This document shows positions 1 to 64,000 of a DNA stretch of 64,000 bases, one piece after another. The translations under genes were made by a program, and so were the position numbers. The notes below the pieces were generated by a model. The model had not been told where the DNA came from. It worked only from the letters and a program-made list of their open reading frames with translations, and did no database searches. The stretch is from Lytechinus variegatus (Eukaryota). The stretch's first letter is position 1. Every line of letters starts with the position of its first letter. The DNA lies in the NCBI RefSeq assembly GCF_018143015.1, contig NC_054751.1, forward strand, positions 28,385,438 to 28,449,437, in the 5' to 3' direction.

Positions 1-300
1 TCTTTCTGTCTCTCTCATAATCCCCCACCCATACTCTTAACCTTTTCTTCCCTTTTCCATACCTTCAACCTTCCCCCCCCCCCTCGGTCATTTTTTTTCC
101 ATCACGCTCTATCTTTCCTAACATCAAAACATCTAATGTAGATATGAACTGTCATCCTCCTCCTCTTTCTTTCTCTCGCTGTCTCTCACTCCCTCTTTCT
201 CTCAGACACACACACCTTTTTTCCCTACCTATACCCTCCCCTCTCCCCAGGACAACAGTTTTCCTGATAATGTGTAAGTTAGCGAACCAACTAACACCCC
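1..300. repeat. CT-rich low-complexity tract with C homopolymers
   Basis: tctttctgtctctctc...cccccccccc... Confidence 0.8.
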
Positions 301-493
301 CCCCCCCCCCGTCGACACATTAAATATTAGGTCATAAGTCTATCATGGTAAACTAAAACCTCATATTCATGGAATTTGACAAAAATTATGTTGAAAAGAA
401 GTTGAGAATCATGTTTATGATAGGTTTTGCGGTGTAGTCCTTACCTAAACAATACGTGAATGCTGTCATTGGCTATATTTTGGAATTATACCC

Positions 494-680
494 GGTGGGT
501 GTTTCATAAAGCTGCCCGTAAGTTAAGAGCGACTTTAAGAACGACTGGTGATCCTTTCTTGTAGTACATGACGGTTCACCATTCTATTCATTGGCAATAC
601 TTTAGCGCGTAAGAAAGGTTCACCAGTCGTTCTTAAAGTCGCTCTGAAAACTTACGAACAGCTTTATGAAACACCCACCT
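494..680. mobile_element. Small MITE with GGTGGGTGTTTCATAAAGCTG termini
   Basis: ggtgggtgtttcataaagctgcccgtaagttaagagcgactttaagaacgactggtga... against ...tcaccagtcgttcttaaagtcgctctgaaaacttacgaacagctttatgaaacacccacc. This is an almost full-length palindrome. Confidence 0.75.
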
Positions 681-890
681 AATGAGTAACATTTATTTTC
701 GCCAGGTCATTTACACAATTCAAATAGGGATAAACGAGAATGATGACAAAATGAATGCGGGAACGGAAAATGAGAAAGAAAATTTATTGGTTCATAATTA
801 AGTTTCGCCGATAAAATCATACTTGTAAGTCTTGATTTTTTTCATTAAAAGTAGAATCCGAACTCATGATATTTTGGGTTTTTTCTTCAG

Positions 891-1618
891 GTTATGGGAA
901 CATCGCACCAGTCACGACCGGTGGGCGCATCTTCTGCATCTTCTACGGGGTCTTCGGCATCGCACTCCTACTCATCATCCTGGCCAGCATCGGGACCCTC
1001 TTAGCCCAGGGCGCCACCCTTACCTACCGGCGCATGCACACCATGGTCCAGAGTGTCAAGGGAGAGGAGCCCGAAGACGACATGCTCTATCAGCGTGATC
1101 GACGATCACAGGAGATCATCGACGAGATCTGGTCACCACCTCCCGAGGTTCCGAAGGATGGCGAGACGTTGCCGATCCACCGGGTCGATCTGCATGAGAC
1201 CGGGAAGAAGGGCAAGAAGGGTGGACGGAGGGTTGGCGGCGCCATCGGAAAAGGGGAGCAGGCACAGCCGGAAGAACCGCAGATACCTCTCATCGGGATC
1301 CTGATATTCGCGTTCCTGTACGTGTGTCTTCTGGCGCTGCTGATGCAGGCGTGGGAGTCGCAGTGGAACTACTTCGAAGCCTTCTATTTCTCCTTCATCA
1401 CCCTCACCACCATCGGGTTCGGTGACCTGGTTCCCGCGGATCAGAAGCAGCTCATAGCGTCCATCTTCTTCATTCTCCTCGGTATGGCCGTCATGTCGAT
1501 GTGCATCGCGCTCGCCCAGGACATGATCATCCAGAAGGTGGCTTGGTTGAGTGATAAGATCAGCGTCGTCGTCGCCGGCAACAAGCGAAGGAACGTAGAG
1601 GAAGAGGAGGAGTCATAG
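891..1618 (+). CDS. Last coding exon of a two-pore-domain (K2P/KCNK) potassium channel. It runs from pore loop 1 through TM2, a ~110-aa cytoplasmic loop, TM3, pore loop 2 and TM4 to a short C-terminus and the stop codon
   Basis: Translation of ORF 866..1618 contains SGYGNIAPVTTGGRIFCIFYGVFGIALL (filter 1 plus TM2) and FITLTTIGFGDLVP (filter 2). Two hydrophobic helices follow the pore loops. The acceptor is tttttcttcag|GTTATGGG at 890/891, with the frame entering in phase (codon ggt spans the junction). Stop TAG is at 1616-1618. Confidence 0.85.
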
Positions 1619-1682
1619 TCGACATTATACTATAAGGATGACGTCGGATATAATACAGTAAACCTTATGTTAATATGCGAGT

Positions 1683-2281
1683 TAAAGGACAAGTCCACTC
1701 CAACAAAACCTTGATTTGAATAAAAAGAGAAAAATTCAACAAGCATAACACTGAAAATTTCATCAAAATCGGATGTAAAATAAGAAAGTTATGATACTTT
1801 AAAGTTTCGCTTCATTTCACAAAACAGTTATATGCACATCTCGGTTGGTATGCAAATGAGGGAACTGATGACATCACTCACTCACTATTTCTTTTGTATT
1901 TTATTATATAAAATATAAAATATTTTAATTTTCTCGAAATGAATTTCATTCCTCCCTGAACACGTGGAATTCCATTTTTTTAACATTTTGTGCTTCAGGA
2001 AAGGAGGTCCTAATCATCAAATTCGTAAAAATTGAAATATTGTATATTTCAAACAATAAAAAAAAACAAAAGAAATAGTGAGTGAGTGACATCATCGACT
2101 CTCTCATTTGGATGTAACTGGCTCGTTCATATTACTATTTTGTTAAAAATAAGCGAAACTTTGAAATGTCATAACTTTCTTATTTTATATCCGATTTTGA
2201 TGAAATTTTCAGCATTTTGCTTGTCTGATTTTTCTCTATTGATTTAAATCAACATTTTTCTGAGCTGGACTTGACCTTTAA
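1683..2281. mobile_element. Copy 1 of MITE family A: ~600 bp, long TIRs of ~230-280 bp, ends TTAAAGGACAAGTCCAC...GTGGACTTGACCTTTAA
   Basis: The two halves are reverse complements (aaggacaagtccactccaacaaaacc... against ...ggacttgacctttaa). The same unit recurs 4 more times in the window. It lies just 3' of the K2P stop codon. Confidence 0.85.
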
Positions 2282-5200
2282 TATGAAAATGAAAATGATG
2301 AAAATCTATCATATTGTATCTAAGGAGACTGCGTCATGGTGACAACGTATTAAGAGGAACGTTATATCTTGTAAAGATTGTGTACTAATCAAAAACAAAC
2401 TATCATTATTTGGATTCGAATTGGCATTGTAAAAAATGAAGTAAACTCCAAAGCCTTTGTGGATGATCAAAAGCGAGGATCCAAGGGGGGCGCGAAGGCA
2501 TGGCCCTCCTCCTTGGCCTACATTTTTTTACGAAAATTAATGTTATAATCATCACTCTGTGCTGAAGAGTGTGTGCCCCTCATGTGTCAATATTGAAGTC
2601 AACAATGGAAATATGCCCCATTTTTAGTTATATGACATTTTGGGGCTTGTCAATATTTTATGAGTTATTTCGTTGGGACGTTTTCAAGGTGGTACTCTTT
2701 GTTGTTTAAAACAATGTCCAAACTATCTTCTCATTCCCTGTCCCACTCTCACATGAAATCAAGTATCCACAATCCCCCTCCCCGAATGGAGAAATAACTA
2801 TTGATAAACATGAAAAATACACCAACCACAACCGTATATGTTAATTGATATGGTGTTGTCCATTGCATTGTCATTTTCATTTTGTTCGTAATACTGATAA
2901 TGATGGATGATTGTTGTTTGTTTTATCAATAGTTTAGCCCACATGGGTTCAATGGTTATCTTAAACTTAAACCAAACCTCATTGAGATGAGTGAAGTTTT
3001 ATTAAAAAACAAACATTCTTTTTATCTTTGTAGCTACGGCATTGACTCCAAGTAAAATCGTTTGAATGCATGGTGAAGGTGAAAATAATGTTGTGTTTTT
3101 TTTACTATGATAAAAATGGTTATATATGGCTGTTGATGATTACAGTAAGAGAATTTGAACTGAAATGTGAATATTGTACCAAATACAGTAGTGTTCAGTA
3201 AATCAGCCGAAATAAAAGATAAAGGTAACAAATACCTTTGAGGTTTAATTTGTTCGAATGTTATACTATATTATTTTGTTAGGGTAAAATAGAAATGTAT
3301 GAGATATTATCTGTAATTTGGTCTTTTTAACTGCGCATTTGGGCGATTCCGTGCTAGAAAAATCAGCCATTTTAACAACATATTTGAACCTGCTGTCCAA
3401 ACGAACGAAGAACTTCAATTTGCTTTGTGGTACTACTGGGTAGACATGCAAAAAAACTGACAAACAACAAAAATATGTTGTCCATATTAGAGCTTAAAAT
3501 GTTGCGTGTCGTACGGGACATTTCTGCGTCCCGTACGACACACATTTTCACCTATAATTTACCCATAATCATTTTTTTTGTGTGTGTGTGTTGGTTATTA
3601 GTTTTTCACATGACTACCCACTATAGCTTTATCAATGACGAAAAAGAATATTTTATTGCCCAAGCATTCGGCTAGGAAACTAGAAATTGTTGTCAAAATA
3701 TCCCGTACGACACGTATAGAATCGCCCATTTACGTTATTTCCAAACCCATCATTGATAATGCTTGCCAGTCGACTTACGTCACTCTCAAAGGTCCATGCT
3801 CAAAGCAGCGACAGCAGAGAAGTATATCATTTGTTTTTAAAATGTGCATCATCAGTATATTGTTTATGCCGCAGATTTTTGTTTGATCTCTCCGAAAGTC
3901 TTTCCTTAAAAGGATCCTTTCCGTGATCACTCAATTTATACAACCTTTTTTTTGGGACACACAATGACGTTGCTGCATAAACAAGGAAATTATACATCCA
4001 AAGGGTCCTCCTATGCCCGTTAAGTTTGGTTGGTTGAAAGTCATCTCGTCAGCAATTTCTCTCAATTGCAATTCAATTCTTTATTCCATTTCCGTTCAAA
4101 ACATAATTCAAAGTAATACAAATCAAGTACAATTTTACAGACGAGCACTGTTACTTCGTAAAACAAAAAAAAAAACAATATGATATTGAGCATAAATGGA
4201 AATGAGGGGGGTCCACTGTAAAGCAAAGCTTGTAAAGTGTGGATCCCCCTTGGAAATGAAGAAAATATAATATATGCGTTTATATACAGGAAAGAAAAAA
4301 GAGAAGGAACAAAAAGGTCGAAATCATATTGATGTAAACATAATTGCAGAACAAATGCAAAGCTATTCACACAAAGAGGTCTTCGCTGTGAATGTATTAT
4401 GTTGCGCAATAGACAGAAAAAGCAGAAAGAGAGAGGGAATGACAAGACATAGAAGACAAGACAAAACAAGAGACAGGTCAGTACAAGACAAGATAATATA
4501 ATAAGTAATTTTTTTTAAGGAGGAAAAGTCAGAATGGGGAAGGGCTGACCACATTCATTTGCTTTCTTGAAAGTAGTCGGGTGATCATATTTTTGCCATG
4601 TGGATTTTCTCTAGAAACTCGCATTTAACTGATAAAAATATCATCATAGAAGTACCAGCAGCTTCCCCTCATCTTCTTTCATTTTTCTAACGCGCTTTGA
4701 AATCCTTGAAAAGTTGTTCTATTATTATTATTGCGGTATTTATCTGCCGAAATGCCATTTGCATGAATGTTAAATAAGTATGTCTTAGAGAACTCCTTTT
4801 TCATGATTCTATTTCTTTGCCAGTGGCCGAGATAGAGTAATGTCAGAATATCCTAGAAATATAGGCTTACGAAAAGTTTAGAAATAGCTTGAAAACACAT
4901 TTATTCACCATTTTGTAAACAATTAATGTAAGAATCCAGCACTCTCCCCTCCATCTCCACTCCTTTCGTGAAAAGCGCTTAGAGACATGCAACTTTGCTT
5001 ACGTATTTTTCGCTATACAAAAACGTTTCATTATTATTATTAATGACGAAAAACAAAAATGTGAGCCATGAAGCGTACATCGTTGCCAAGTAGATCATGG
5101 CGTTTTCTGCTTGTGTATGAAAATGAAACCAAACTCTCTGCTGATTTTTGTTGATGAAAATGGGATGCACAAAAATTTGATCCCCCGCCCCGGCAGCTTA

Positions 5201-6414
5201 TTTTTTTTTACTATTTGATGATGGAGGGGTTCACGGAAAATATGTCAATTTATTTAGTATTGTATCAATTTATACCATAGCATATTGTATTGCATCGCAT
5301 GACAGTGGCCAGTAGTAGGTCCATGCAGTGGCGAACCCAAATGACTTTTTTGTCTGTTTCAAGAACCTTCTTTCTTGAAATAATGTATTGTTTTTCTATT
5401 TTTGCAATACTTTATAAGAAAAAAATATATTTAAAACTACTCTTTATCATATTGAAGATTTGAATGGAATATAGCGAGCTTAAAATTTTGCATTCTGGAT
5501 TCAATATATTCACTTTTTCAAGTTTGTATTGATAAAAAAAATCAAATATTTTCCCCTGAATCTGACATCAATCATGTCAATTTCCAATATCGCATGCCAT
5601 GTAAATGGGAACTGTATACGCTCTATCTGGTATATCTAATGTTTTCTACCAAAGATTTCGCTAGATTCATTTGATATTGCGGGAATTAATTTAGGCTTCA
5701 GTCACACTAACGAAACCGATATCAAACTAATCGATGGTATGTCATTGAAAATAACGTATTAGATTAGGTCGGTTTCGGTGTATATGTGTTTCCCGGTGTG
5801 ACCAGCATACTTGGTATATCGTCAGAAGCAGTCGGGGAAATGGATAGATATGGGAGCATCGACTGATTTGAAGATGGAAAGAGAGGAGGGGGTAGGTTGG
5901 GTGGAGTGAATCGATGATCTAAGGGGAATGATCTGGTTACTAATTGATTGATTGCATTTATTCTTTTTTCATTCCAAAATTTAACATAAGTTACAATGTA
6001 TAAGGAGGAAGATGCTTTGGCCCCGCCCCTTGAACAATGACGGCGTTTTTGTTCCGCTTGCCATGCTTTTTAAAGGCCATGTATATATTACATTTTAAGT
6101 TTTTTTTTGCAACAATGACGCAATTTATTGCCCACGAAAACCTCCCACTCCAAAAATAAAAGGATGAATAAACAAATACCTAACGGAAAAAAGGAACATT
6201 TTTTCTCTCTTTTCTCCCCCATTGCCAACAGCCCCACCTCCATTAATGAGATTGTAGTTTGACCCCCGTGTGTTGGGCAAAGTGAAGAGGGTTTTTTTTT
6301 CGATTTGAACGGGTGGACAGAGAAACAAAGAAAAACTGTGCAAGAGAAAGTGGGGAAAGATAAAGGGGTTGGGAGGGACAGGCAAAGAGAGGGTGGAAAC
6401 TAGAAAGAAAGGGG

Positions 6415-6600
6415 AATTGTGATGATGGTGGTGGTGTTGTTGGTGTTTGGTGGTGATGGTGGAGATGATGATGATGTAGGTGTTATTGATGAATGATGAT
6501 GATGACGGATAATGATGATGGCAATGATGAAAATGACGATGGATTAAGATGGAGATTATATTGATGGATGATGATAAATATTACAATGATGATAACTAAT
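6415..6600. repeat. (GATGRT)n microsatellite, the reverse complement of the 6890-7170 tract, forming an inverted microsatellite pair
   Basis: gatgatggtggtggtgttgttgg...gatgatgatgatgacggataatgatgatgg. Confidence 0.85.
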
Positions 6601-6889
6601 GCTTCCTTTCGGTAAGCTAGTGCCTCTCGCCCCTCCCCCCCGAGAGAATATGGAGAAGCGGAGAGAGTGGAAGAGAACAGAGGGAGTGAATAATGAAGAG
6701 TGCGTGAGAGGCATGCGGATGTGTGTGTAAGAGAGAAAGAGAGAGGCAGACAGAGACAGATACCGACTGATACAGGGAGAAAGGAGCAAGAATAGAATGG
6801 GGGGAAAATGTGTCGGTATTAAGTAAAATTAAAAAAAAAAGACAAGGATGGCATCATGATCACGAGTGGCGGCAATGGTTAGAGTTATC

Positions 6890-7170
6890 ATCTATAATCC
6901 ATCAGTATAACCTACATCATCATCTCCATCATTGTCGTCGTCATCATCATCTATCCTCCATCATCATCTTCTACCATCATCATCATCACCATCATAATTA
7001 TCTTCTATCATCTATCATCATCTATCATCATTATCACCATTTTCATCATCACCATCATCATCACCACCATCATCATCATCACCATCATCATCTTCTATCA
7101 TCCATCATCGCTATCATCATCATTATCACCATTTTCATTATTATCTCCATCATCATCATCAATCTAATAC
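6890..7170. repeat. (CAT/ATC)n imperfect microsatellite, ~280 bp
   Basis: catcatcatcaccatcat... This produces the poly-His artefact ORF 6810..7205. Confidence 0.9.
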
Positions 7171-8256
7171 AGCACACAATAAAACAAGGGAACTCACATT
7201 CATAGTAGCATTATAACAGGTCTGAAATATATTTCAAGGAGTTAAATAAACCAAAATTTTAATTTGAAATGAAAATAAATGAAGACTAATGAAAATAACC
7301 TTTACAGACCATCAACATTAATAATAAAAGTAAAGATTACGATTTAAATAATTTTCTGAAGATAGTTAAAAGACAGGCAGGTTAACACTGGACTAACCAA
7401 TACTATTTCATACCATGAAGCGAAAACAAATTAAGTAGGTATAAGTAAACAGAAATTAACCCTGTGATTGTGTAGAAATTTCCCAACATTTCAGCTGAAC
7501 AATATTATTTGGCATATTAGTAATTGACAATGAATCCTTAAGACCAATTGTCCTGTGAGGCTGATTTCCCCCTTATTTTCCTCTCTGTGTTTGTGTCTAT
7601 TTTATGAGAATTATTAAGATAGAAAGGATTATTCTTGCACCTTGGAGAGGTAGTCCCTTCACGTTTTTTACAGTTACAATATAATCCATGTCATTTTCAT
7701 CAAATTTACACAGAGTGACAGAACTATACTTTAGTACTCGTCCTGAACAAGGTAGGGGAAAATACAGGTTCACCTAGTTATCCTGTGTGACTTTGAATTT
7801 ACATTGAAAGTCAGCTAGAATAGATTTTGGGCTGCAATAGTCCTCATGGGATCACAAGGTTGAGTTAAATCTTTATTTCTCCGTCAAAACTAATTCTGAT
7901 TTCATAAAATCTTCCAGTTTAGTTCAGAAATGTATCCAAAATATGGAAAATACTAATACACTTTTTTGCCCTTTTTGTGTAAATAATGTTATTGTGTTTT
8001 CTTTTTGGTATTTCTGATCGTATGTGAATATTGTAATTTTGTTCTTGATTACCGCGTATTAATAAATACTTGAATTAAAAAATATCTCTGTCCGTAGGCC
8101 ACAGGTGTCCTGGGCCTTCTGTCTCATGGGTCTTTGGTCTCCCGGGCCTTTGCTATCACAGGCCTTCAAGTTTCTGGATCAACTGGGCATTAACAGTTCA
8201 TTTAAAACTATCTGACAAGCTTTTTCAGTAAGCAAACTGATCAGGGGCAGATCCAG

Positions 8257-9008
8257 GGGTGGTATTCTGTAACTCTGTCATAACTTTTGTCATAAATTTT
8301 GTCATTTCTCTCCGAGATGTGACACCGCTATGATTGTCACAAATCGGTATTCTGAACATTGTCTTTTCCCTGTCATATCTCTCAAAGTTCCCGCCCATCT
8401 TTTCGGAAGCAATCCAATCAAAATCATTGTTAGTTCCCAGTGGGAGCCCTTCTAGCCAATAGGAATGCCCCGTGACAGGTAGGGGATATCCCCAATTCTG
8501 TTTCTGGCATCGCGCAACTACGCGAATATTGATGCGCTTAATTACAAAGAGAGACAGGGAGCTGTGAAGGATTTTAGAGAAGTAGAAAAATAAGGAAAAC
8601 AGAGAAAAAAGGGAGAAATTAATATGTAGGGCCTAACTAATTGTAGCATGACAAAATAATTCAAAAAATTGTCGTGGATGATGAGTGAAACTTATGCCAC
8701 AATCTAATCTAAATGATATCGTTATATGCTTGACATTCAGTCGGCAGGGTATCGGGATATTTGGTACTAAAAGATATGACAAAATTTATGACTGCTACCC
8801 CCTGTCATAACTTTTGTCATATCTTTTGCTTGTATAAAAGGATTACGCGCATCAAAGCCGCGTATTTTTGGTGCGCGCCAAAGAGATAAGACAAAATTTA
8901 TGACAATTTTTGTGACAAAAGTTATGACATCCACCAGAATACCGATTTTGTCATATCTCTGAGATAAGATAAAATATGGAGATAAGACAATGTTCAGAAT
9001 ACCGCCCC
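8257..9008. mobile_element. ~750-bp TIR element (GGGGTGGTATTCTG ... CAGAATACCGCCCC) with nested subterminal inverted repeats and CCAAT-containing unique DNA in the middle
   Basis: Terminal repeats are present, together with internal gtcataacttttgtcata and cggtattctgaacattgtctt copies in both orientations. Confidence 0.6.
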
Positions 9009-10077
9009 AGGATTTTTCAAGGGGGGGCACATTTTCCCCGAGAAAAATTTTGACAACCAAGCAAGCAAAAAAAAAAATTTACAAGCAAAAAAAAAAGGTC
9101 CTCACTTTCAAAGGGGGGGGCAACACTTGTGTTTTAACTGCATTTCTACATTACAAATTTTAACAGTGCCTCTCAAAGAAGGGGGGCACAAACACTAAAA
9201 TGATACAATATATTCATGAAAAATAAATAACTCTGAATCCCCCCCCCCCATTTGAATTGGGGGAAAAGAATATATGTGCATCATTATGAAAGCTGCAATT
9301 TCAAAAAAGGTCTGTTGTTCATGCACTAATTTCTTTGTATGCTTTAGAGCTGGTAGACTTTCCAAATAGTCTTGACTGGCTGTTCCACGATGATGAACTA
9401 TTTAATGATATTTGCTGCGTACACAAAACTAAAAAAGGAGTAGTCAGTGTCAAAATCCAATGACAAGGCAGTAGTGGGTGATTTCAAGTTTGGTGTTAAT
9501 CTTTTGGTGTAGGTGTTGAGTTAGAATTTACATCAGCAAAAAAACTTTAAAGCTAAGTTCAAGTGATGATTTAAAAGTCTGATCTTAAAAGGAAATTGCT
9601 GAATTTTGGAAGCAATCCTGTAATGTTTATTGTATGCCAGAATGCTTATTCAGGACAAGAAAATTCAATGAGTATAATTCAGGTTTGCTTGAAATAATAT
9701 TCATGTCATTATCACATGAATCTCTTGGTGTAGATACACAGGAAACAGCATGTGGGATCACACCATTTTTTTTCCAGAAAATTTGTCTTTTCTTCACTTT
9801 CTTATTACTCTGTAATTACATGTTTTCCGGAAATATTGTCTCGCATATATCATTTATCTTTATTTCTTTAATAATTCTGTGGAAGTTTTGTTCAATTCTG
9901 TGAACATTTTACATTCTGTTGTTACCAGTACCATAGTTGATCTTTCAATATGAAGCTAGTCCTGAGATGACTCTCACTATATGTTGAGCTATCATTAATG
10001 TGATTTGGATTATTTTTTGTAACCTCCCATAGTCACTTTATTGTGTTTTTGCTGTTAAAGGATTGCAAGGGATTGTG

Positions 10078-10352
10078 CGGGCATCGTGGTCTAGTGGTTC
10101 TGACTCTCGCCTTTCAAATAGAGGGTCGTCAGTTCGAATTCTAGCCATGGTGTGTTTTCCTTCAGCAAGAAATTTATCCACTGTGCTTCACTCGACCGAG
10201 GTAAGGTAAATGGGTACCAACAGGAAGTAATTCCTCAAAAAGCTGTGAGCGCTAGAATCGGTAGACTAGCTCAGCCGGGGTAATATAGGAGCACCTTGAG
10301 TACCTAGCAAGGTGGATATGTGTGCTATACAAATCCTATATTATTATTATTA
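10078..10352 (+). mobile_element. tRNA-derived SINE (family S1) with an (ATT)n tail
   Basis: The tRNA-like head is gggcatcgtggtctagtggttctgactctcgcc...gggtcgtcagttcgaattc. The body is shared with the copies at 57316 and 57659. The tail is gctatacaaatcctatattattattattaa. Confidence 0.8.
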
Positions 10353-10419
10353 ATCAGCATCATGCTTTGACACAAACGCCAAGAATGAATCAGCCAGAGC
10401 ATATAATATTCAAACAGAC

Positions 10420-10556
10420 TTGTTTAGCTCATGGTAACCAGAGGATGGAGGGCTTAAGGTCCTCTCTGAGGGACATGGTAATGAGGATTTAAACGCCTTA
10501 CCAAAGGGCACCAGAATATGAAAACCCTGCTCTTCCGACTGAGCCATCTCACCCCT
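10420..10556 (-). mobile_element. tRNA-derived SINE (family S2), reverse strand
   Basis: The reverse complement reads ggggtgagatggctcagtcggaagagcagggttttcatattctggtgccctttggtaaggcg...cctcagagaggaccttaagccc, with a tRNA-like A box and B box. Confidence 0.7.
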
Positions 10557-10859
10557 TAAATGACATAGGAAAATGTTCATACTAGTAGGGACTGTAACCC
10601 AGGATGTGCAAAGATTCACTCATATTGTTCAATCTCTACAAGTATCTAATTTGAATAACAAATTAATTTGGTCAACAAATGAATTTAATCCATACCTTCA
10701 AACCATAGTAGCTTGCTCATCTCCAACCTGTTTTAATAGGTTGGTAAGTAAATGAATAATAATACAATCTACATCATAAAACAAGTTTTTATGAAATGTG
10801 AAGCAAATGAATAAAATAGCAAAGTATGCCTGTAAGCAAGACATTGGGGAGTGTTCACA

Positions 10860-11355
10860 CTAGTAGGGATGGTAACCCGGGTTAATCTTTGAAGATCTAC
10901 GCATACTGGGTCCATTCTTCCCACCACCGTGACAAGTCCTAGGATCGTACGATTGCCAGTAAGGTTGGAAACCCCAATTCGGGTCGTTCCCGTACGGACC
11001 GTTCCCGTAAGGATCATTACCATACGGAGCGTTTCCATGCGGCGAGTACCCGTACGGGTCGTTCCAGTTCGGACCATATGGATCCATGTGTCCACCTCCA
11101 TTCCACGAGTCATGGTAGTAGGCTTCCTGTCCCTGCCATTCGACTCTATGATCCATCCCTCTGTCTCTCCTCAAGCTGCCACCCCTACTTCTGAATGGAC
11201 CATCCTGCTGGGCTCTCCCATTCCACTGATAGGGGTCGTAGAAGTGCTGATGACCTCTTCTTATTTCTTTGTCATGATCATGGTTATTTCTAGTCCAATG
11301 ATGGTCATTCTTTCCCTTGCCTTTGTAGTGTTTTTTGGTATGTGAAGAAGCTCTC
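10860..11355 (-). CDS. Terminal coding exon encoding a Tyr/Pro/Gly/Asn/His-rich low-complexity C-terminal region with repeated (N)DPYG motifs. The protein is unidentified
   Basis: The minus-strand frame is open from the acceptor ctgtttcctcattgatacag|GAGAGC (AG at 11356-11357) to stop TAG at 10860. Translation reads ...KHYKGKGKNDHHWTRNNHDHDKEIRRGHQHFYDPYQWNGRAQQDGPFRSRGGSLRRDRGMDHRVEWQGQEAYYHDSWNGGGHMDPYGPNWNDPYGYSPHGNAPYGNDPYGNGPYGNDPNWGFQPYWQSYDPRTCHGGGKNGPSMRRSSKINPGYHPY*. An in-frame TGA lies immediately upstream of the acceptor, so the exon boundary is sharp. Confidence 0.5.
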
Positions 11356-11990
11356 CTGTATCAATGAGGAAACAGGCATTTTCAATCAATTAACTTCTCT
11401 CCAATCCATTCATTTCTTCAAATCATGGGCCTTCCGTGCATAATTATATAAAGTAATTAAAATAAACTATCAATCATACAAATCTAAATAATTATACTTC
11501 AAATTGATGGAACAGAAAAGGACTTGTGGTAGTGAAATACATTTAGGTGATTTCTCAGAAATCAATAAATGATTGTCAGTAATAATAACATGAATGAAGA
11601 AAGCAAAGTAGATGTTCTGCTTTGTACTCACATCAGTTAATGAACATTTGGCCGCAAACAAGGGAAAATACATAAACATTGGTTGGATACAGTCATTACA
11701 GCAACAACTCGGTGCATTTAAGGAATCATCCTTCTGGGCATCGTTGCATAAAACATACTATTATGGTAACTTCGGCACTCGATGGTTATTTCAGGAAACC
11801 CTTGATTCTGATTAGCTGTTGAGCATTGTTACCATGGTAATTTCCATAATACATATCATTCAAGGACATTGGTAAAAATTACACAAGAGGTGCATCTGGA
11901 ACACTTCTACACGTTTGGACCTCTTTAAAAGGGAACAAGTGTATTCTTATGCCCGAGCAAAATGATGTGTCATGAGTGTATCATATTTCT

Positions 11991-12585
11991 TTAAAGGACA
12001 AGTCCACCCCAACAAAAAGATGATTTGAAAAAAAGAGAAAAATCCAACAATCATAACACTGAAAATTTATCAAAATTGAATGTAAAATAGGAGAGTTCTG
12101 ACATATTCTAATTTTGCTTAATTAAAAAAAACAGTTATATGCACATACTGGTCGGTATGTAAATGAGGGGACTGATGAGATCACTCACTATTTCTTTTGT
12201 ATTTTATTATATGAAATATTCTAACTTCCTCCTCATTATAAGGGGAAACAATTTTTCTTCCTCCATGAACGTGGGGAATTAAAATTGTTATAACATTTTA
12301 TAATTCAGTCAAGCTGGTCCTAATTGTCAAATATGTATATAAAAAAGAAATATTGTATAATTCAAACAATAAGAAACAAAAGAAATAGTGAGGGACATCA
12401 TCGGCTCTCTCATTTCCATGTTACCGAGATGTGTGTATAACTCTTTTGTGAAAAATAAGCATAACTTCAAATGTCAAAACTTTATTTTACATCCGATTTT
12501 GATGAAATTTTCAGTGTTATTCTTGTTTGATTTTTCTCTGTTCATTCAAATCAACATATTTCTGGTGTGGACGACCTTTCTTGAA
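11991..12585. mobile_element. Copy 2 of MITE family A (right end degenerate)
   Basis: Same TIR sequence, ttaaaggacaagtccaccccaacaaaaag ... tggacgacctttcttgaa. Confidence 0.8.
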
Positions 12586-12785
12586 TAAGAAAGTGATTCG
12601 GGTCCTTGTTATTTGATACACTATCCTCATAGCAAAGCAATGACCAGTCAACAGAACTAGAAATTATTACCAGTCATCAGCACATTTTCCCGTCGGCTAG
12701 AATAACTGACAGGTCACATGATACGTGTCAGCCAATCATAATCCATTTCATAATCACTTTTATGCCACAGGGACCTGGGTTCTCA

Positions 12786-13741
12786 TTAAAGGACAAGTTC
12801 AGCCCAACATAAATCTGATTTGAATAAAGAAAAATTCAACAAGCATAACACTGAAAATTTCATCAGAATCGGATGTAAAATAAGAAAGTTATGGCATTTT
12901 AAAGTGTCGCTTTATTTCACAAAACAGTTATATGCATATCTAGGTCGGTATGCAAATGAAGAACTGATGACATCACTCACTCACTATTTCTTGTGTATTT
13001 TAATATAAGATGGGTGGTATGAGAGAAGGCTTCTGATTGGTCAATTGCAATTTCGTAATCCGGTATATGGCCACGATCGTGGCATATACCGGCAATTTCT
13101 GCACGATAGCTTGTGTACAAAACCTCATAAGGTGATCAATTGATTACAATTTTGTGTTCCCATCTCATATAACGCATAGTACATGCTTATCATCGTTCAA
13201 TATACAATATCATTTGTATCCATAAATTTCAAATTTCTCTTGTGTGTTTATATTTAAACTCGGCCAACGGCCTCGTTGAAATATAAACGCACGCGAGAAA
13301 TTTGAAATCTATGGACACTCATATTATGGTATATTGAACTCAACAGCATGCATTATATGTATAATATGAAATATTTTGATTTTCTCGTCATTGTCATGTG
13401 CAATGAAGGTTCATTCCACCCTGAACACGTGGAATTCCATTATTTCAACATTTTTTGCTTCAGGCAAGGAGGTCCTAATCGTCAAATTCGTAAAAATTGT
13501 AATATTGTATAATTCAAACAATAAAAAACAAAGAAATAGTGAGTGAGTGACATCATCGACACTCTCATTTGGATGTAGCTGGCTCAGTCATATAACTATT
13601 TTGTTAAAAATAAGTGAAACTTTGAAATGTCATAACTTTCTTATTTAACATCCGATTTTGATGAAATTTTCAGCATTGTGCTTGTCTAATTTTTCTATAT
13701 TGATTCAAATCAACATTTTTTGAGGTGGACTTGACCTTTAA
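12786..13741. mobile_element. Copy 3 of MITE family A, interrupted centrally by a ~360-bp nested insertion (13005-13375) that is rich in perfect palindromes
   Basis: The left half (12786-13005) and right half (13380-13741) match the family. The central insertion carries ccggtatatggccacgatcgtggcatataccgg and a 33-bp-arm hairpin around cggccaacggcc. Confidence 0.8.
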
Positions 13742-14280
13742 TTCTCTCTTTCAACATCAAGCTTCAGTGTGAAATAAAACTTTCATTGCCCGCAACTTGA
13801 CTACTCACTTATCATCATTCAGGTGTAGAAGATCGTTGATGTAATTCTGTCGTTCCACTGGGTACCCTCTTGCGTCTTTAAAGGCTGTATACGGGGAATG
13901 AATAAAAGGAAAACAATATGACATGTCGGTCATGTTCCCCATTCAGAAATATATGATACCACAATGTACATTTACAGTAATTTGAGCAAGTATCTTGGCA
14001 ATTTCTTCACTGAATGTAACTAAAACTGGATCACTCTGCCTTGTTCCCTGGAGAGCATTTCATGAAACCAAAACTGATTTCACTGACAAATGTTATAAGC
14101 TACTGAAATCATGGCACCTGATTAGTCGAGAGCAAATTAGACAGTGGAAATCACTGAAAGAGAACTCTTCATGAAATGCTCTACTGATAATGCCAAATAG
14201 AGCAAATACTACATGTATGTACAAAGGAGTCCACCAAACAAGTCACATGATGGACTGCAAACCTCTATGAAGACATACAC

Positions 14281-14370
14281 AAGTAAAAAATATCTATTAA
14301 TTGGTCGATATCTTCTTGATCGTTCATAGATTCCACACAGCAAAATATTATCCAGCTGCTCTATTAGACT
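14281..14370 (-). CDS. Candidate following exon of the phosphatase gene. It matches only weakly (GIYERSRRY against the GHCLERQNY / GIYKGDY region), and its donor is uncertain
   Basis: Acceptor ctaatag|AGCAGCTGG is phase-compatible with the previous exon and gives EQLDNILLCGIYERSRRYRPINRYFLL. A possible donor is TTACTT|gtgtat. The support is motif-level only. Confidence 0.3.
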
Positions 14371-14447
14371 ACAGGTAAGTAATGTTAATCTTTCATTTTA
14401 AGGGAAACAATAAAAAAGAAGAAATTAAATAGGAATCAATTACAAAC

Positions 14448-14494
14448 CTTTCAATGCATCCTCTGGCTTAAACCCCTCATGTTCTATCAGATAC
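14448..14494 (-). CDS. DUSP11: Exon of the DUSP11/PIR1-like phosphatase immediately after the catalytic exon
   Basis: Minus-strand translation is (R)YLIEHEGFKPEDALK, against DUSP11 RYLIDVEGVRPDDAIELF. Its phase joins the catalytic exon exactly: CG + G gives Arg. The acceptor is ttttgatag|GTATCTG and the donor is GAAAG|gtttgt. Confidence 0.65.
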
Positions 14495-14671
14495 CTATCA
14501 AAATAGGGGTAAAGTAAACGAGGAAGAGCACAAAATTATTGATAAAGTATACAAAGTATCACGAAGGAAACATACAAAAAAGGAAAACTTTCAGCATAAC
14601 ACATGGCACACACAAGGCATTCATTGAATAATGTATTGCAATCTGACAGCATAATGGTTAATGATTATAAT

Positions 14672-14770
14672 GAGCCAGGTTCGATTCCCACCTCATTACC
14701 AGGTCCCTCGGAGAGGACCTTAAGCCTTTGGTCTTCTGGTTTCTTGCTTACATGCATTCATGCTTTCACC
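14672..14770 (+). mobile_element. 3' fragment of SINE family S2
   Basis: gagccaggttcgattcccacctcattaccaggtccctcggagaggaccttaagcctttggtcttctggtttc matches the reverse complement of 10430-10500. Confidence 0.6.
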
Positions 14771-14986
14771 ATTACCTTCCCCCCCAAAAAAAATAGAAAA
14801 AAAAGAAATAAAATGAATGAATAAATAAAATCAATCAATCAATGAATAAAAATAAATAACAAAGCAATTAACAAATAAATAAAAATATTTACATTTTCAA
14901 TTTCTTTTCAATTAAATTCATTTATGGTTATCAATTTATACATTTATCAATTCATACATCTATCAATTTTCTTTATTTATTACTTA

Positions 14987-15844
14987 GGGGAAGGCGGGGT
15001 AAGTTGTGACAGTTTTTGCTTTTTGCATGTTAGAATTGATATGATTAATAATCTTGTCAAAATAAGTACCTTGCCTTGAAATTTAATTCTTCTGAAATAT
15101 TTTCCACCTATATATAACTTTCTATCCCCACACTGAAAGTCATCGTGACCTTTGAAAAAAACGATGTCAAATGGCTCAACTTGCCCCATATATGGGGTAA
15201 GTTTGAACCACCTTCTGGGGTAAGTTGAGCCACAAAAACTATGTACAAAATGTATGGGGGAGAACCAGCATGTCAATTTTTTGTTTAAAGTCTTTTCACT
15301 TGCTAATTCTCTATAAATACTAACATCCTGTAAAAGGAAAAGAGCAGTCATGTTAATTTGCTCCTTTCAGCCTGCATTTCAATCGATTTTTATGGTTTGT
15401 TTGTTTTTTAAGATACATTACCATAGGAATTACCATGGCTCAACTTGCCCCATGCTGTTTGGCTCAACTTACCCCAGTCCGGACTTAGTGCGATAATTTT
15501 GTATCCACACATTTATTATGCATCCATCATATAAAAGACTATGACAAGAATGAAGATCCATACCTGGACTAATAATGTTGTTATCATGTCTTCATTATAT
15601 TTAAAGACGTGTGTGTATATAAAGCACTTATCTATTTCACACTCTTTTTTACTTTTTTGGCTGAAATTCATATTTTTCCCTCTAAAAAACTACTTTTTGT
15701 TTCAAAGTTGGAAACAATGTGGTGGGGTTAGGGGTTATGCTATGGGTCATCAATACATGACACCACCACAATGTCTGACTCATTCATTATTGGCCTGGGG
15801 CTGGTGGCTCAACTTGCCCCTATGCTCAACTTACCCCGCCTTCC
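14987..15844. mobile_element. ~860-bp TIR element (GGGGAAGGCGGGGTAAGTTG ... CAACTTACCCCGCCTTCCCC) with subterminal direct repeats of GGCTCAACTTGCCCCAT / GGGGTAAGTT
   Basis: The termini are exact inverted repeats, and 15-20-bp motifs are reiterated near both ends. It lies in an intron of the phosphatase gene. Confidence 0.7.
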
Positions 15845-16021
15845 CCTACTATTCATTTATTCTATTTCTTTTATTGTGATTCTTAGGGGGGCAGGGGAGG
15901 GGGTAAATGTTGATGGGAATCATTTGTACCCCAGACTTTCAAACTGATAATGCATCATGTGACTTCTTTTGACTACATGTATATAAACCAATAATGCAAC
16001 ATGTAAGTACATTGTCCTCAC

Positions 16022-16082
16022 CGACATATAAGGTATCCAGTCCTATTCACCCCATGAGTACAGTGCACACCTATAATGGTAT
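16022..16082 (-). CDS. DUSP11: Catalytic exon of the DUSP11/PIR1-like phosphatase, carrying the HCxxGxxR P-loop. It is not present in the supplied ORF track
   Basis: Minus-strand translation is (x)TIIGVHCTHGVNRTGYLICR. This contains the Cys-based PTP active-site motif HCTHGxNRTG and matches DUSP11 (GVHCTHGLNRTGYLICRYL). The acceptor ctttctttttcag|ATACC is preceded by a strong polypyrimidine tract, and the donor is TGTCG|gtgagg. The incoming phase differs from the outgoing phase of exon 21231-21310, so at least one short exon lies between them. Confidence 0.75.
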
Positions 16083-17130
16083 CTGAAAAAGAAAGAAAGA
16101 AATAGAAAAGAAATACCATGAAATATCCACTGAAGTGAGAGTGAGGTACCGTTCTCACTACCTTCCTAAAACCAGTTTTGTGGAAACTAGTTCAACGTGT
16201 AATGAAAATGGTCGAAGTAATCTTCCATACCAGTTCAAAAAACCACCTCGCCATGTTGTTTTCAAGATCGCTTTGCCTTGTTAAACTGATTTTAGCGTAA
16301 GTTCTTCAGGAAGCGATCTTCGCACATTTTGAGCACACTACTGCACACACTGTGTGTAGAATGCCTATGTTGCACTTTCAAATTTCGCACGAAACGTGTC
16401 ACCCCACTGAGAGCATTCCCGTAGCAACAAGATTGCTTTACGTGAAGTGATTTCAAAAACCACTTTCGGGTGATCAAATGGAAACACTAGCAAAGCAACC
16501 TTCCAAACTGGTTTCCTGAACCGATTTCCAGCAAACTAGTTTTAGAAAGTGTAATGACAATGGGGTCTGAAAGAGACAGAGAAAGAGGGTTCAAACAAAA
16601 TAATGTCAAGAAGAAAAAACACACCACAGTGAAAACTAAAAGAAAAATTTAGATCAGGGTTTAACCTAAAAAAAAGTGAGATTAATCATAATGATACTCG
16701 AAGAGAGATTAATCTCCATCGTCTACTTTTGATAAAGAAATCAGTGGCTAGTCACGAAAAGGATTGAGATTGATTTCAATAAAACTTACATTGAGATTTA
16801 TCTCAAACTCATATCTCTTAACACAGCAGAGATCAATCTCAATTTGAATTTCAATGTTGAATCAATCACAGCTCTTTGCAAGACAGGGTCCTTATTAGCA
16901 ATTGATGTAACTGATTTTGTTGATAGTCTTCCAGCTATGCATATTCTTTCAAAACTCGATCAATAATATTCTTAAAGAATAAAAGCTTCTAGAGTCATGG
17001 ATCACTGAGTAAACCTGCAAACTATGAAAACAAGTGCTGGGGTTCAAATCACACTGTTGTCAAGAGGGAGGTATTCATTTCTGGTTATATAGATGAGCAG
17101 TTTGCTTGCACAACTTATTTCGTTTTAGAA

Positions 17131-18229
17131 ACAAGTGGAATGCCTCTGGCCGTCTCACCTGCATCACGCGGTTCAATATAGCAGCAGTGCTGACTTTGAA
17201 TACTACTCTTACTCGCACAAGATGTTCAGTGATACATGGTTACTCTTATGTCCACTTTTTATGAACTAGACCAATAATTACAGAGATATGATGGTTATTC
17301 AACAAAAAAACCCAACATGGCCAAATTTCATTGACCTTACATGACCTTTGACCTTGATCATGTGAACTGAAACTCGAACAGGATGTTCAGTGATACTTGA
17401 TTACTCTTATGTCCAAGTTTCATGAATCAGATCCATAAACTTTCAAAGTTATGATGGTAATTCAACAGATACACCCAATTCGGCCAAAGTTCATTGACCT
17501 TTGACCTTGGTCATGTGACCTGAAACACGCACAGGATGTTCAGTGATACTTGATTACTCTAATGTCCAAGTTTAATGAACTAGACCAATAAACTTTCAAA
17601 GTTATGATGGTAATTCAACAGATACTCCCGATTCGGCCAAAGTTCATTGACCCTAAATGACCTTTGACCTTAATCATGAGACCTGAAACTTGCACAAAAT
17701 GTTCAGTGATGCTTGATTACTATTATGTCCAAGTTTCATGAAACAGATCCATAAACTTTCAAAGTTATGATGGGAATTCAACAGATATCCCCAATTCGGC
17801 CAAAGTTCATTGACCCTAAATGACCTTTGACCTTGGTCATGTGACGTGAAACTCATGCAGGATCTTCAGTGATACTTGATTGACCTTATGTCCCAGTTTC
17901 ATGAACTAGGTCCATATATTTTCTAAGTTATGATGACATTTCAAAAACTTAACCTCAGGTTAAGATTTCGATGTTGATTCCTCCAACATGGTCTAAGTTC
18001 ATTGACCCTAAATGACCTTTGACCTTGGTCATGTGACATGAAACTCTAATAGGATGTTCAGTAATACTTGATTAACCTTATGCCAAGTTTTATTAACTAG
18101 GTCCATATACTTTCTAAGTTATGACATCATTTCAAAAACTTAACCTCAGGTTAAGATTTGATGTTGACGCCGCCGCCGTCGGAAAAGCGACACCTTTAGT
18201 CTCACTTTGCTTCGCAGGTGAGACAAAAA
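17131..18229 (+). mobile_element. Composite repeat, copy 1. It has the head aacaagtggaatgcctctggccgtctcacctgc, an internal ~150-175-bp tandem satellite of about 6 units, and the tail ...gccgccgtcggaaaagcg...cgcaggtgagacaaaa. GTCTCACCTGC near the head is the reverse complement of GCAGGTGAGAC at the tail
   Basis: The element recurs nearly intact at 30412-31524 (same strand) and 52817-54410 (opposite strand). The internal units share ...ttcattgacctttgaccttggtcatgtgacctgaaac...ggatgttcagtgatacttgattac... Confidence 0.85.
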
Positions 18230-18289
18230 TTACTAATCTCTTTTCTTTTGAATTCAATCAGACCATTATTGAAAATGAATATACTTAAT

Positions 18290-19490
18290 AGGGCTGGGAC
18301 TAAAACCCGGGTACCCGAGTCCCGCCCGGAAGCGTCAGGTACCCGGGTAGAAAAATCAATACCCGATACCCGAAAATTGCTCACCTGTATAACGTACATT
18401 TGATTTGTATTGCGTAGTGTAAGACATGATTGTAAACTCATCACATAAGTACACAAGTCTCATTTTGAATCTCACCAATTACCCTCGAAATATCCTTAAA
18501 TATACTAGTTTTTCAAGTGATGATGATGTGACTGAGATCGTTCAATCGTCGCCATGTTTCTTTTGCAGCGCAGTGACGTCATCCAGCCACTGCGACGCAA
18601 GCCAATTTATGAATGAAAATATAGTAAGCATGCGCATTGCAAGCCTCAGCCCCACGCAGGACGTCAAAACGAGTCTGCAATACTCTGTCACCTCGTACCA
18701 ATATCGACCTAGAATTCCACTTTCCTTTATTTCATATAAATTATGAAAGGTATTCTCGGAGGATCTGTTTTCTCACCGATACCACGCAAGTAAGGAAATT
18801 TTATTACTTCTTGCTTTTCCGTCAAATCGTACGAAGTAGCGTCGATGTTGCATCGTGTTTGTGAGTTTGTAGAATCTATCGCTACGTGAACAAAGTCAAT
18901 TGATTTCCGGGTTTCGGAGCGTCAAATGCGCCAGCCAATCACGATCGTGTTACCATTTTCGGTTTATGATGAACTGAAAATGGTATCAAGAACGTTATTG
19001 GCTTGCGCCTCGTATGCTCTGAAACCCGGAAATCAATTGACTTTGTTCACGTAGCGATAGATTCTACAAACTCACGAACACGATGTAATATCGACGCTAC
19101 TTCGTAAGATTTTGACGGAAAAGCAAGAAGTAATAAAAATTTGCTTACCAGTGCGGTATCGGTGGGAAAACAAATCCTCTGAGAATACCTTTTATAATTC
19201 ATATAAAATATAGAAAAGTGGATTTCTAGGTCGATTTTGGTACGAGGTGACAGAGTATTGCAGACTCGTTTTGACGGAATACTGCGTGGGGCTGAGGCTT
19301 GCAATGCGCATGCTTACTATATTTTCATTCATAAATTGGCTTGCATTGCATTGGCTTGATGATGACGTCACCTATGGGGTTTTTCCACCAGTCATATTTC
19401 GAGCGACATAATTTTCGGGTACCCGGGTACCCGCCCGAAAATTACCACGGGTACCCGAAAAGAAAAAAACCTGAAAGTCCCAGGCCTAAT
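18290..19490. mobile_element. ~1.2-kb foldback (long palindromic) element centred near 18975. Each arm carries TGACGTCA (CRE), CCAAT and GCGCATGC(G) motifs, and the termini are GGGTACCCG-rich
   Basis: 18560-18960 is the near-exact reverse complement of 18985-19385. The outer ends gggctgggactaaaacccgggtacccg ... cgggtacccgaaaag...agtcccaggcct are inverted. The centre is diverged but keeps agccaatcacg against agccaataacg. Confidence 0.8.
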
Positions 19491-20065
19491 ACTTAACAAG
19501 ATAAAGATCAATGCATCTTGTCATCTGCAGTAGAAATTTCACACAAAGAGCTCTAGTTTTACATGATTTCATGCACTAAGTTTGCTAATTATCATACGTA
19601 TTAATATCATCTCTCTGCCTCGATGATTGACATGTTTGAAATGACACTTATTCAAATAAATTTTAACAATAAGAGACTTGGCTTTTATCCACTTATCAAA
19701 ATTAAATGTATTTACCTTTATCTTTATTGGACTCCTTAAATGATGACATCGCAGTAGTAAACCTGAAATAAAATGTGACACAGACAATATTAAGAGAAAT
19801 TAAATGTAGCCCCAATTGTACCTCTATTACATACAGTATTTCTAAGGGAATAACATATAAAAACGGTGTTTCTTTTTTTTCTTTGTCATAGTGAATCTGA
19901 ACATGTGTGTGTGTGTGGGTGAATCATAGAATATAGAGTCCAGTCCTCCACAATGTCTCTGATGTCCATTGACAAGAACTAAAATGTGGTATGCATATCA
20001 AATGATTTTGGAAACTCTAGAAGCGTATAAAGTGTGTGCGGAGCAAACCAGAATCCGATGATCAG

Positions 20066-20266
20066 GGGGTGTTTCACAAAGATTTAAGTATGACTTAGAG
20101 TCGCACTTTAATGCCAAGTTGCCGTGTGTTTTAAAGGCATGACGGCATTGGTCAGATCATGCAAAGACGACGCACACTACTGCATATTGATCAATAAGAT
20201 TGCGCGTTTCATGTTGTGTGTGCGCCGGCATTTAAGTCATACTTAACTCTTTGTGAAACACCCCCC
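20066..20266. mobile_element. MITE with GGGGTGTTTCACAAAG... termini, related in end sequence to 494-680
   Basis: ggggtgtttcacaaagatttaagtatgacttag ... taagtcatacttaactctttgtgaaacacccc. Confidence 0.75.
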
Positions 20267-20835
20267 AGGGCTAATAATATATATACATGTATTTAAAGTG
20301 CATAGAGATGATCTGGGCCCAGTCTCACAAACAGGTGCAACAGATTCAAATCAAACAAAAATGATGATGTATATGGAATATATATATTTAAGAGATAGAG
20401 AGTTAAGTCAATCACAATTTAGGTTTGATTTTAATCCAATGGCACTCTTTGTAGGAAAGAACTATATTGTGTAGCTTAGTACACATCCTTTATTTGTCAA
20501 AGCAAAGCATCATGGTCTAAATTTATAAGTCTACCATAGGATGAATTGAATTGATAAAGCATTTCAAACCAGCAGTTCTCGATGTCAACAATAACCACAA
20601 ATTCTTGGATGCAGCGTATGCCATCAATTTGCCATTCACTTCATGCACTGAACTTAAAATTCAACTTCTTGTTCAGTGACGTGTGACCCCACAACTTCCG
20701 GACTACTTGTTTCGCAGCTAGCACTAGTCTCGTCGCATCCGCTTTCACAACACGTTCTCAATCTCTTCTTACACTGTGAGGAGGAATCATTGTAAAAGTT
20801 GCTGTTTGTGTCATCCCTCTTGGTGTATAATGTTC

Positions 20836-20922
20836 TTACCTTCAAGCTATCGGAAGTTACAGCGTCACACAAGTAAATGACATGAGGTACATCCTGGAAC
20901 TTTTTGTTATTGTCGAGAGCAA
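20836..20922 (-). CDS. Candidate internal exon of unknown assignment, lying inside the large intron of the phosphatase gene
   Basis: On the minus strand, acceptor atgttttcag|TTCTTGCTC and donor TTGAAG|gtaaga bracket (x)LALDNNKKFQDVPHVIYLCDAVTSDSLK. The phase is not compatible with the neighbouring phosphatase exons as modelled, and no family motif was recognised. Confidence 0.25.
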
Positions 20923-21230
20923 GAACTGAAAACATATTCTTGTTGTTTAAGCTTATACGGTGCATACCATTCAGCAGTGAATATTTGCGCCAACAACCTG
21001 CATTTGTGTTAGACTTGTCTCAAGACCCAATTGATGAAACTTTCAATCAGGTTCTGTAACCACATACTAGGATGGGGCGGGGGGAGCATTTCACTAAACA
21101 AATCTGTTACTTGTTATTTATTTGCAACTACTGGGCTCAGAACACAATTTTTTAGTGAAAATCAATGACTAATTGTTTTGTGAAACAAGAAACAAGATAC
21201 TGGTACTGTATAATAAACTGTTATACTCAC

Positions 21231-21310
21231 TTCTCTATGACTTCTGGTGAAGGCACAACATGACCCTGAGTGAAAATCTTTACATATTGCACATCCCTGT
21301 CAATAAAAAT
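21231..21310 (-). CDS. DUSP11: Next exon of the same DUSP11/PIR1-like phosphatase gene
   Basis: Minus-strand translation is IFIDRDVQYVKIFTQGHVVPSPEVIE(K). It is very similar to the DUSP11 segment YLKIFTVGHQVPDDETIFKF. The acceptor is ttttctttcag|ATTTTTATT and the donor is GAGAA|gtgagt, ending in phase 2. Confidence 0.7.
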
Positions 21311-22052
21311 CTGAAAGAAAAACAGAATCAAAGTGATTTGTTAACATTCTGATAACAATGTTTATAATATTTACAATAACACTATTTTTTAGAATATGGC
21401 ATAACATCTAAAGGTATATTGAAACTTTGAAAGGGTAAAGACTGACTTTTTAATAGAAAAATTACCCCCAAAATATGTAAAAGGTAGGCCTACAGGTTTC
21501 ACAGAAGACCATTTATTTTTCTGGGACATATGTTTGGTCCTGAAAAGGACCACCCAAACTTAAATCAGTTAGATATGATAAGCAATAGACAATTTGCATG
21601 AAGACAAAACATGGGTGGCACTAGGCTAATGATGGGGGGGGGGAGCAAGACACCCAAAAGGTGATATATTTCCTCAACTGATGACGATCTACAGAATTTC
21701 TATTGCGCCATATATCTCTATAAAAAAACATTTACAGGTGCAAGCTCACCCAATCAAAGTAATTACTACACATAATAAGTGATTTTTGAGGGACAATTAG
21801 AAAAGTTCAATGTTGTTGATTTAAAGGAGCGAAGAAGGGAGTTCCAAAGGTGTGGAGCAATAGATCGATTACAAGGACCAGACCTCTCCTTCATCATTTC
21901 TTTCTTTATCTCCACCTTTCTTCCTTTTGCCACCCCCTTCCCTTCTTCTTTCACTACTTGAAAATCATGGGGGGGTTGGTCACCCCCTGCCCCCCACCCC
22001 CCTCCCTCCCCGGTGGGGCCGCCCCCTGGGATAAAAATATACATGTACGTAC

Positions 22053-22152
22053 TTGTGGATTATAGTATCTAGTTGTGGCAGTCAGATCAATGAGAAGACC
22101 CAATTTGTAATTCATCTTATCTAGTTTGTCAAGAAGGGCATCTGGTGTGAAT
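22053..22152 (-). CDS. DUSP11: Exon of a DUSP11/PIR1-type dual-specificity (RNA 5'-phosphatase-like) phosphatase, N-terminal part of the phosphatase domain
   Basis: Minus-strand translation is (x)FTPDALLDKLDKMNYKLGLLIDLTATTRYYNPQ. This matches the conserved LGLxIDLTxTxRYY segment of DUSP11 and the mRNA-capping-enzyme triphosphatase domain. The acceptor is tttttttttag|ATTCACACC and the donor is CACAA|gtacgt. Confidence 0.7.
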
Positions 22153-22900
22153 CTAAAAAAAAAAATACGAAAAACAAATTAAGAACATGCGTAATTATAT
22201 AAATACTGGATGGGATACCAGTGGGGAGCATTTCATCAACATTTTTATCAGACAAGTTGTCAGAACTGATCGGCTAAGAGGAACTGATACCATGGTAACC
22301 ATTGAAATAAACAGGACTTGTTGGTTAAATGTCTGACAAGTCCTTTCATGAAAGTGCACTCCCAGAAATATTTGACAAGTTAGATCCAATAACGACCATA
22401 TCAGGGATGAGTGTAACATTGGCCCTAAAGAGTGTCCAGAATATATTTGATATCTCATGAAAAAAATTCCAGTCAATATACGCACTACATGTATTGTAAT
22501 CAATATTCATTAGACCATGCAAGTCAGCATTAACATGGACAGCAGATTTTGTACATGATGCATTTGGAGAATTCATAACATTTTGGCGAATCAAGCGATA
22601 TGCTTTAATATTGCACAGATAAACATGCTGACCAAAATACACAATTTTTATGCATTGCTGAAAACAAACAAATCACACAAGCATGAGATGACTATGAGTC
22701 CTTAAATAAAAGTTATCCGATGTTGACTTACTTGTCTTTTTCTCGTAATCTGAAGACCAGTTTCTGAAAATGTCAATAATAAAATAATGAATAATGGATG
22801 TCAAAGAAAAATAAAATAAGATTTGGTGTGACTCACATAAGAACAAGAGTAAGTTTCAACTAAAATGTAATTAAAGGAAACTACATGTATTATAAATCAG

Positions 22901-23208
22901 GGGCCAATTGCACGAAAGGGTCTTTGCAAGAACCGTCTTTCGTGTCGCCCATCTTTTATGATGTGCCATGTGAAACGCATTTTAAATAATTCATCTCCAA
23001 ACATATTTCATTCGTCCGTTAAAATAAGCAAAATATTTGTTTATAAAATATGATATATCATGAAACTGTATAAAATTTGATGTAAAAGCAAGCTAACGAA
23101 TCTTATTTTTTGTCATAAATTTCAGAAACACCCCGCTTATAAGCGAATCATAAAGATGGGCGACACGAAAGACGGTCCTTGGAAAGACCATTTCGTGCAA
23201 TCTGCCCC
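22901..23208. mobile_element. MITE with ~55-bp TIRs
   Basis: gggccaattgcacgaaagggtctttgcaagaaccgtctttcgtgtcgcccatcttt ... aaagatgggcgacacgaaagacggtccttggaaagaccatttcgtgcaatctgcccc. Confidence 0.8.
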
Positions 23209-26200
23209 AGGATGATGATAATGAAAAATAAAAAGCTTGCCACAAGAGGGCTCATATTGGGAGATGTGGATAAAAATCTTTAAAATAGATGTAAGAATAG
23301 TGTTAATTCATATTTAATTAGCTTGATGTAAATTAATATAATTATGGTTTACTATGAGGCAGTCATGGGCCACTTTTCATAATTTTATGATGGCAACATC
23401 AGGCCCAAAGAACAATCTAAAAAAAATACAAATAACAAAAGCATGTGTGCCAGTGTGTGCACACACAGCGTTCTCGCCAGTGTATAATACGCATGGTTCA
23501 AACACCATGCATGCGGAAATGGAGACCAAGTGGAACCATGCGTAAAATTTCAGCGACATGCGTGGAAAAATTAAATGGAAATATTCAGAAAAAAATAATA
23601 CACTTCATGAACTCATCTTGGTGATATCAACTTCATTTATCGGGTTGCGCCGAAGTCCTACCAACTTAAGACCACTTACAGGCCTACTACGGCTAGGAAA
23701 GTGGCAAGGCGCCCAGCTAGCTCGAGGCTGCTATTGCGGGCATATGACAGCACGGTACGGTCGTTCCGTTGCCTATTCCCCCGTTTGCCCTGCACATCAC
23801 ACCGGCTATGCTCCATGGTGAAACGTCAGATCACAGACTCACACAAAACTTACATGTCGATCTACATGCCATTACCTTGTTTGGTGTTGGAACACACAGT
23901 CCTAAATCACTAGGAAGTGTCCGTGATATATTTTGTATTTGTGTATGTGCACGAAAGCCACACGTATGCGCTCAGCTAGCTCAGCGAATTAAGTTGGATG
24001 ACGCGTCTCAACTCTATTGACCAACTCCATTACATATCACATGACCCTCAATCATGAACGCTGTTTTATTCCGAAGTTGAATGCATTTCATGATTTCCCT
24101 TTTCTCGAAAATATTTACAATTCATAAGCTGGAAAGCTGCACTTCTCTTTCTTTGGACTGAACGCCAACGGCAAGTATCTGTGCATTTATGTGCATTTGT
24201 GTGGGCTTAAAAATACGCCACAATGGGGCTTCCTTAGCGGTCTCTATTTGATGAAAAGGCCGTCGCTTCCGCGCTCCGCCCTCCCGCACCCACCCCCCAG
24301 GAGTGGCAGCACAAGTCCCCGACATGGGTGAATTTTTTTCTGGAGAGAACGCTGTGCACACATAGTAACAGATGCTTATTCCCACTCATTCAGCCTAGAC
24401 AAATTCCATCATGTTTCTCCACTAGTTTAGCTCAAAACCTTTTAATTGACTACAGCATTGTGACCTCAAAAACGATGAAGAGAAGCAAAAATGTTCCCCT
24501 ACTGTAAAGGTCACACAAGTGGGTCAGTCACTTTTATTCTAGGGTGATTCAAGGAAATATATCCACATCTAATTAACTGACCAATCACACGACAACAATC
24601 TTCTGATGTCAAAGACAAGATATTTATAAATTGGCATTCACTCACTTTTCTTAATGGTACTTTGAGTGGGAGTATGTTGGTCCCTTTGATGACATCGCCA
24701 AAAGGTTCATAATTCATCCACCTGTGGAAAAAAGTCAGAAATAAAAAATTCATTTAGAACTACACTGTACATGTACCTACATGTATGTGTAACAATACGA
24801 AGATTTTCAAAGTGGTTGGGTACATGGATTTCTATCTCAGAAGAATGAGGCCATGAGTGTGTAGAGACTGTAACAATTCAATAACCAATTTCGAACAACC
24901 ACAAATTTGCATCAATATTCATAACTTCGAGCTTGTAATGTATCAAAGCAAAAAGATGAAAGAAAAAATTATACATAAGAAAGTTGAAGAAGACCTAAAA
25001 GTATTTAGCTACCTGATTTAACAAGTATGCGTATGTGTGCTTTTAATCAGCCTAATTGCCATAATTCAACTTTTAGGACCAAATGTAAATACTCCAATGC
25101 TACTTGGACACTGTGTCCATATAACAGTAGTATACACGATTTTGTTTCATATCTCCATAGAAATGAGTCTAAATGGCATAAATTTTCCTGTAAAATGTAT
25201 GGACTTAATACAAATGGAAAGTATGATTAGTATTGAGTTGAGTACTTTTTGGTGATATTTGATGCATCTTTTTACCAGACATAATGGCTAATAAACTGGG
25301 AGCTCGATGTTCATCTGTCGGCCTCACAGAGACTAACCCTGCAAGCCAAGGTGGCATTAATGATTAATCCATTCAAATTGTCAGAGCAAGACTGCTCTGT
25401 GAAAGGTATCCAAGGGGTCAGGATATTAGAATACAAGAGAACTATAAAAACTAAAATCAAAGTAAATGAGAATTAAACCGTTGGATTTGTGTCCAACAGT
25501 TGGAAAAAGTCCATCAACCGAGATGGAGTCAGGGAGAAAAGAAAGTTTTTAGCTAGAAGCAAGGGACGGACAATTTGAACTGATCATCAGAAGGTCCCAT
25601 AACATTGATATACATCGTACATGTACATTTACGATGGGTCAACCAAGGGGGCATTTGGGTCACCTTGCAGAAGTGGAAATCTCAACAGCAGACAACAATT
25701 ATGTGACTGGCATCCGTCAGAAAGTCAGGTGTAAAGTTCTGCAGAATATGTGGAATCGATATTTTATGAAACCAATAAATCAATAATCTGCTGACAAGCA
25801 TTGAAAACACTACAACAGATTGTTTTGTCACAAATGTGGCCATTGAATAGAATCAAGAGGATCTAACTGGGAAGAAAGTGTACTCCTGTCAATGTGCCAT
25901 GAACCCTTTAGACACATTTGCAAAGGAAGCAATTACCATGCTGAAGAAGCTTGACACTGAAGCAGACCAACCTAAAGAAAATAAAAAACTGCCTTTCCAA
26001 AGCAGGAATGAAGGTAATGCCATGACACTCATTAGAGGTGCTTCCAAATTATTCAACAGTGAGGGTTTGGGGAATGACAAATTTGAGTGCATTCCTCAAC
26101 GAGTAGGGTGTCGAGTGTAGGGTGCCACGTTTCATCGAAACAGATCTGGCATACTTTAGTGCTAGCCTTTTATTCACAATCGGAAATCACATCATCGATT

Positions 26201-26679
26201 ACTTCAGAGCAGTGGAGAAGCCAACATAAACCTCCATCTTGCATTTGTAATGCGTGGACCTACTGGACCATTGACTAGCTCTAGAACCTAGGTTGTCTGA
26301 GCCACATTGATCAACTGCTCTCTGGACCTTGGAAGAAACTAATCAGCACCAGCTCCAACCTCAATATTCTTGACTTGAATGAGAGATATGATCTTGCTAA
26401 AAGGACTTTTGAATACTAGATAGTTCACCCTCAAAGGATTGGAGACATCATCCATGAACGAGAGAAGATCCTGACTTTGATAAATGACAATGAAAGCAGG
26501 GGTTCAGAAAGTGCCCAATCAATCTCTCAACAATTTATACATCTATTTTCGGTAAGAGTTCCATATGCACCCCCACTAAAATTGAAAATAAAAACATGGA
26601 TAAGGTTCAGAATAATATATCTGGACCTAATATAGAACATATATGATGGGGGAATGGAAATACATACGAAAATACAGTC

Positions 26680-27062
26680 CGACCTCTCTTATCCAGCCTC
26701 CCCTTATCCGGATCTCTCTATTATCCGCACGCACAATTGCCAAGATTTTTTTTAAATTAAATCTAGTACTGGTACGTGAGGAAATGAGATTCCAATCTAA
26801 ACTAAATCCTATACGTAAACTCACTTTGATTACATATTTCCCAACATAGTCACCCTACACCAAACATATTTTTATGAAAATATCTCACCCAAATTACCAA
26901 AAGAACTTTAGGAATGATAATTTCCAATAAATCAGGGTGCAGCGCAAATATTTCATCACGTTTCTCTTTTTGCTTCGCGGGAAAAACAAAACATGTCTTG
27001 CTAGCTAACTTTAGGCCTCAATACGGACAGCGCCTCCGCCACGATAAACTTGGTTTCATCGA
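26680..27062. mobile_element. Solo terminal fragment (~380 bp) of the same TIR family as 49425-51172, in inverted orientation
   Basis: This is the reverse complement of 50795-51172 (cagtccgacctctcttatcc...gctagctaactttaggcctcaatacggacagcgcc). Homology stops at 27062. Confidence 0.75.
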
Positions 27063-27636
27063 GTCATTCTTTCTTTCGAGGTATGCTAAAATGTCCCGCT
27101 TCAACCACTGAACTAGAAATACGTATTTTCAGTTCAGTGGTTGAAGCGAGACATTTTAGCACTTTTTAATCTAGCACTGCTCATGATTTTGCCGCCCTCT
27201 ATACGCGTCACGTAACTAGGTTGCATTAACAATGGATCAAAGATGGCGATGTCAACAAATGTGAGTAAACTCTCTTCTACTTTTATTTCTTCATCGCATT
27301 TCTGCAATGTTTTTTAACCATAAGTATCAATTTTTTGCCAAACGTTGCCAACCAATATTTTTACCCATGTACAGAAGTGTTAACCTGAGATTCTAAACAT
27401 AACTAGCAGTTTTATGCATTTGTATAGTTGCCTTTTCCTTCGGTGTGTGGGACCCTATAGATCCTAACGCCAGGCGTAAGGGAGTGAAGGTACAATAGTA
27501 CTATGATTTTTACCTTCAGACGCCTCCAGGCTACCTCTACTCTCTTGTAGTTGTAGCGGAAGGAGTTTCGGCTAACATTATTCGCATCATGAAGCGATGT
27601 TACCTATGGATACCTATGGATGCTTCTGAACGCAGT

Positions 27637-28970
27637 CTAAGACTCTATATTCAGTTCCAAATTCTGTCTCCTTTTTAGGTTGGCCGGATCATGTCCTGGT
27701 GGGTCAGCATCAAACTTGAACTTCACAGGTTCACATCTCCAATACTTATCCAATCCATTTTCGAAGCTGTGGACACTGGGTGCATTTACTAATTCACTAC
27801 TTAGGCTATTCCAAGGTTTCCTCATTCTTATGTAAAAGGAATTCTTACGTTTCTCAGTTACTGACCTCGGAATGTACAATTTTTTATCATGACCCCTGGT
27901 AGGCCCCTGCACCTGTCCCAAATCTGGCACTACCTCCTGGTCATACCTGTGAAATAACTTGTATGTTTCAATCATGTCTCCTCGCGCACGGCGATAAGCT
28001 AATGTAGGAAGTTTTAGTTGAATCAATCTTTGTTCATATGGGAGGTTCTTAACCTCAGGTACCAACTTAGTGGCCCTTCTTTGTACATTTTCTATTGCTT
28101 GAATATGTTTCTTTAAGTATGGACTCCATACTGCATGAGCATACTCCAAATGAGGTCTAATCAATGCTTTGTATAGGAGCAAGAAGTTCTCCTTGTGAAG
28201 ATAAACAAATGTTCTCCTAATTAGATTCATTAGCCTATTGGCTTTATTTATGTTTGACTGAAAGTGTTGGTCAAAACTAAGCTTTGTGTCGACAATCACT
28301 CCTAAATCTTTACTAGTTTCAACTTGTGATAGATTATGTGACGCATTATCATGAGTCATTGTATAGTCAATGAAATCATCATTTCTTTTACCTATTGTAA
28401 GTACACAACATTTATCCGGATGGAACTTTAATAGCCACTTGTCTGACCATGAAACTAGACGATCTAAGTCCGCTTGTAATAACTCAGCATCTCTGTCATT
28501 TTTTACATGCTTGTATAACTTGGTGTCATCTGCAAATAAATGAACAGTACTTGACAAAATCTGATCTGGTAGATCATTAATGTACATTACAAAAGCAGGG
28601 GTCCGAGGACACTCCCTTGCGGTATTCTGCTGGTTACATCAGCCCAGTCAGAGAACACACCATTCACACAAACACGGTGCTGTCGACCAACAAGAAATGA
28701 CCTGACCCACTCACATATGAGCTTCGATATGCCAAATCCCTCAACTTTGGCTAAAAGTCTTTGGTGTGGGACCTTATCAAAGGCTTTCATGAAATCTAGG
28801 TAGATGACATCAACTGCACCACCAACCTCCAACATATTTGTCCAATCATCTAACACATTGAGTAATTGCAACATTGTTGATCGTCCTGATACAAATCCAA
28901 ATTGTTTTGAACTGAGAAGGTTGTTGCTCTTCACATGCTCATATATTTCATCCCTCAAGATAGACTCCAT
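27637..28970 (-). pseudogene. Frameshifted reverse-transcriptase coding remnant of the LINE
   Basis: Two adjacent ORFs in different frames share continuous RT homology (fingers/palm motifs through the C-terminal domain). Confidence 0.8.
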
Positions 28971-28994
28971 GATTTTACATACAATACATGTTAG

Positions 28995-29057
28995 ACTTAT
29001 TTCGGACAGGTTGACTGTCCGTCTTCAGGACACTCCTGAAGACGGACAGTCAACCTG
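28995..29057. repeat. Perfect hairpin (30-bp stem, 3-nt loop) at the 5' truncation point of the LINE
   Basis: ttcggacaggttgactgtccgtcttcagga cac tcctgaagacggacagtcaacctgtccgaa. One arm is in-frame RT coding sequence and the other is its inverted duplicate. Confidence 0.9.
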
Positions 29058-30411
29058 TCCGAAACGTCGAGCTCTCTACTACTCATCATCTCTACTCGCC
29101 GACTCAAGCCAGCATCTCCTCATCAGCTCTACTACTCAAGCTGTTCTCACTTAACATTCCTTCTGGTTTACAGTCCTTTTCAGGACTATTTTCAAGAAAG
29201 AATACTCTACTCTCAAATCTCCACTTTCTCGCCTATTCACTTCTTCTATCCACTGTTTCTATAACACTCCACATGGTGTACCGTAAACCACATCAGCAAA
29301 TGGACATGTGATTACATTTTTTTAGGAGGAATGATTAGCTGTGTGAAAATATGTATGTAGAATTGTATGCAATTTATTTCAAGTATCAAGAAGGATAAAA
29401 ATTAAGTTTTAATACATGTATATTCTATCAGTTGTTAATGTATTTCTTAGATTTGTATACATACATTGTATTACAAAGGCCCTGTTTGAGATTTCTTTTT
29501 TTAAAGAAAAATAAATAAATTCAAATTATTAGTGGAAGCCAAAAGAAAAGGAAAAGAGTGGTCTATTTCTTTCAAAGCAAAACAAAAAAACAGGAATAAA
29601 TATAACAAAGCTCTAAACAACAATATAACAGACATCAAAGCTCCAAATAAACTCTAAAAACAAGAGAAACAAAAGTGATACAAACGCTTATACCAATCCC
29701 ATATATTTTCCAATTCAAAACACAACCCCCAACTGCACCCCTAATGAAAAAAAAGAAAAGTAAATTAAAAAAAATAAATAGTAAAATTAATAATAAAAAA
29801 CATAAATACAAGACTTAGACCCATCTGGAAATGAAATATTATTTCCTCTGAGTTTTTATGTATTTTCTTACAAGAGTGAAATAATTACAAAAAAAAACAT
29901 ATAGTTTGTGCATTTTAATAGAAAAATCTACATTTAAGATATTCTCCTTTCAAACACAAATCCAGTCTCCAAATAATGAAACATGAAAAAAAAATGAAAA
30001 AATAAACGATACAAAAAGTTAAAAAGAAACTAAAAAATATATATATGAAAACGAAACTATTTTTTTTTAAATAAACATAATTTTTGCATTTTAATTAGAA
30101 AGTCAACATTTATGATATTCCCCTTTCAAAAGCAAATCCAGTCTTTCAATAATGAAACATGTTTGAAAATTTTCAAAACATAATTTTTTCTACAAAATAA
30201 AAAAAAGAAACACTATAGATTTTGCATTTTAATTTAATAAGTCAACATTAATATTCCACTTCCAAAAGAATCCAGTTTCCAATTGATGAAACATGATTGA
30301 ACAATCAAACATCTTGACTCTATAACCTTGGGAGGAAAGAATGTTTTTGTGACAAATATTCAAATCAATATCAGCATAATAATCTATGGTATGGCACAAT
30401 ATTATCAAGTA

Positions 30412-31524
30412 ACAAGTGGAATGCCTCTGGCCGTCTCACCTGCATCACGCGGTTCAATATAGCAGCAGTGCTGACTTTGAATACTACTCTAACTCGCACA
30501 AGATGTTCGGTGATACATGGTTACTCTCATGTCCACTTTTTATGAACTAGACCAATAAACTTACAGAGATATGATGGTTATTCAACAAAAAAACCCAACA
30601 TGGCCAAAGTTCATTGACCTTACATGACCTTTGACCTTGATCATGTGACCTGAAACTCGAACAGGATGTTCAGTGATACTTGATTACTCTTATGTACAAG
30701 TTTCATGAATCAGATCCATAAACTTTCAAAGTTATGATGGTAATTCAACAGATACACCCAATTCGGCCAAAGTTCATTGACCTTTGACCTTGGTCATGAC
30801 CTTGGTCATGTGACCTGAAACGCGCACAGGGTGTTCAGCGATACTTGATTACTCTAATGTCCAAGTTTAATGAACTAGACCAATAAACTTTCAAAGTTAT
30901 GATGGTAATTCAACAGATACCCCCGATTCGGCAAAAGTTCATTGACCCTAAATGACCTTTGACCTTAATCATGAGACCTGAAACTTGCACAAAATTTTCA
31001 GTGATGCTTGATTACTATTGTGTCAAGTTTCATGAATCAGATCCATAAACTTTCAAAGTTATGATGGGAATTCAACAGATATCCCCAATTCGGCCAAAGT
31101 TCATTGACCCTAAATGACCTTTGACCTTGGTCATGTGACGTGAAACTCATGTAGGATGTTCAGTGATACTTGATTAACCTAATGTCCAAGTTTCATGAAC
31201 TAGGTCCATATATTTTCTAAGTTATGACATTTCAAAAACTTAACCTCAGGTTAAGATTTCGATGTTGATTCCTCCAACATGGTCTAAGTTCATTGACCCT
31301 AAATGACCTTTGACCTTGGTCATGTGACATGAAACTCTAATAGGATGTTCAGTAATACTTTATTAACCTTATGGCCAAGTTTTATTAACTAGGTCCATAT
31401 ACTTTCTAAGTTATGACCTCATTTCAAAAACTTAACCTCAGGTTAACATTTGATGTTGACGCCGCCGCCGCTGTCGGAAAAGCGGCGCCTATAGTCTCAC
31501 TTTGCTTCGCAGGTGAGACAAAAA
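30412..31524 (+). mobile_element. Composite satellite-bearing element, copy 2
   Basis: The head and tail are identical to copy 1, and the internal tandem units are collinear. Confidence 0.85.
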
Positions 31525-34302
31525 CAATACAGATCCAGTTCAATCCAGCATGAACGACTCACTATTGACTGCTGCCCTCACCAAGCCCTCCGCATCGGGT
31601 ACCGGTAGCTTGACTGCCGAAAGACCGACGGGAGCCCACCGGGCAGCTGGACTGCCGAGAGACCGGCTGTGACAAGGGTAGCTGGCACCTCTTATATTCT
31701 GGACTGCGTCATGTCAGAATGGTATGATTTTAGATTTTTTGGCAATTTGAATATATTTAAAGTTAATTCTGATACCTAATTTGAACGTTCTTCTACTTAC
31801 CATAAAAAAATTTCGAACATTTATGCGTCCAAAAATTTGATGAACTTTCAAGCTCCGATATCCACACTTTACAGGCGAGTATCCACATTGAAACTTATAT
31901 GTACAGAAAGTGCACATCTTCAACTGTCTGTTAAAAGGCACAAGATTGCATCTACTATGTGCGCATGAGCATTAAACCCCATTTTCGATAAGCCGCCCAG
32001 ACAGAGGCGATGCCACTTGCAGCAAAACCTGCGCGAAAACACCAAAACCAGCGCTCGCGATGCCCCGTACTCGCACATACCTAGATTATAATTAAAAATC
32101 TGCAACCCAGTATCCTCACACATCATAATTATCAACTCTTTAACTGACATACAACTATAAAATCCATAGCGTAAACATGTACACGATGCAAGGTTTGTAC
32201 AGCATACTAACCTCGCAATACATGTGAGTGCACCCATGGTTGGCAACAGTAAAAGAAATGATAGAAAAATCTGAAGTGAATGAAGCGGAAGTATCAATCA
32301 ACAATCTTTCGTTATTTTTTGCTGGGGTGTGGGTTGCATATGGAACCGTTTCCCTATTTTCATTTCTGTAAACTGAACTCTACTAGTTTATTAAACTAAA
32401 TACAATTATACAAAATGGCATTATCGTGATATTGGGAACCACCGTTCACTTCATACACTACAGCACTCATGTTTGGACCTCATTGGTACTAGTAGGAGTG
32501 CTCAGCAGTGCTTTATTCAGTCACACGCACGGTTCCCCATTTCCACCTCCATTCACTTCGTACACAAGTGTGCGTACACAAATCTACGAGTGGTTCCCCA
32601 AAACACGATTTGGCCTACAAAATAAAGAGCTGCAGATGACTGACCGTCTCTAATCTTTATCAATTCTAGATCTACAGTCCAGCACGAAAATTAGTGTATG
32701 GGGCTATAATTTACGCCGTACTTTCTCTTTTACACAGGCATTTCGCACTCACACAATTCGCCGATCCAGGCGAAACACTTATCTTTTATCACTTAAAGTA
32801 CTTGAATAAATTATCGAAAAATTGAAGGGAAATTATAAGCAGATCAAATAAATCATGTAACAATGGTATTTCATACTCACCGATCCGGTATTTTATTAGC
32901 TTTTGACATGGTTCTAGCGGCGGCTTCTTCAAAAACTCTGCAAAATTACCTCGCAAGGACGCAAGCTGGCGTTGTGCAACGAACGTAGAGGGCCGCCCTC
33001 TCTACGTTGTTGGCTGAAAATAATGATTATTGTCCTATCCTACCTTTATGGTATATATGTTGCTACTGTGAAGAGAATTTCAACTATACTCTAGTCCCTC
33101 TTTTTCTTTGTCTCCGACCTCCTCACGCTCCATGCAAGTTGCAGGGGGTCATTCTGATCAGTTGCTCTCCAGATCAAGCTCCTGAGGAAGAGCACCTTTG
33201 ATAATCATGCTCTTGCCTTGTCTTGTCTTGGGTGAAGTCGGCATATGCAGACTTGCTGTAATCAGCTCTTTATATCAGTTGAGGGTAAGCTCACGATCTT
33301 TGAAGCATCTGTCTTCTTGCTAAATAATGTGAAGTGGTACTCAGTAATTTTGAAAGACGATTACATTTTTTATATTAGTTAAGAAAGATGAAAAGTATAA
33401 ATATCATACCTTTAATTTATCTAGTCCACTTCTTCAACATCGGAATCTATTTAAGATCTTATTGCCAAATTAACACAACATGGTATAACAAATAGGGAAT
33501 TATCTGTACAAAGCTAGCATTTTTCTCCAAACTTCAATGCCATACCTTTAATTTCAATAACTTTTCCATCAGTATGCAAAAGAACAAAAATGAGACCACT
33601 GCCAAATATAAGTGTCCTCAGAGACCAATTATGCATGCGCTTATACTGCCATTACATCTTCAGAAGATAGCTGATAGTACATGGAATACCGGGTGGGCCT
33701 ACCCGTACTTGTTCAAGACTCGGTGGTTGTTCCCAAGGAATTAAAAGATCTCCCTTGTCGATACAATTCAGTGTCACCCTGTTCTATAACTTTTAAGGAT
33801 TAATGCATGCAGTTGCTGGTCGGCCGTCGAATCATGTATTTCATAATTCGATTCACACTTGCAGTATATGTGAATCGAAGTATAACACAGATCTGGCATA
33901 GGCATTGGTTGAGATTGTTGGTGAAGGGGAATCCTATATTGTGAGCATCTGGTCGAAGATGTATGGTATAGAGGGTAGTTGTGAGAATATAACATGACAT
34001 GGTGTGAATGTTAAATTGGTGTAGATTATTTGGAATCCCATGAAATGATTTGATACAAAATGATGAATTAAACGCTTTGTTTAAAGTCAGGCCTGTGAAA
34101 CTCGAGCGATCATCAAACTTTCATGCATGTGTGCCACCTTTACATGTGGTTCATTTTTATAAGCTTTAATGTTCATTCCATTTTGCATAAGCTTTGATTT
34201 GATACCAAACATGATATGTTTAGTGTACACTAGATAAATCATAATTAAGAGGTTGGCCTACTATATGTAAAAAGGATGGTGTGGTTTATAACGTCATATA
34301 TA

Positions 34303-34546
<244 letters not shown>

Positions 34547-34551
<5 letters not shown>

Positions 34552-34882
34552 TCTTTTACATGTGTCACCAAGGATTGCATATATTGCATCTACAGACTGC
34601 TCCAAGTGCAAGGAGATCTACATCGGAGAAACGAAAAGGAGGCTAGCTGACAGAGTGACCGAACATCTTCGCTCCATCAGGATCAAGTCAGCAGGTTTGC
34701 CGGTAGCCCATCATTTTACCCAACCGGACCATAACATCGGGTACTTCAAGGTGTGCGTTCTTCTGGCTGGTTTTCGTTCAGATGGGATAAGGAAAGAGAA
34801 GGAGGAACGCCTCATCCACTCACTCGGCTTTCTCCAACCTGATGGAATGAATGCGTCTTTCCATTCTTTTCCCGTGGTGTGA
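34547..34882 (+). mobile_element. 3' fragment of a Penelope-like element (PLE) encoding the C-terminal GIY-YIG endonuclease domain
   Basis: Translation is [85 protein letters not shown]. This has the CxxC ... YIGET..R...R..EH ... (E)ERLIH.L....P.GMN architecture typical of the PLE endonuclease. It starts abruptly after a (TA)n tract. Stop TGA is at 34880-34882. Confidence 0.75.
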
Positions 34883-35215
34883 TTTTCTTTTCTCCCCCCC
34901 TCTCTCCCTCTCTCTCTTGCTTCCCTTTCTTCCTTTCTTTCTGTTGTCCTTCCCTTTCTTTTTCTTCTCTTTTTCTCTTTTTTCCCCCCAGCTGTCCTCT
35001 ATTTCTGCCCCTTCTCTCCCTCTCTCTCTCTTTTCTTCTAGTCGGTTTTCTTTTTCCGTTTTCTCTCTTCCTTTTGTCTCCCCGGCTTTCTTCTTTTTCT
35101 TCCCTTCCCCTTTCTTTCTTTTTCTTTGTTTTCTCTCTCTCTCTTTTCTTTTGTACTGTTGCGCTTCGCGTCTTACCTCTTAGCGCGTTGTTTTTTACGC
35201 TTTGCGTTTTGCGCA
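34883..35215. repeat. CT-rich low-complexity tract immediately 3' of the PLE fragment
   Basis: ctctccctctctctcttgcttccctttcttcc... Confidence 0.85.
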
Positions 35216-35484
35216 CTGCGTTTCTTGGTGTTGTTGACTAATAAATTCATCATTTCCTGATGAAGCCCTATGGGCGAAAATTTGATCAACTTTTCTATCT
35301 ACGGTTGTTTTTATTCACATTATATTTTGCTTTATATATATATTTTTATATGTTAATTTTTCCAAAGGGTAGATAGCTCTGGGGAACCTTGATTTAAGCT
35401 ACGCCTACCATTGTTCTCTTCATCCATTTCTTTACTATGTTTAAATAAAAAAAGAGTTGCCAAAAGCTGTTGTACATGTAAAGC

Positions 35485-35550
35485 TTTACACACACATAAA
35501 TAAATAAATATATATATATAAATATGAATATATATATATATATATAAATA

Positions 35551-35639
<89 letters not shown>

Positions 35640-35760
35640 ATATAAATATATATTAAATAAATGAATATATATATAAAATATTCCATATATATATTTGATT
35701 GAAATATTAAATCAAATATATATATATTCATTTATTTATTTATTTATATATAAGCAAACA
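35485..35760. repeat. (TA)n / (TAAA)n compound AT microsatellite
   Basis: aaataaataaatatatatatat... Confidence 0.9.
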
Positions 35761-38700
35761 AATACTGATTTATAACCCATAAAAAAGAGATAATTTAAAA
35801 CCCATCTGCATTATTCTAGTAACTCATCTACTGTTACTATCTAATGAATAGTTTTATCCATCTGGAATTGGAATTTTGTAGCAGTATAACATATTAGTAT
35901 TATTCAGGGGCGGATCCAGCCTTCGCCAATAGGGGGAGGGGCGGAAATTTTTTCAGCCACATTTTCCCCGATCGGCCGCTCAAAGTTAATTTTTGTTTGT
36001 TTCTTTGAAGGGGTAGTCCTAATAGTTACTTCTAAGCTTTATATATATATATATATACATAGCACGGTGCGAGCAGATTTTTTCAAGAACTATGTTTAAT
36101 TTACCTTTTGATGTAATCAAAATAGAAAATCTGTTCATGGCTACTTGTCAGCCATAAGACGTTACATATTTTGACTATCAAAATAATGCAAGCGCTAAGC
36201 TCGAGCTGAAAATTTTGACATTTTACATGAAGAATGGAAATTCTAGCAGTTTGGTAATCGTGAAAAGGATACGTATATAAAAAACACTTTTTTAAAATCA
36301 ATTTGTAAATCAACCAAAATAAAGAAAGTTCAATTTCCGAGCTTAAATATGTTTTATTTACTTCAAAATTTGAAATTTAAGCTGCATATTGAGCAAGATA
36401 TGTAACCTAAAAGGCAATGCGTGCGCGAAGCGCGAGCAAAAATTTTATATCCCGACATGAAATTTTTTTGTTATTATTTTCCAAGTCTTCCCCTCATCTT
36501 ATTTTATTCACTCATCTTCCTCCTCTTAAGCTTCCCTTTTGATTTTTCTTCTCTCTTTCTTCCCCCCTTTTTTTGTTCCGCCAATAGGGGGAGGGGGGCC
36601 CCTCGGGCTCCCTTGATCCCCTATGTTATTGTTGTTGTTGTTTATTAAAATTGAGACAGAAACAGCTTGACCAAAAACACCCGCTTATCGGAAAATGAAG
36701 AGCGCCATCTTAAGTCCATACATAGAAATAATAATGTTAAAAAAAAAAAAACATTGACGACATCGATGAAAGAAAGGTGAGCATGATCTGCGGGTTCAAG
36801 CAAAATTTGGTAAAAGACGACAACGTTTCCTGTGTCAACGATGGAGATTTCTCGGAGAGAATCCTATAGGATCCTAGAAGTTTCTGAAGGTAAAATTATC
36901 ATCTTTACGCCACTTATTTTATTTTGTACGAGACTGAGTCTGAGATAAACATGTGTATTCGCATTGACAATTGTCCTTCGCACACAGTGCGGCGCGCCAT
37001 GCATGCCATGCACCGTGCAAACTGCAAGTCGCGTTTTGCAATTAGCTTTGCTTTGCAATCGCCTCCAGGCCCTTGCTCGGTTTATAATCAACTTCTATTA
37101 ATTAACTTGATTGTAACTTACGGCCGTGTTTACGTCACCATCTTGATTTCTTTGTCTTCTGGAGTTCCGCTAGGCGACAGCACGCTAATCGCGCGCTGTA
37201 AGCTCTTCCCATCTGATCCTTTCAAAACAAATTTCTTGTTTTTTTAATGAATTCTTTAAAAATGAAATCATATCGCAGAAGTGTTGGAAATATTAAGTTG
37301 ACCCCGTGTAGGCCTACGTGTTTTAGAGGGAAAGTAGAAATCTCGGGCCGGGGGCGAAAGTTTCAGGTTTTGTACCCGTACGTGGGTGAATATAGCTTGG
37401 GATCCCAGGCGTCAGTGGGGCCTGGGGAGTAACCTAGACAGCTGGCAGCCGTCTGTTTCGAGGAGTTTTTTAACATTTATTTTTTTATTTCTCCTCGTAC
37501 ACAGACGGCTCGCTATCGTGCAGCCACCATTATTTAGGGGACTTGCAATGCAAAATCCCCCCCGTCGGGGCTCTTCAATTTTTGTCTTTAATGATTAAAA
37601 ATTTTGAAAGTTAAAACAACCAAAATGCAAGTTAATATTCCCTCTTGGCATTAATTGCCAAAAATGGAGAAAAGTCAAGTTAAAAGGAACAAAAACAGTG
37701 ACTTACCTCAGCTGTCGCGCAAATTCACTTCCCCGTTTTATCCGATCTTAAGTACATAAACATATGGCCATCCCCTGTACAGATCGCGCTAGAACTTCGG
37801 TCTCTGTATTTGGTGAGTGAAGCCAACGGAGTTCAGCTGAACAACCAACAATTAACAGAGACCAAAGCTTTTGATCTAGGAGTAACCCTACGTAGATGAC
37901 TTTTACTCCCCAGACGCCTCCAGGCTGGTGGAAATGGCATTCACTTTCAATGATTCACTAAATAAAATTTCAATTCAAACAAAATTGTGACTTGTTTTTT
38001 GTAAGTTGAGATAAAATTGTGTGAGGCCTAACGTTACTAGATTGAGGTCTAAACAGTAAATGACAAAATCTGTTGGTCATATACATGTAAATCACCCATG
38101 CTTTTTTCGTGCAGGGTATTCTGCAGTTGTCATGGTTGTTCCAAATTTTTTATAAGCAGAACTTGGCGTTTACCAGTAAAATGCTGTCCTACCGAGTTCC
38201 TACGGGAGTTACCACAAACAGAAACAGAAACTAGTTTTGTAGTTTTGAGATAGGCCTAGAGACTTTAGAGTGACTGATTTTTATTTTTTTCACCTCCATG
38301 AGAGATGAGATTATGATAGGAATTAAGAAATGTGTACTTGGAGGAGTGGGCTCTAAATTAATAAGCTGGAAGTCTTATAAACCAGGGAAAATAAATTAGT
38401 TGCGTTGAAATAGATCTATAGTCTAATAAAAAATAGAATAAACTGAATCCCAACTTCTTATTTGCCATGACCCAAGGTTCCACAAAGGCACAATACCAAA
38501 TATACATGTCTGATGATGTTGTCCTAGACTGAGAACATCTGACAGCTACCACAGGAACCGTGCTTCTAAGCAAATCAAAATGAAGGAATTTATCAGATTT
38601 TGACCACCTGTCATGCAAGAAATGTTGATGAAACGTTCGTAGAAGTGTGCAAGTCGGCAGCTTTTGCACTCATTGACTTCTTAACAAACATGCAATGTGC

Positions 38701-38884
38701 AGTTGTCAAATGAAGAAAGGGGGATGGTGATTGAGAAACTTTGCATTATAATAGGTTTTATGGAATATTATTGAGATGCATATTTATATTGAAATTTAAC
38801 ATCGCATTTACAGAAAAAAGTGAGGTATACACTGAAGGAGATATTATTATTAACATACATGCACATGTATATTGCAGAAAAGCT

Positions 38885-39430
38885 TAAAGGTCAAGCCATC
38901 CCCAGAAAAATATTGATTTGAAATAAATCAAACTAGCATAATGCTGAAAATTTCATCGAAATTGGATATGAAATAGGAAAGTTGTGACATTAAAGTTTTG
39001 CTATTTTTATTTCACAAAACAGTTATATGCATAACTCACTAGCATGCAAATGAGACAGTCGATGATGTCCATCACTCAATTTTTCTTTTGTTTTCATTGT
39101 TTGAATTATACAATATTTCATTTTTCACAGATTTGACAATAAGGGCCAACTTGACAGAACCATATAGTATTGTTAAAGTAATGCTAATTTTACATGTTCA
39201 GGGAGGAATTAATCTTTAACTTGACAATGAGGAAAAAATTAGAATATTTCATACTTCATATATAATACCGACCAGGATGTGCATAAAACCTTTCCAACAA
39301 AACTTTAAAATGTCATAACTTTCATATTTTACATCCGATTCTGATGAAATTTTCAGTGAACTGGCTTGTTGGATTTTTCTCTTTTTATTCTTGAAGTAGA
39401 ACTTTTTGTTGGGGTGGACTTGTCCTTTAA
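38885..39430. mobile_element. Copy 4 of MITE family A (more diverged)
   Basis: ttaaaggtcaagccatcc ... ggggtggacttgtcctttaa, with the same internal landmarks (cagttatatgcata, catccgatt(c/t)tgatgaaattttcag). Confidence 0.75.
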
Positions 39431-40484
39431 CTAGTCAAATCTCAGAAATCAAATTATGATGTGGATAGTCTATCTAAAAATTTGTCCAAGATGATGGCTT
39501 TAATACTAAAATGGCTTTCCTTAACAAAAAATCAGAGTTGAAGTACATGTAGTTTGGCAAGAAGTGATAATTAAAATTAGATTGAAATTGTTTCTCACAA
39601 TGTCGCCTAGGCAAGGTGATGTGTGAATTTGCAATTTTGATAAACCAATTGAGGAATCTAATTGGTGATTGAAATAGGTGATTGTGTGTCCAAAAAAGAT
39701 GAGTGCTGGGGAAAAAGGCAAAGAGAAAGGGCATATAAATTATTGAATGTTAGCACAAAGTTTAAAAGACTGCGATATTTTGAGATTGTGAATCTGTACA
39801 GTACCCACCATTCAATTTGAAGAAAAAAATTGAAGGGGGGGGGGGTGCTGAATCACTTTAAAACTTCTTCCTTCAGCTAATTTATTCATCAGCAACTCAA
39901 AGAAATCGTGCTTTGATCAAAGATAGGTCCAAAGTCAGAGAAAAGGAAAAAAAGGCAGCAAAGAGTGACAAATAGAGGGAATTTTTTTCCCACCTGGAAA
40001 TTATTTTGTAGAGGGCCAAAGCCCTTCCAGTGCTAAAGATTATGTCAGTCCTAAAGACTTTGTTGACTATTGGCCCAAGTTATATTTACAGGTACGTTGC
40101 ATATGCATGGAATTTCACTCCTGTGCATGTTTAATTTTGCAATGTCATGGACTTGTGATGTCAGCAGTCGATATGTTTGCATGAGGAGGGCATGCACCAG
40201 CAATGGTCAAACTTATATTTATAGTTTTGTTTGGTAGATGTGAACCTTAAAAATTAGAGGCTACTAGTATTACATGCACATGTACTTATGCAGGTCTTTC
40301 TGTTTTTTTTTTTTTTTAACTATGGTTCTATTTCGGGGTTAGAAAAATATTTAGGAGGGTGATTCAGGCAATGTTATTCAATTTTTTTTTCAATAGTTGA
40401 ACTCAAGTGTCTACATGTAGATGACAGGCAGTTTATATTAAATAGTTACACTTGACCATGGAATTATCCACCAATCTATAGATA

Positions 40485-41060
40485 CGCTTTTTACACAGGA
40501 TTTTCTTAACCCCGGACTATCGCTAACCCCGTACTATCCTTAACCCCGTACTATTTTCCTTTTCACACATGCCAAATTGTTTTTGCTAACCCCGGATAAG
40601 GAATGCTTGCTTTTTACACACGAAACTCGCTAACCCCGGACTATTGGTAGCTCATGAATATTCACGAGCGCACTGAGGGGTCATTCGGGTCATATCCAAA
40701 ATCGCTGACTTCTGGCGCGCGCTTTTTTTTTCATCACCGTGATCGCTGTTCATGAATATTCATTATACTTACCTCTGATTGGACAACAGGGCCGGCTCTG
40801 TTGCGGGGCATGAATGGGAGCACTTAGCCCACTTTCGTTTTACACATGCGATCTTAACCCCGTTCTATTGCTCTTAGCACCGCAATTGGTGGGATAACCC
40901 TGCTTTTTTGCAGGGCCAAATAATCCCGTACTATAGGTGGGGTTAGCCCACTTTGCAAAAACGCTGTGTAAAACGAAAGTGGGCTAAGCTTAACCCCGTA
41001 CTATAGGTGGGGCTAAATTGCCATTTAGCCCCACCAATAGTACAGGGTTAAGGAAATTTT
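40485..41060 (+). mobile_element. Repeat family C, built from TTAACCCCGTACTAT / GCTAACCCCGGACTAT iterated motifs and GTGGGCTAAG inverted repeats
   Basis: It shares long blocks with 48290-48790 in reverse orientation (e.g. aacgaaagtgggctaagc..., ccccaccaatagtac...). Confidence 0.6.
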
Positions 41061-41397
41061 AGCCTGTCTAAAAAGGGTACTAGCCACAGATTCCATTATT
41101 TGGTGACAATAGAGTTTTAAAGGTTATTACCATTTGTTGTAAGGGATTACAGGTAAGATCTATTGTCTTGTGATTAGCAGTGGATTAGTGAGATTACATG
41201 TTGCTTGGTACATGATGTACCTGAGACCCCAATTGCAACACGCCTGAGCTAGTGCAGTGAGGGAACTTCAAAGTTTGTTCATTGATCAAGGAATGCATCA
41301 GTTGTTTGAGGTTGAATAGGGGTGTTGATTTTCCTCTTTCCAAGCTGCTAACTGATGCCCCTATTAGTGGAATTTTATGAAAATAAAATTGAATGTT

Positions 41398-41859
41398 AGG
41401 TGGTTTCAGACCGCCTCGAAATTCATCAGTTCCAGGTATTTTCTGATTGGGAAATTTACCCGATCAGAAATTACCAGGTAATATTGGCAATGTGAAAGCA
41501 AACGCATAATATCCCCGAAAGAAAATACCCACTAAAAAGTAGGTATTTGGCAAAACTACAAAACTTTCGCGGGGATTTTTCCAAGGTCGCAGGTATGTGA
41601 AAGCAATATACGGGAACTTCAAGCACAGTGTGTAGTTGGGCGCCGGCGCCGTGGGTGGCTGCTGAGCTAATGGTTTTGAATCTCGCGCCTTGCCTTTTCA
41701 TCAGACCTTATTGCGCATGCTCCTAACTTCAGGAATTTATTCCGAAGGGTATGTTTCGGGACGGTGTGAATGCAGGAATAATTAATAGGTATTTTTTAGC
41801 CTAAAAAAGATTTCGAAATTTAACAGGGATTCTTAAAATCGAGGCGGTTTGAAACCACC
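41398..41859. mobile_element. MITE with AGGTGGTTTCA(G/A)ACCGCCTCGA termini. A related internal fragment lies at 43590-43690
   Basis: taggtggtttcagaccgcctcgaaatt ... aatcgaggcggtttgaaaccacctatt. The internal cagaccttattgcgcatgctcctaacttcagg resembles cagaccatattgcgctgctttgcgcatgctcacaacttcaag at 43618. Confidence 0.7.
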
Positions 41860-43881
41860 TATTGTCATTTTATGTTAATTTTTTTATCCCTTTGTTACAG
41901 TATTTATCAATTGATATCTGAATGAACATCTCAGAAAATGAATGAATATCCACGTCTTGTAGGCCTACATGTACTATGCTTTTGGAAATATACTGTGTAG
42001 TCCGAATGTTCATAAATACATGTACATTTTATTAGGGACCTGTCTATTCTCATTTCTATGGTACCTGTTTCAAGAAATTAGAAGATTTTGATATACACTG
42101 TAGTTTCAACTTTCAAAATAATTGAAAGTCATTATTCATACAGTATGAACAGGGGGTATCTTTTCTGTGGATCTACATGTAGCTTCTCATCAGAATTTGA
42201 CACAACTTTCTTGTCTATTTTCCTACATAAATATAGATGAAAATGCTTTACAGGCCCAGGGGTGTAGAATTTCAGAGATATTTTGAATCAGACATGTACA
42301 TGGAGATTTTTTGGAGATTCTACATAAATAGATGTGGGTAGCTACATGTACATTATGCAACCATGTTTTCTATAAATTTACAGTTCGACTTCCAGTGTCA
42401 ATGATCTTTCATCATTCATTGCAATACATGTACACGTACGTTATGAGTAAAGTCTATTACATCATGGTTTTACATGTACATGGCATGTATTGTAAATATT
42501 TTACATTTACTTGTAGTTGTACTTGTTTATTTGAATGAATATGTTGATTTGATATTGCCACTTAACTTTTGGAGTACAAAGTACAATTATCAGGATCTTA
42601 GATACACTGTATATCCTGATCTTGACCTTTAGGATAATAATATTTGTTGTTGTGTGAAAACACTTGTGACTTGGCAAAGTTAATGAACAAGTCAAAGTTA
42701 TGAACAAATTACATGATGTAGGAGTAATCAAAATCCAATTTTTTGTCTAGAAAACATCCAAGCACTGGCTGTGTTCATTAAGGAGAGAGAGAAAAAAAAG
42801 CACCCTTATTAATTGCATATATTGCTAAATTTGATTGGAATAATCAACATGTTCTTTTAAAATGTTGACCTGTGCCATACAATACAAGTCAGTGAAACAT
42901 TATAATTAATAATAATGATTCTTACATTATATTTACCCAGGGTAGCCACTTCCCACTTCAGCTCTTATAAACTGTTCTCCAAATGCTAATTACCTTTCTC
43001 CATTCTAAAACATTGAGTACCTGACAAGAAGGCAGACCGCAGAAGGTCCAATTTTTTAAAAGTCTTTGGTATGACTCGACCAAGATCGAACCAGTGACCT
43101 CCCATTCAAAAGGGGGCACTCTACCACTGACCCAATATCTGTACAGTAAAACTTTTCATGAAAGTGAACATTCAGCTTGTGATATTAAGGAATTATCGGT
43201 GCTGTTTCAATAGAAAAAATAAATAAAAGGAGAATGAACATGCTGGTAAATGAACTTATACCCATGGCTTGACATTAGCGATCCAGGGCCAGCAAAAACA
43301 AACCTGGAGCCTCCAGTTTTGAGATGTGCCCAATTTGGTTTATAAATACGAGCGACCAAAAAATCTTAGGGTGCCGTTTGTTTTCCTGTTTCATTAATCA
43401 AGAAATAAATAAAAGAGTCTACATGTATGTCCAGTGGTGATGATTGCTTGCATTTTACTGCCTTTCCATGACTCGAATTGCAGGTCAGTTTGTTTGTGCC
43501 TTTTCCTTTTCTACAAGAATTTCCCATTGGTGCATTGGTGGCTTGGTGCTGAGGGCTCTTGGGACTTGTGCTTGCTGAGCTACATGTAGCAATCCTGGAT
43601 TGTGCGCATTGTCTGCTACTCAGACCATATTGCGCTGCTTTGCGCATGCTCACAACTTCAAGATCATACCCCAAAAGGGTCTGATTCGGGTGGGTCTATG
43701 TATGCATACATGTACATGTATTATAACTACATGTAATGTACAATAATGGAGGCATGACCAACAACCTGTAAATTTTCAAGTATTTTGGAGATTAAGTTGG
43801 TCTTGGTCTGAAAGCACACCTATTTAATGCCATCAGTTCTCTAGTTTGTCACAGACTAATAATTTTTTCTTTTGATTTTAG

Positions 43882-43973
43882 GATCCAGTAAAGATGAAAT
43901 CCGCTCAGCGTACAAACGGCAGGCCCTCAAATGGCACCCCGACAAGCACCAGAATTCTCCAGAGGCCACAAAG
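43882..43973 (+). CDS. J-domain exon (helix II plus the HPD loop) of a DnaJ/Hsp40 subfamily-C-like co-chaperone
   Basis: In-frame translation is (x)SSKDEIRSAYKRQALKWHPDKHQNSPEATK, with the hallmark HPD tripeptide. The acceptor is ttttgattttag|GATCC and the donor is AAG|gtgggt. The supplied ORF 43894.. sits in a different frame across this exon. Confidence 0.8.
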
Positions 43974-44682
43974 GTGGGTTACAAGTACATCTTCAATAAA
44001 ACATTTCCTTCTTAAGGACTGTCTAGAGACAAACTGCATCTGTTTCAAACGGAGCTACAAATGTAAACTATCATTGTTGAAAGTTATTACCAAATCTCGC
44101 TGTCAGGCACAATTACATGAAATAGTACCTCACATACATATCTGAACAAAAACATTGTATAATGCTTGTTTAGTTTGGAATCATGTATTGGCATTTGTGT
44201 CGCATACTTTGCGACATAAGCAACCAAGAGAGATTATTATTTGTTTAGTAGGGAAAGTTTGTGTAATTGTATTTTAATATACACTATTTTTTTTCATTCT
44301 ACTTGATATGTTGTCGTCAATTGAGACAGAATATTTTGGCTACTTAAATAGCACACAGGTCCACCTGTAGGTGCTCATGGCGCTTCAAGAAAATAAACAT
44401 GCACAAAAACAATAATAGAAACGAACAAAAGAATAGTATTTTGAATTCTCCTAAATGAAACATACTAAACTGTTTAATGGGATAGGAATTGTCTCGTGTT
44501 GTCTGATGGTATTGGATTTAACCCCTCACAAACTTATATGAAGTTCACATACTTCAAATCATATACAAATAGAATTTTTTTTGGGGGGGGGATAATTTAT
44601 GAGATGAAATATTATTATAAGCATTCCGTACATGTAATTTCTATATTCACCATGTTCTTCTCATGTTTTCTTTTTTAAACAG

Positions 44683-44754
44683 AAATTTCAACAGATAAGC
44701 TCGGCTTATGAGAGGCTGATGAAGCCTGAGGCGATTGAAGTTAGTCTTACCATG
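44683..44754 (+). CDS. Second J-domain exon (helix III). An alternative donor after 44739 is possible
   Basis: The acceptor is ttttttaaacag|AAATTT. Translation is KFQQISSAYERLMKPEAIE(VSLTM), which continues the J domain in phase 0. Candidate donors are CATG|gtatgt (very strong) and GAA|gttagt. Confidence 0.7.
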
Positions 44755-45409
44755 GTATGTTGTCGATTTCATGCTTTTCCTTTTCTTCTCGCATCTCCCA
44801 GTTCCACTTTGTTTTCTTCAGCCCTGTAGGCCTGTAAGATGAATATTTGCGATAGATGCATAAATAATTAATTTCAACTTATTGTGCACAGGATTACTGG
44901 CCAGTATTTTGAATTCGGGTTTAATTTAGACCATTGTTTATAGTGCTTGGATTATGAGAAGCCAAACATGTTTAAGAGTTTGTTTGAATTACATCCTCTT
45001 CATGCTTATTGTATTCATTCTCCATGCCTTTATGGTAAAGACAACGATGCTAGTTATTGTTTTCACCCAGTTGTGAAATGACTGGAGTGAAGAATAATTT
45101 GAATGATAAATTATCTATAAATATATATGTATATGCTATTAATATACAAATATGTACTACTGTTAGGGACTTGACGTTTGGCTATCCATAGTTAACCACA
45201 ACTTTAGACCAGTGTCCCGTAACACAAAGGTTAGCAATTAATCATAAGATTGATTGTACATTGTAGTCAATGGAATCAATCGTAGAAAACTGTTTTATGA
45301 TCATTGCAGGGCCATAATGCTTCATTATTAAATTGTAAATTGTATGATTTTGATATGGTAGTGTGCTATGTATAGGTCTTTGTTGTCACTTTTGTTGAGC
45401 CGCTGGCTC

Positions 45410-45718
45410 GTATTCTGAAGTCGGGTTTAACTTAAACTCCAGTTGAAAGTTGTGGTTTAAGCATGGATAGCCAATTGTTACATAAATCACTAACAGTAGA
45501 GATTTCATGATTACAGCTCATTTGACTCTCAAATCATTCATAATTGTCTAGGTAGTATATAGATGGTTGTCTTCACCTTTGATAATCGGGAAAGAGCACA
45601 ATAAACATAAGAAACGTACAACTTGATAAAAGAATTGACACTTTTGGCTTCCCATAATTTTAGCACAGAGTTACATGTAGACCATGGTCTGTTGAGTTCT
45701 GACTTCAGAATACGGGCC
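45410..45718. mobile_element. MITE family B (~330 bp), GGC(C/T)CGTATTCTGAAGTC ... GACTTCAGAATACGGGCC
   Basis: Terminal inverted repeats are present. A second copy lies at 56052-56381 with about 85% identity. Confidence 0.75.
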
Positions 45719-46479
45719 TATACGTATATCTTGAATTTTAGGTTTCATTTCCTCGATATGGACAATTTCTTTTTCTTTTTTATGGGCTGACAACACAGGT
45801 GTCATGTTAATAGTCATCTCAAACAATAGTTGTACAGTGATGACACAATTGCCTACAGCAGGGCTCGACACTAGCGGTGGTCCGACGGTCCCAGACCGGT
45901 AAAAATCACTGTCGGGCCGGAAGATATCAGAAATAGGAAGATTTACTGGTCCGACATGACCAGTGAAAAATATTATTGGCGGGCCAGTAATTTTTTCCAA
46001 AAATAGCAAGATTTTAAGGGTCCGACATGACCAGTAATTAAAACCATTGTTGGGCTAATAACTTTTCAAGAAATGATCAAATTCACTGCGAACCATTCCC
46101 CCCCAATAAATTCTGTCATTCACACACAGAATGAATCGCACGTAATTGCTACTAGAGCAGATACAGTGTACACATGTAGCTAGCCAGCCACACAACTCAC
46201 GTGGTAAATTCTCTACTAGCTGCGCGAACGAAGCTTGGCTATAAAACTCTGGCAGAAATCTCTCACAGAACTGTCAAAATTCGCGGTTCATACTCATGAA
46301 AGGCTCTTATAATGTCCATATTTCCTAAAAATTGGAGTAACCTGTCATTTGTAAGCAGTAAAAGGATAAATTTTCACTTCTGTTTGGTTCAAACAGATCG
46401 GGTTTCGGGTGATATCGTCTGAATACAAGTCAGCCCCACATATGCATTTATGTGTGTGTTGATACACTTGGTTTCTGAC

Positions 46480-47193
46480 TTCCTTTCGTATTATTTATGA
46501 TGATAGTTTTAGCTTTCTTCCTCTTTTTTCTTCCTATCTTTCTTTCCTTCTTTCATTTCAATCTTTCTTTGTTTCTTCCCTAATTTTTTTTGTTACTATC
46601 TTTTTTATTTTCCTTTTTTTCTTTAATTCGTTCTCTCTATCTTAAAAATATTTTTCTCCATTTTTTTCTCTTTCTTTCTTTTTTTCTTTCTTTTTTTCTT
46701 TCTTTCTTTCCTTCTTTCTTTCCTTCTTTCCTTCCTTCCTTCCTTCTTTTTTGATATTTTTCTTTCTTTAATTCTTGAGTCCATCCATCCTATATTCATC
46801 TCTTCCTTTCTTTCCTTCCTTTTACCCTTTTCTTTCTCATTCTTTGTTACTTTCTTTGTTTCTTTCTTCCACCCATCATTTATTACCTTTTTATTTCTTC
46901 TTTTCTTTGTCTCTCAGTCTTTCTTTTTTTCTTCCTTTCATCTTCTCTTTTACCTTTTCTTTTTTATATTGCGTATTTCCTTCCTTTATTTATTTATTTC
47001 CTTCTATCTATCATTTTACCTTTCTTCCTTCTTTCAATCCTTCCTCTCTTTCTTTCTTTTGTCCTTCTTTCCATCTCTCCTTTAACCCTTTCTTTTTTAT
47101 TGCTTCTTCTTTCTTTCCTTATACTACTTTCTGGATTTGTTCTTTCTTTCTGTATTGCTTGCTTCATTTCTTTCCTTCATTTCTTTTTTCTTT

Positions 47194-47225
<32 letters not shown>

Positions 47226-47468
47226 ATTTTTGTTCCTTTTTTATTCCTTCCTTCCTTTCCTTCTTTAGTTCTTTCTTTTTCATTCCTTCACATCTATCCT
47301 TTCTTTACTTTATCTTTTTTACTTCCTTCCTTTTTTATTCTTTCTTTCTTTTCCTCCCTTTCCTTCCTTCCTTTCTTCCTTCCTTCCTTTCTCTTATTTT
47401 TTCCTTTTCCTTCCTTCCTTCCTTTCTTTCCTTCTTCGTTTCTGTCTTGCTTTCTTTTTGTCCTTCAT
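46480..47468. repeat. ~1-kb polypyrimidine (TTTC/TTCC/CTTT)n tract on the plus strand
   Basis: Almost no purines over ~1 kb. It produces the artefact ORFs 46775..47485 and 47100..47504. Confidence 0.9.
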
Positions 47469-48289
47469 TTCATTGGGGGGGATAACGAAAGGCTAGACAA
47501 ATAAACTTGCGCCTTTTTTAATGTTGTCTTTATTTTTTGGGACCAGTAGATTTTAGGTTCGGACCAGTAGAAATTTGAAAAACTGGGTATCTACTGGTCC
47601 GACATGAAAATGGGTTAGTGTGGAGCCCTGCCTACAGGCTTGGACTTTGAGCCTGTGAATTTCCCCTCTGTGCATGTATACAAAAGAGTTGCTTGACACT
47701 TGTCTCTAACCCCAAACATTTCATCTTCATAAAACACTCTTTTGTGTAAACATTTCATAGCTATACAAATAATACAATAGAAAATATGTGCATTATCCTA
47801 GTATTGCCATGTGCATCATAAAGCAGGTCCTGGGATCCATAACACAAAGCATTGCTATGGATTGCAAATTATGAAAGAACATTCCTGATTGGTTCCCGAT
47901 CAGTAGTTGAACAAAATGCGCATGCCACAATAATTGTGATTGGTTGCCATTGAGTCCTGTTGAACTGATTTTGTTGCCAACAGTCTTGTAATGCATGCAC
48001 CAAACTGACATTCACGGGGAAGAATTCTGAAAAATGCAAACCTTAGTCCCAAAATCAAGCTTAGTGGGATGTGCCCAAGAAAATGGAGTTACAATTGAAA
48101 GCAAATCAAATTAAAGTTTGATTTTGATCAAAGAACTTGTGCTTGATTTTTGGACATACCCTATACCTGATTGCACTTGAGATTCCTATTATTTTTTTTA
48201 AATGTGATGTCTTTGTAGGTGACAAATAGCAAGAGTTTTTTTTTTTTTCCTTCTAAGTGTATTGTTTAGATACCCTTATATGCTTTTCA

Positions 48290-48790
48290 CACAGCACTTT
48301 TTTCCGTAACCCTGGGAAGTTGGTGGGGCTAAGGGGGAAGGGGGGGGGGTCTTAGCCTCATCAATATCCCCGGGTTAAGCCTAGCCCACTTCGTTTTCAC
48401 TCTACGTTTAAGCAAAGTGGGCTAGCACAGTTAATAGTAAGGTACTATCTGGCCCTGCAAAAGAGCAGGGTTAACTGGCTTATTGCTAGTACCATAATCG
48501 GTGCTAAGAGATGCGGTATGTGAAATGAAACCGGGCTATTAAAGGTAAAAGTGGATCTAAGCATTAGCCTATCACATAGTGTAAAGTTGAAATTGCATGC
48601 TAATCACGTGCTGTGTGGCAAAATTGTCAATACTCATGAACTATGCGATGCATGTAGTCTGGGGCCCGGGGTTAAGAAAATAGTACGGGGTTAAGAAAGA
48701 TGGTGTGAAAGCAAAAAACCAAAAAAAAGATTGAATGGATAGTAAGGGGTTAAGGTAATACAGTGTGAAAAGCGTATTATGTCCTGTTAC
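48290..48790 (-). mobile_element. Repeat family C, inverted copy
   Basis: Reverse-complement matches to 40485-41060 (gcttagcccactttgc..., ttaaccccgtactatt...). Confidence 0.6.
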
Positions 48791-49424
48791 ATGTCGCTGT
48801 AGCAGTTTCAGGTTGGTACACAGGCACCTGCTCAGTTTTATGTGGGAAATCCCAGTCGGTATTGTGCAATAAGCGTGTCCTGAAGACAATACATGTACTA
48901 CTGATTTCCACCCCACCGGAATTGAATTATAAATAGATTGATCGTTCAAGGAAAAATATACCAGGTTTTCTATAAACCAATGTGAAAGCAAAATACTTGT
49001 AGATTATTCCCAAAAGAAAAGAACTACATCCTGAAAAGAATACTATTGAATTGCACGTCCACCAGAATTACAGATTGATCTTTCAATCAATGGAATAGAC
49101 TTAAATTAAAGTAATGAATGAGATCAAGAAGAACATATACATTTTCATTTTCAGTTTGTCGCCATATTTCATACATTTTACATTTAGATAGACATATAAA
49201 GTTAAAGATGATATGAGATCATGAAATGAAATTGTTCTATTGTATGGTTTTAAAATACTATTTCAACAATATACTGTACTTGGTGAGTAAAAAAACTTGA
49301 CATCTCACAAATCCCCAATTTAAGGAAAGAATATGTCATGAATGCATAATCATTATAATGTATATGAATGGAAATAGGATGTTCTCCCAAATAATTTGAT
49401 ACCATATTCATGTGGTACAGTCCG

Positions 49425-51172
49425 ACCTCTCTTATCCGGACACGTTGGGACCAGCACCAATCCGGATAAGGGATTTATCCGGATCTGGGAGACCCAATAT
49501 TAAATACACGCAGCTGCGCTGCCGGCTGCCTCCCCAGGCTACCGGCGGTAGCTACACTATTGTAGTGGGCGTACGGTAAAGATAATATTCACTGCAGAGT
49601 CAGTGCAAATTATAGGCAGTGTTTTTATGGAAATGAAATCGATCGATAGCCAAAACTCTTGGATAATTTACCTGCTAAAATGACTGAGGTATACAACCAG
49701 CATACCTCGAAAGAAAGAGAATGACTCGATGAAACCAAGTTTTAAAATTAGATCATCGCGGCGGGTATCGCAGCTACGCAATGTTATACAAATAGCGAAT
49801 AGGCATGAGTGCAATGGTGCAAGATTTCGCATGAGGTGAAAGAAAGATGCTCTATTCAACGAGGCGTTAGCCGAGTTGAATAGAGCATTTCTTTCTTTCA
49901 CCGAATGCGAAATCTCGCACCATTGCACGAATAAGAATATTCGCTATTTCTGTTGTACAACGCCTCGGAATCTAGCGAAAATATGAAAAAAGAAGGGTTT
50001 TTCCCTCCAGTAATCTATGAAAAAGGAGCAAAAATATTGAAAGCGAAAAGCAAAATCCCACAAGCGCACATGATCTTGGACAGCATTGCGCATTTAGCCA
50101 GCGGGTTGTACGCGCATTGTCATCTTATTCAATGAAATCGCATTGTGACGTCACCTCCTAAAGCCGTGCAACGGTACATTTTGGATGGTACGTCTTGTGT
50201 GCAACGGTACGAATGTGTGACATTCAGCCTTCCATTTGATCGCGTACAACAAGCTAAGTAGGCGTTGTACAATATACAAATAGCGAATAGGCATGAGTGC
50301 AATGGTGCAAGATTTCGCATGAGGTGAAAGAAAGATGCTCTATTCAACGAGGCGTTAGCCGAGTTGAATAGAGCATTTCTTTCTTTCACCGAATGCGAAA
50401 TCTCGCACCATTGCACGAATAAGAATATTCGCTATTTCTGTTGTACAACGCCTCGGAATCTAGCGAAAATATGAAAAAAGAAGGGTTTTTCCCTCCAGTA
50501 ATCTATGAAAAAGGAGCAAAAATATTGAAAGCGAAAAGCAAAATCCCACAAGCGCACATGATCTTGGACAGCATTGCGCATTTAGCCAGCGGGTTGTACG
50601 CGCATTGTCATCTTATTCAATGAAATCGCATTGTGACGTCACCTCCTAAAGCCGTGCAACGGTACATTTTGGATGGTACGTCTTGTGTGCAACGGTACGA
50701 ATGTGTGACATTCAGCCTTCCATTTGATCGCGTACAACAAGCTAAGTAGGCGTTGTACAACAGCCATTGTTACACTGACTGTAGGCTCAAACATGATAGA
50801 TGGCGCTGTCCGTATTGAGGCCTAAAGTTAGCTAGCAAGGCATGTGTTGTTTTTCCCGCGAAGCAAAAAGAGAAACGTGATGAAATGTTTGCACTGCGCC
50901 CTGATTTACTGGAAATTATCATTCCTAAAGTTCTTTTGGTGATTTGGGTGAGATATTTTCATGAAATATATGTTTGGTGTAGGGTGACTATGTTGGGAAA
51001 TATATGTAATCAAAGTGAGTTTACATATAGGATTGAGTTTAGATTGAAATCTTATTTCCTCACGTACCGGTACTAGATTAAAAAAAAAAAAAAAAAAATC
51101 TCGGCAAGTGTGCGTCCGGATAATAGAGAGATCCGGATAAGGGGAGGCCGGATAAGAGAGGTCGGACTGTAT
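49425..51172. mobile_element. TIR-bounded DNA element (TIR TACAGTCCGACCTCTCTTATCCGG) containing an exact tandem duplication of a 488-bp internal unit. Each unit carries a ~60-bp-arm hairpin
   Basis: The left end ggtacagtccgacctctcttatccgga and the right end tccggataagagaggtcggactgta are inverted. Units 49786-50273 and 50274-50761 are identical, which explains the duplicated ORFs 49668/50129 and 49953/50441. Confidence 0.8.
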
Positions 51173-52816
51173 GTATTAATGCTTGGATGATCAGGAGGTA
51201 TTCTTTTCAGTGATGTAAATTTTGATTTGCACCAAATTAAGGCATGACTGCAAAGAATGATTCCGTTTGTCGATGATGTCATTATCGTACAACAAGGGTT
51301 ACTTGCAAAATCCATTTCAAAACACCTTTTAGTACAGTAAGTTATGTTATAATTGTTTAATAACCACATTTTATTATCAATTCTCTAGTTAATTTCATTT
51401 AAAAGGGACTAGCAACTATGTTTACTAACTCATTTAGGTTTATGGAATCATTTGCATCTTGATTCATTCATCACAGTCATGCCTTAATTTGATGCAAGTC
51501 AAAATTCACATCACTGCAAAGAATACCTCCTGTGCATCCAAGCGTTAAGACATGTACCGCATAAATATGGTATCAATTTATTCAGAACATACTCTTTCCA
51601 GCCATATATAATTAATAAATATGTGTTCATGGCATGTTTTTTCCTTAAATTGGGGATTTGTGAGGTGTCATATGTTTTTTTTTATTTACTCACATGGTAG
51701 TAACTCAGAAATGCCATATGCAATATGAGATTTTACCAGTGAATATGTAGGGGCATATGTTGGAAGCTAAGCTTGTCAGTTATAGGCTCAGATAAGAAAT
51801 AGAAGATAAGATAAAGGCTATGTTTGTATAACAATTGATCAATGTAAAAAATATATTGGTAGTGAGTGACCCAATTTTAATAAATTTCATTACATCTGCT
51901 ACACACCCTTGAAGAAAGGACATTGGTGAAGGGGGAACAATATTCACTACTGAATGATACGCGCCATATAAGCTAAAACAACAACAACAATGTGCTTTTA
52001 AATGTACCTTGTAAGCATTTGGAAACCTATACAAATCGGAAGCAAGACATTCTCTTATCAAATATACACGTACACCACTGGAAAAATTGATAAGTGCTTC
52101 TACAAAATAAACAATGCTTGCAAGTTTATGCATTTTCACCACTTAACAGCAAAGTGTTTCCTTGCGAGAAACATTCAAATTACATGTAGTGATTCTAAAA
52201 CATGTACATGTAGTACTTTTTAATACCGTTCTGAATTCTCTCAGATAATCTCATGTGAGGATGTGTGTGTTTGTACATTACTTACTGTAGAAAGATACAA
52301 TCCTTTTCTTGTTTTACAGATAATGAAAATAAGCAATAATTTGAAGAGGTTAATAACATTGACAGTATTTGGTGATTACATGTATTTTTGAGCAAAAAAT
52401 AATTGTTATATCCTTGTTAAAATTGTTATAAAAATACATTTTAGTCTGTAAAACAGGAAAAAGTTATTGTTGATATTGATTTTTTTTTCATACATGTAGA
52501 AGTATGAAGTTTATATCATGTCATACTTTACTGATGATTTGTTTTTATCCACTCCCTATTTTTTCTGCTGTTCTATCTTACATCTTTCCCATTTCCCCCA
52601 CAATTCTGTTCCCTACCTGATCACCCCTACCCCCCTCTTCTCTTCTCACCCCTCCCCTCTGCCCTCCCACCCTCCTCTCCACTCAAAACTATTTTACAAA
52701 TACAGGAACAGATGTTTGATTTATTTGCACATGTCTTTTGTGGAAATAGAGGTATGTACTGTATACCTTAAGCTTCTTATGAATTCACGCTATTGTACTT
52801 GTAATTATTAGTGTGG

Positions 52817-54410
52817 TTTTTGTCTCACCTGCGAAGCAAAGTGAGACTATAGGCGCCGCTTTTCCGACGGCGGCGGCGGCGTCAACATCAAATCTTAACC
52901 TGAGGTTAAGTTTTTGAGATGACATCATAACTTAGAAAGTATATGGACCTAGTTAATAAAACTTGGCCATAAGGTTAATCAAGTATTACTGAACATCCTA
53001 TTAGAGTTTCATGTCACATGACCAAGGTCAAAGGTCATTTAGGGTCAATGAACTTAGACCATGTTGGAGGAATCAACATCGAAATCTTAACCTGAGGTTA
53101 AGTTTTTGAAATGTCATCATAACTTAAAAAATATATGGACCTAGTTCATGAAACTTGGACATAAGGTTAATCAAGTATCAATGAACATCCTGCATGAGTT
53201 TCACGTCACATGACCAAGGTCAAAGGTCATTTAGGGTCAATGAACTTTGGACGAATTGGGGATATCTGTTGAATTCCCATCATAACTTTGAAAGTTTATG
53301 GATCTGATTCATGAAACTTGGACATAATAGTAATCAAGCATCACTGAACATTTTGTGCAAGTTTCAGGTCACATGATCAAGGTCAAAGGTCATTTAGGGT
53401 CAATGAACTTTGGCCGAATTGGGGATATCTGTTGAATTCCCATCATAACTTTGAAAGTTTATGGATCTGATTCATGAAACTTGGACATAATAGTAATCAA
53501 GCATCACTGAACATTTTGTGCAAGTTTCAGGTCTCATGATTAAGGTCAAAGGTCATTTAGGGTCAATGAACTTTGGCCGAATCGGGGGTATCTGTTGAAT
53601 TACCATCATAACTTTGAAAGTTTATGGATCTGATTCATGAAACTTGGACATAATAGTAATCAAGCATCACTGAACATTTTGTGCAAGTTTCAGGTCACAT
53701 GATCAAGGTCAAAGGTCATTTAGGGTCAATGAACTTTGGCCGAATTGGGGATATCTGTTGAATTCCCATCATAACTTTGAAAGTTTATGGATCTGATTCA
53801 TGAAACTTGGACATAATAGTAATCAAGCATCACTGAACATTTTGTGCAAGTTTCAGGTCTCATGATTAAGGTCAAAGGTCATTTAGGGTCAATGAACTTT
53901 GGCCGAATTGGGGGTATCTGTTGAATTACCATCATAACTTTGAAAGTTTATTGGTCTAGTTCGTTAAACTTGGAAATTAGAGTAACCAAGTATCACTGAA
54001 CATCCTGTGCGTGTTTCAGGTCACATGTCCAAGGTCAAAGGTCAATGAACTTTAGCCGAATTGGGTGTATCTGTTGAATTACCATCATAACTTTGAAAGT
54101 TTATGGATCTGATTCATGAAACTTGTACATAAGAGTAATCAAGTATCACTGAACATCCTGTTCCAGTTTCAGGTCACATGATCAAGGTCAAAGGTCATGT
54201 AAGGTCAATGAACTTTGGCCATGTTGGGGTTTTTTGTTGAATAACCATCATATCTCTGTAAGTTTATTGGTCTAGTTCATAAAAAGAGGACATAAGAGTA
54301 ACCATGTATCACTGAACATCTTGTGCGAGTTAGAGTAGTATGCAAAGTCAGCACTGCTGCTATATTGAACCGCGTGATGCAGGTGAGACGGCCAGAGGCA
54401 TTCCACTTGT
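52817..54410 (-). mobile_element. Composite satellite-bearing element, copy 3 (reverse orientation). It is longer because it has more internal tandem units
   Basis: This is the reverse complement of the head and tail (ttgtctcacctgcgaagcaaagtgagac ... gcaggtgagacggccagaggcattccacttgtt). About 8-9 internal units of ~174 bp are visible. Confidence 0.85.
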
Positions 54411-55625
54411 TTTTTTTTAGATCCTCTGTCATTCTCGAATGACATTTTTTTTTTTCTTGAGGGGGGGTTCAAAGTCTTGGATATTTCAAATGCTATCCCA
54501 TGTTCCCATAATATCCCCATTTTACTTTCTCTTTCTGCAGTGTTTGATGATATATAATATATATATATATCACTATATTCTTAATATTCCATTTCCGTGT
54601 TAATATACTGCAATATGTTTATTTCCTTTTACATAAATTCCATGTGTTTTCGTTTAATATTGGAATTTTAGGAAGCAATTCATTTCAATTCACTTCAACT
54701 CAAATAATCATGCAATCAGAAAATTTTAATCATCCCGTGTTGCTCTTGTTTAACACATATAATAGATACATACAGACAGGGTATATTATAAAAAGTTTCT
54801 TTAAGTTACTTATTGATGACTTTAAAGAAAAAAATAGTTTTCAAGTCACTCATTGATGCTACAGGAAAAAAATTAACCCCCTCCCCCCCCAAAAAAAAAA
54901 ATTGGGGTTACTTATTGAGCTTATCAAGCTCAAATTTGTTACATTGTACATCAGTTGGACATTGGACCCTGTAAAGAATTCCAGGGGCCCTTTTGCAGTT
55001 TTCCCAAGACCCTTTTTGGGCATTTTGGGGCCAAAAAATAGCCCTGAAATCTCATGTAATTTTCTCTTTCCTGTAATGCCTTTTTATCTCAATTGTTTTA
55101 TTCTTTCTTTTAGGTTTCTCCAATGGCTTTTACAGTTTTGCTGATGATACAGACAGTGATAGCAGCACTGATTTTTCCTACAGACCTAATGCTTTTAGAG
55201 ACAACAAGTCAAGCAGAGAGAAAGGTTTTTATATGATTAATGATTACATTGACATCTGGGAACCCTGATATTATTAACTCTTTCCATGCCAAAGCTGGTA
55301 CTTATTACTACAACGGGGAGCCCTTTCGTAATGAGCCCCCCCCCAAAAAAAAAAAAAAATTAAATAAAGTTGAGGGGGCCAAACATGATGTTTTAAGCAA
55401 AATCTTTAGATACGTCATGAGCAAAGATTTGACCCTCTTAATATGATTTAAGCTAATTTTGTAATAGATTTTGATAAAATATCTATAGAACAATATAATG
55501 TTTCACCATTTTCCCTTTCCTTTTCTTTAATTATTTTTCTCTCTTGGTGGTGGATTTTTTTTTTTTTCGGGGGGGGGGGGGTGGGCATAGCCCCAAACTC
55601 TCCATCTATATGCAAATGACAGGGA

Positions 55626-55705
55626 GTCAGGGAGTGTCATGGTGTAGTGGTTCTGATGACGGCCTTTCAAACAGGCTGGTCCCTGATCAGAGCAGATTAG
55701 AGAAT
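55626..55705 (+). mobile_element. Short tRNA-like SINE head fragment
   Basis: gggagtgtcatggtgtagtggttctgatgacggcctttcaaacaggctggtccctgatcagagc. Confidence 0.45.
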
Positions 55706-56051
55706 TTAGTATTCAGTATATCAATTTTAAGTGGAGATGAATGATTGTATTATCAACAACCTCAGACTGTAAGAGCAGGTTTCTGGCCCTTTGGTCGGTC
55801 GATAATAATATGCAGACATAATTACAGCTCTGCGATAAAGAAAAAATTGATGTAACTGTTAACAATGTGGATGTTCTTCATACCCTTTTTTTTCTCTTCT
55901 TTTTTTACAGATAATTCAAGTCCACCACCTGTCACTGTAAGTTATTATTTGATCTACAGGAAGTGTCTAATGTCAATAATGAATGCTGATGGGTGTTTTT
56001 TGAGTTGTTCATAGGATATAAATAAATTTACACAGAACTGGTGACCCTTTC

Positions 56052-56381
56052 ATGTGCTATGGCCCATATTCTGAAGTCAGGTATAACTTAAACTCCGGTT
56101 TAAAGTTGTGGTTTTAGTATGGATAGCCAATTGTTACATAAATCACTTTACAGTAGAGATATCATATTTTAGCTTATTTGGCTCTCAAAACATTCATAAT
56201 TGTGTCGGAAGTATAAATAGATATTTGTCTCCACCATCGATGAATCAGGAAAGAGCACAGTAAACATAAGAAACATACAACTTAAAAAAATTGTTAAAAC
56301 ATTTGGCTCCCCATAATTTGAGCACAGAGTTAGACCATGGTCCTAGTTAAACCTGACTTCAGAATTCGGGCCTATGTGACT
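56052..56381. mobile_element. MITE family B, second copy
   Basis: ggcccatattctgaagtcaggtataacttaaactccggtttaaagttgtgg ... cctgacttcagaattcgggcc. Confidence 0.75.
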
Positions 56382-57031
56382 AATTGGCACCTAAGAATAT
56401 GTTCCAGTCGTGTGAAAAGTTATGTGTCACTTTACTAATAGCTTTATGAAACAACCACCAGGGGCCCGTAACAAAGCTTAGAAGTGATCGTAGAAAATTT
56501 GTCTGTGGTTGATTGCTTTGGCTACAATGTACAATCGTGTTACGGGAGCCAGGTACCAATTTTACAGCTAAGACTGACAGAATTTCAAGGGAAATTTCTT
56601 GTAATTGAAAAGTCACTTGTGTTGATATTTTGATAAGCGATCGACCAAATATTGTCTATTGATTGAAGTTGCAATGTCACAATATTTGGATATTTCCTCA
56701 GCTCTGGAATAGATTTTTTCTAGTTCATCAGTGTTAAGGCATGGTCACACCGCCCAAGCGTTGTTGGAGCCGTCTTGGAGCGGTAGGGAAAGAGGGCCGA
56801 ATTTCGCTCACAAAATTGGGGGAAAAATTGAAAACATAATCGAAAAAAAAAAAAAATCAAAATCGAAAATAGTGAACGGTGGCGAGCGGTGATGATCTTT
56901 TTCTCTCCGCTCCACGACCGCTCCAACAATGCTCAGGCGGTGTGACCATGCCTATATAAATGCCTATCATTATCAAGGTTTCCCTAAATCTTTCATTGGT
57001 AGGTAATTCTGATTCATTCTCATTTATACAG

Positions 57032-57268
57032 GAGGCTGAAAGGCGCCAAGCAGAGTTACGGAAAGAGGAGGAGAAACTAAAAAAACAAAAAGAAAAGCGG
57101 AGAGAGCGGAAGAAAAGAAGGAAAGCGAAGAAAAAACAGGAGAAAGAGGTTCGATATGGTGGAGGTGATAACAAGAAGAAAGGAAAGAAAGAAGTCGTTC
57201 CAGAATCTTCAGAGGAGGAGGAGGAAGAGGAAGAAGAGGAGATTATAACAAATAAAGAAAATATACAA
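57032..57268 (+). CDS. Exon encoding a Lys/Glu-rich basic stretch followed by a poly-Glu acidic stretch. It may continue the J-domain gene, since the phases are compatible
   Basis: The acceptor is catttatacag|GAGGCT and the donor is ATACAA|gtaagt, 237 nt, phase 0 at both ends. Translation is EAERRQAELRKEEEKLKKQKEKRRERKKRRKAKKKQEKEVRYGGGDNKKKGKKEVVPESSEEEEEEEEEEIITNKENIQ. Confidence 0.55.
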
Positions 57269-57315
57269 GTAAGTCCCAAGCTACAAGAATTTTTTAGGTG
57301 TCTCTTATCAATGGG

Positions 57316-57553
57316 TGCTATGTAGAGGCGTCTTGGTCAAATGGCACTGACTCTCGTCTTTCAATTTGAGGGATATGGGTTCAATTCCAAGCCATGGCGT
57401 GTTTTACTTCAGCAAGAAATTCACTCACATTGTGCTGCACTCAACCCAGGTGAGGTTAATGGATACCTTGGAGGGGAGGGGAGGGGATTAGAGATGGAGA
57501 GATATTCTATTTTGAGTAAAGAGTCAATTGTTAAAGCACATACAAACCAATAG
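57316..57553 (+). mobile_element. tRNA-derived SINE, family S1
   Basis: gaggcgtcttggtcaaatggcactgactctcgtctttcaatttgagggatatgggttcaattcc ... cttcagcaagaaattcactcacattgtgctgcactcaacccaggtgaggttaatggatacc. Confidence 0.8.
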
Positions 57554-57658
57554 TGTCATCACGAGTCCTCAACTACTCATACATGGCCAGTTTCCTGACC
57601 CATAATGCTAGTGTAGTCTAATAATATAGACCCACTTGTATGATAACATGCTAATTAT

Positions 57659-58014
57659 AGCGTCTTGGTGTAGCGGTTCTGACTCTCGCCTTGTAATCAG
57701 AGGGTCGTGTGTTCGAATCCCACCATGGCCTAGCGTCCTTTGGCAAGGCGTTAATCCACACTTTGCCACTCTCCACCCAGGTGTTAAATGGGTACCCGGT
57801 AGGATGTGAAAGCCTATATGTAGTATGCCTAGCAATTGAGTCTTGGAACTCTTGTTGGAATGCTCCCCAGGGAGTGGAGAAGGTGCATACATTGTATGCG
57901 GGCATGCAAGGATCCGATGACCGGGGTAATGATATGTCTGTAAAGCGCTTAGAGACGTTGTTTTGATGTATTAAGCGCTATATAAATGCGGAATATTATT
58001 ATTATTATTAATTA
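57659..58014 (+). mobile_element. tRNA-derived SINE, family S1, full length with (ATT)n tail
   Basis: agcgtcttggtgtagcggttctgactctcgccttgtaatcagagggtcgtgtgttcgaatccc ... gcgctatataaatgcggaatattattattattattaa. Confidence 0.8.
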
Positions 58015-60274
58015 ACTACTCAATACATTTATACCGCAATAATTATGTTACCAAGTAGCAAAACAATTACTTTTCTTCTTAAAACATTTTAGTTTCTCTA
58101 TACAAATGCAATCGTAGGTCAAATTATTCTCTGTAGTATTAGTAGATATCTAAAAACGAATATTGTAAGACTATATATTTATAACACACAGTCAATGAGC
58201 GACCACAAACTGTTCACTCCCCCTTTAAATCTGCACCTTTCTTTCTCTTAACTGTACAAATGAGCATTTGCTGCACCACCACCAGGGGGGGGGCTTAATA
58301 ACACCCTGGCAGTAATCTGCAGGCACAGACCCTGATAGAAACTATTATGATAGAAACTATTATGATAAAACAAATTGGGTCTCCTTTTAAAGACTAGCAC
58401 ATATAAAACTTGCTGTTTCAATCCATTTCAATTCATGAGCGAGAGGTCCTTGAGTACACAAGGCATTATAGGCTGCACATTCAGACCCTTAACGCGAGTG
58501 TAGGGTTTGCACAGCAGACTGCCCTTGCAGTGCTTTCTGAATTAAATGATGAATTACATGACAGGGATCAGCGATCGCAGCTGGGCATACAATACTTGGA
58601 TCTCTTCAAGAATGCATTCTCAATAGATCCTATTCTATTATAAGAGCACAAAAAGCCATTTGAGGACACATGATTTAAAGGTGCCTGGATCCATCCACAG
58701 CTTCCCTGGGATAGCAATTTGAGGAAAATGTGACATATGTGAAAGGTCCCATTGTATTGCCCATTGGAACCAGCCTTTAGAGGCACTTGGGTCAAAGGTC
58801 AGATCTAATGTTATCATGAAAACCAATCAAGGCTGTCTAAAGATAGCATTCTTCATCCTGATCTTGTTCACAGATTGTTCAGCAGACAGCCTCAGTGTAA
58901 CCTTCTCTGACTGTCTAGCCACTTCCATAACGGTTCCTCTGTTTGGCTTAAACATCCGCACATCCTGTTATTGTTGGATCTGCGGAACTGGGTTGCATTG
59001 CTTTGCATTGAAGCTCGTCATGGGGATTTCGCAATGGATTGCAGCACAAATGATCCTGTGGTTGAAGTTGCACAATCTATTCTAGAAATGCTTGACAGTG
59101 TTTGTCTGCTACACGTGTGCCTCGTAATGTTTTATGGATATAGGCGGTGCTTTTTCAGCTGTGAGCCATGTTGTGGACCAATGCTTGTCTCGCTCTGAGC
59201 GATTTGTCCGATTTTGACATTCGCATCCTCGGTGGCCGTTTCGCTCATGTGATTATGTTGAGCATATTTATTGTGTCCTGTGCTGTGGTTATGAAACTTT
59301 GGCAGATGGAATGGAAGGTTTGTATGTGCAAGATAGTTTAAGGAAATTAAAAAGTTTGTAGCTGTAGTAAACGTCACCCGTCTGAAATATAGATATAGAC
59401 AAGGATTTACCTTGATCCTTGGTATCCATAGCTGCTGATGACCGTTGCGGGTGACGACCGATGCGGATGACGACTTCTACTAGAGATCCATGTTGACTCA
59501 ACGTATAACTGTTTACCAGAGATCCTCTGAAACTGACTGCCTGAAACTACCAACCGAACAGAACTAACTTTATAAACTGAATGAACTCAGTTTTGGAGAT
59601 CGTCGCAGGGCTATTTTATAATGGTGCAGTCGCACGCATGGTCCGTCGCGGCACTGTTGAGGTCACGACCCAACGCACCATGCGTGCGCCAATAATCTCC
59701 ATACAGATTGTTGTATTTAACCAGTCTTCATTCATCTGTATTAATCAGTCTGAGACATCCCAACTTACATAAAGGTGTTTATTTTCCTTCTTTATAGCTT
59801 TTTTCAGGATTGAAAAATTTTGCTTTTCGTCTGCTAGAGAGTTCTATGTATTGCACCCTGTGCATTGCTCTATGCACTCTGGAATCCATTACCATTACCC
59901 TGCATGCAATTCTTATGCACACATACCCAATGGGATTATCACAATTCTGTGATAAGTTATTTGATATACAATATGAATTACTATTATGCAATGTACTATA
60001 CCCTGGTATAGTACATTGTTTGTTAGAAGCTACTTACTTTGCATTAGTGGGAGTTCACTGTATTCAAGAATTTCTGGGAGGGGGGAGGGGTAGGTAAGAA
60101 AGTGAAAGTGTAAAATGTCTGACAACTTGTGAAGGAGCAAAGGGATAGAATAGTCACAGGGCCTCTCTTTTTCTTGCATTCAAAACTTCAAATAGGATTT
60201 TGTGCAGTCATTTTAAAGTTTTTGATAGAAACTTGGGGCTTTATTAACTGCCCTGTATGTTTCCTCCCTTACAG

Positions 60275-60579
60275 GCAAATTCGTTAAATGGAGATTCAAC
60301 GGCAAGCTCCCCCATTGACAAGTCTTCCAAGGCCCAAGCTGTCAACGGCGAAAGATCGGCCGACGACCATTCCCAGACCAATATAAACTCACACTTTGAA
60401 AGCAATTCCAACCATCGAAAGGAGGTCCACGATGGCCATCAGCAGGGGGAAGGAGACGGGAGAGGGAGAGAAGGTGTAGTAGAAGGAGGCGGAGGCGATG
60501 GAGCCAAGCAGACGGAGGGAAGGAAAACGCAGACAAAGACCAAAAAAGCCGCAGGAAACCCCAATATACACAATCCTGG
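60275..60579 (+). CDS. Low-complexity Ser/Gly/Asp-rich coding exon of the same downstream transcript
   Basis: The acceptor cctgtatgtttcctcccttacag|GCAAAT has a strong polypyrimidine tract. The donor is CCTGG|gtaggt. The frame is open throughout (ANSLNGDSTASSPIDKSSKAQAVNGERSADDHSQ...KKAAGNPNIHNPG). The exon ends in phase 2 and joins the next exon exactly. Confidence 0.55.
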
Positions 60580-61172
60580 GTAGGTTAAGAGTTTAATGGC
60601 TCAATTTTCAGTTGCCAGCATTGGATCCTGGATTTTGAAAAAAGAGGGGGCACAAATGACAAATTTCTTAGATTTAGCTATATTAATATGAATGTTTAAT
60701 GGGCAATTTTGAAAAATATAGAGGGGGCATGCACTTTGACCCCCGCCTGTATATGCCACTGAGTTGTATATGTACATAGAGGTTAGGATGCAGCAGGGAC
60801 AGAGAGAGAGAGAGAAGTTGCAGGGACTGCATGAAAATTTAGATTGCCTTATTTTCTTGCAACATTTGATTTGGTCGACATTTCTTGGAACAAATGTAAG
60901 GTTGTTGTTTCGGCCATGCATGTGCACCTTGGAGACGTACCAAGTCTTGCGCTTGAGGTGAGAGACCCCCTCCTTTGGAACTCTTGCTCTACCCCCCCCC
61001 TCTTTCAAATCTCCTCACACCTATATCATGGCCTTTTATCATATTCATTGTACAAAATGCCTATGATCTCACGTGGAGTCACAGAAAATCTCAGGCATAG
61101 CAGCTGGTCCTTGCTCTTGCTCTTGCATCTCCTTATCTTGTAACTTTAATTTCCGCTTGTTCTTGTCTCCAG

Positions 61173-61329
61173 GATGTCGGATTCAGAAAGCGATGAAGAA
61201 ACCCAAGGTCTAGATATGAACAGTGCCTTTTTTGCCCGAGCTGCCAGCGGCGTAGCCAAAAAACAGACCCCTGCCCCTGCTTCAAAGACCAAAAAGAAAG
61301 GGAAAGGAAGAAAAGAAGAATCTGAATCG
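61173..61329 (+). CDS. Acidic/basic coding exon. Its ATG at 61174 could be a start codon if this is a separate gene
   Basis: The acceptor is tcttgtctccag|G. Translation is (G)MSDSESDEETQGLDMNSAFFARAASGVAKKQTPAPASKTKKKGKGRKEESES. The donor is TCG|gtaagt. The junction with the previous exon is GG+G, giving Gly. Confidence 0.55.
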
Positions 61330-63195
61330 GTAAGTAGGCTAATTACCTTTGAGTTTTGCTTTTCATGATGTTGTTCATGTCGACTCAGTTTGAAGAAGAC
61401 ATTATTTCAAGCTTTGATCTGTAGAGCTATGGTCTTTTAACCTAGTGAGTGACCCAGGCTAGGTTTCATGGAGAGGACTCAGCAAGGTACATCATGAATA
61501 TTCATTGCATTCCATTCAAGTGTGATGCCAGAATCTGACATTGCCAATCAAAATATGTCCTCCTATGGTTTTTGGCAATGGCGTATGATGTCAATGGACT
61601 GTATGCCAGTAGCTTCACTAAGCCAAGAGAGGAATGCCAAGCACTGGCGTCCTCATGCTCTCTTTCCTTCTACAGCACCAGTAAGGGCCACTGTCTCTTA
61701 CGCGTTTTTATGAAGAATGTGGCCCAAGAACCGTATGTCAAGTTGCTATAGTATGTAGTAAAGACCGGGATGAATTGGCCTTTTCAGAGACATCTATATT
61801 GTTAACATGATCAGTCCATCAAATGTTCTTCTTTTTGTGCAAAAACCATATTTCATGGATATCACTGATTTGAAATGTTTCAGGTGGGTGTTTCATAAAG
61901 CTGGTTGGACTGTTCATATCAAATGCTAATTTTTTTTTTTTTCGAAAATGGACTTGCAAAAGGATTGTGTATTATATGCTGGGCTTATGTGATATCCCCA
62001 GCATTACATGTTCATACTTCTTGCACTAGGAGTCTTTTTCCGTTTTTTTTTTTTTTTTTTATTTTACTTTACTTGAAAACATCATGTCTGTTGTCTGTGG
62101 TTACACACAATGTTAATATATTTTTTGCCATCAAAGTTTTACAACCCATGATGTAAATAATTTGCTAACTCTGACAAAAATAGTCTGGGGCCCAAAACAC
62201 AAAACTTGGTAATGATCGTAAAACAATTTTTCTACCATTGATTCCATTGACTACAATGTACAATCAATCGTAAAACTCAAGCGTACGATCAATAGCTAAT
62301 CTTTGTGGTACGGGACACTGATTGCTTTTTGGTCTCAATGTCAGGGAAGCATTTCATTGCAAGATTTGTCACTGATATTGATGTTTTCTGAGCCAATCAG
62401 CTGCTAGGATTTATGTAGCTTGTCAATGAAAACTGACAAATCTTTACATGAACCCCCCCCCAGTCTAATATGGTGATAACTAATTTATTTTATTTATAAG
62501 ATTAAAGGTATTGTTTAACTTTGTGAGCAACTGATTTAAAAAAAATCTCAAACCAAGATGAAACATGTGTACAAGTGCATGTATTAGAACTAATAAACCC
62601 TGAAAACAACCATTATTGAGAATGGAAATCTAAACTACAAGGCAAACCCTGATTTTGTAAATAGGTGTCTTATAGACATCTAAATACTACACATAAGTGT
62701 ATGGGATGAAATTAAGATGGTGTTTCCAGTCACTATATATTTCAATTTTTGAAGCACTAAATAATTATTTTCGAACGTAATTTTTTCTGGGCTTCATTTT
62801 TGTAACATATTACAGACACAGGTGACAAGTGTGACCTTCTAGCTCAGATTTTTTAAAAGTCAAACCAATGTTAACCGATCACTTTAATAATACTCCTATG
62901 ACTATTATGTAGTCATTGTTCCATACATTGCAAATTTTCATAAGTTTTTGAGCTAGTGAATAATCTCATTTAAATGGGTTTTATAATTGTCTGTCTCTCT
63001 TTACATTAAACAGCCATTCTGTAAAGTTTACTATATTACTAACAATCAAAATTGGTATTTTTATTTCAAAATCTTATAAGGCCAAACAAAGCACATTTGA
63101 ATAAGCTTTCATATCAATTTGTATCTGTACTTTGAATAGATCTTTAGAGATAAACAAATTTATGAAAGTTTTTATTTACTTCTCCTTCCTGTACA

Positions 63196-63241
63196 GATAG
63201 AGGATATGGATCCACAGACTCTTGAAAGCAGAAAATTGGCA
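63196..63241 (+). CDS. Short internal exon of the same transcript. The gene continues beyond the window
   Basis: The acceptor is ttccttcctgtacag|ATAGAGG and the donor is GGCAG|gtttgt. Translation is IEDMDPQTLESRKLA. Confidence 0.45.
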
Positions 63242-63305
63242 GGTTTGTAGGCCATTTGATAAAAAACTTTTATTAGTGAAAAGAAAGAAAAAAATCTTGA
63301 GATGG

Positions 63306-63918
63306 GAAAGGACAAGTTCACCATAACAAAAAAATTTTTTTGTAATAAAAAGAAAATCAAACAAGCATAAATAACGCTGAAAAATTTTAATCAAAATCAG
63401 ATGTAAAATAAGAAAGTTATGACATTTTAAAGTTTCTCTTAATTTCTCACAACAGTTATATGGTCATCCTTGTCGGCATGCAAATGAGGAAACAGATGAC
63501 ATCACTCACTATTTCTTTTGTATTTTATTACATGAAATACAAAATATTCTAATTTTCTTTCCATTTTCAAGTGAAACAAGGATTAATTCCTCCCTGAACA
63601 TGTGGAATTAGCATTGTTTAGTACTACATGGTTCAGTCAAGTTGGTCCTCATTGTCAAATCTGTAAAAAATTAAAAATATTGTATAATTCAAACAATAAA
63701 AAACAAAAGAAATAGTGAGTGATGGACATCATCGACTGACTCATTTGCATGTCACTGAATTATGCATATCACTGTTTTGTGAATAATAAGCAAAACATTA
63801 AAATGCCATGACTTCCTTATTTTTCATCTGATTTTGATGAAATTTTCAGCGTTATGCTAGTTTGATTTTTCTATATTTATTCAAATCAACATTTTTTGGG
63901 GTGGACTTGACCTTTAAG
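63306..63918. mobile_element. Copy 5 of MITE family A
   Basis: aaaggacaagttcacc ... ggggtggacttgacctttaa, and the internal sequence is conserved. Confidence 0.8.
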
Positions 63919-64000
63919 ACCGGAGCAAATATTGCAGGATCTTTTCTCCATTTGTCATTAACATTTATGTTGCAATGTCTCACCAGTGTTATAGCTATTG

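Follow-up and report, generated by a model that had tools for sequence, protein, structure and literature searches.

Exon map of a probable DUSP11/PIR1 orthologue in the green sea urchin Lytechinus variegatus

Introduction

A sequence-only reading of a 64-kb stretch of Lytechinus variegatus DNA (the whole of which is referred to below as the window) recognised four short exons dispersed on the minus strand. This raised the question of whether these exons form an intact gene, and whether this gene encodes an RNA phosphatase of the DUSP11/PIR1 family or the triphosphatase domain of an mRNA capping enzyme. The analysis presented here indicates that the locus is very probably the L. variegatus orthologue of DUSP11/PIR1, i.e. 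an intact protein-coding gene located on the minus strand.

Reconstruction of the gene

All four exons (exons 4, 5, 7 and 8 in Table 1) were found exactly where they had been placed, each bordered by an AG acceptor and a GT donor, and they encode the quoted peptides. A single correction concerns the peptide quoted as ending in EVIEKF, which is the product of exon 5 with the exception of the final F, contributed by exon 6. A profile HMM of DUSP11 homologues, run against the 4383 stop-to-stop fragments of the window, matched the four exons collinearly and on one strand (E = 1.2e-14, 1e-09, 2.9e-05 and 0.1), the first of these values being that of the fragment containing exon 7. When the window is translated in all six frames, HCxxGxxR occurs just once, in this same exon.

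Exon 5 ends with two nucleotides of a codon and exon 7 starts with two, which requires an exon of 2 mod 3 length between them. The small exon predicted to be missing from this interval was indeed identified (exon 6): of the 324 AG..GT/GC candidates with a compatible phase within 21225-16083, it ranked first (HMM score 79.6 vs 66.8 for the second), it aligns with FKHAVNGFLKENKDND of the human protein, and it is confirmed by the RefSeq protein. What had been described as an intron of ~5 kb therefore consists of two introns (1.5 and 3.6 kb) split by exon 6. An upstream acceptor of the catalytic exon (ttcag/T, ~16131), also phase-compatible with exon 5, was rejected, since it would add GYFMVFLFYFFLSFS, which is a translated polypyrimidine tract, and since the separate exon 6 scores far better and matches RefSeq.

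The gene was rebuilt using a profile of homologues, which recovered the predicted exon, three more 5' exons, exon 9 and the 496-nt last exon. The micro-exon 3 is required because the phases of exons 2 and 4 mismatch; it was the first of 149 candidates (score 79.2 vs 75.9) and was confirmed by identity with the RefSeq protein. Exon 1 had the highest homologue-HMM score of 451 first-exon candidates (94.5 vs 86.9 for the runner-up), an in-frame stop is present 13 codons 5' of its start, and its peptide is identical to the N-terminus of XP_041476552.1.

Table 1. Coding exons of the DUSP11/PIR1-like gene and intronic repeats (window coordinates)
Feature	Position	Strand	Remarks
Exon 1 (CDS part, 29 nt)	32881..32909	-	ATG, MSKANKIPD(R); donor GTGAGT
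Exon 2 (76 nt)	24646..24721	-	(R)WMNYEPFGDVIKGTNILPLKVPLRK; tblastn and HMM match; AG/GTGAGT borders
Exon 3 (32-nt micro-exon)	22732..22763	-	KLVFRLREKD(K); consensus splice sites ttttcag/.../gtaagt
Exon 4 (100 nt)	22053..22152	-	FTPDALLDKLDKMNYKLGLLIDLTATTRYYNPQ; first of the four exons initially recognised
Exon 5 (80 nt)	21231..21310	-	IFIDRDVQYVKIFTQGHVVPSPEVIE(K); second of the four
Exon 6 (47 nt)	19716..19762	-	(K)FTTAMSSFKESNKDK(D); predicted missing exon, encoding KFTTAMSSFKESNKDKD
Exon 7 (61 nt, catalytic)	16022..16082	-	(D)TIIGVHCTHGVNRTGYLIC(R); P-loop Cys129 and Arg135
Exon 8 (47 nt)	14448..14494	-	YLIEHEGFKPEDALK; last of the four
Exon 9 (76 nt)	13809..13884	-	(A)FKDARGYPVERQNYINDLLHLNDD(K); donor AA/GTGAGT overlaps in-frame TGA
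Exon 10 (CDS part, 496 nt incl. TAG stop)	10860..11355	-	164-aa tail
Satellite, 163 bp, 4.5 copies	17211..17935		intron 6; passenger repeat, no part in gene function
Foldback, ~0.8 kb	18579..19362		intron 6; nested inverted arms, 88-95% complementary
MITE, 201 bp	20065..20265		intron 5; 33-nt terminal inverted repeats

The resulting gene comprises 10 coding exons (29-496 nt) spread across 22 kb (CDS from 32909 to 10860), and all nine introns are of the GT-AG type. The span initially assigned to it, 14281-22152, lies within the gene and covers just five of the ten coding exons. The phases are consistent and the joined exons, for which a check for stop codons had been proposed, form a 1044-nt ORF without an internal stop. 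The product has 347 aa, with a cysteine-phosphatase core (180 aa) followed by a low-complexity tail (164 aa).

This product is identical to the RefSeq protein XP_041476552.1, [quoted passage not shown]. Judged by this identity, the gene is already annotated, the RefSeq model being the same as the rebuilt one, and the splicing given in Table 1 is based on sequence logic together with the agreement with this computational (XP_) model. The idea of an unannotated gene, which arose from a word-indexed protein search (no echinoderm protein, best identity 47%), was disproved by an exhaustive HMMER search with the tail; since the word-indexed search had missed an identical RefSeq protein, absence from it is not evidence of an unannotated gene. 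The catalytic exon lacks, as claimed, a Met; it is nevertheless contained in a 46-aa GTG-started ORF that an ORF finder lists at a 20-aa threshold. The novelty implied by invisibility to ORF finding is not supported: such invisibility is normal for a metazoan gene built of 29-100-nt exons, and a complete model was already public. In biological terms, the locus represents the one DUSP11/PIR1 orthologue to be expected in a sea urchin. The main value of the result is quality control, in that a dispersed micro-exon gene was recognised from the letters alone, and it has little significance beyond this; the explicit exon map in window coordinates is a by-product.

The exons are tiny and far apart, and the introns carry a LINE RT fragment, satellites, a foldback and a MITE, which would suit a decaying pseudogene or exon relic fragmented by intronic transposon insertions. 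Such a state is very unlikely, given that the 347-codon ORF is intact, every splice site is canonical, none of the exons is touched by a repeat, a second assembly shows conservation of both the tail exon and the acceptor preceding it (see below), and the family-conserved residues are all kept (43 of the 43 columns that are >=85% conserved among 67 homologues).

Affiliation of the catalytic core

The motif HCTHGVNRT (residues 128-136), encoded by exon 7, conforms to HCTHGXNRT, which is given for DUSP11 and BVP as the RNA-triphosphatase consensus (PMC5785229). As revealed by a phmmer search against the PDB, the closest solved structure is human PIR1 (186 bits, E 4.7e-54; PDB 4MBB, 4NYH, 4JMJ), with which the core is collinear over 174 residues (4-177 vs 5-177) with one 1-residue gap. 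The other scores were 138 bits for baculovirus BVP, 111 for RNGTT, and <30 for PTEN and DUSP23. In the Pfam analysis of the 347-aa product DSPc was the sole family clearly above the cut-off (54.5 bits vs 33.5), and nearly all of the named homologues are designated RNA/RNP complex-1-interacting phosphatase or DUS11, while a few bear generic names. The core as a whole shows ~50% identity to the solved PIR1, and the fold assignment can therefore be regarded as safe. A deep, basic active-site pocket is a feature of the PIR1, BVP and Mce1 structures.

Of the two affiliations originally offered, DUSP11/PIR1 stood and the capping enzyme did not. According to the latter, the exons would represent the N-terminal RNA triphosphatase domain of metazoan capping enzyme (RNGTT), with guanylyltransferase exons lying further downstream. 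The RNGTT/Mce1 domain (PDB 2C46, 1I9S) is likewise a cysteine-phosphatase RNA triphosphatase, it has the HCTHGxNRTG P-loop in common with the urchin protein, and capping-enzyme chains (2c46, 8p4b) are matched significantly (E ~1e-30). However, RNGTT scores 75 bits below DUSP11, and, of the 597 aa of full-length capping enzyme (8p4b), only residues 4-175 align. RNGTT/Mce1 is fused to a guanylyltransferase, whereas the urchin phosphatase domain stands alone in the 347-aa product. The search for a downstream guanylyltransferase, which had been recommended, detected no such segment in the 64 kb (tblastn with RNGTT), a result that favours DUSP11, and Pfam found no mRNA_cap_enzyme domain. Moreover, the ORF runs on into the low-complexity tail as far as the stop at 10860, and the next gene downstream, on the opposite strand, is a K2P channel; one of its exons matches a protein of L. 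variegatus with 100% identity, in support of the species assignment. The RNGTT and DUSP11 queries served only as tblastn leads, and the conclusions were drawn from database sequences. This evidence supports a predicted DUSP11/PIR1 enzyme over a capping-enzyme triphosphatase domain; the latter has a negligible probability and is refuted for practical purposes.

Comparison with related enzymes and proposed function

Human DUSP11 (~330 aa) and the urchin protein are of similar total length; they share the P-loop region HCTHGxNRTGYLICRYLI, and each continues beyond the catalytic part into a long C-terminal extension. They differ in that human DUSP11 has an N-terminal arginine-rich segment before the core, which in the urchin protein starts at residue 4, and in the unrelated sequences of their tails (Arg- and Pro-rich in human; Y/W/N/P/G-rich with PYGND repeats in the urchin). 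Baculovirus BVP (PDB 1YN9) belongs to the same fold family and carries the HCTHGxNRT motif (aligned residues 7-177, E 3e-39), but it is viral, comprises 168 aa, lacks a tail and scores ~48 bits below PIR1, whereas the urchin gene is cellular and has nine introns.

C. elegans PIR-1 is a member of the same family, and an equivalent activity towards ppp-RNA is likely for the urchin protein. Nematode PIR-1 homologues were among the matches (e.g. BMA-PIR-1), with 37-40% identity to nematode members. C. elegans PIR-1 acts in a Dicer/RdRP endogenous small-RNA pathway. One 194-aa Schistosoma homologue is labelled "putative mrna-capping enzyme".

By homology to characterised DUSP11, PIR-1 and BVP, Cys129 of the P-loop is the predicted nucleophile and Arg135 the predicted phosphate binder. 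Capping enzymes, as a family, remove the gamma phosphate only. For DUSP11/PIR1 enzymes, 5'-ppp RNA is a much better substrate than phosphoprotein. The urchin core would take off the gamma as well as the beta phosphate of 5'-triphosphorylated RNAs, so that a 5'-monophosphate end remains; we infer this substrate specificity from the ~50% identity to the human core. PIR1-family enzymes take the beta and gamma phosphates off ppp-RNA (bioRxiv 10.1101/2020.08.03.235143), triphosphorylated transcripts are DUSP11 substrates (PMC5066614), and RIG-I sensitivity is tuned by DUSP11 (PMC7706711). By analogy, phosphate removal in the sea urchin would govern the stability of ppp-RNAs, small-RNA loading and visibility to innate immunity.

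C-terminal tail and a possible short form

The 164-aa tail (RASSHTKK...PYGNDPYGNGPYGND...GYHPY, followed by the stop) is rich in R/H/W/Y/N/P/G. The 166-codon open frame of exon 10 begins exactly at a phase-compatible acceptor (ttgatacag/G), and its product matches residues 184-347 of XP_041476552.1 at 100%. A 41-43% identical tail ORF with the same acceptor (atacag/GAG) was detected on an unrelated short-read assembly contig; comparison with the human DUSP11 tail revealed no detectable homology. More tentatively, we would suggest that it is localisation, and not catalysis, that the urchin tail may modulate, in the manner of the human C-terminal region.

The donor of exon 9 (AA/GTGAGT) overlaps an in-frame stop codon (AAG/TGA), so that, if intron 9 were retained, a core-only protein of 183 aa would result, which is a possible minor isoform. 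A gene model ending at this TGA (13805) was superseded by the long form when the tail ORF and its acceptor were found. It is unlikely that the gene mainly yields the core-only product, exon 9 being read into the TGA and the annotated tail exon being minor or spurious. Besides the overlap itself, such an arrangement would agree with the ATTAAA located 63 nt 3' of the TGA and with the many invertebrate homologues of 170-205 aa that have no tail. However, the exon 9 donor is the consensus GTGAGT, the 166-codon ORF starts right at a phase-matched acceptor, both this ORF and the acceptor are conserved in another assembly, and RefSeq models the long form. A long C-terminal extension is also present in vertebrate DUSP11 (PMC5785229).

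It is conceivable, albeit decidedly improbable, that the overlapping TGA constitutes a built-in switch, in which splicing would add the echinoid-specific 164-aa tail and retention would leave a 183-aa core-only RNA phosphatase. The aromatic/Asn/Gly/Pro-rich tail with its PYGND repeats might then direct the enzyme into the nucleus or into condensates. If this were true, an animal whose innate-immune repertoire is very large would be able to adjust where its ppp-RNA surveillance is localised.

Intronic repeats

The reported intron contents were reproduced as far as the satellite, the foldback and one MITE are concerned. The foldback, given as 1.2 kb, measures ~0.8 kb, and one clear MITE, instead of two, is present inside 16083-21230. 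Pfam searches with the ORFs 34439-34879, 14983-15366 and 20657-21019 gave no match. The satellite array of intron 6 occurs again in intron 1 (30491-31227).

Structure of the DUSP11 gene

The DUSP11 gene, a minus-strand ten-exon RNA phosphatase gene, is ordinary and intact, of housekeeping type and already known, and the public annotation has an identical model. Translation of the rebuilt coding sequence (1044 nt; nine GT-AG introns of 563-8159 bp) gave XP_041476552.1 across all 347 residues, which a cluster look-up names 'RNA/RNP complex-1-interacting phosphatase-like [Lytechinus variegatus]'.

The four exons proposed in the sequence-only reading (exons 4, 5, 7 and 8) proved exact to the splice site, and the peptides quoted for them were recovered in the appropriate frames. 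In the DNA, each has a polypyrimidine tract and AG acceptor on one side and a GT donor on the other, and when all 64 kb of the window were translated in six frames, HCxxGxxR occurred once, inside exon 7 (61 nt). A profile HMM of 67 database homologues was run against the window's 4383 stop-to-stop fragments. It matched six (E 1.2e-14 to 0.1), which share the minus strand and follow the order of the profile, far beyond chance expectation; no further fragment fell below E = 2. The catalytic exon had also been described as invisible to ORF finding. Strictly, it is not, since an ORF finder set to a 20-aa threshold lists a 46-aa ORF that contains it; such invisibility is usual for metazoan genes with exons of 29-100 nt.

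Exons 2 and 9 were added by tblastn and the HMM. Two phase gaps were present: exon 2 closes in phase 0 and exon 4 opens on the third codon base, while exon 5 leaves two bases and exon 7 opens with two. Every phase-compatible, stop-free AG...GT/GC interval was listed and then HMM-scored in context. Between exons 5 and 7, where a missing small exon had been correctly deduced from the phases, exon 6 scored 79.6 versus 66.8 for the runner-up (324 candidates). Exon 3, with consensus splice sites, was the best choice for the other gap (79.2 versus 75.9), and the same procedure applied upstream yielded the start exon (94.5 versus 86.9). A word-indexed homologue search missed XP_041476552.1 despite several exact exon-length stretches in the query; exhaustive HMMER alone found it.

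Features of the DUSP11 gene and its surroundings (window positions)
Feature	Position	Strand	Details
K2P/TWIK channel exon	836-1615	+	large exon; Pfam Ion_trans_2
Exon 10 (CDS part)	11355-10860	-	166-codon open frame at 11360-10863
Intron-9 donor	13805-13810	-	AA/GTGAGT overlapping in-frame TGA; ATTAAA 63 nt downstream
Exon 9	13884-13809	-	
Exon 8	14494-14448	-	
Intron-7 element	14985-15848		864 bp; perfect 22-nt inverted repeats at ends (TAGGGGAAGGCGGGGTAAGTTG); related 18-nt inverted repeats within
Exon 7 (catalytic)	16082-16022	-	
Intron 6	19715-16083	-	3633 bp
Satellite, intron 6	17211-17935		163-bp unit, 4.5 copies
Foldback	18579-19362		nested arms
Exon 6	19762-19716	-	(K)FTTAMSSFKESNKDK(D)
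Intron 5	21230-19763	-	1468 bp
MITE	20065-20265		201 bp, 33-nt TIRs
Exon 5	21310-21231	-	
Exon 4	22152-22053	-	
Exon 3	22763-22732	-	KLVFRLREKD(K)
Exon 2	24721-24646	-	
LINE-type remnant, intron 1	27640-29024	-	overlapping frame-shifted ORFs, 145 and 333 aa; Pfam RVT_1
Palindrome	29000-29064		perfect, 31 nt; upstream edge of remnant
Satellite, intron 1	30491-31227, 31097-31459		163-bp unit, ~4.5 copies, 81-83% matches
Local CpG ratio	32600-32999		observed/expected ~1.2-1.3
Exon 1 (start)	32909-32881	-	MSKANKIPD(R); GTGAGT donor
Palindrome	32982-33008	-	near-perfect, 27 nt, AACGTAGAGAGGGCGGCCCTCTACGTT; 73 nt upstream of ATG
Open frame	34439-34879	+	147 aa; starts in (TA/TATA)n microsatellite
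Low-complexity tract	46600-47500		GC skew -0.34, AT skew -0.40

DUSP11 versus capping enzyme

The sequence-only reading had preferred DUSP11/PIR1 over the N-terminal triphosphatase domain of capping enzyme (RNGTT), and rightly so, as judged from the best structure match, the homologue names, Pfam and the RefSeq protein name. Among solved structures, the concatenated peptides of the four exons matched human PIR1/DUSP11 best (E 1.8e-26), followed by baculovirus phosphatase (BVP; E 7e-18) and capping enzyme (E 1e-15). Residues 4-177 of the 183-aa core align with human PIR1, interrupted by a single 1-residue gap (186 bits, E 4.7e-54), versus 138 bits for BVP and 111 bits for RNGTT; the 597-aa capping enzyme was matched through its triphosphatase domain only. 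The guanylyltransferase domain, which that reading had proposed to look for, was not detected in the 64-kb window by tblastn with RNGTT, and the ORF terminates instead in a low-complexity tail. DSPc was the sole Pfam family over threshold in the full 347-aa protein, and nearly all named homologues in a large protein database are 'RNA/RNP complex-1-interacting phosphatase' or 'DUS11'.

The predicted DUSP11 enzyme looks intact, because all 43 alignment columns conserved at >= 85% among the 67 homologues retain the consensus residue. Its P-loop, HCTHGVNRT, agrees with the consensus named for the RNA triphosphatases DUSP11 and BVP (PMC5785229). By analogy, Cys129 would attack the terminal phosphate of 5'-ppp RNA, which Arg135 and the P-loop amides would bind. 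PIR1-family enzymes strip the gamma and beta phosphates to leave 5'-p RNA (bioRxiv 10.1101/2020.08.03.235143); in mammals, phosphate removal governs Argonaute loading of noncanonical miRNAs, Pol III transcript turnover and RIG-I sensitivity (PMC5066614, PMC7706711).

The 3' end and the tail exon

Exon 9 allows two outcomes: translation may run on into a TGA and yield 183 aa, or the overlapping consensus donor may be used. Owing to this overlap, a transcript unspliced at intron 9 would encode exactly the 183-aa catalytic core. The open frame of exon 10, on the same strand, opens exactly at a phase-compatible acceptor (ttgatacag/G), and in an exhaustive HMMER search with the tail as query, the 347-aa protein was 100% identical across residues 184-347. 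R/H/W/Y/N/P/G residues are abundant in the 164-aa tail, which contains PYGND repeats and gave no match in the full-protein Pfam search. An ORF 41-43% identical to it lies at 45-581 of a Logan SRR28370585 short-read assembly contig (1266 bp), preceded by the same acceptor ('tatacag/GAG'; 'atacag/GAG' shared). This similarity of ORF and acceptor indicates that the tail is a conserved coding exon, the counterpart presumably being the last exon of the orthologue in another echinoid. The C-terminal region of human DUSP11 promotes localisation to the nucleus and is not needed for activity (PMC5785229); our guess, by analogy, is that the sea urchin tail may play a like role.

Repeats in the introns and neighbouring features

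What had been taken for a single ~5-kb intron is in fact two, introns 5 and 6. The satellite reported there was recovered, as was the foldback, although the latter measures ~0.8 kb rather than 1.2 kb; only one of the two reported MITEs was confirmed, with no clear second one across the two introns. All of these repeats lie clear of the exons. The 864-bp element of intron 7 may represent another family of MITEs or foldbacks. Since the same satellite array also sits in intron 1, the data suggest that one satellite-carrying mobile element inserted twice in the gene. Intron 1 further contains the decayed remains of a non-LTR (LINE-type) reverse transcriptase, oriented like the gene itself.

The potassium channel exon belongs to a two-pore-domain gene that runs convergently to the DUSP11 gene; it matches 'potassium channel subfamily K member 15-like [Lytechinus variegatus]' at 100% identity. 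The 27-nt palindrome lies in the presumed promoter/5' UTR. The 147-aa frame, with no Pfam match at E <= 0.001, contains a GIY-YIG-like string, reminiscent of Penelope-like element endonucleases. In the strand-biased low-complexity tract, several frames on both strands stay open for 150-240 codons, with translations rich in F/L/S on one strand and in K/E/R on the other; the tract is probably a non-coding CT-rich simple repeat.

What the first reader, a model, noticed from the sequence alone, without database searches (positions are those of the whole stretch)
17131..18229. Three copies of a composite element carrying its own internal ~150-175-bp tandem satellite
Copies at 17131-18229 (+), 30412-31524 (+) and 52817-54410 (-) share a unique head (aacaagtggaatgcctctggccgtctcacctgc) and tail (gccgccgtcggaaaagcg...gcaggtgagacaaaa). 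They also share a block of tandem units rich in TGACCTTTGACC (nuclear-receptor DR-like half-sites, ttgacctttgaccttggtcatgtgacc). The units vary in number between copies (about 6 against about 9). GTCTCACCTGC in the head is the reverse complement of GCAGGTGAGAC at the tail, suggesting subterminal inverted repeats of a non-autonomous DNA transposon that carries and disperses a satellite. Two copies sit in introns of annotated genes here.
Basis: seen in the sequence. Interest (0 to 1): 0.6.

Follow-up and report, generated by a model that had tools for sequence, protein, structure and literature searches.

The report
Sea-urchin Helentron-type transposon carrying tandem repeats
Three dispersed, about 97% identical copies of a roughly 1.1-1.6 kb non-coding mobile element in the green sea urchin (Lytechinus variegatus) match the published layout of HINE/DINE-1/pearl-type non-autonomous Helentron (rolling-circle) transposons, which are already known to carry satellite-like repeats, so this is an ordinary new family of a known kind.

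Summary
Three copies sit at 17131-18229 (+), 30412-31524 (+) and 52817-54410 (-). Their ends are base-identical, their flanks are unrelated, and shared parts are 96.8-97.5% identical. Each carries an ordered array of 153-192-bp monomers: 6 counting partial ones in two copies, 9 in the third. The window is Lytechinus variegatus.

Read on the opposite strand, each copy follows the published HINE (non-autonomous Helentron) plan:
- a run of five T;
- an 11-bp 5' subTIR (subterminal inverted repeat), GTCTCACCTGC;
- a 7-bp inverted repeat 8 nt further in;
- a length-variable (GGC)3-4 microsatellite;
- the tandem monomers;
- the 3' subTIR;
- a short palindrome, then CCACTTGTT.

There is no target-site duplication, and T runs lie at both ends.

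Elements of this type are described in Drosophila, bivalves (pearl, Cg_HINE) and the sea urchin S. purpuratus (Tsp).

I could not reach the rest of the genome, so three things remain untested: an autonomous partner, empty sites and copy number.

One mild curiosity remains. A perfect DR1 nuclear-receptor site (AGGTCAAAGGTCA) is invariant in all 18 full monomers. Its function is untested.

Verdict: new member of a known kind, low interest.

The parts
17131..18229 (-). Copy 1, whole element (1099 bp; the 3' T run may extend to 17129)
18225..18229 (-). Copy 1: 5' terminal run of five T
   Evidence: exactly five T in all three copies
18214..18224 (-). Copy 1: 5' subTIR GTCTCACCTGC, 5 nt from the 5' end
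18199..18205 (-). Copy 1: IR GTGAGAC, complementary to the first 7 nt of the 5' subTIR and 8 nt downstream of it; the two form a hairpin
   Evidence: (z -2.2)
18169..18177 (-). Copy 1: (GGC)3 microsatellite in the left flank
   Evidence: its length differs between copies
17211..18168 (-). Copy 1: central tandem array, monomers u0-u5 of 153-192 bp
17152..17162 (-). Copy 1: 3' subTIR GCAGGTGAGAC, 21-23 nt from the 3' end
17142..17150 (-). Copy 1: short palindrome GCC-AGA-GGC just after the 3' subTIR (weak)
   Evidence: (z about 0)
30412..31524 (-). Copy 2, whole element (1113 bp). Features: five T 31520-31524; 5' subTIR 31509-31519; IR 31494-31500; (GGC)3+AGC 31461-31472; array 30492-31460; 3' subTIR 30433-30443; palindrome 30423-30431
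30785..30810 (.). Copy 2 only: 12-bp palindrome TGACCTTGGTCA duplicated inside monomer u2
52817..54410 (+). Copy 3, whole element (1594 bp; the 3' T run continues to 54418). Features: five T 52817-52821; 5' subTIR 52822-52832; IR 52841-52847; (GGC)4 52869-52880; array 52881-54330; 3' subTIR 54379-54389; palindrome 54391-54399
53248..53736 (+). Copy 3: three extra 163-bp monomers (u4-u6) absent from copies 1 and 2, consistent with duplication of a u3-type dimer (u5 is 100% identical to u3)

Best explanation
These are three insertions of one family of HINE, a non-autonomous Helentron (Helitron2-type rolling-circle DNA transposon) of Lytechinus variegatus.

On its canonical strand the element reads: five T; an 11-bp 5' subTIR (subterminal inverted repeat); 8 nt; a 7-bp IR that pairs with the subTIR; a GC-rich stretch with a (GGC)n microsatellite; 5-8 full monomers of about 163-192 bp plus partial ones; about 50 bp of unique sequence; the 3' subTIR; a short palindrome; and ATTCCACTTGT followed by one or more T.

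Inferred mechanism (not shown here): a Rep/helicase(/endonuclease) protein from an autonomous Helentron elsewhere in the genome recognises the subTIRs and hairpins. It mobilises the element through a single-stranded intermediate and inserts it in T-rich/TT sites without duplicating the target. The monomer array travels as cargo in a fixed order. It changes length afterwards, or in the master copy, by slippage or unequal exchange, as in copy 3, which has three extra monomers. That is how satellite-like repeats become scattered through euchromatin.
For: Shown here:
- Three copies have ends identical to the base and no similarity beyond them.
- The flanks are unique, and no fragments of the element occur elsewhere in the window.
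- Orthologous parts are 96.8-97.5% identical in all three pairs, which is star-like.
- Monomers are position-specific. Orthologous monomers are 96-99% identical and paralogous ones 56-93%, so the array was already fixed in the source element.
- The 11-bp perfect inverted repeat is placed asymmetrically: 5 nt from one end and 21-23 nt from the other.
- An IR complementary to the 5' subTIR lies 8 nt away. The resulting hairpin is more stable than shuffles, with z -2.2 and -3.9 in the two copies folded.
- A microsatellite next to that end varies in length among copies.
- Both ends carry at least 2 T.
- No TSD is found at any boundary offset.

From the literature:
- This is the HINE/DINE-1 layout: subTIR, IR, microsatellite, central repeats, 3' subTIR plus palindrome, TT preference, no TSD.
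- Monomers of 140-180 bp in arrays of up to about 5 are typical of Cg_HINE.
- The same modular plan is reported for the pearl family, including elements of the sea urchin S. purpuratus.
- Helentron proteins occur in S. purpuratus.
Against: - No autonomous Helentron with the same ends could be looked for. A search built from sea-urchin Helentron motifs returned no urchin protein.
- No empty site was available, so the TT target and the exact ends are consistent with the data but not proven.
- The palindrome after the 3' subTIR has only a 3-bp stem (GCC-AGA-GGC) and is no more stable than shuffled sequence.
- The microsatellite is a trinucleotide, whereas most described relatives have tetranucleotides.
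- Only three copies were seen.
Confidence: 0.8

Rival explanations
1. A cut-and-paste MITE (a DDE-transposase-dependent non-autonomous element) with subterminal inverted repeats and a 2-bp AA/TT target-site duplication. This was the older reading of pearl-like elements.
For: It has an 11-bp inverted repeat near both ends. Each copy is bracketed by A/T runs that could hide an AA/TT duplication. The clam DTC84 paper described such elements as MITE-like with a putative AA TSD.
Against: The inverted repeats are not terminal and sit asymmetrically, 5 nt against 21-23 nt from the ends. No TSD appears at any offset apart from the element's own A/T run. The extra features, namely the IR next to the 5' repeat, the microsatellite and the T-run ends, are those that Thomas et al. 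tied to Helentron partners sharing 98% identity with DINE-1.
Confidence: 0.08
2. A non-autonomous element of some other or undescribed class that merely resembles a HINE in layout.
For: The 3' palindrome is weak. No partner was identified. Only three copies were examined.
Against: Seven of eight HINE features are present in the right order and orientation.
Confidence: 0.08
3. A SINE-like retroposon whose run of five A (on the reader's strand) is a short poly(A) tail.
For: On the + strand of copies 1 and 2 the element ends in AAAAA.
Against: No tRNA, 5S or 7SL similarity and no Rfam hit. The A run is exactly 5 in all copies. No flanking direct repeats. The paired subterminal inverted repeats are unexplained by retroposition.
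Confidence: 0.02
4. Segmental duplication or local satellite spread rather than transposition.
For: The three copies lie within 37 kb.
Against: Similarity stops at the same base in all copies and the flanks are unrelated. One copy is inverted. Every copy keeps both specific ends.
Confidence: 0.01

Closest known systems
Cg_HINE elements of the Pacific oyster (Vojvoda Zeljko et al. 2020, PMC7492417), annotated in Repbase as Helitron-N*_CGi
   Same: Layout: left flank with an 11-12-bp subTIR, a 7-12-bp complementary IR 1-12 bp away and a microsatellite; a central array of 140-180-bp satellite-like monomers, about 2-5 per array and all in one orientation; right flank with the 3' subTIR followed by a palindrome; T-rich/TT insertion sites and no TSD; copies found in non-coding parts of genes.
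   Different: Different phylum. No sequence comparison was possible because the consensus sequences are not held as text. The microsatellite here is (GGC)n rather than mostly tetranucleotide GTCY-type. The 3' palindrome here is minimal.
DINE-1 and HINEs of Drosophila, mite and Culex (Thomas, Vadnagara and Pritham 2014, PMC4067079)
   Same: 12-15-bp subTIRs, 2-4 nt from the 5' end and tens of nt from the 3' end; an IR nested against the 5' subTIR; a microsatellite; central repeats; a 3' stem-loop; runs of 2-5 T at the boundaries whose number varies between copies; no target modification.
   Different: The subTIR sequence is unrelated to any listed family. The subTIR is 11 bp and lies 21-23 nt, not 38-60 nt, from the 3' end. 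For those families the Helentron partners were found; here none could be sought.
[quoted passage not shown] 1985, as cited in PMC4067079 and PMC3879986)
   Same: [quoted passage not shown] They are reported in a sea urchin and were later reassigned to DINE-1-like/Helentron elements.
   Different: The original Tsp papers are not held, so neither sequence nor detailed structure could be compared. This is a different urchin genus.
Canonical Helitrons
   Same: Presumed rolling-circle mobilisation, no TSD, and non-autonomous derivatives that often carry tandem repeats.
   Different: No 5'-TC / 3'-CTRR ends, no A|T target and no 16-20-nt hairpin about 11 bp from the 3' end (definition; sequence).

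Membership tests
HINE / non-autonomous Helentron | Subterminal inverted repeats of at least 11 bp, identical within a family | tested here: met
   GTCTCACCTGC / GCAGGTGAGAC, 11 bp, perfect in all three copies and found nowhere else in the window. Criterion.
HINE / non-autonomous Helentron | Asymmetric placement: the 5' subTIR a few nt from the 5' end, the 3' subTIR tens of nt from the 3' end | tested here: met
   5 nt (five T) against 21-23 nt. The published mite range for the 3' side is 38-60 nt, so this element is at the short end.
HINE / non-autonomous Helentron | Short IR complementary to the 5' subTIR, 1-22 bp away (DINE-1/Cg_HINE type) | tested here: met
   GTGAGAC lies 8 nt downstream. 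Hairpin z -2.2 (copy 1) and -3.9 (copy 2) against shuffles.
HINE / non-autonomous Helentron | Microsatellite in the left flank, variable between copies | tested here: met
   (GGC)3, (GGC)3+AGC and (GGC)4 in the three copies. It is a trinucleotide; Cg_HINE allows 3-8-nt motifs.
HINE / non-autonomous Helentron | Central tandem repeats in a constant orientation relative to the flanks | tested here: met
   Monomers of 153-192 bp, 6 or 9 per copy counting partial ones, in the same order and orientation in all copies.
HINE / non-autonomous Helentron | Palindrome or stem-loop after the 3' subTIR, 8-35 bp from the 3' end | tested here: inconclusive
   Only GCC-AGA-GGC, 11-13 nt from the end. Its folding energy is not different from shuffles, z about 0.2.
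HINE / non-autonomous Helentron | No target-site duplication; T runs at both boundaries and a TT target | tested here: met
   No TSD at any offset within 8 nt either side of the boundaries. Five T at the 5' end and 2, 3 or 9 T at the 3' end. The TT target itself needs empty sites, which were not available.
HINE / non-autonomous Helentron | An autonomous Helentron (Rep/helicase, with or without endonuclease) in the same genome sharing the subTIRs and the 3' 60 bp | not testable with these tools
   No access to the rest of the L. variegatus genome. The motif-based protein search gave no urchin hit, the contig look-ups failed, and the metagenome scans were empty.
Canonical Helitron | 5'-TC and 3'-CTRR ends, insertion between A and T, a 16-20-nt hairpin about 11 bp from the 3' end | tested here: not met
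   The ends are TTTTTGTCTC... and ...CCACTTGTT. No such hairpin was found.
Cut-and-paste MITE | Terminal inverted repeats and a fixed-length target-site duplication | tested here: not met
   The repeats are subterminal and asymmetric. No TSD was found. A hidden AA/TT duplication cannot be formally excluded without empty sites.
SINE | Pol III-derived head (tRNA/5S/7SL), variable A-rich tail, variable-length TSDs | tested here: not met
   No tRNA or Rfam match. The A run is constantly 5. No TSD was found.

The most novel reading that the evidence does not exclude
The one block that never varies in the monomers is TGACCTTTGACCTT, which on the other strand is the perfect DR1 site AGGTCAAAGGTCA (the HNF4 / COUP-TF / RXR-type consensus, from general knowledge). 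It is exact in 18 of 18 full monomers although paralogous monomer types are only 70-93% identical, and it is the longest invariant run (P about 0.004 by a crude column shuffle). The most novel reading not excluded is that this Helentron family spreads arrays of 5-8 high-affinity nuclear-receptor sites through gene regions of the sea urchin, and that the site is kept by selection, acting either on the host as cis-regulatory input or on the element itself. A second open point is that three copies within 37 kb would imply either roughly 10^4 or more copies genome-wide or local re-insertion.
Probability: 0.1. Interest if true: 0.55.

Novelty: new member of a known kind. Interest (0 to 1): 0.2.

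Why it matters
It matters little beyond annotation. It supplies a clean, fully dissected example of a tandem-repeat-carrying Helentron derivative in Lytechinus variegatus, a developmental model. This extends to a second urchin genus a class documented in Drosophila, bivalves and S. purpuratus. It also illustrates how satellite-like arrays become scattered in gene-rich DNA and change length, by three monomers in one copy here. For genome scans the practical lesson is that such elements should not be tested for target-site duplications. The perfectly conserved DR1 in each monomer is a cheap hypothesis to test against ATAC or ChIP data in urchin embryos.

Tried and rejected
1. Extra copies through the protein database. 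I searched with a 60-aa ORF from a monomer and found no candidates.
2. Exact-pattern scans of metagenome contigs, with the monomer core and with the 5' hairpin: 0 hits each.
3. Fetching the locus, other haplotypes or empty sites by exact-protein look-up. I tried the K2P exon ORF, the annotated K2P protein P0001, ORFs next to copies 1 and 3, and the RT ORF next to copy 2. None is on record.
4. Autonomous partner. I concatenated the OCR-corrected sea-urchin Helentron Rep and PIF1 motifs from the supplement of PMC4067079 into a 177-aa query. It returned only weak PIF1-like hits and none from an urchin.
5. Sequence comparison with the Cg_HINE consensus sequences or Tsp. The Cg_HINE table is illegible and its figures are not held. 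The two 1985 Tsp papers are not held.
6. A full-text search for the subTIR string returned only unrelated primers.
7. Paralogous empty sites or element fragments inside the window: none.
8. My first test of DR1 conservation was spoiled by a misaligned monomer that carries a 12-bp duplication. I redid it.

Rejected readings: segmental duplication, SINE, canonical Helitron and classical MITE. The reasons are given under the rival explanations and the membership test.

Full report
Observation. I read the three stated intervals. The head 28-mer and the tail 24-mer each occur exactly three times with no mismatch, against none expected. They lie at 17131-18229 (+), 30412-31524 (+) and 52817-54410 (-). 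TRF finds a 163-bp period with 4.5, 4.5 and 7.5 copies, and a 189-192-bp variant with 1.9 copies at the tail side. TGACCTTTGACCTT occurs 5, 5 and 8 times, all exact, against 0.04 expected. An alignment with 100-bp flanks shows similarity stopping at the same bases in all three copies, with nothing shared outside. BLAST of 500-bp flanks and of joined 'empty-site' flanks against the window finds no paralogue, and the element leaves no fragments elsewhere.

Organism. The ORF at 866-1618 is a two-pore potassium channel exon, 100% identical to a Lytechinus variegatus protein. The next-best hits come from other echinoderms. The window is green sea urchin DNA.

Anatomy.
- Exactly five T.
- The 11-bp GTCTCACCTGC (5' subTIR).
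- An 8-nt spacer, then GTGAGAC, which pairs with the first 7 nt of the subTIR. The hairpin is more stable than shuffles, with z -2.2 and -3.9 in the two copies folded.
- A GC-rich stretch ending in (GGC)3, (GGC)3+AGC or (GGC)4.
- The monomer array, followed by about 50 bp of unique sequence.
- GCAGGTGAGAC (3' subTIR).
- G, then GCC-AGA-GGC, a minimal palindrome no more stable than shuffles.
- ATTCCACTTGT followed by 1, 2 or 8 further T.

The inverted repeat is therefore 5 nt from one end and 21-23 nt from the other. A scan of all boundary offsets within 8 nt either side finds no target-site duplication. The only 'matches' are the element's own ACAA/TTGT and T runs.

The array. Cutting at AAGTTCATTGACC gives monomers u0-u5 in copies 1 and 2 and u0-u8 in copy 3, with lengths of 153-192 bp. 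Monomers are position-specific: orthologous monomers in different copies are 96-99% identical and paralogous ones 56-93%. The ordered array therefore existed in the source element and was copied as a whole. Orthologous parts of the three copies are 97.1, 97.5 and 96.8% identical, a star-like pattern. Copy 3 has three extra 163-bp monomers (53248-53736). Its u5 is 100% identical to u3, and u4 and u6 are 96-98% identical to u3, which is consistent with duplication of a u3-type dimer inside the array. Copy 2 alone has a 12-bp duplication of the palindrome TGACCTTGGTCA. The two monomers next to the microsatellite are a 189-192-bp variant with an extra segment of about 29 bp.

What it is. This is the published layout of HINEs, the non-autonomous Helentrons.
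- In oyster Cg_HINE, the left flank has an 11-12-bp subTIR, a 7-12-bp complementary IR 1-12 bp away and a microsatellite. A central array of 140-180-bp satellite-like monomers follows, and the right flank has the 3' subTIR followed by a palindrome. Insertion is in T-rich/TT sites with no TSD, and copies lie in non-coding parts of genes.
- For DINE-1 and mite/Culex HINEs, Thomas et al. describe subTIRs 2-4 nt from the 5' end and tens of nt from the 3' end, runs of 2-5 T at the boundaries that vary between copies, and no target modification. Their partner Helentrons share the ends.
- The same modular plan was described earlier as the 'pearl' family. That description includes elements of the sea urchin S. 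purpuratus (Tsp, Cohen et al. 1985), which Thomas et al. list as DINE-1-like. Helentron proteins are present in S. purpuratus.

Of eight defining features, six are met outright. The target-site feature is met in part: there is no TSD and T runs lie at both ends, but the TT target itself needs empty sites. The 3' palindrome is present but too weak to count. The autonomous partner could not be tested. The features of a canonical Helitron, a classical MITE and a SINE are not met.

Mechanism. What is shown is three independent insertions of a composite unit, with fixed ends, no TSD, T-run junctions, a fixed monomer order and later changes in array length. What is inferred from the family is the rest. 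A Helentron Rep/helicase would mobilise the element in trans through a single-stranded, rolling-circle-type intermediate, with the subTIRs and hairpins as recognition signals. The array would grow and shrink by slippage, unequal exchange or aberrant rolling-circle replication, as reviewed.

The half-sites. Each monomer carries TGACC(C/T)...TGACCTTTGACCTT(GGTCA)...TGACC. RGGTCA half-sites number 16 per kb inside the copies against 0.8 per kb outside. On the other strand the core is AGGTCAAAGGTCA, a perfect DR1 (general knowledge of nuclear-receptor sites). After correcting one misaligned monomer, this 14-bp block is the longest invariant run across all 18 full monomers. A crude column shuffle that ignores relatedness gives P about 0.004. 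The neighbouring palindrome GGTCA arm is not conserved: it reads GATCA or AATCA in some monomer types. Conserved boxes in HINE monomers are also reported in oyster. This is a hint of constraint or homogenisation, not evidence of receptor binding.

What could not be done. No route to the rest of the L. variegatus genome worked. Copy number, empty sites, insertion polymorphism and the autonomous partner all remain open. The Cg_HINE consensus sequences and the Tsp papers were not readable. The held literature contains no description of Helentron-derived elements or satellitomes in Lytechinus. The claim that two copies lie in introns could not be checked.

Verdict. The class, however, is Helentron/HINE, the orientation is reversed, and the proposed TSD test would have wrongly refuted it. 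This is a new family of a well-known kind, in a phylum where such elements were first seen in 1985. Interest is low at 0.2, with the invariant DR1 as the only point worth a cheap follow-up.

Noticed in passing
window 18579-19362: A long near-perfect palindrome (foldback-like) with arms of about 390 nt in four collinear blocks, 88-97% complementary and centred at 18968. It lies 350 bp from copy 1 and may be a foldback or hairpin element.
   Followed up: partly
window 49785-50760: A 488-bp unit repeated exactly 2.0 times at 100% identity. Each unit begins with a hairpin-like inverted repeat of about 150 nt. This is either a very recent tandem duplication or an assembly artefact.
   Followed up: partly
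window 27637-28970 (-): Two adjacent ORFs of 316 and 127 aa with reverse-transcriptase (RVT_1) matches. This is a decayed, frame-shifted retroelement 1.4 kb from copy 2; the non-LTR type is my guess, not tested.
   Followed up: partly
window 866-1618 (+): An exon of a two-pore-domain potassium channel (Ion_trans_2), 100% identical to a Lytechinus variegatus protein. This identifies the organism.
   Followed up: yes
window 46513-47457: A degenerate (CTTT)n-derived tract of about 945 bp with extreme strand asymmetry: GC skew -0.34 and AT skew -0.40 in the 2-kb bin that contains it.
   Followed up: no
window 6915-7161: (CAT)n of about 80 units, 71% matches. It reads as a His-rich ORF and is probably only a microsatellite.
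   Followed up: no
window 34439-34882 (+), next to (TA)49 at 34446-34543: An ORF containing ...[23 protein letters not shown]..., which from memory resembles a GIY-YIG nuclease motif as found in Penelope-like elements. Pfam gave no hit at E<=0.01, so this is unconfirmed.
   Followed up: partly
window 17131-54410 (the three copies): Three copies of one family lie within 37 kb. Assuming a genome of roughly 0.9 Gb (from memory), chance alone would need about 10^4 or more copies; otherwise the copies are locally clustered.
   Followed up: no

Follow-up and report, generated by a model that had tools for sequence, protein, structure and literature searches.

The closest described systems are non-autonomous Ac-family hAT transposons such as maize Ds and the Drosophila Mar and Vege MITEs, which are non-coding, carry short imperfect terminal inverted repeats (TIRs), and are flanked by an 8-bp target site duplication (TSD) of the form nTnnnnAn. 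The maize Ac terminus starts TAGGGATGAAA, and the maize double Ds is a whole Ds inserted in reverse into another Ds, with the TIRs duplicated too. Long arms able to fold back are found in the Drosophila FB and sea-urchin TU elements; these arms are terminal and made of tandem subrepeats, and the TSD of TU elements is 8-9 bp long, as for FB. A hairpin RNA locus can also derive from a MITE, as in the case of MADE1-derived miR-548. Among hAT elements, the TSD is 8 bp and the TIRs are 5-27 bp, and the Ac target consensus nTnnnnAn is distinguished from the Buster consensus nnnTAnnn (PMC3517528). The hAT element Hermes uses 8-bp nTnnnnAn targets, and its BED domain binds subterminal repeats (PMC10368747).

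In the window (the whole stretch of Lytechinus variegatus DNA that was analysed, 64,000 nucleotides), a discrete unit of 1,200 bp has the 8-bp nTnnnnAn TSD, the short imperfect TIRs and the non-coding character of Ds and Mar/Vege. It differs from them in its interior, an 800-bp spacerless palindrome built from a module that also occurs in elements with unrelated termini. We consider it probable that positions 18289-19488 represent a single hAT insertion, of a non-autonomous Ac-family transposon whose interior consists of a duplicated module, termed here the X core, and that no promoter role is needed to account for it. The first-pass annotation had offered a choice between an inverted duplication of a bidirectional promoter-like cassette and a foldback transposon. 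The data support a hybrid of the two, namely a transposon insertion, as indicated by the TSD, the TIRs and the subterminal repeats, combined with an inverted duplication of a ~400-bp module. The coordinates of the features are listed in Table 1.

Table 1 Positions of the element, its parts and the adjacent host exons in the window.
Feature	Position	Strand	Description
Whole element	18289-19488		1,200 bp; discrete unit framed by TSD and TIR
Left TSD copy	18281-18288	none	ATACTTAA; identical to 19489-19496; T at position 2, A at position 7
Right TSD copy	19489-19496	none	ATACTTAA; 8/8 identical to left copy
Left TIR	18289-18301	+	TAGGGCTGGGACT; 12/13 against the reverse complement of 19476-19488
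Right TIR	19476-19488	-	TAGGCCTGGGACT read on the minus strand; pairs with left TIR
Left subterminal region	18302-18385	+	TACCCG/CGGGTA repeats, including palindromic CGGGTACCCG
Left unique internal segment	18386-18572	+	No right-side counterpart
Left palindrome arm, X core copy	18573-18968	+	Begins at TGACGTCA (18574-18581); 91% identical to right arm
Right palindrome arm, inverted X core copy	18969-19371	-	Ends at TGACGTCA (19363-19370)
Right outer and subterminal region	19372-19475	+	Three CGGGTACCCG motifs
Upstream host exon	19716-19762	-	Canonical AG/GT borders; colinear with DUSP11
Downstream host exon	16022-16082	-	Catalytic motif VHCTHGVNRTGYLICR; DUSP11-like

The assignment to the Ac family of hAT elements is based on the 8-bp nTnnnnAn TSD, the short imperfect TIRs and the subterminal repeats. 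The TSD for which the first-pass annotation had advised a search is present as two perfect copies of ATACTTAA, and the sequence fits the Ac consensus and not that of Buster. The termini are inverted, as had also been suggested, with a 13-nt imperfect TIR matching at 12 positions and with palindromic CGGGTACCCG motifs. When the whole 64-kb window was scanned, the two TIRs were the sole zero-mismatch matches to the TIR. The TAGGG start of the left TIR resembles the maize Ac terminus and fits YARNG, the typical start of hAT TIRs, and the TAGGC start of the right TIR fits four of its five positions, the deviating base being the one TIR mismatch. The hexamer TACCCG/CGGGTA occurs 21 times in the window, and 12 of these occurrences are located at 18308-18372 and 19416-19457, at most ~90 bp from the tips. 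Short subterminal repeats near both tips are likewise found in Hermes, where they are bound by the BED domain (PMC10368747). The TACCCG repeats differ from the TCGAT-type repeats of the nearest relatives described below, and this was counted against the hAT reading. The termini TAGGSCTGGGACT together with the TACCCG repeats probably mark an unannotated non-autonomous hAT family in Lytechinus. No second copy of the element and no autonomous partner or transposase was found in the 64-kb window, and in a metagenome scan with the terminus pattern only two unrelated GC-rich contigs matched, both by chance. The literature searched yielded nothing specific on foldback/TU elements or hAT MITEs of sea urchins.

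The palindrome inside these ends spans 799 bp, with arms of ~396 and ~403 nt that meet near 18968 with no spacer. Alignment of this segment with its own reverse complement gave 807 columns with 718 matches (89%) and 16 gap columns, or 91% identity with gaps left aside. The first-pass annotation was therefore right about a large spacerless inverted repeat, while its description as 1.2 kb long and near-perfect was not borne out. The folding and self-alignment of the arms that it had proposed yielded an extreme predicted structure: as RNA, the 799-nt palindrome has a predicted folding energy of -592 kcal/mol compared with -192 ± 7 for shuffled sequences (z = -59), and the whole element as DNA has a predicted value of -447 kcal/mol. 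Outside the palindrome lie 284 nt on the left side (18289-18572) and 117 nt on the right side (19372-19488), and mirror symmetry between these two stretches is limited to the TIR and subterminal motifs. The left unique segment 18386-18572 gave no alignment with the outer part on the right. The innermost 50 alignment columns are the least similar (76%). The low identity at the centre would fit a stabilisation of long palindromes by central asymmetry; the argument is weak because the same part of the X core is poorly conserved between families.

These geometrical features bear on whether the unit could be a foldback transposon like Drosophila FB or sea-urchin TU, one that would have moved by means of its long inverted arms. 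The large inverted repeat, the 8-bp TSD and the sea-urchin host are in agreement with such an element, and the arms could fold back like those of FB and TU, whose TSDs are of 8-9 bp. However, the palindrome of this element stops short of the termini and leaves the unmirrored stretches of 284 nt and 117 nt outside it, its arms are unique in sequence, and Tandem Repeats Finder (TRF) detected no tandem array within 18289-19488. The arms are framed by separate short TIRs and hAT-type subterminal repeats, and the relatives of the element carry the X core singly. A foldback transposon in the classical sense, with terminal arms made of tandem subrepeats, is barely tenable for this locus.

A palindromic chimeric long read or a similar assembly artefact was also considered, as spacerless palindromes are a recognised class of long-read artefact. 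Comparison of one arm with the other revealed 36 substitutions (20 transitions and 16 transversions) and 9 gap columns, and the differences are biased to CpG, which points to evolutionary divergence and not to read error. The palindrome also lies within an intact TIR/TSD frame. An exact look-up of an 85-aa ORF in the right arm returned no record of the locus from a second assembly. Because of the 9% arm divergence and the clean frame, an artefact is extremely improbable. A spacerless palindrome with ~400-bp arms has evidently persisted here long enough for its arms to diverge by ~9%.

The element encodes no protein. An internal ORF of 106 amino acids had no Pfam match and no homologue by protein search. 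A coding reading of the X core was rejected, as codon periodicity is absent from the substitutions among relatives (chi-square p = 0.57). Since it lacks coding capacity, the element is regarded as non-autonomous. With respect to MITEs, it is non-coding and has both TIR and TSD; its 1,200 bp exceed the typical MITE size (below ~800 bp), which was counted against the hAT reading, and its size without the duplicated arm would be ~800 bp. Unlike Ds and Mar/Vege, it is CpG-rich, not AT-rich. The Rfam scan gave mir-5681 (31.6 bits against a gathering threshold of 88) and MIR403 (27.7 against 70) as best matches, both far below threshold and reflecting hairpin shape only. No tRNA-like unit was detected in the element or in its metagenome relatives, and the latter also had no Rfam match.

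The relatives were recovered with the spurious 85-aa right-arm ORF as a phmmer query against 1.84 billion representative sequences. Four clusters were matched with E = 1e-19 to 1e-26, and these clusters with their members led to 11 marine-metagenome contigs in ENA (L003-L013), several of them from Tara Oceans. Exact-pattern scans of the viral_contigs (three patterns) and genome_contigs collections gave no matches. In each of the 11 contigs the arm sequence is present as a single copy of 73-83% identity (75-83% for the left arm), to which the two window arms align at one and the same segment. No large palindrome was found in any of these contigs, where the longest inverted arms are at most 24 nt. 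The contigs group into three families (A, B and C) of short TIR-bounded elements. Family A comprises five copies that are 97-99% alike, with a ~1,040-bp unit, TCGAT-type subterminal repeats and the ends TAAGCCTGAGTC...GACTCAGGCCTA, which match the window TIR at 10 of 12 positions by manual base-by-base comparison. Of the nine 8-bp flanks available for family A, eight conform to nTnnnnAn, a pattern that 9.6-9.9% of 8-mers in the window fit by chance (binomial P = 8e-8). On this basis family A is classed as an Ac-type hAT as well, separate from the family of the window element. Families B and C have units of ~700 bp and ~722 bp and TIRs of 16-18 nt that are unlike those of the window element (CACGTAGAAGAATTGGCC in L005 and CACAACGAAAAATTGC in L008). 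The left and right flanks of the metagenome copies do not match each other as TSDs would; the contigs are probably chimeric, having been assembled from short reads across repeats that are 97-99% identical. L004 starts with CACTACGAAC and has CTA on both sides, which hints at a CACTA/EnSpm affiliation. In the same 3-kb contig, a hAT-like terminus TAGGCCTAGACTC at 1519-1531 directly adjoins a B-type X unit, and a second family-A-like terminus CTAAGCCTGAGTAATTCTCTATCGAT is located 540 bp downstream at 2767-2790. This arrangement suggests that one genome harbours elements of both the hAT type and the B type, which may be nested.

Homology to the arms of the window element starts exactly at TGACGTCA in all comparisons and continues colinearly for ~370-420 nt to the palindrome centre. 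The corresponding TGACGTCA positions are 18574 and 19370 in the window, ~190 in L007, ~1603 in L004 and ~125 in L008. Upstream of TGACGTCA, the left and right sides of the window element, the 5' end of family A and the 5' end of families B and C share no significant similarity, and the left unique segment of the window element likewise has none to families A, B and C. Homology upstream of this boundary between the window and the three families was rejected, since local alignment scores were no better than those of shuffled sequences. The X core is delimited as a non-coding module of about 370-620 bp that always begins at the self-complementary octamer TGACGTCA. A CpG-rich module that starts at the same octamer in elements with unrelated ends, and in at least three unrelated upstream contexts, is a small example of modular exchange between DNA-transposon families, and the TGACGTCA boundary could be a hotspot of recombination or template switching.

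The two arms are mutual closest relatives, with 92% identity to each other against at most 83% to any other family. With the outgroup families used for polarisation, 11 derived substitutions were assigned to the left arm and 15 to the right, a split which shows that neither arm evolves faster and says nothing about the absence of selection. Because the arms are nearest to each other and the derived changes are balanced, these data indicate one inverted duplication in the lineage of the element, after which the two arms drifted to about the same extent. A nested structure made by two separate insertions of oppositely oriented X-bearing elements would instead draw on the mobility of the X core that is seen in other contexts. 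The closeness of the arms to each other speaks against this, as do their truncation at the same X positions at both the outer and inner ends and their abutting without a spacer. In addition, neither arm is flanked by a TSD or an X-type TIR, and a nested origin is very improbable. Maize double Ds and rearranged Ds are comparable to the window element in that they are hAT-derived, non-autonomous and carry their own sequence duplicated in inverse; here, in contrast to double Ds, the duplication is confined to an internal segment and each terminus occurs once.

A probable sequence of events is as follows. Mobility would depend on a hAT transposase acting in trans, which would bind the 13-nt TIRs and the subterminal TACCCG repeats, excise the element and insert it across an 8-bp staggered target, and so generate the duplication of ATACTTAA. 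In the interior, a ~400-bp X core that is non-coding and CpG-rich and starts at TGACGTCA is duplicated in inverted, tail-to-tail orientation; this core travels singly in other short TIR-bounded elements. The palindrome would have arisen in one event, the likeliest route being fold-back or template-switch synthesis in the course of replication or gap repair, after which the arms would have drifted neutrally to ~9% divergence. A random replication error would not predict that the outer edge of the palindrome falls exactly where the X core begins on its 5' side, at TGACGTCA, and this coincidence was counted against the duplication route. The CRE, CCAAT and GCATGCGC motifs are cargo inherited with the X core and were automatically mirrored by the duplication. 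No promoter or enhancer role need be invoked, and such activity is not favoured.

The promoter-type motifs themselves are where the first-pass annotation had placed them. The CRE, CCAAT and other motifs that it quoted were all found and are mirrored between the arms, with TGACGTCA at 18574 and 19363, GCATGCGC at 18628 and 19306, and AGCCAAT at 18600 and 18933 on the plus strand and at 18997, 19335 and 19350 on the minus strand. AGCCAAT occurs 2-3 times per arm, compared with 0.05-0.07 expected, a number reached in no more than 4 of 5000 shuffles; about 1% of dinucleotide shuffles contained TGACGTCA, and about 1% contained GCATGCGC. All of these motifs were chosen post hoc from a large vocabulary. 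As the arms are copies of each other, the motifs constitute one independent set and not two. The cluster is genuine as sequence, and its function is not demonstrated by its presence.

The over-represented AGCCAAT and the base composition are what an exapted regulatory element would display, with the X core acting as a portable intronic promoter or enhancer of the phosphatase gene or a neighbour, or driving convergent transcription. The element has a CpG observed/expected ratio (o/e) of 1.3-1.5 and is the most CpG-rich stretch of the window (64-kb median, 0.52); the left arm alone has 27 CpGs (o/e 1.47), and all X-bearing units are CpG-rich (1.4-1.7). Such a ratio is also expected of promoter-like sequence and was counted against a reading as transposon only. 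Across the window element and families A, B and C, the octamer TGACGTCA is the only motif that is universally kept. A GTAAG pentamer ~225 nt downstream of it is invariant across lineages, and a TATA-like stretch is also present in the core. Against a regulatory role, the outer AGCCAAT is present only in the window element and family A, and GCATGCGC only in the window element and family B, so that the two are not jointly conserved in families B and C. Columns with CpG differ between the arms at 21.7%, compared with 6.9% elsewhere (3.1-fold; Fisher p = 9e-4), with 18 CpGs common to both arms, 9 present only in the left arm and 3 only in the right. CpG enrichment is thus present, yet the protection from methylation-driven decay that characterises a CpG-island-type promoter is not seen. 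The loss of CpGs in the arms is the pattern left where methylation drives their decay, as in neutral DNA that is methylated, and not that of a protected promoter. The balanced split of derived changes also weighs against this role in that neither arm is faster, although an absence of selection is not shown thereby. If the X core is read in the direction from the CRE through the TATA-like stretch to GTAAG, the two copies are convergent and not divergent, and since they are convergent the arrangement is not a bidirectional-promoter architecture. Moreover, the element serves no flanking exon or ORF. With only the CRE-like octamer conserved, CpGs decaying ~3 times faster and X copies that would be convergent, the bidirectional promoter or enhancer put forward in the first-pass annotation is unsupported, and we regard an exapted regulatory element as quite unlikely. 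For annotation purposes, the apparent "intronic bidirectional promoter" becomes a transposon insertion with defined ends, to be masked as a repeat and not labelled as regulatory.

A more speculative proposal, which we judge unlikely, is that the X core is a portable regulatory cassette swapped among transposon families and that double-stranded RNA (dsRNA) from the convergent copies could feed the silencing of all X-bearing elements. If this were true, the X core would have been captured or exchanged repeatedly in echinoderm-type genomes between families with unrelated termini, those of the window element and family A being of the hAT type and those of families B and C being TIRs of the CAC... 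type. The dsRNA would come from convergent transcription or from an intronic hairpin.

The host of the insertion is a minus-strand DUSP11/PIR1-like gene ("RNA/RNP complex-1-interacting phosphatase") at ~13829-24723. Its exons, bordered by canonical splice sites, are colinear with DUSP11/PIR1, and the assembled peptide matches this family with E = 1e-42. Elsewhere in the window, a 250-aa ORF at 866-1618 is 100% identical to an NCBI protein, which identifies the DNA as that of the green sea urchin. The best protein matches of the phosphatase are 47-50% identical and belong to other phyla, and no echinoderm orthologue was retrieved via the word-indexed protein search; sea urchin records may lack an annotation of this gene, or the search index may have missed it. 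The element was correctly placed in an intron of the phosphatase gene by the first-pass annotation: it lies between the exons at 19762-19716 and 16082-16022, in an intron of 3,633 nt, and begins 227 nt downstream of the donor. It would thereby provide the host intron with a potential hairpin of ~400 bp in both DNA and pre-mRNA. In this respect it is similar to MADE1/miR-548, likewise a transposon-borne intronic inverted repeat, which would give a long hairpin in the pre-mRNA. A small MITE-like inverted repeat, with 33-nt arms that are 97% complementary and a 135-nt loop, is located at 20065-20265 in the neighbouring intron of the phosphatase gene.

No paralogous empty site was found within the window, and a neighbouring satellite-bearing repeat stops at ~18229, 60 bp short of the insertion. 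This repeat belongs to an element with 163-bp tandem repeats that is present in three copies, at 17211-18229 (+), 30491-31524 (+) and 52817-54331 (-). The copies share ends of ~330 bp at 96-97% identity, one copy ends ~60 bp before the hAT insertion site, and the element may be a transposon that carries a satellite. At 49416-51171, a Tc1/mariner-like element was identified that is flanked by TA and bounded by perfect 24-nt TIRs (TACAGTCCGACCTCTCTTATCCGG). It contains a 488-bp tandem duplication that is 100% identical (49785-50760), carries GTGACGTCACC, and ranks second in the window for CpG richness (o/e about 1.3-1.4). Two adjacent ORFs with RVT_1 matches at 27637-28970 (-) are probably a degraded LINE. 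Long microsatellites are also present in the window, namely (CAT)n of ~80 units at 6915-7161, (TA)n of 49 units at 34446-34543, (AT)n of ~130 units at 35496-35752 and (CTTT)n of ~234 units at 46513-47457.
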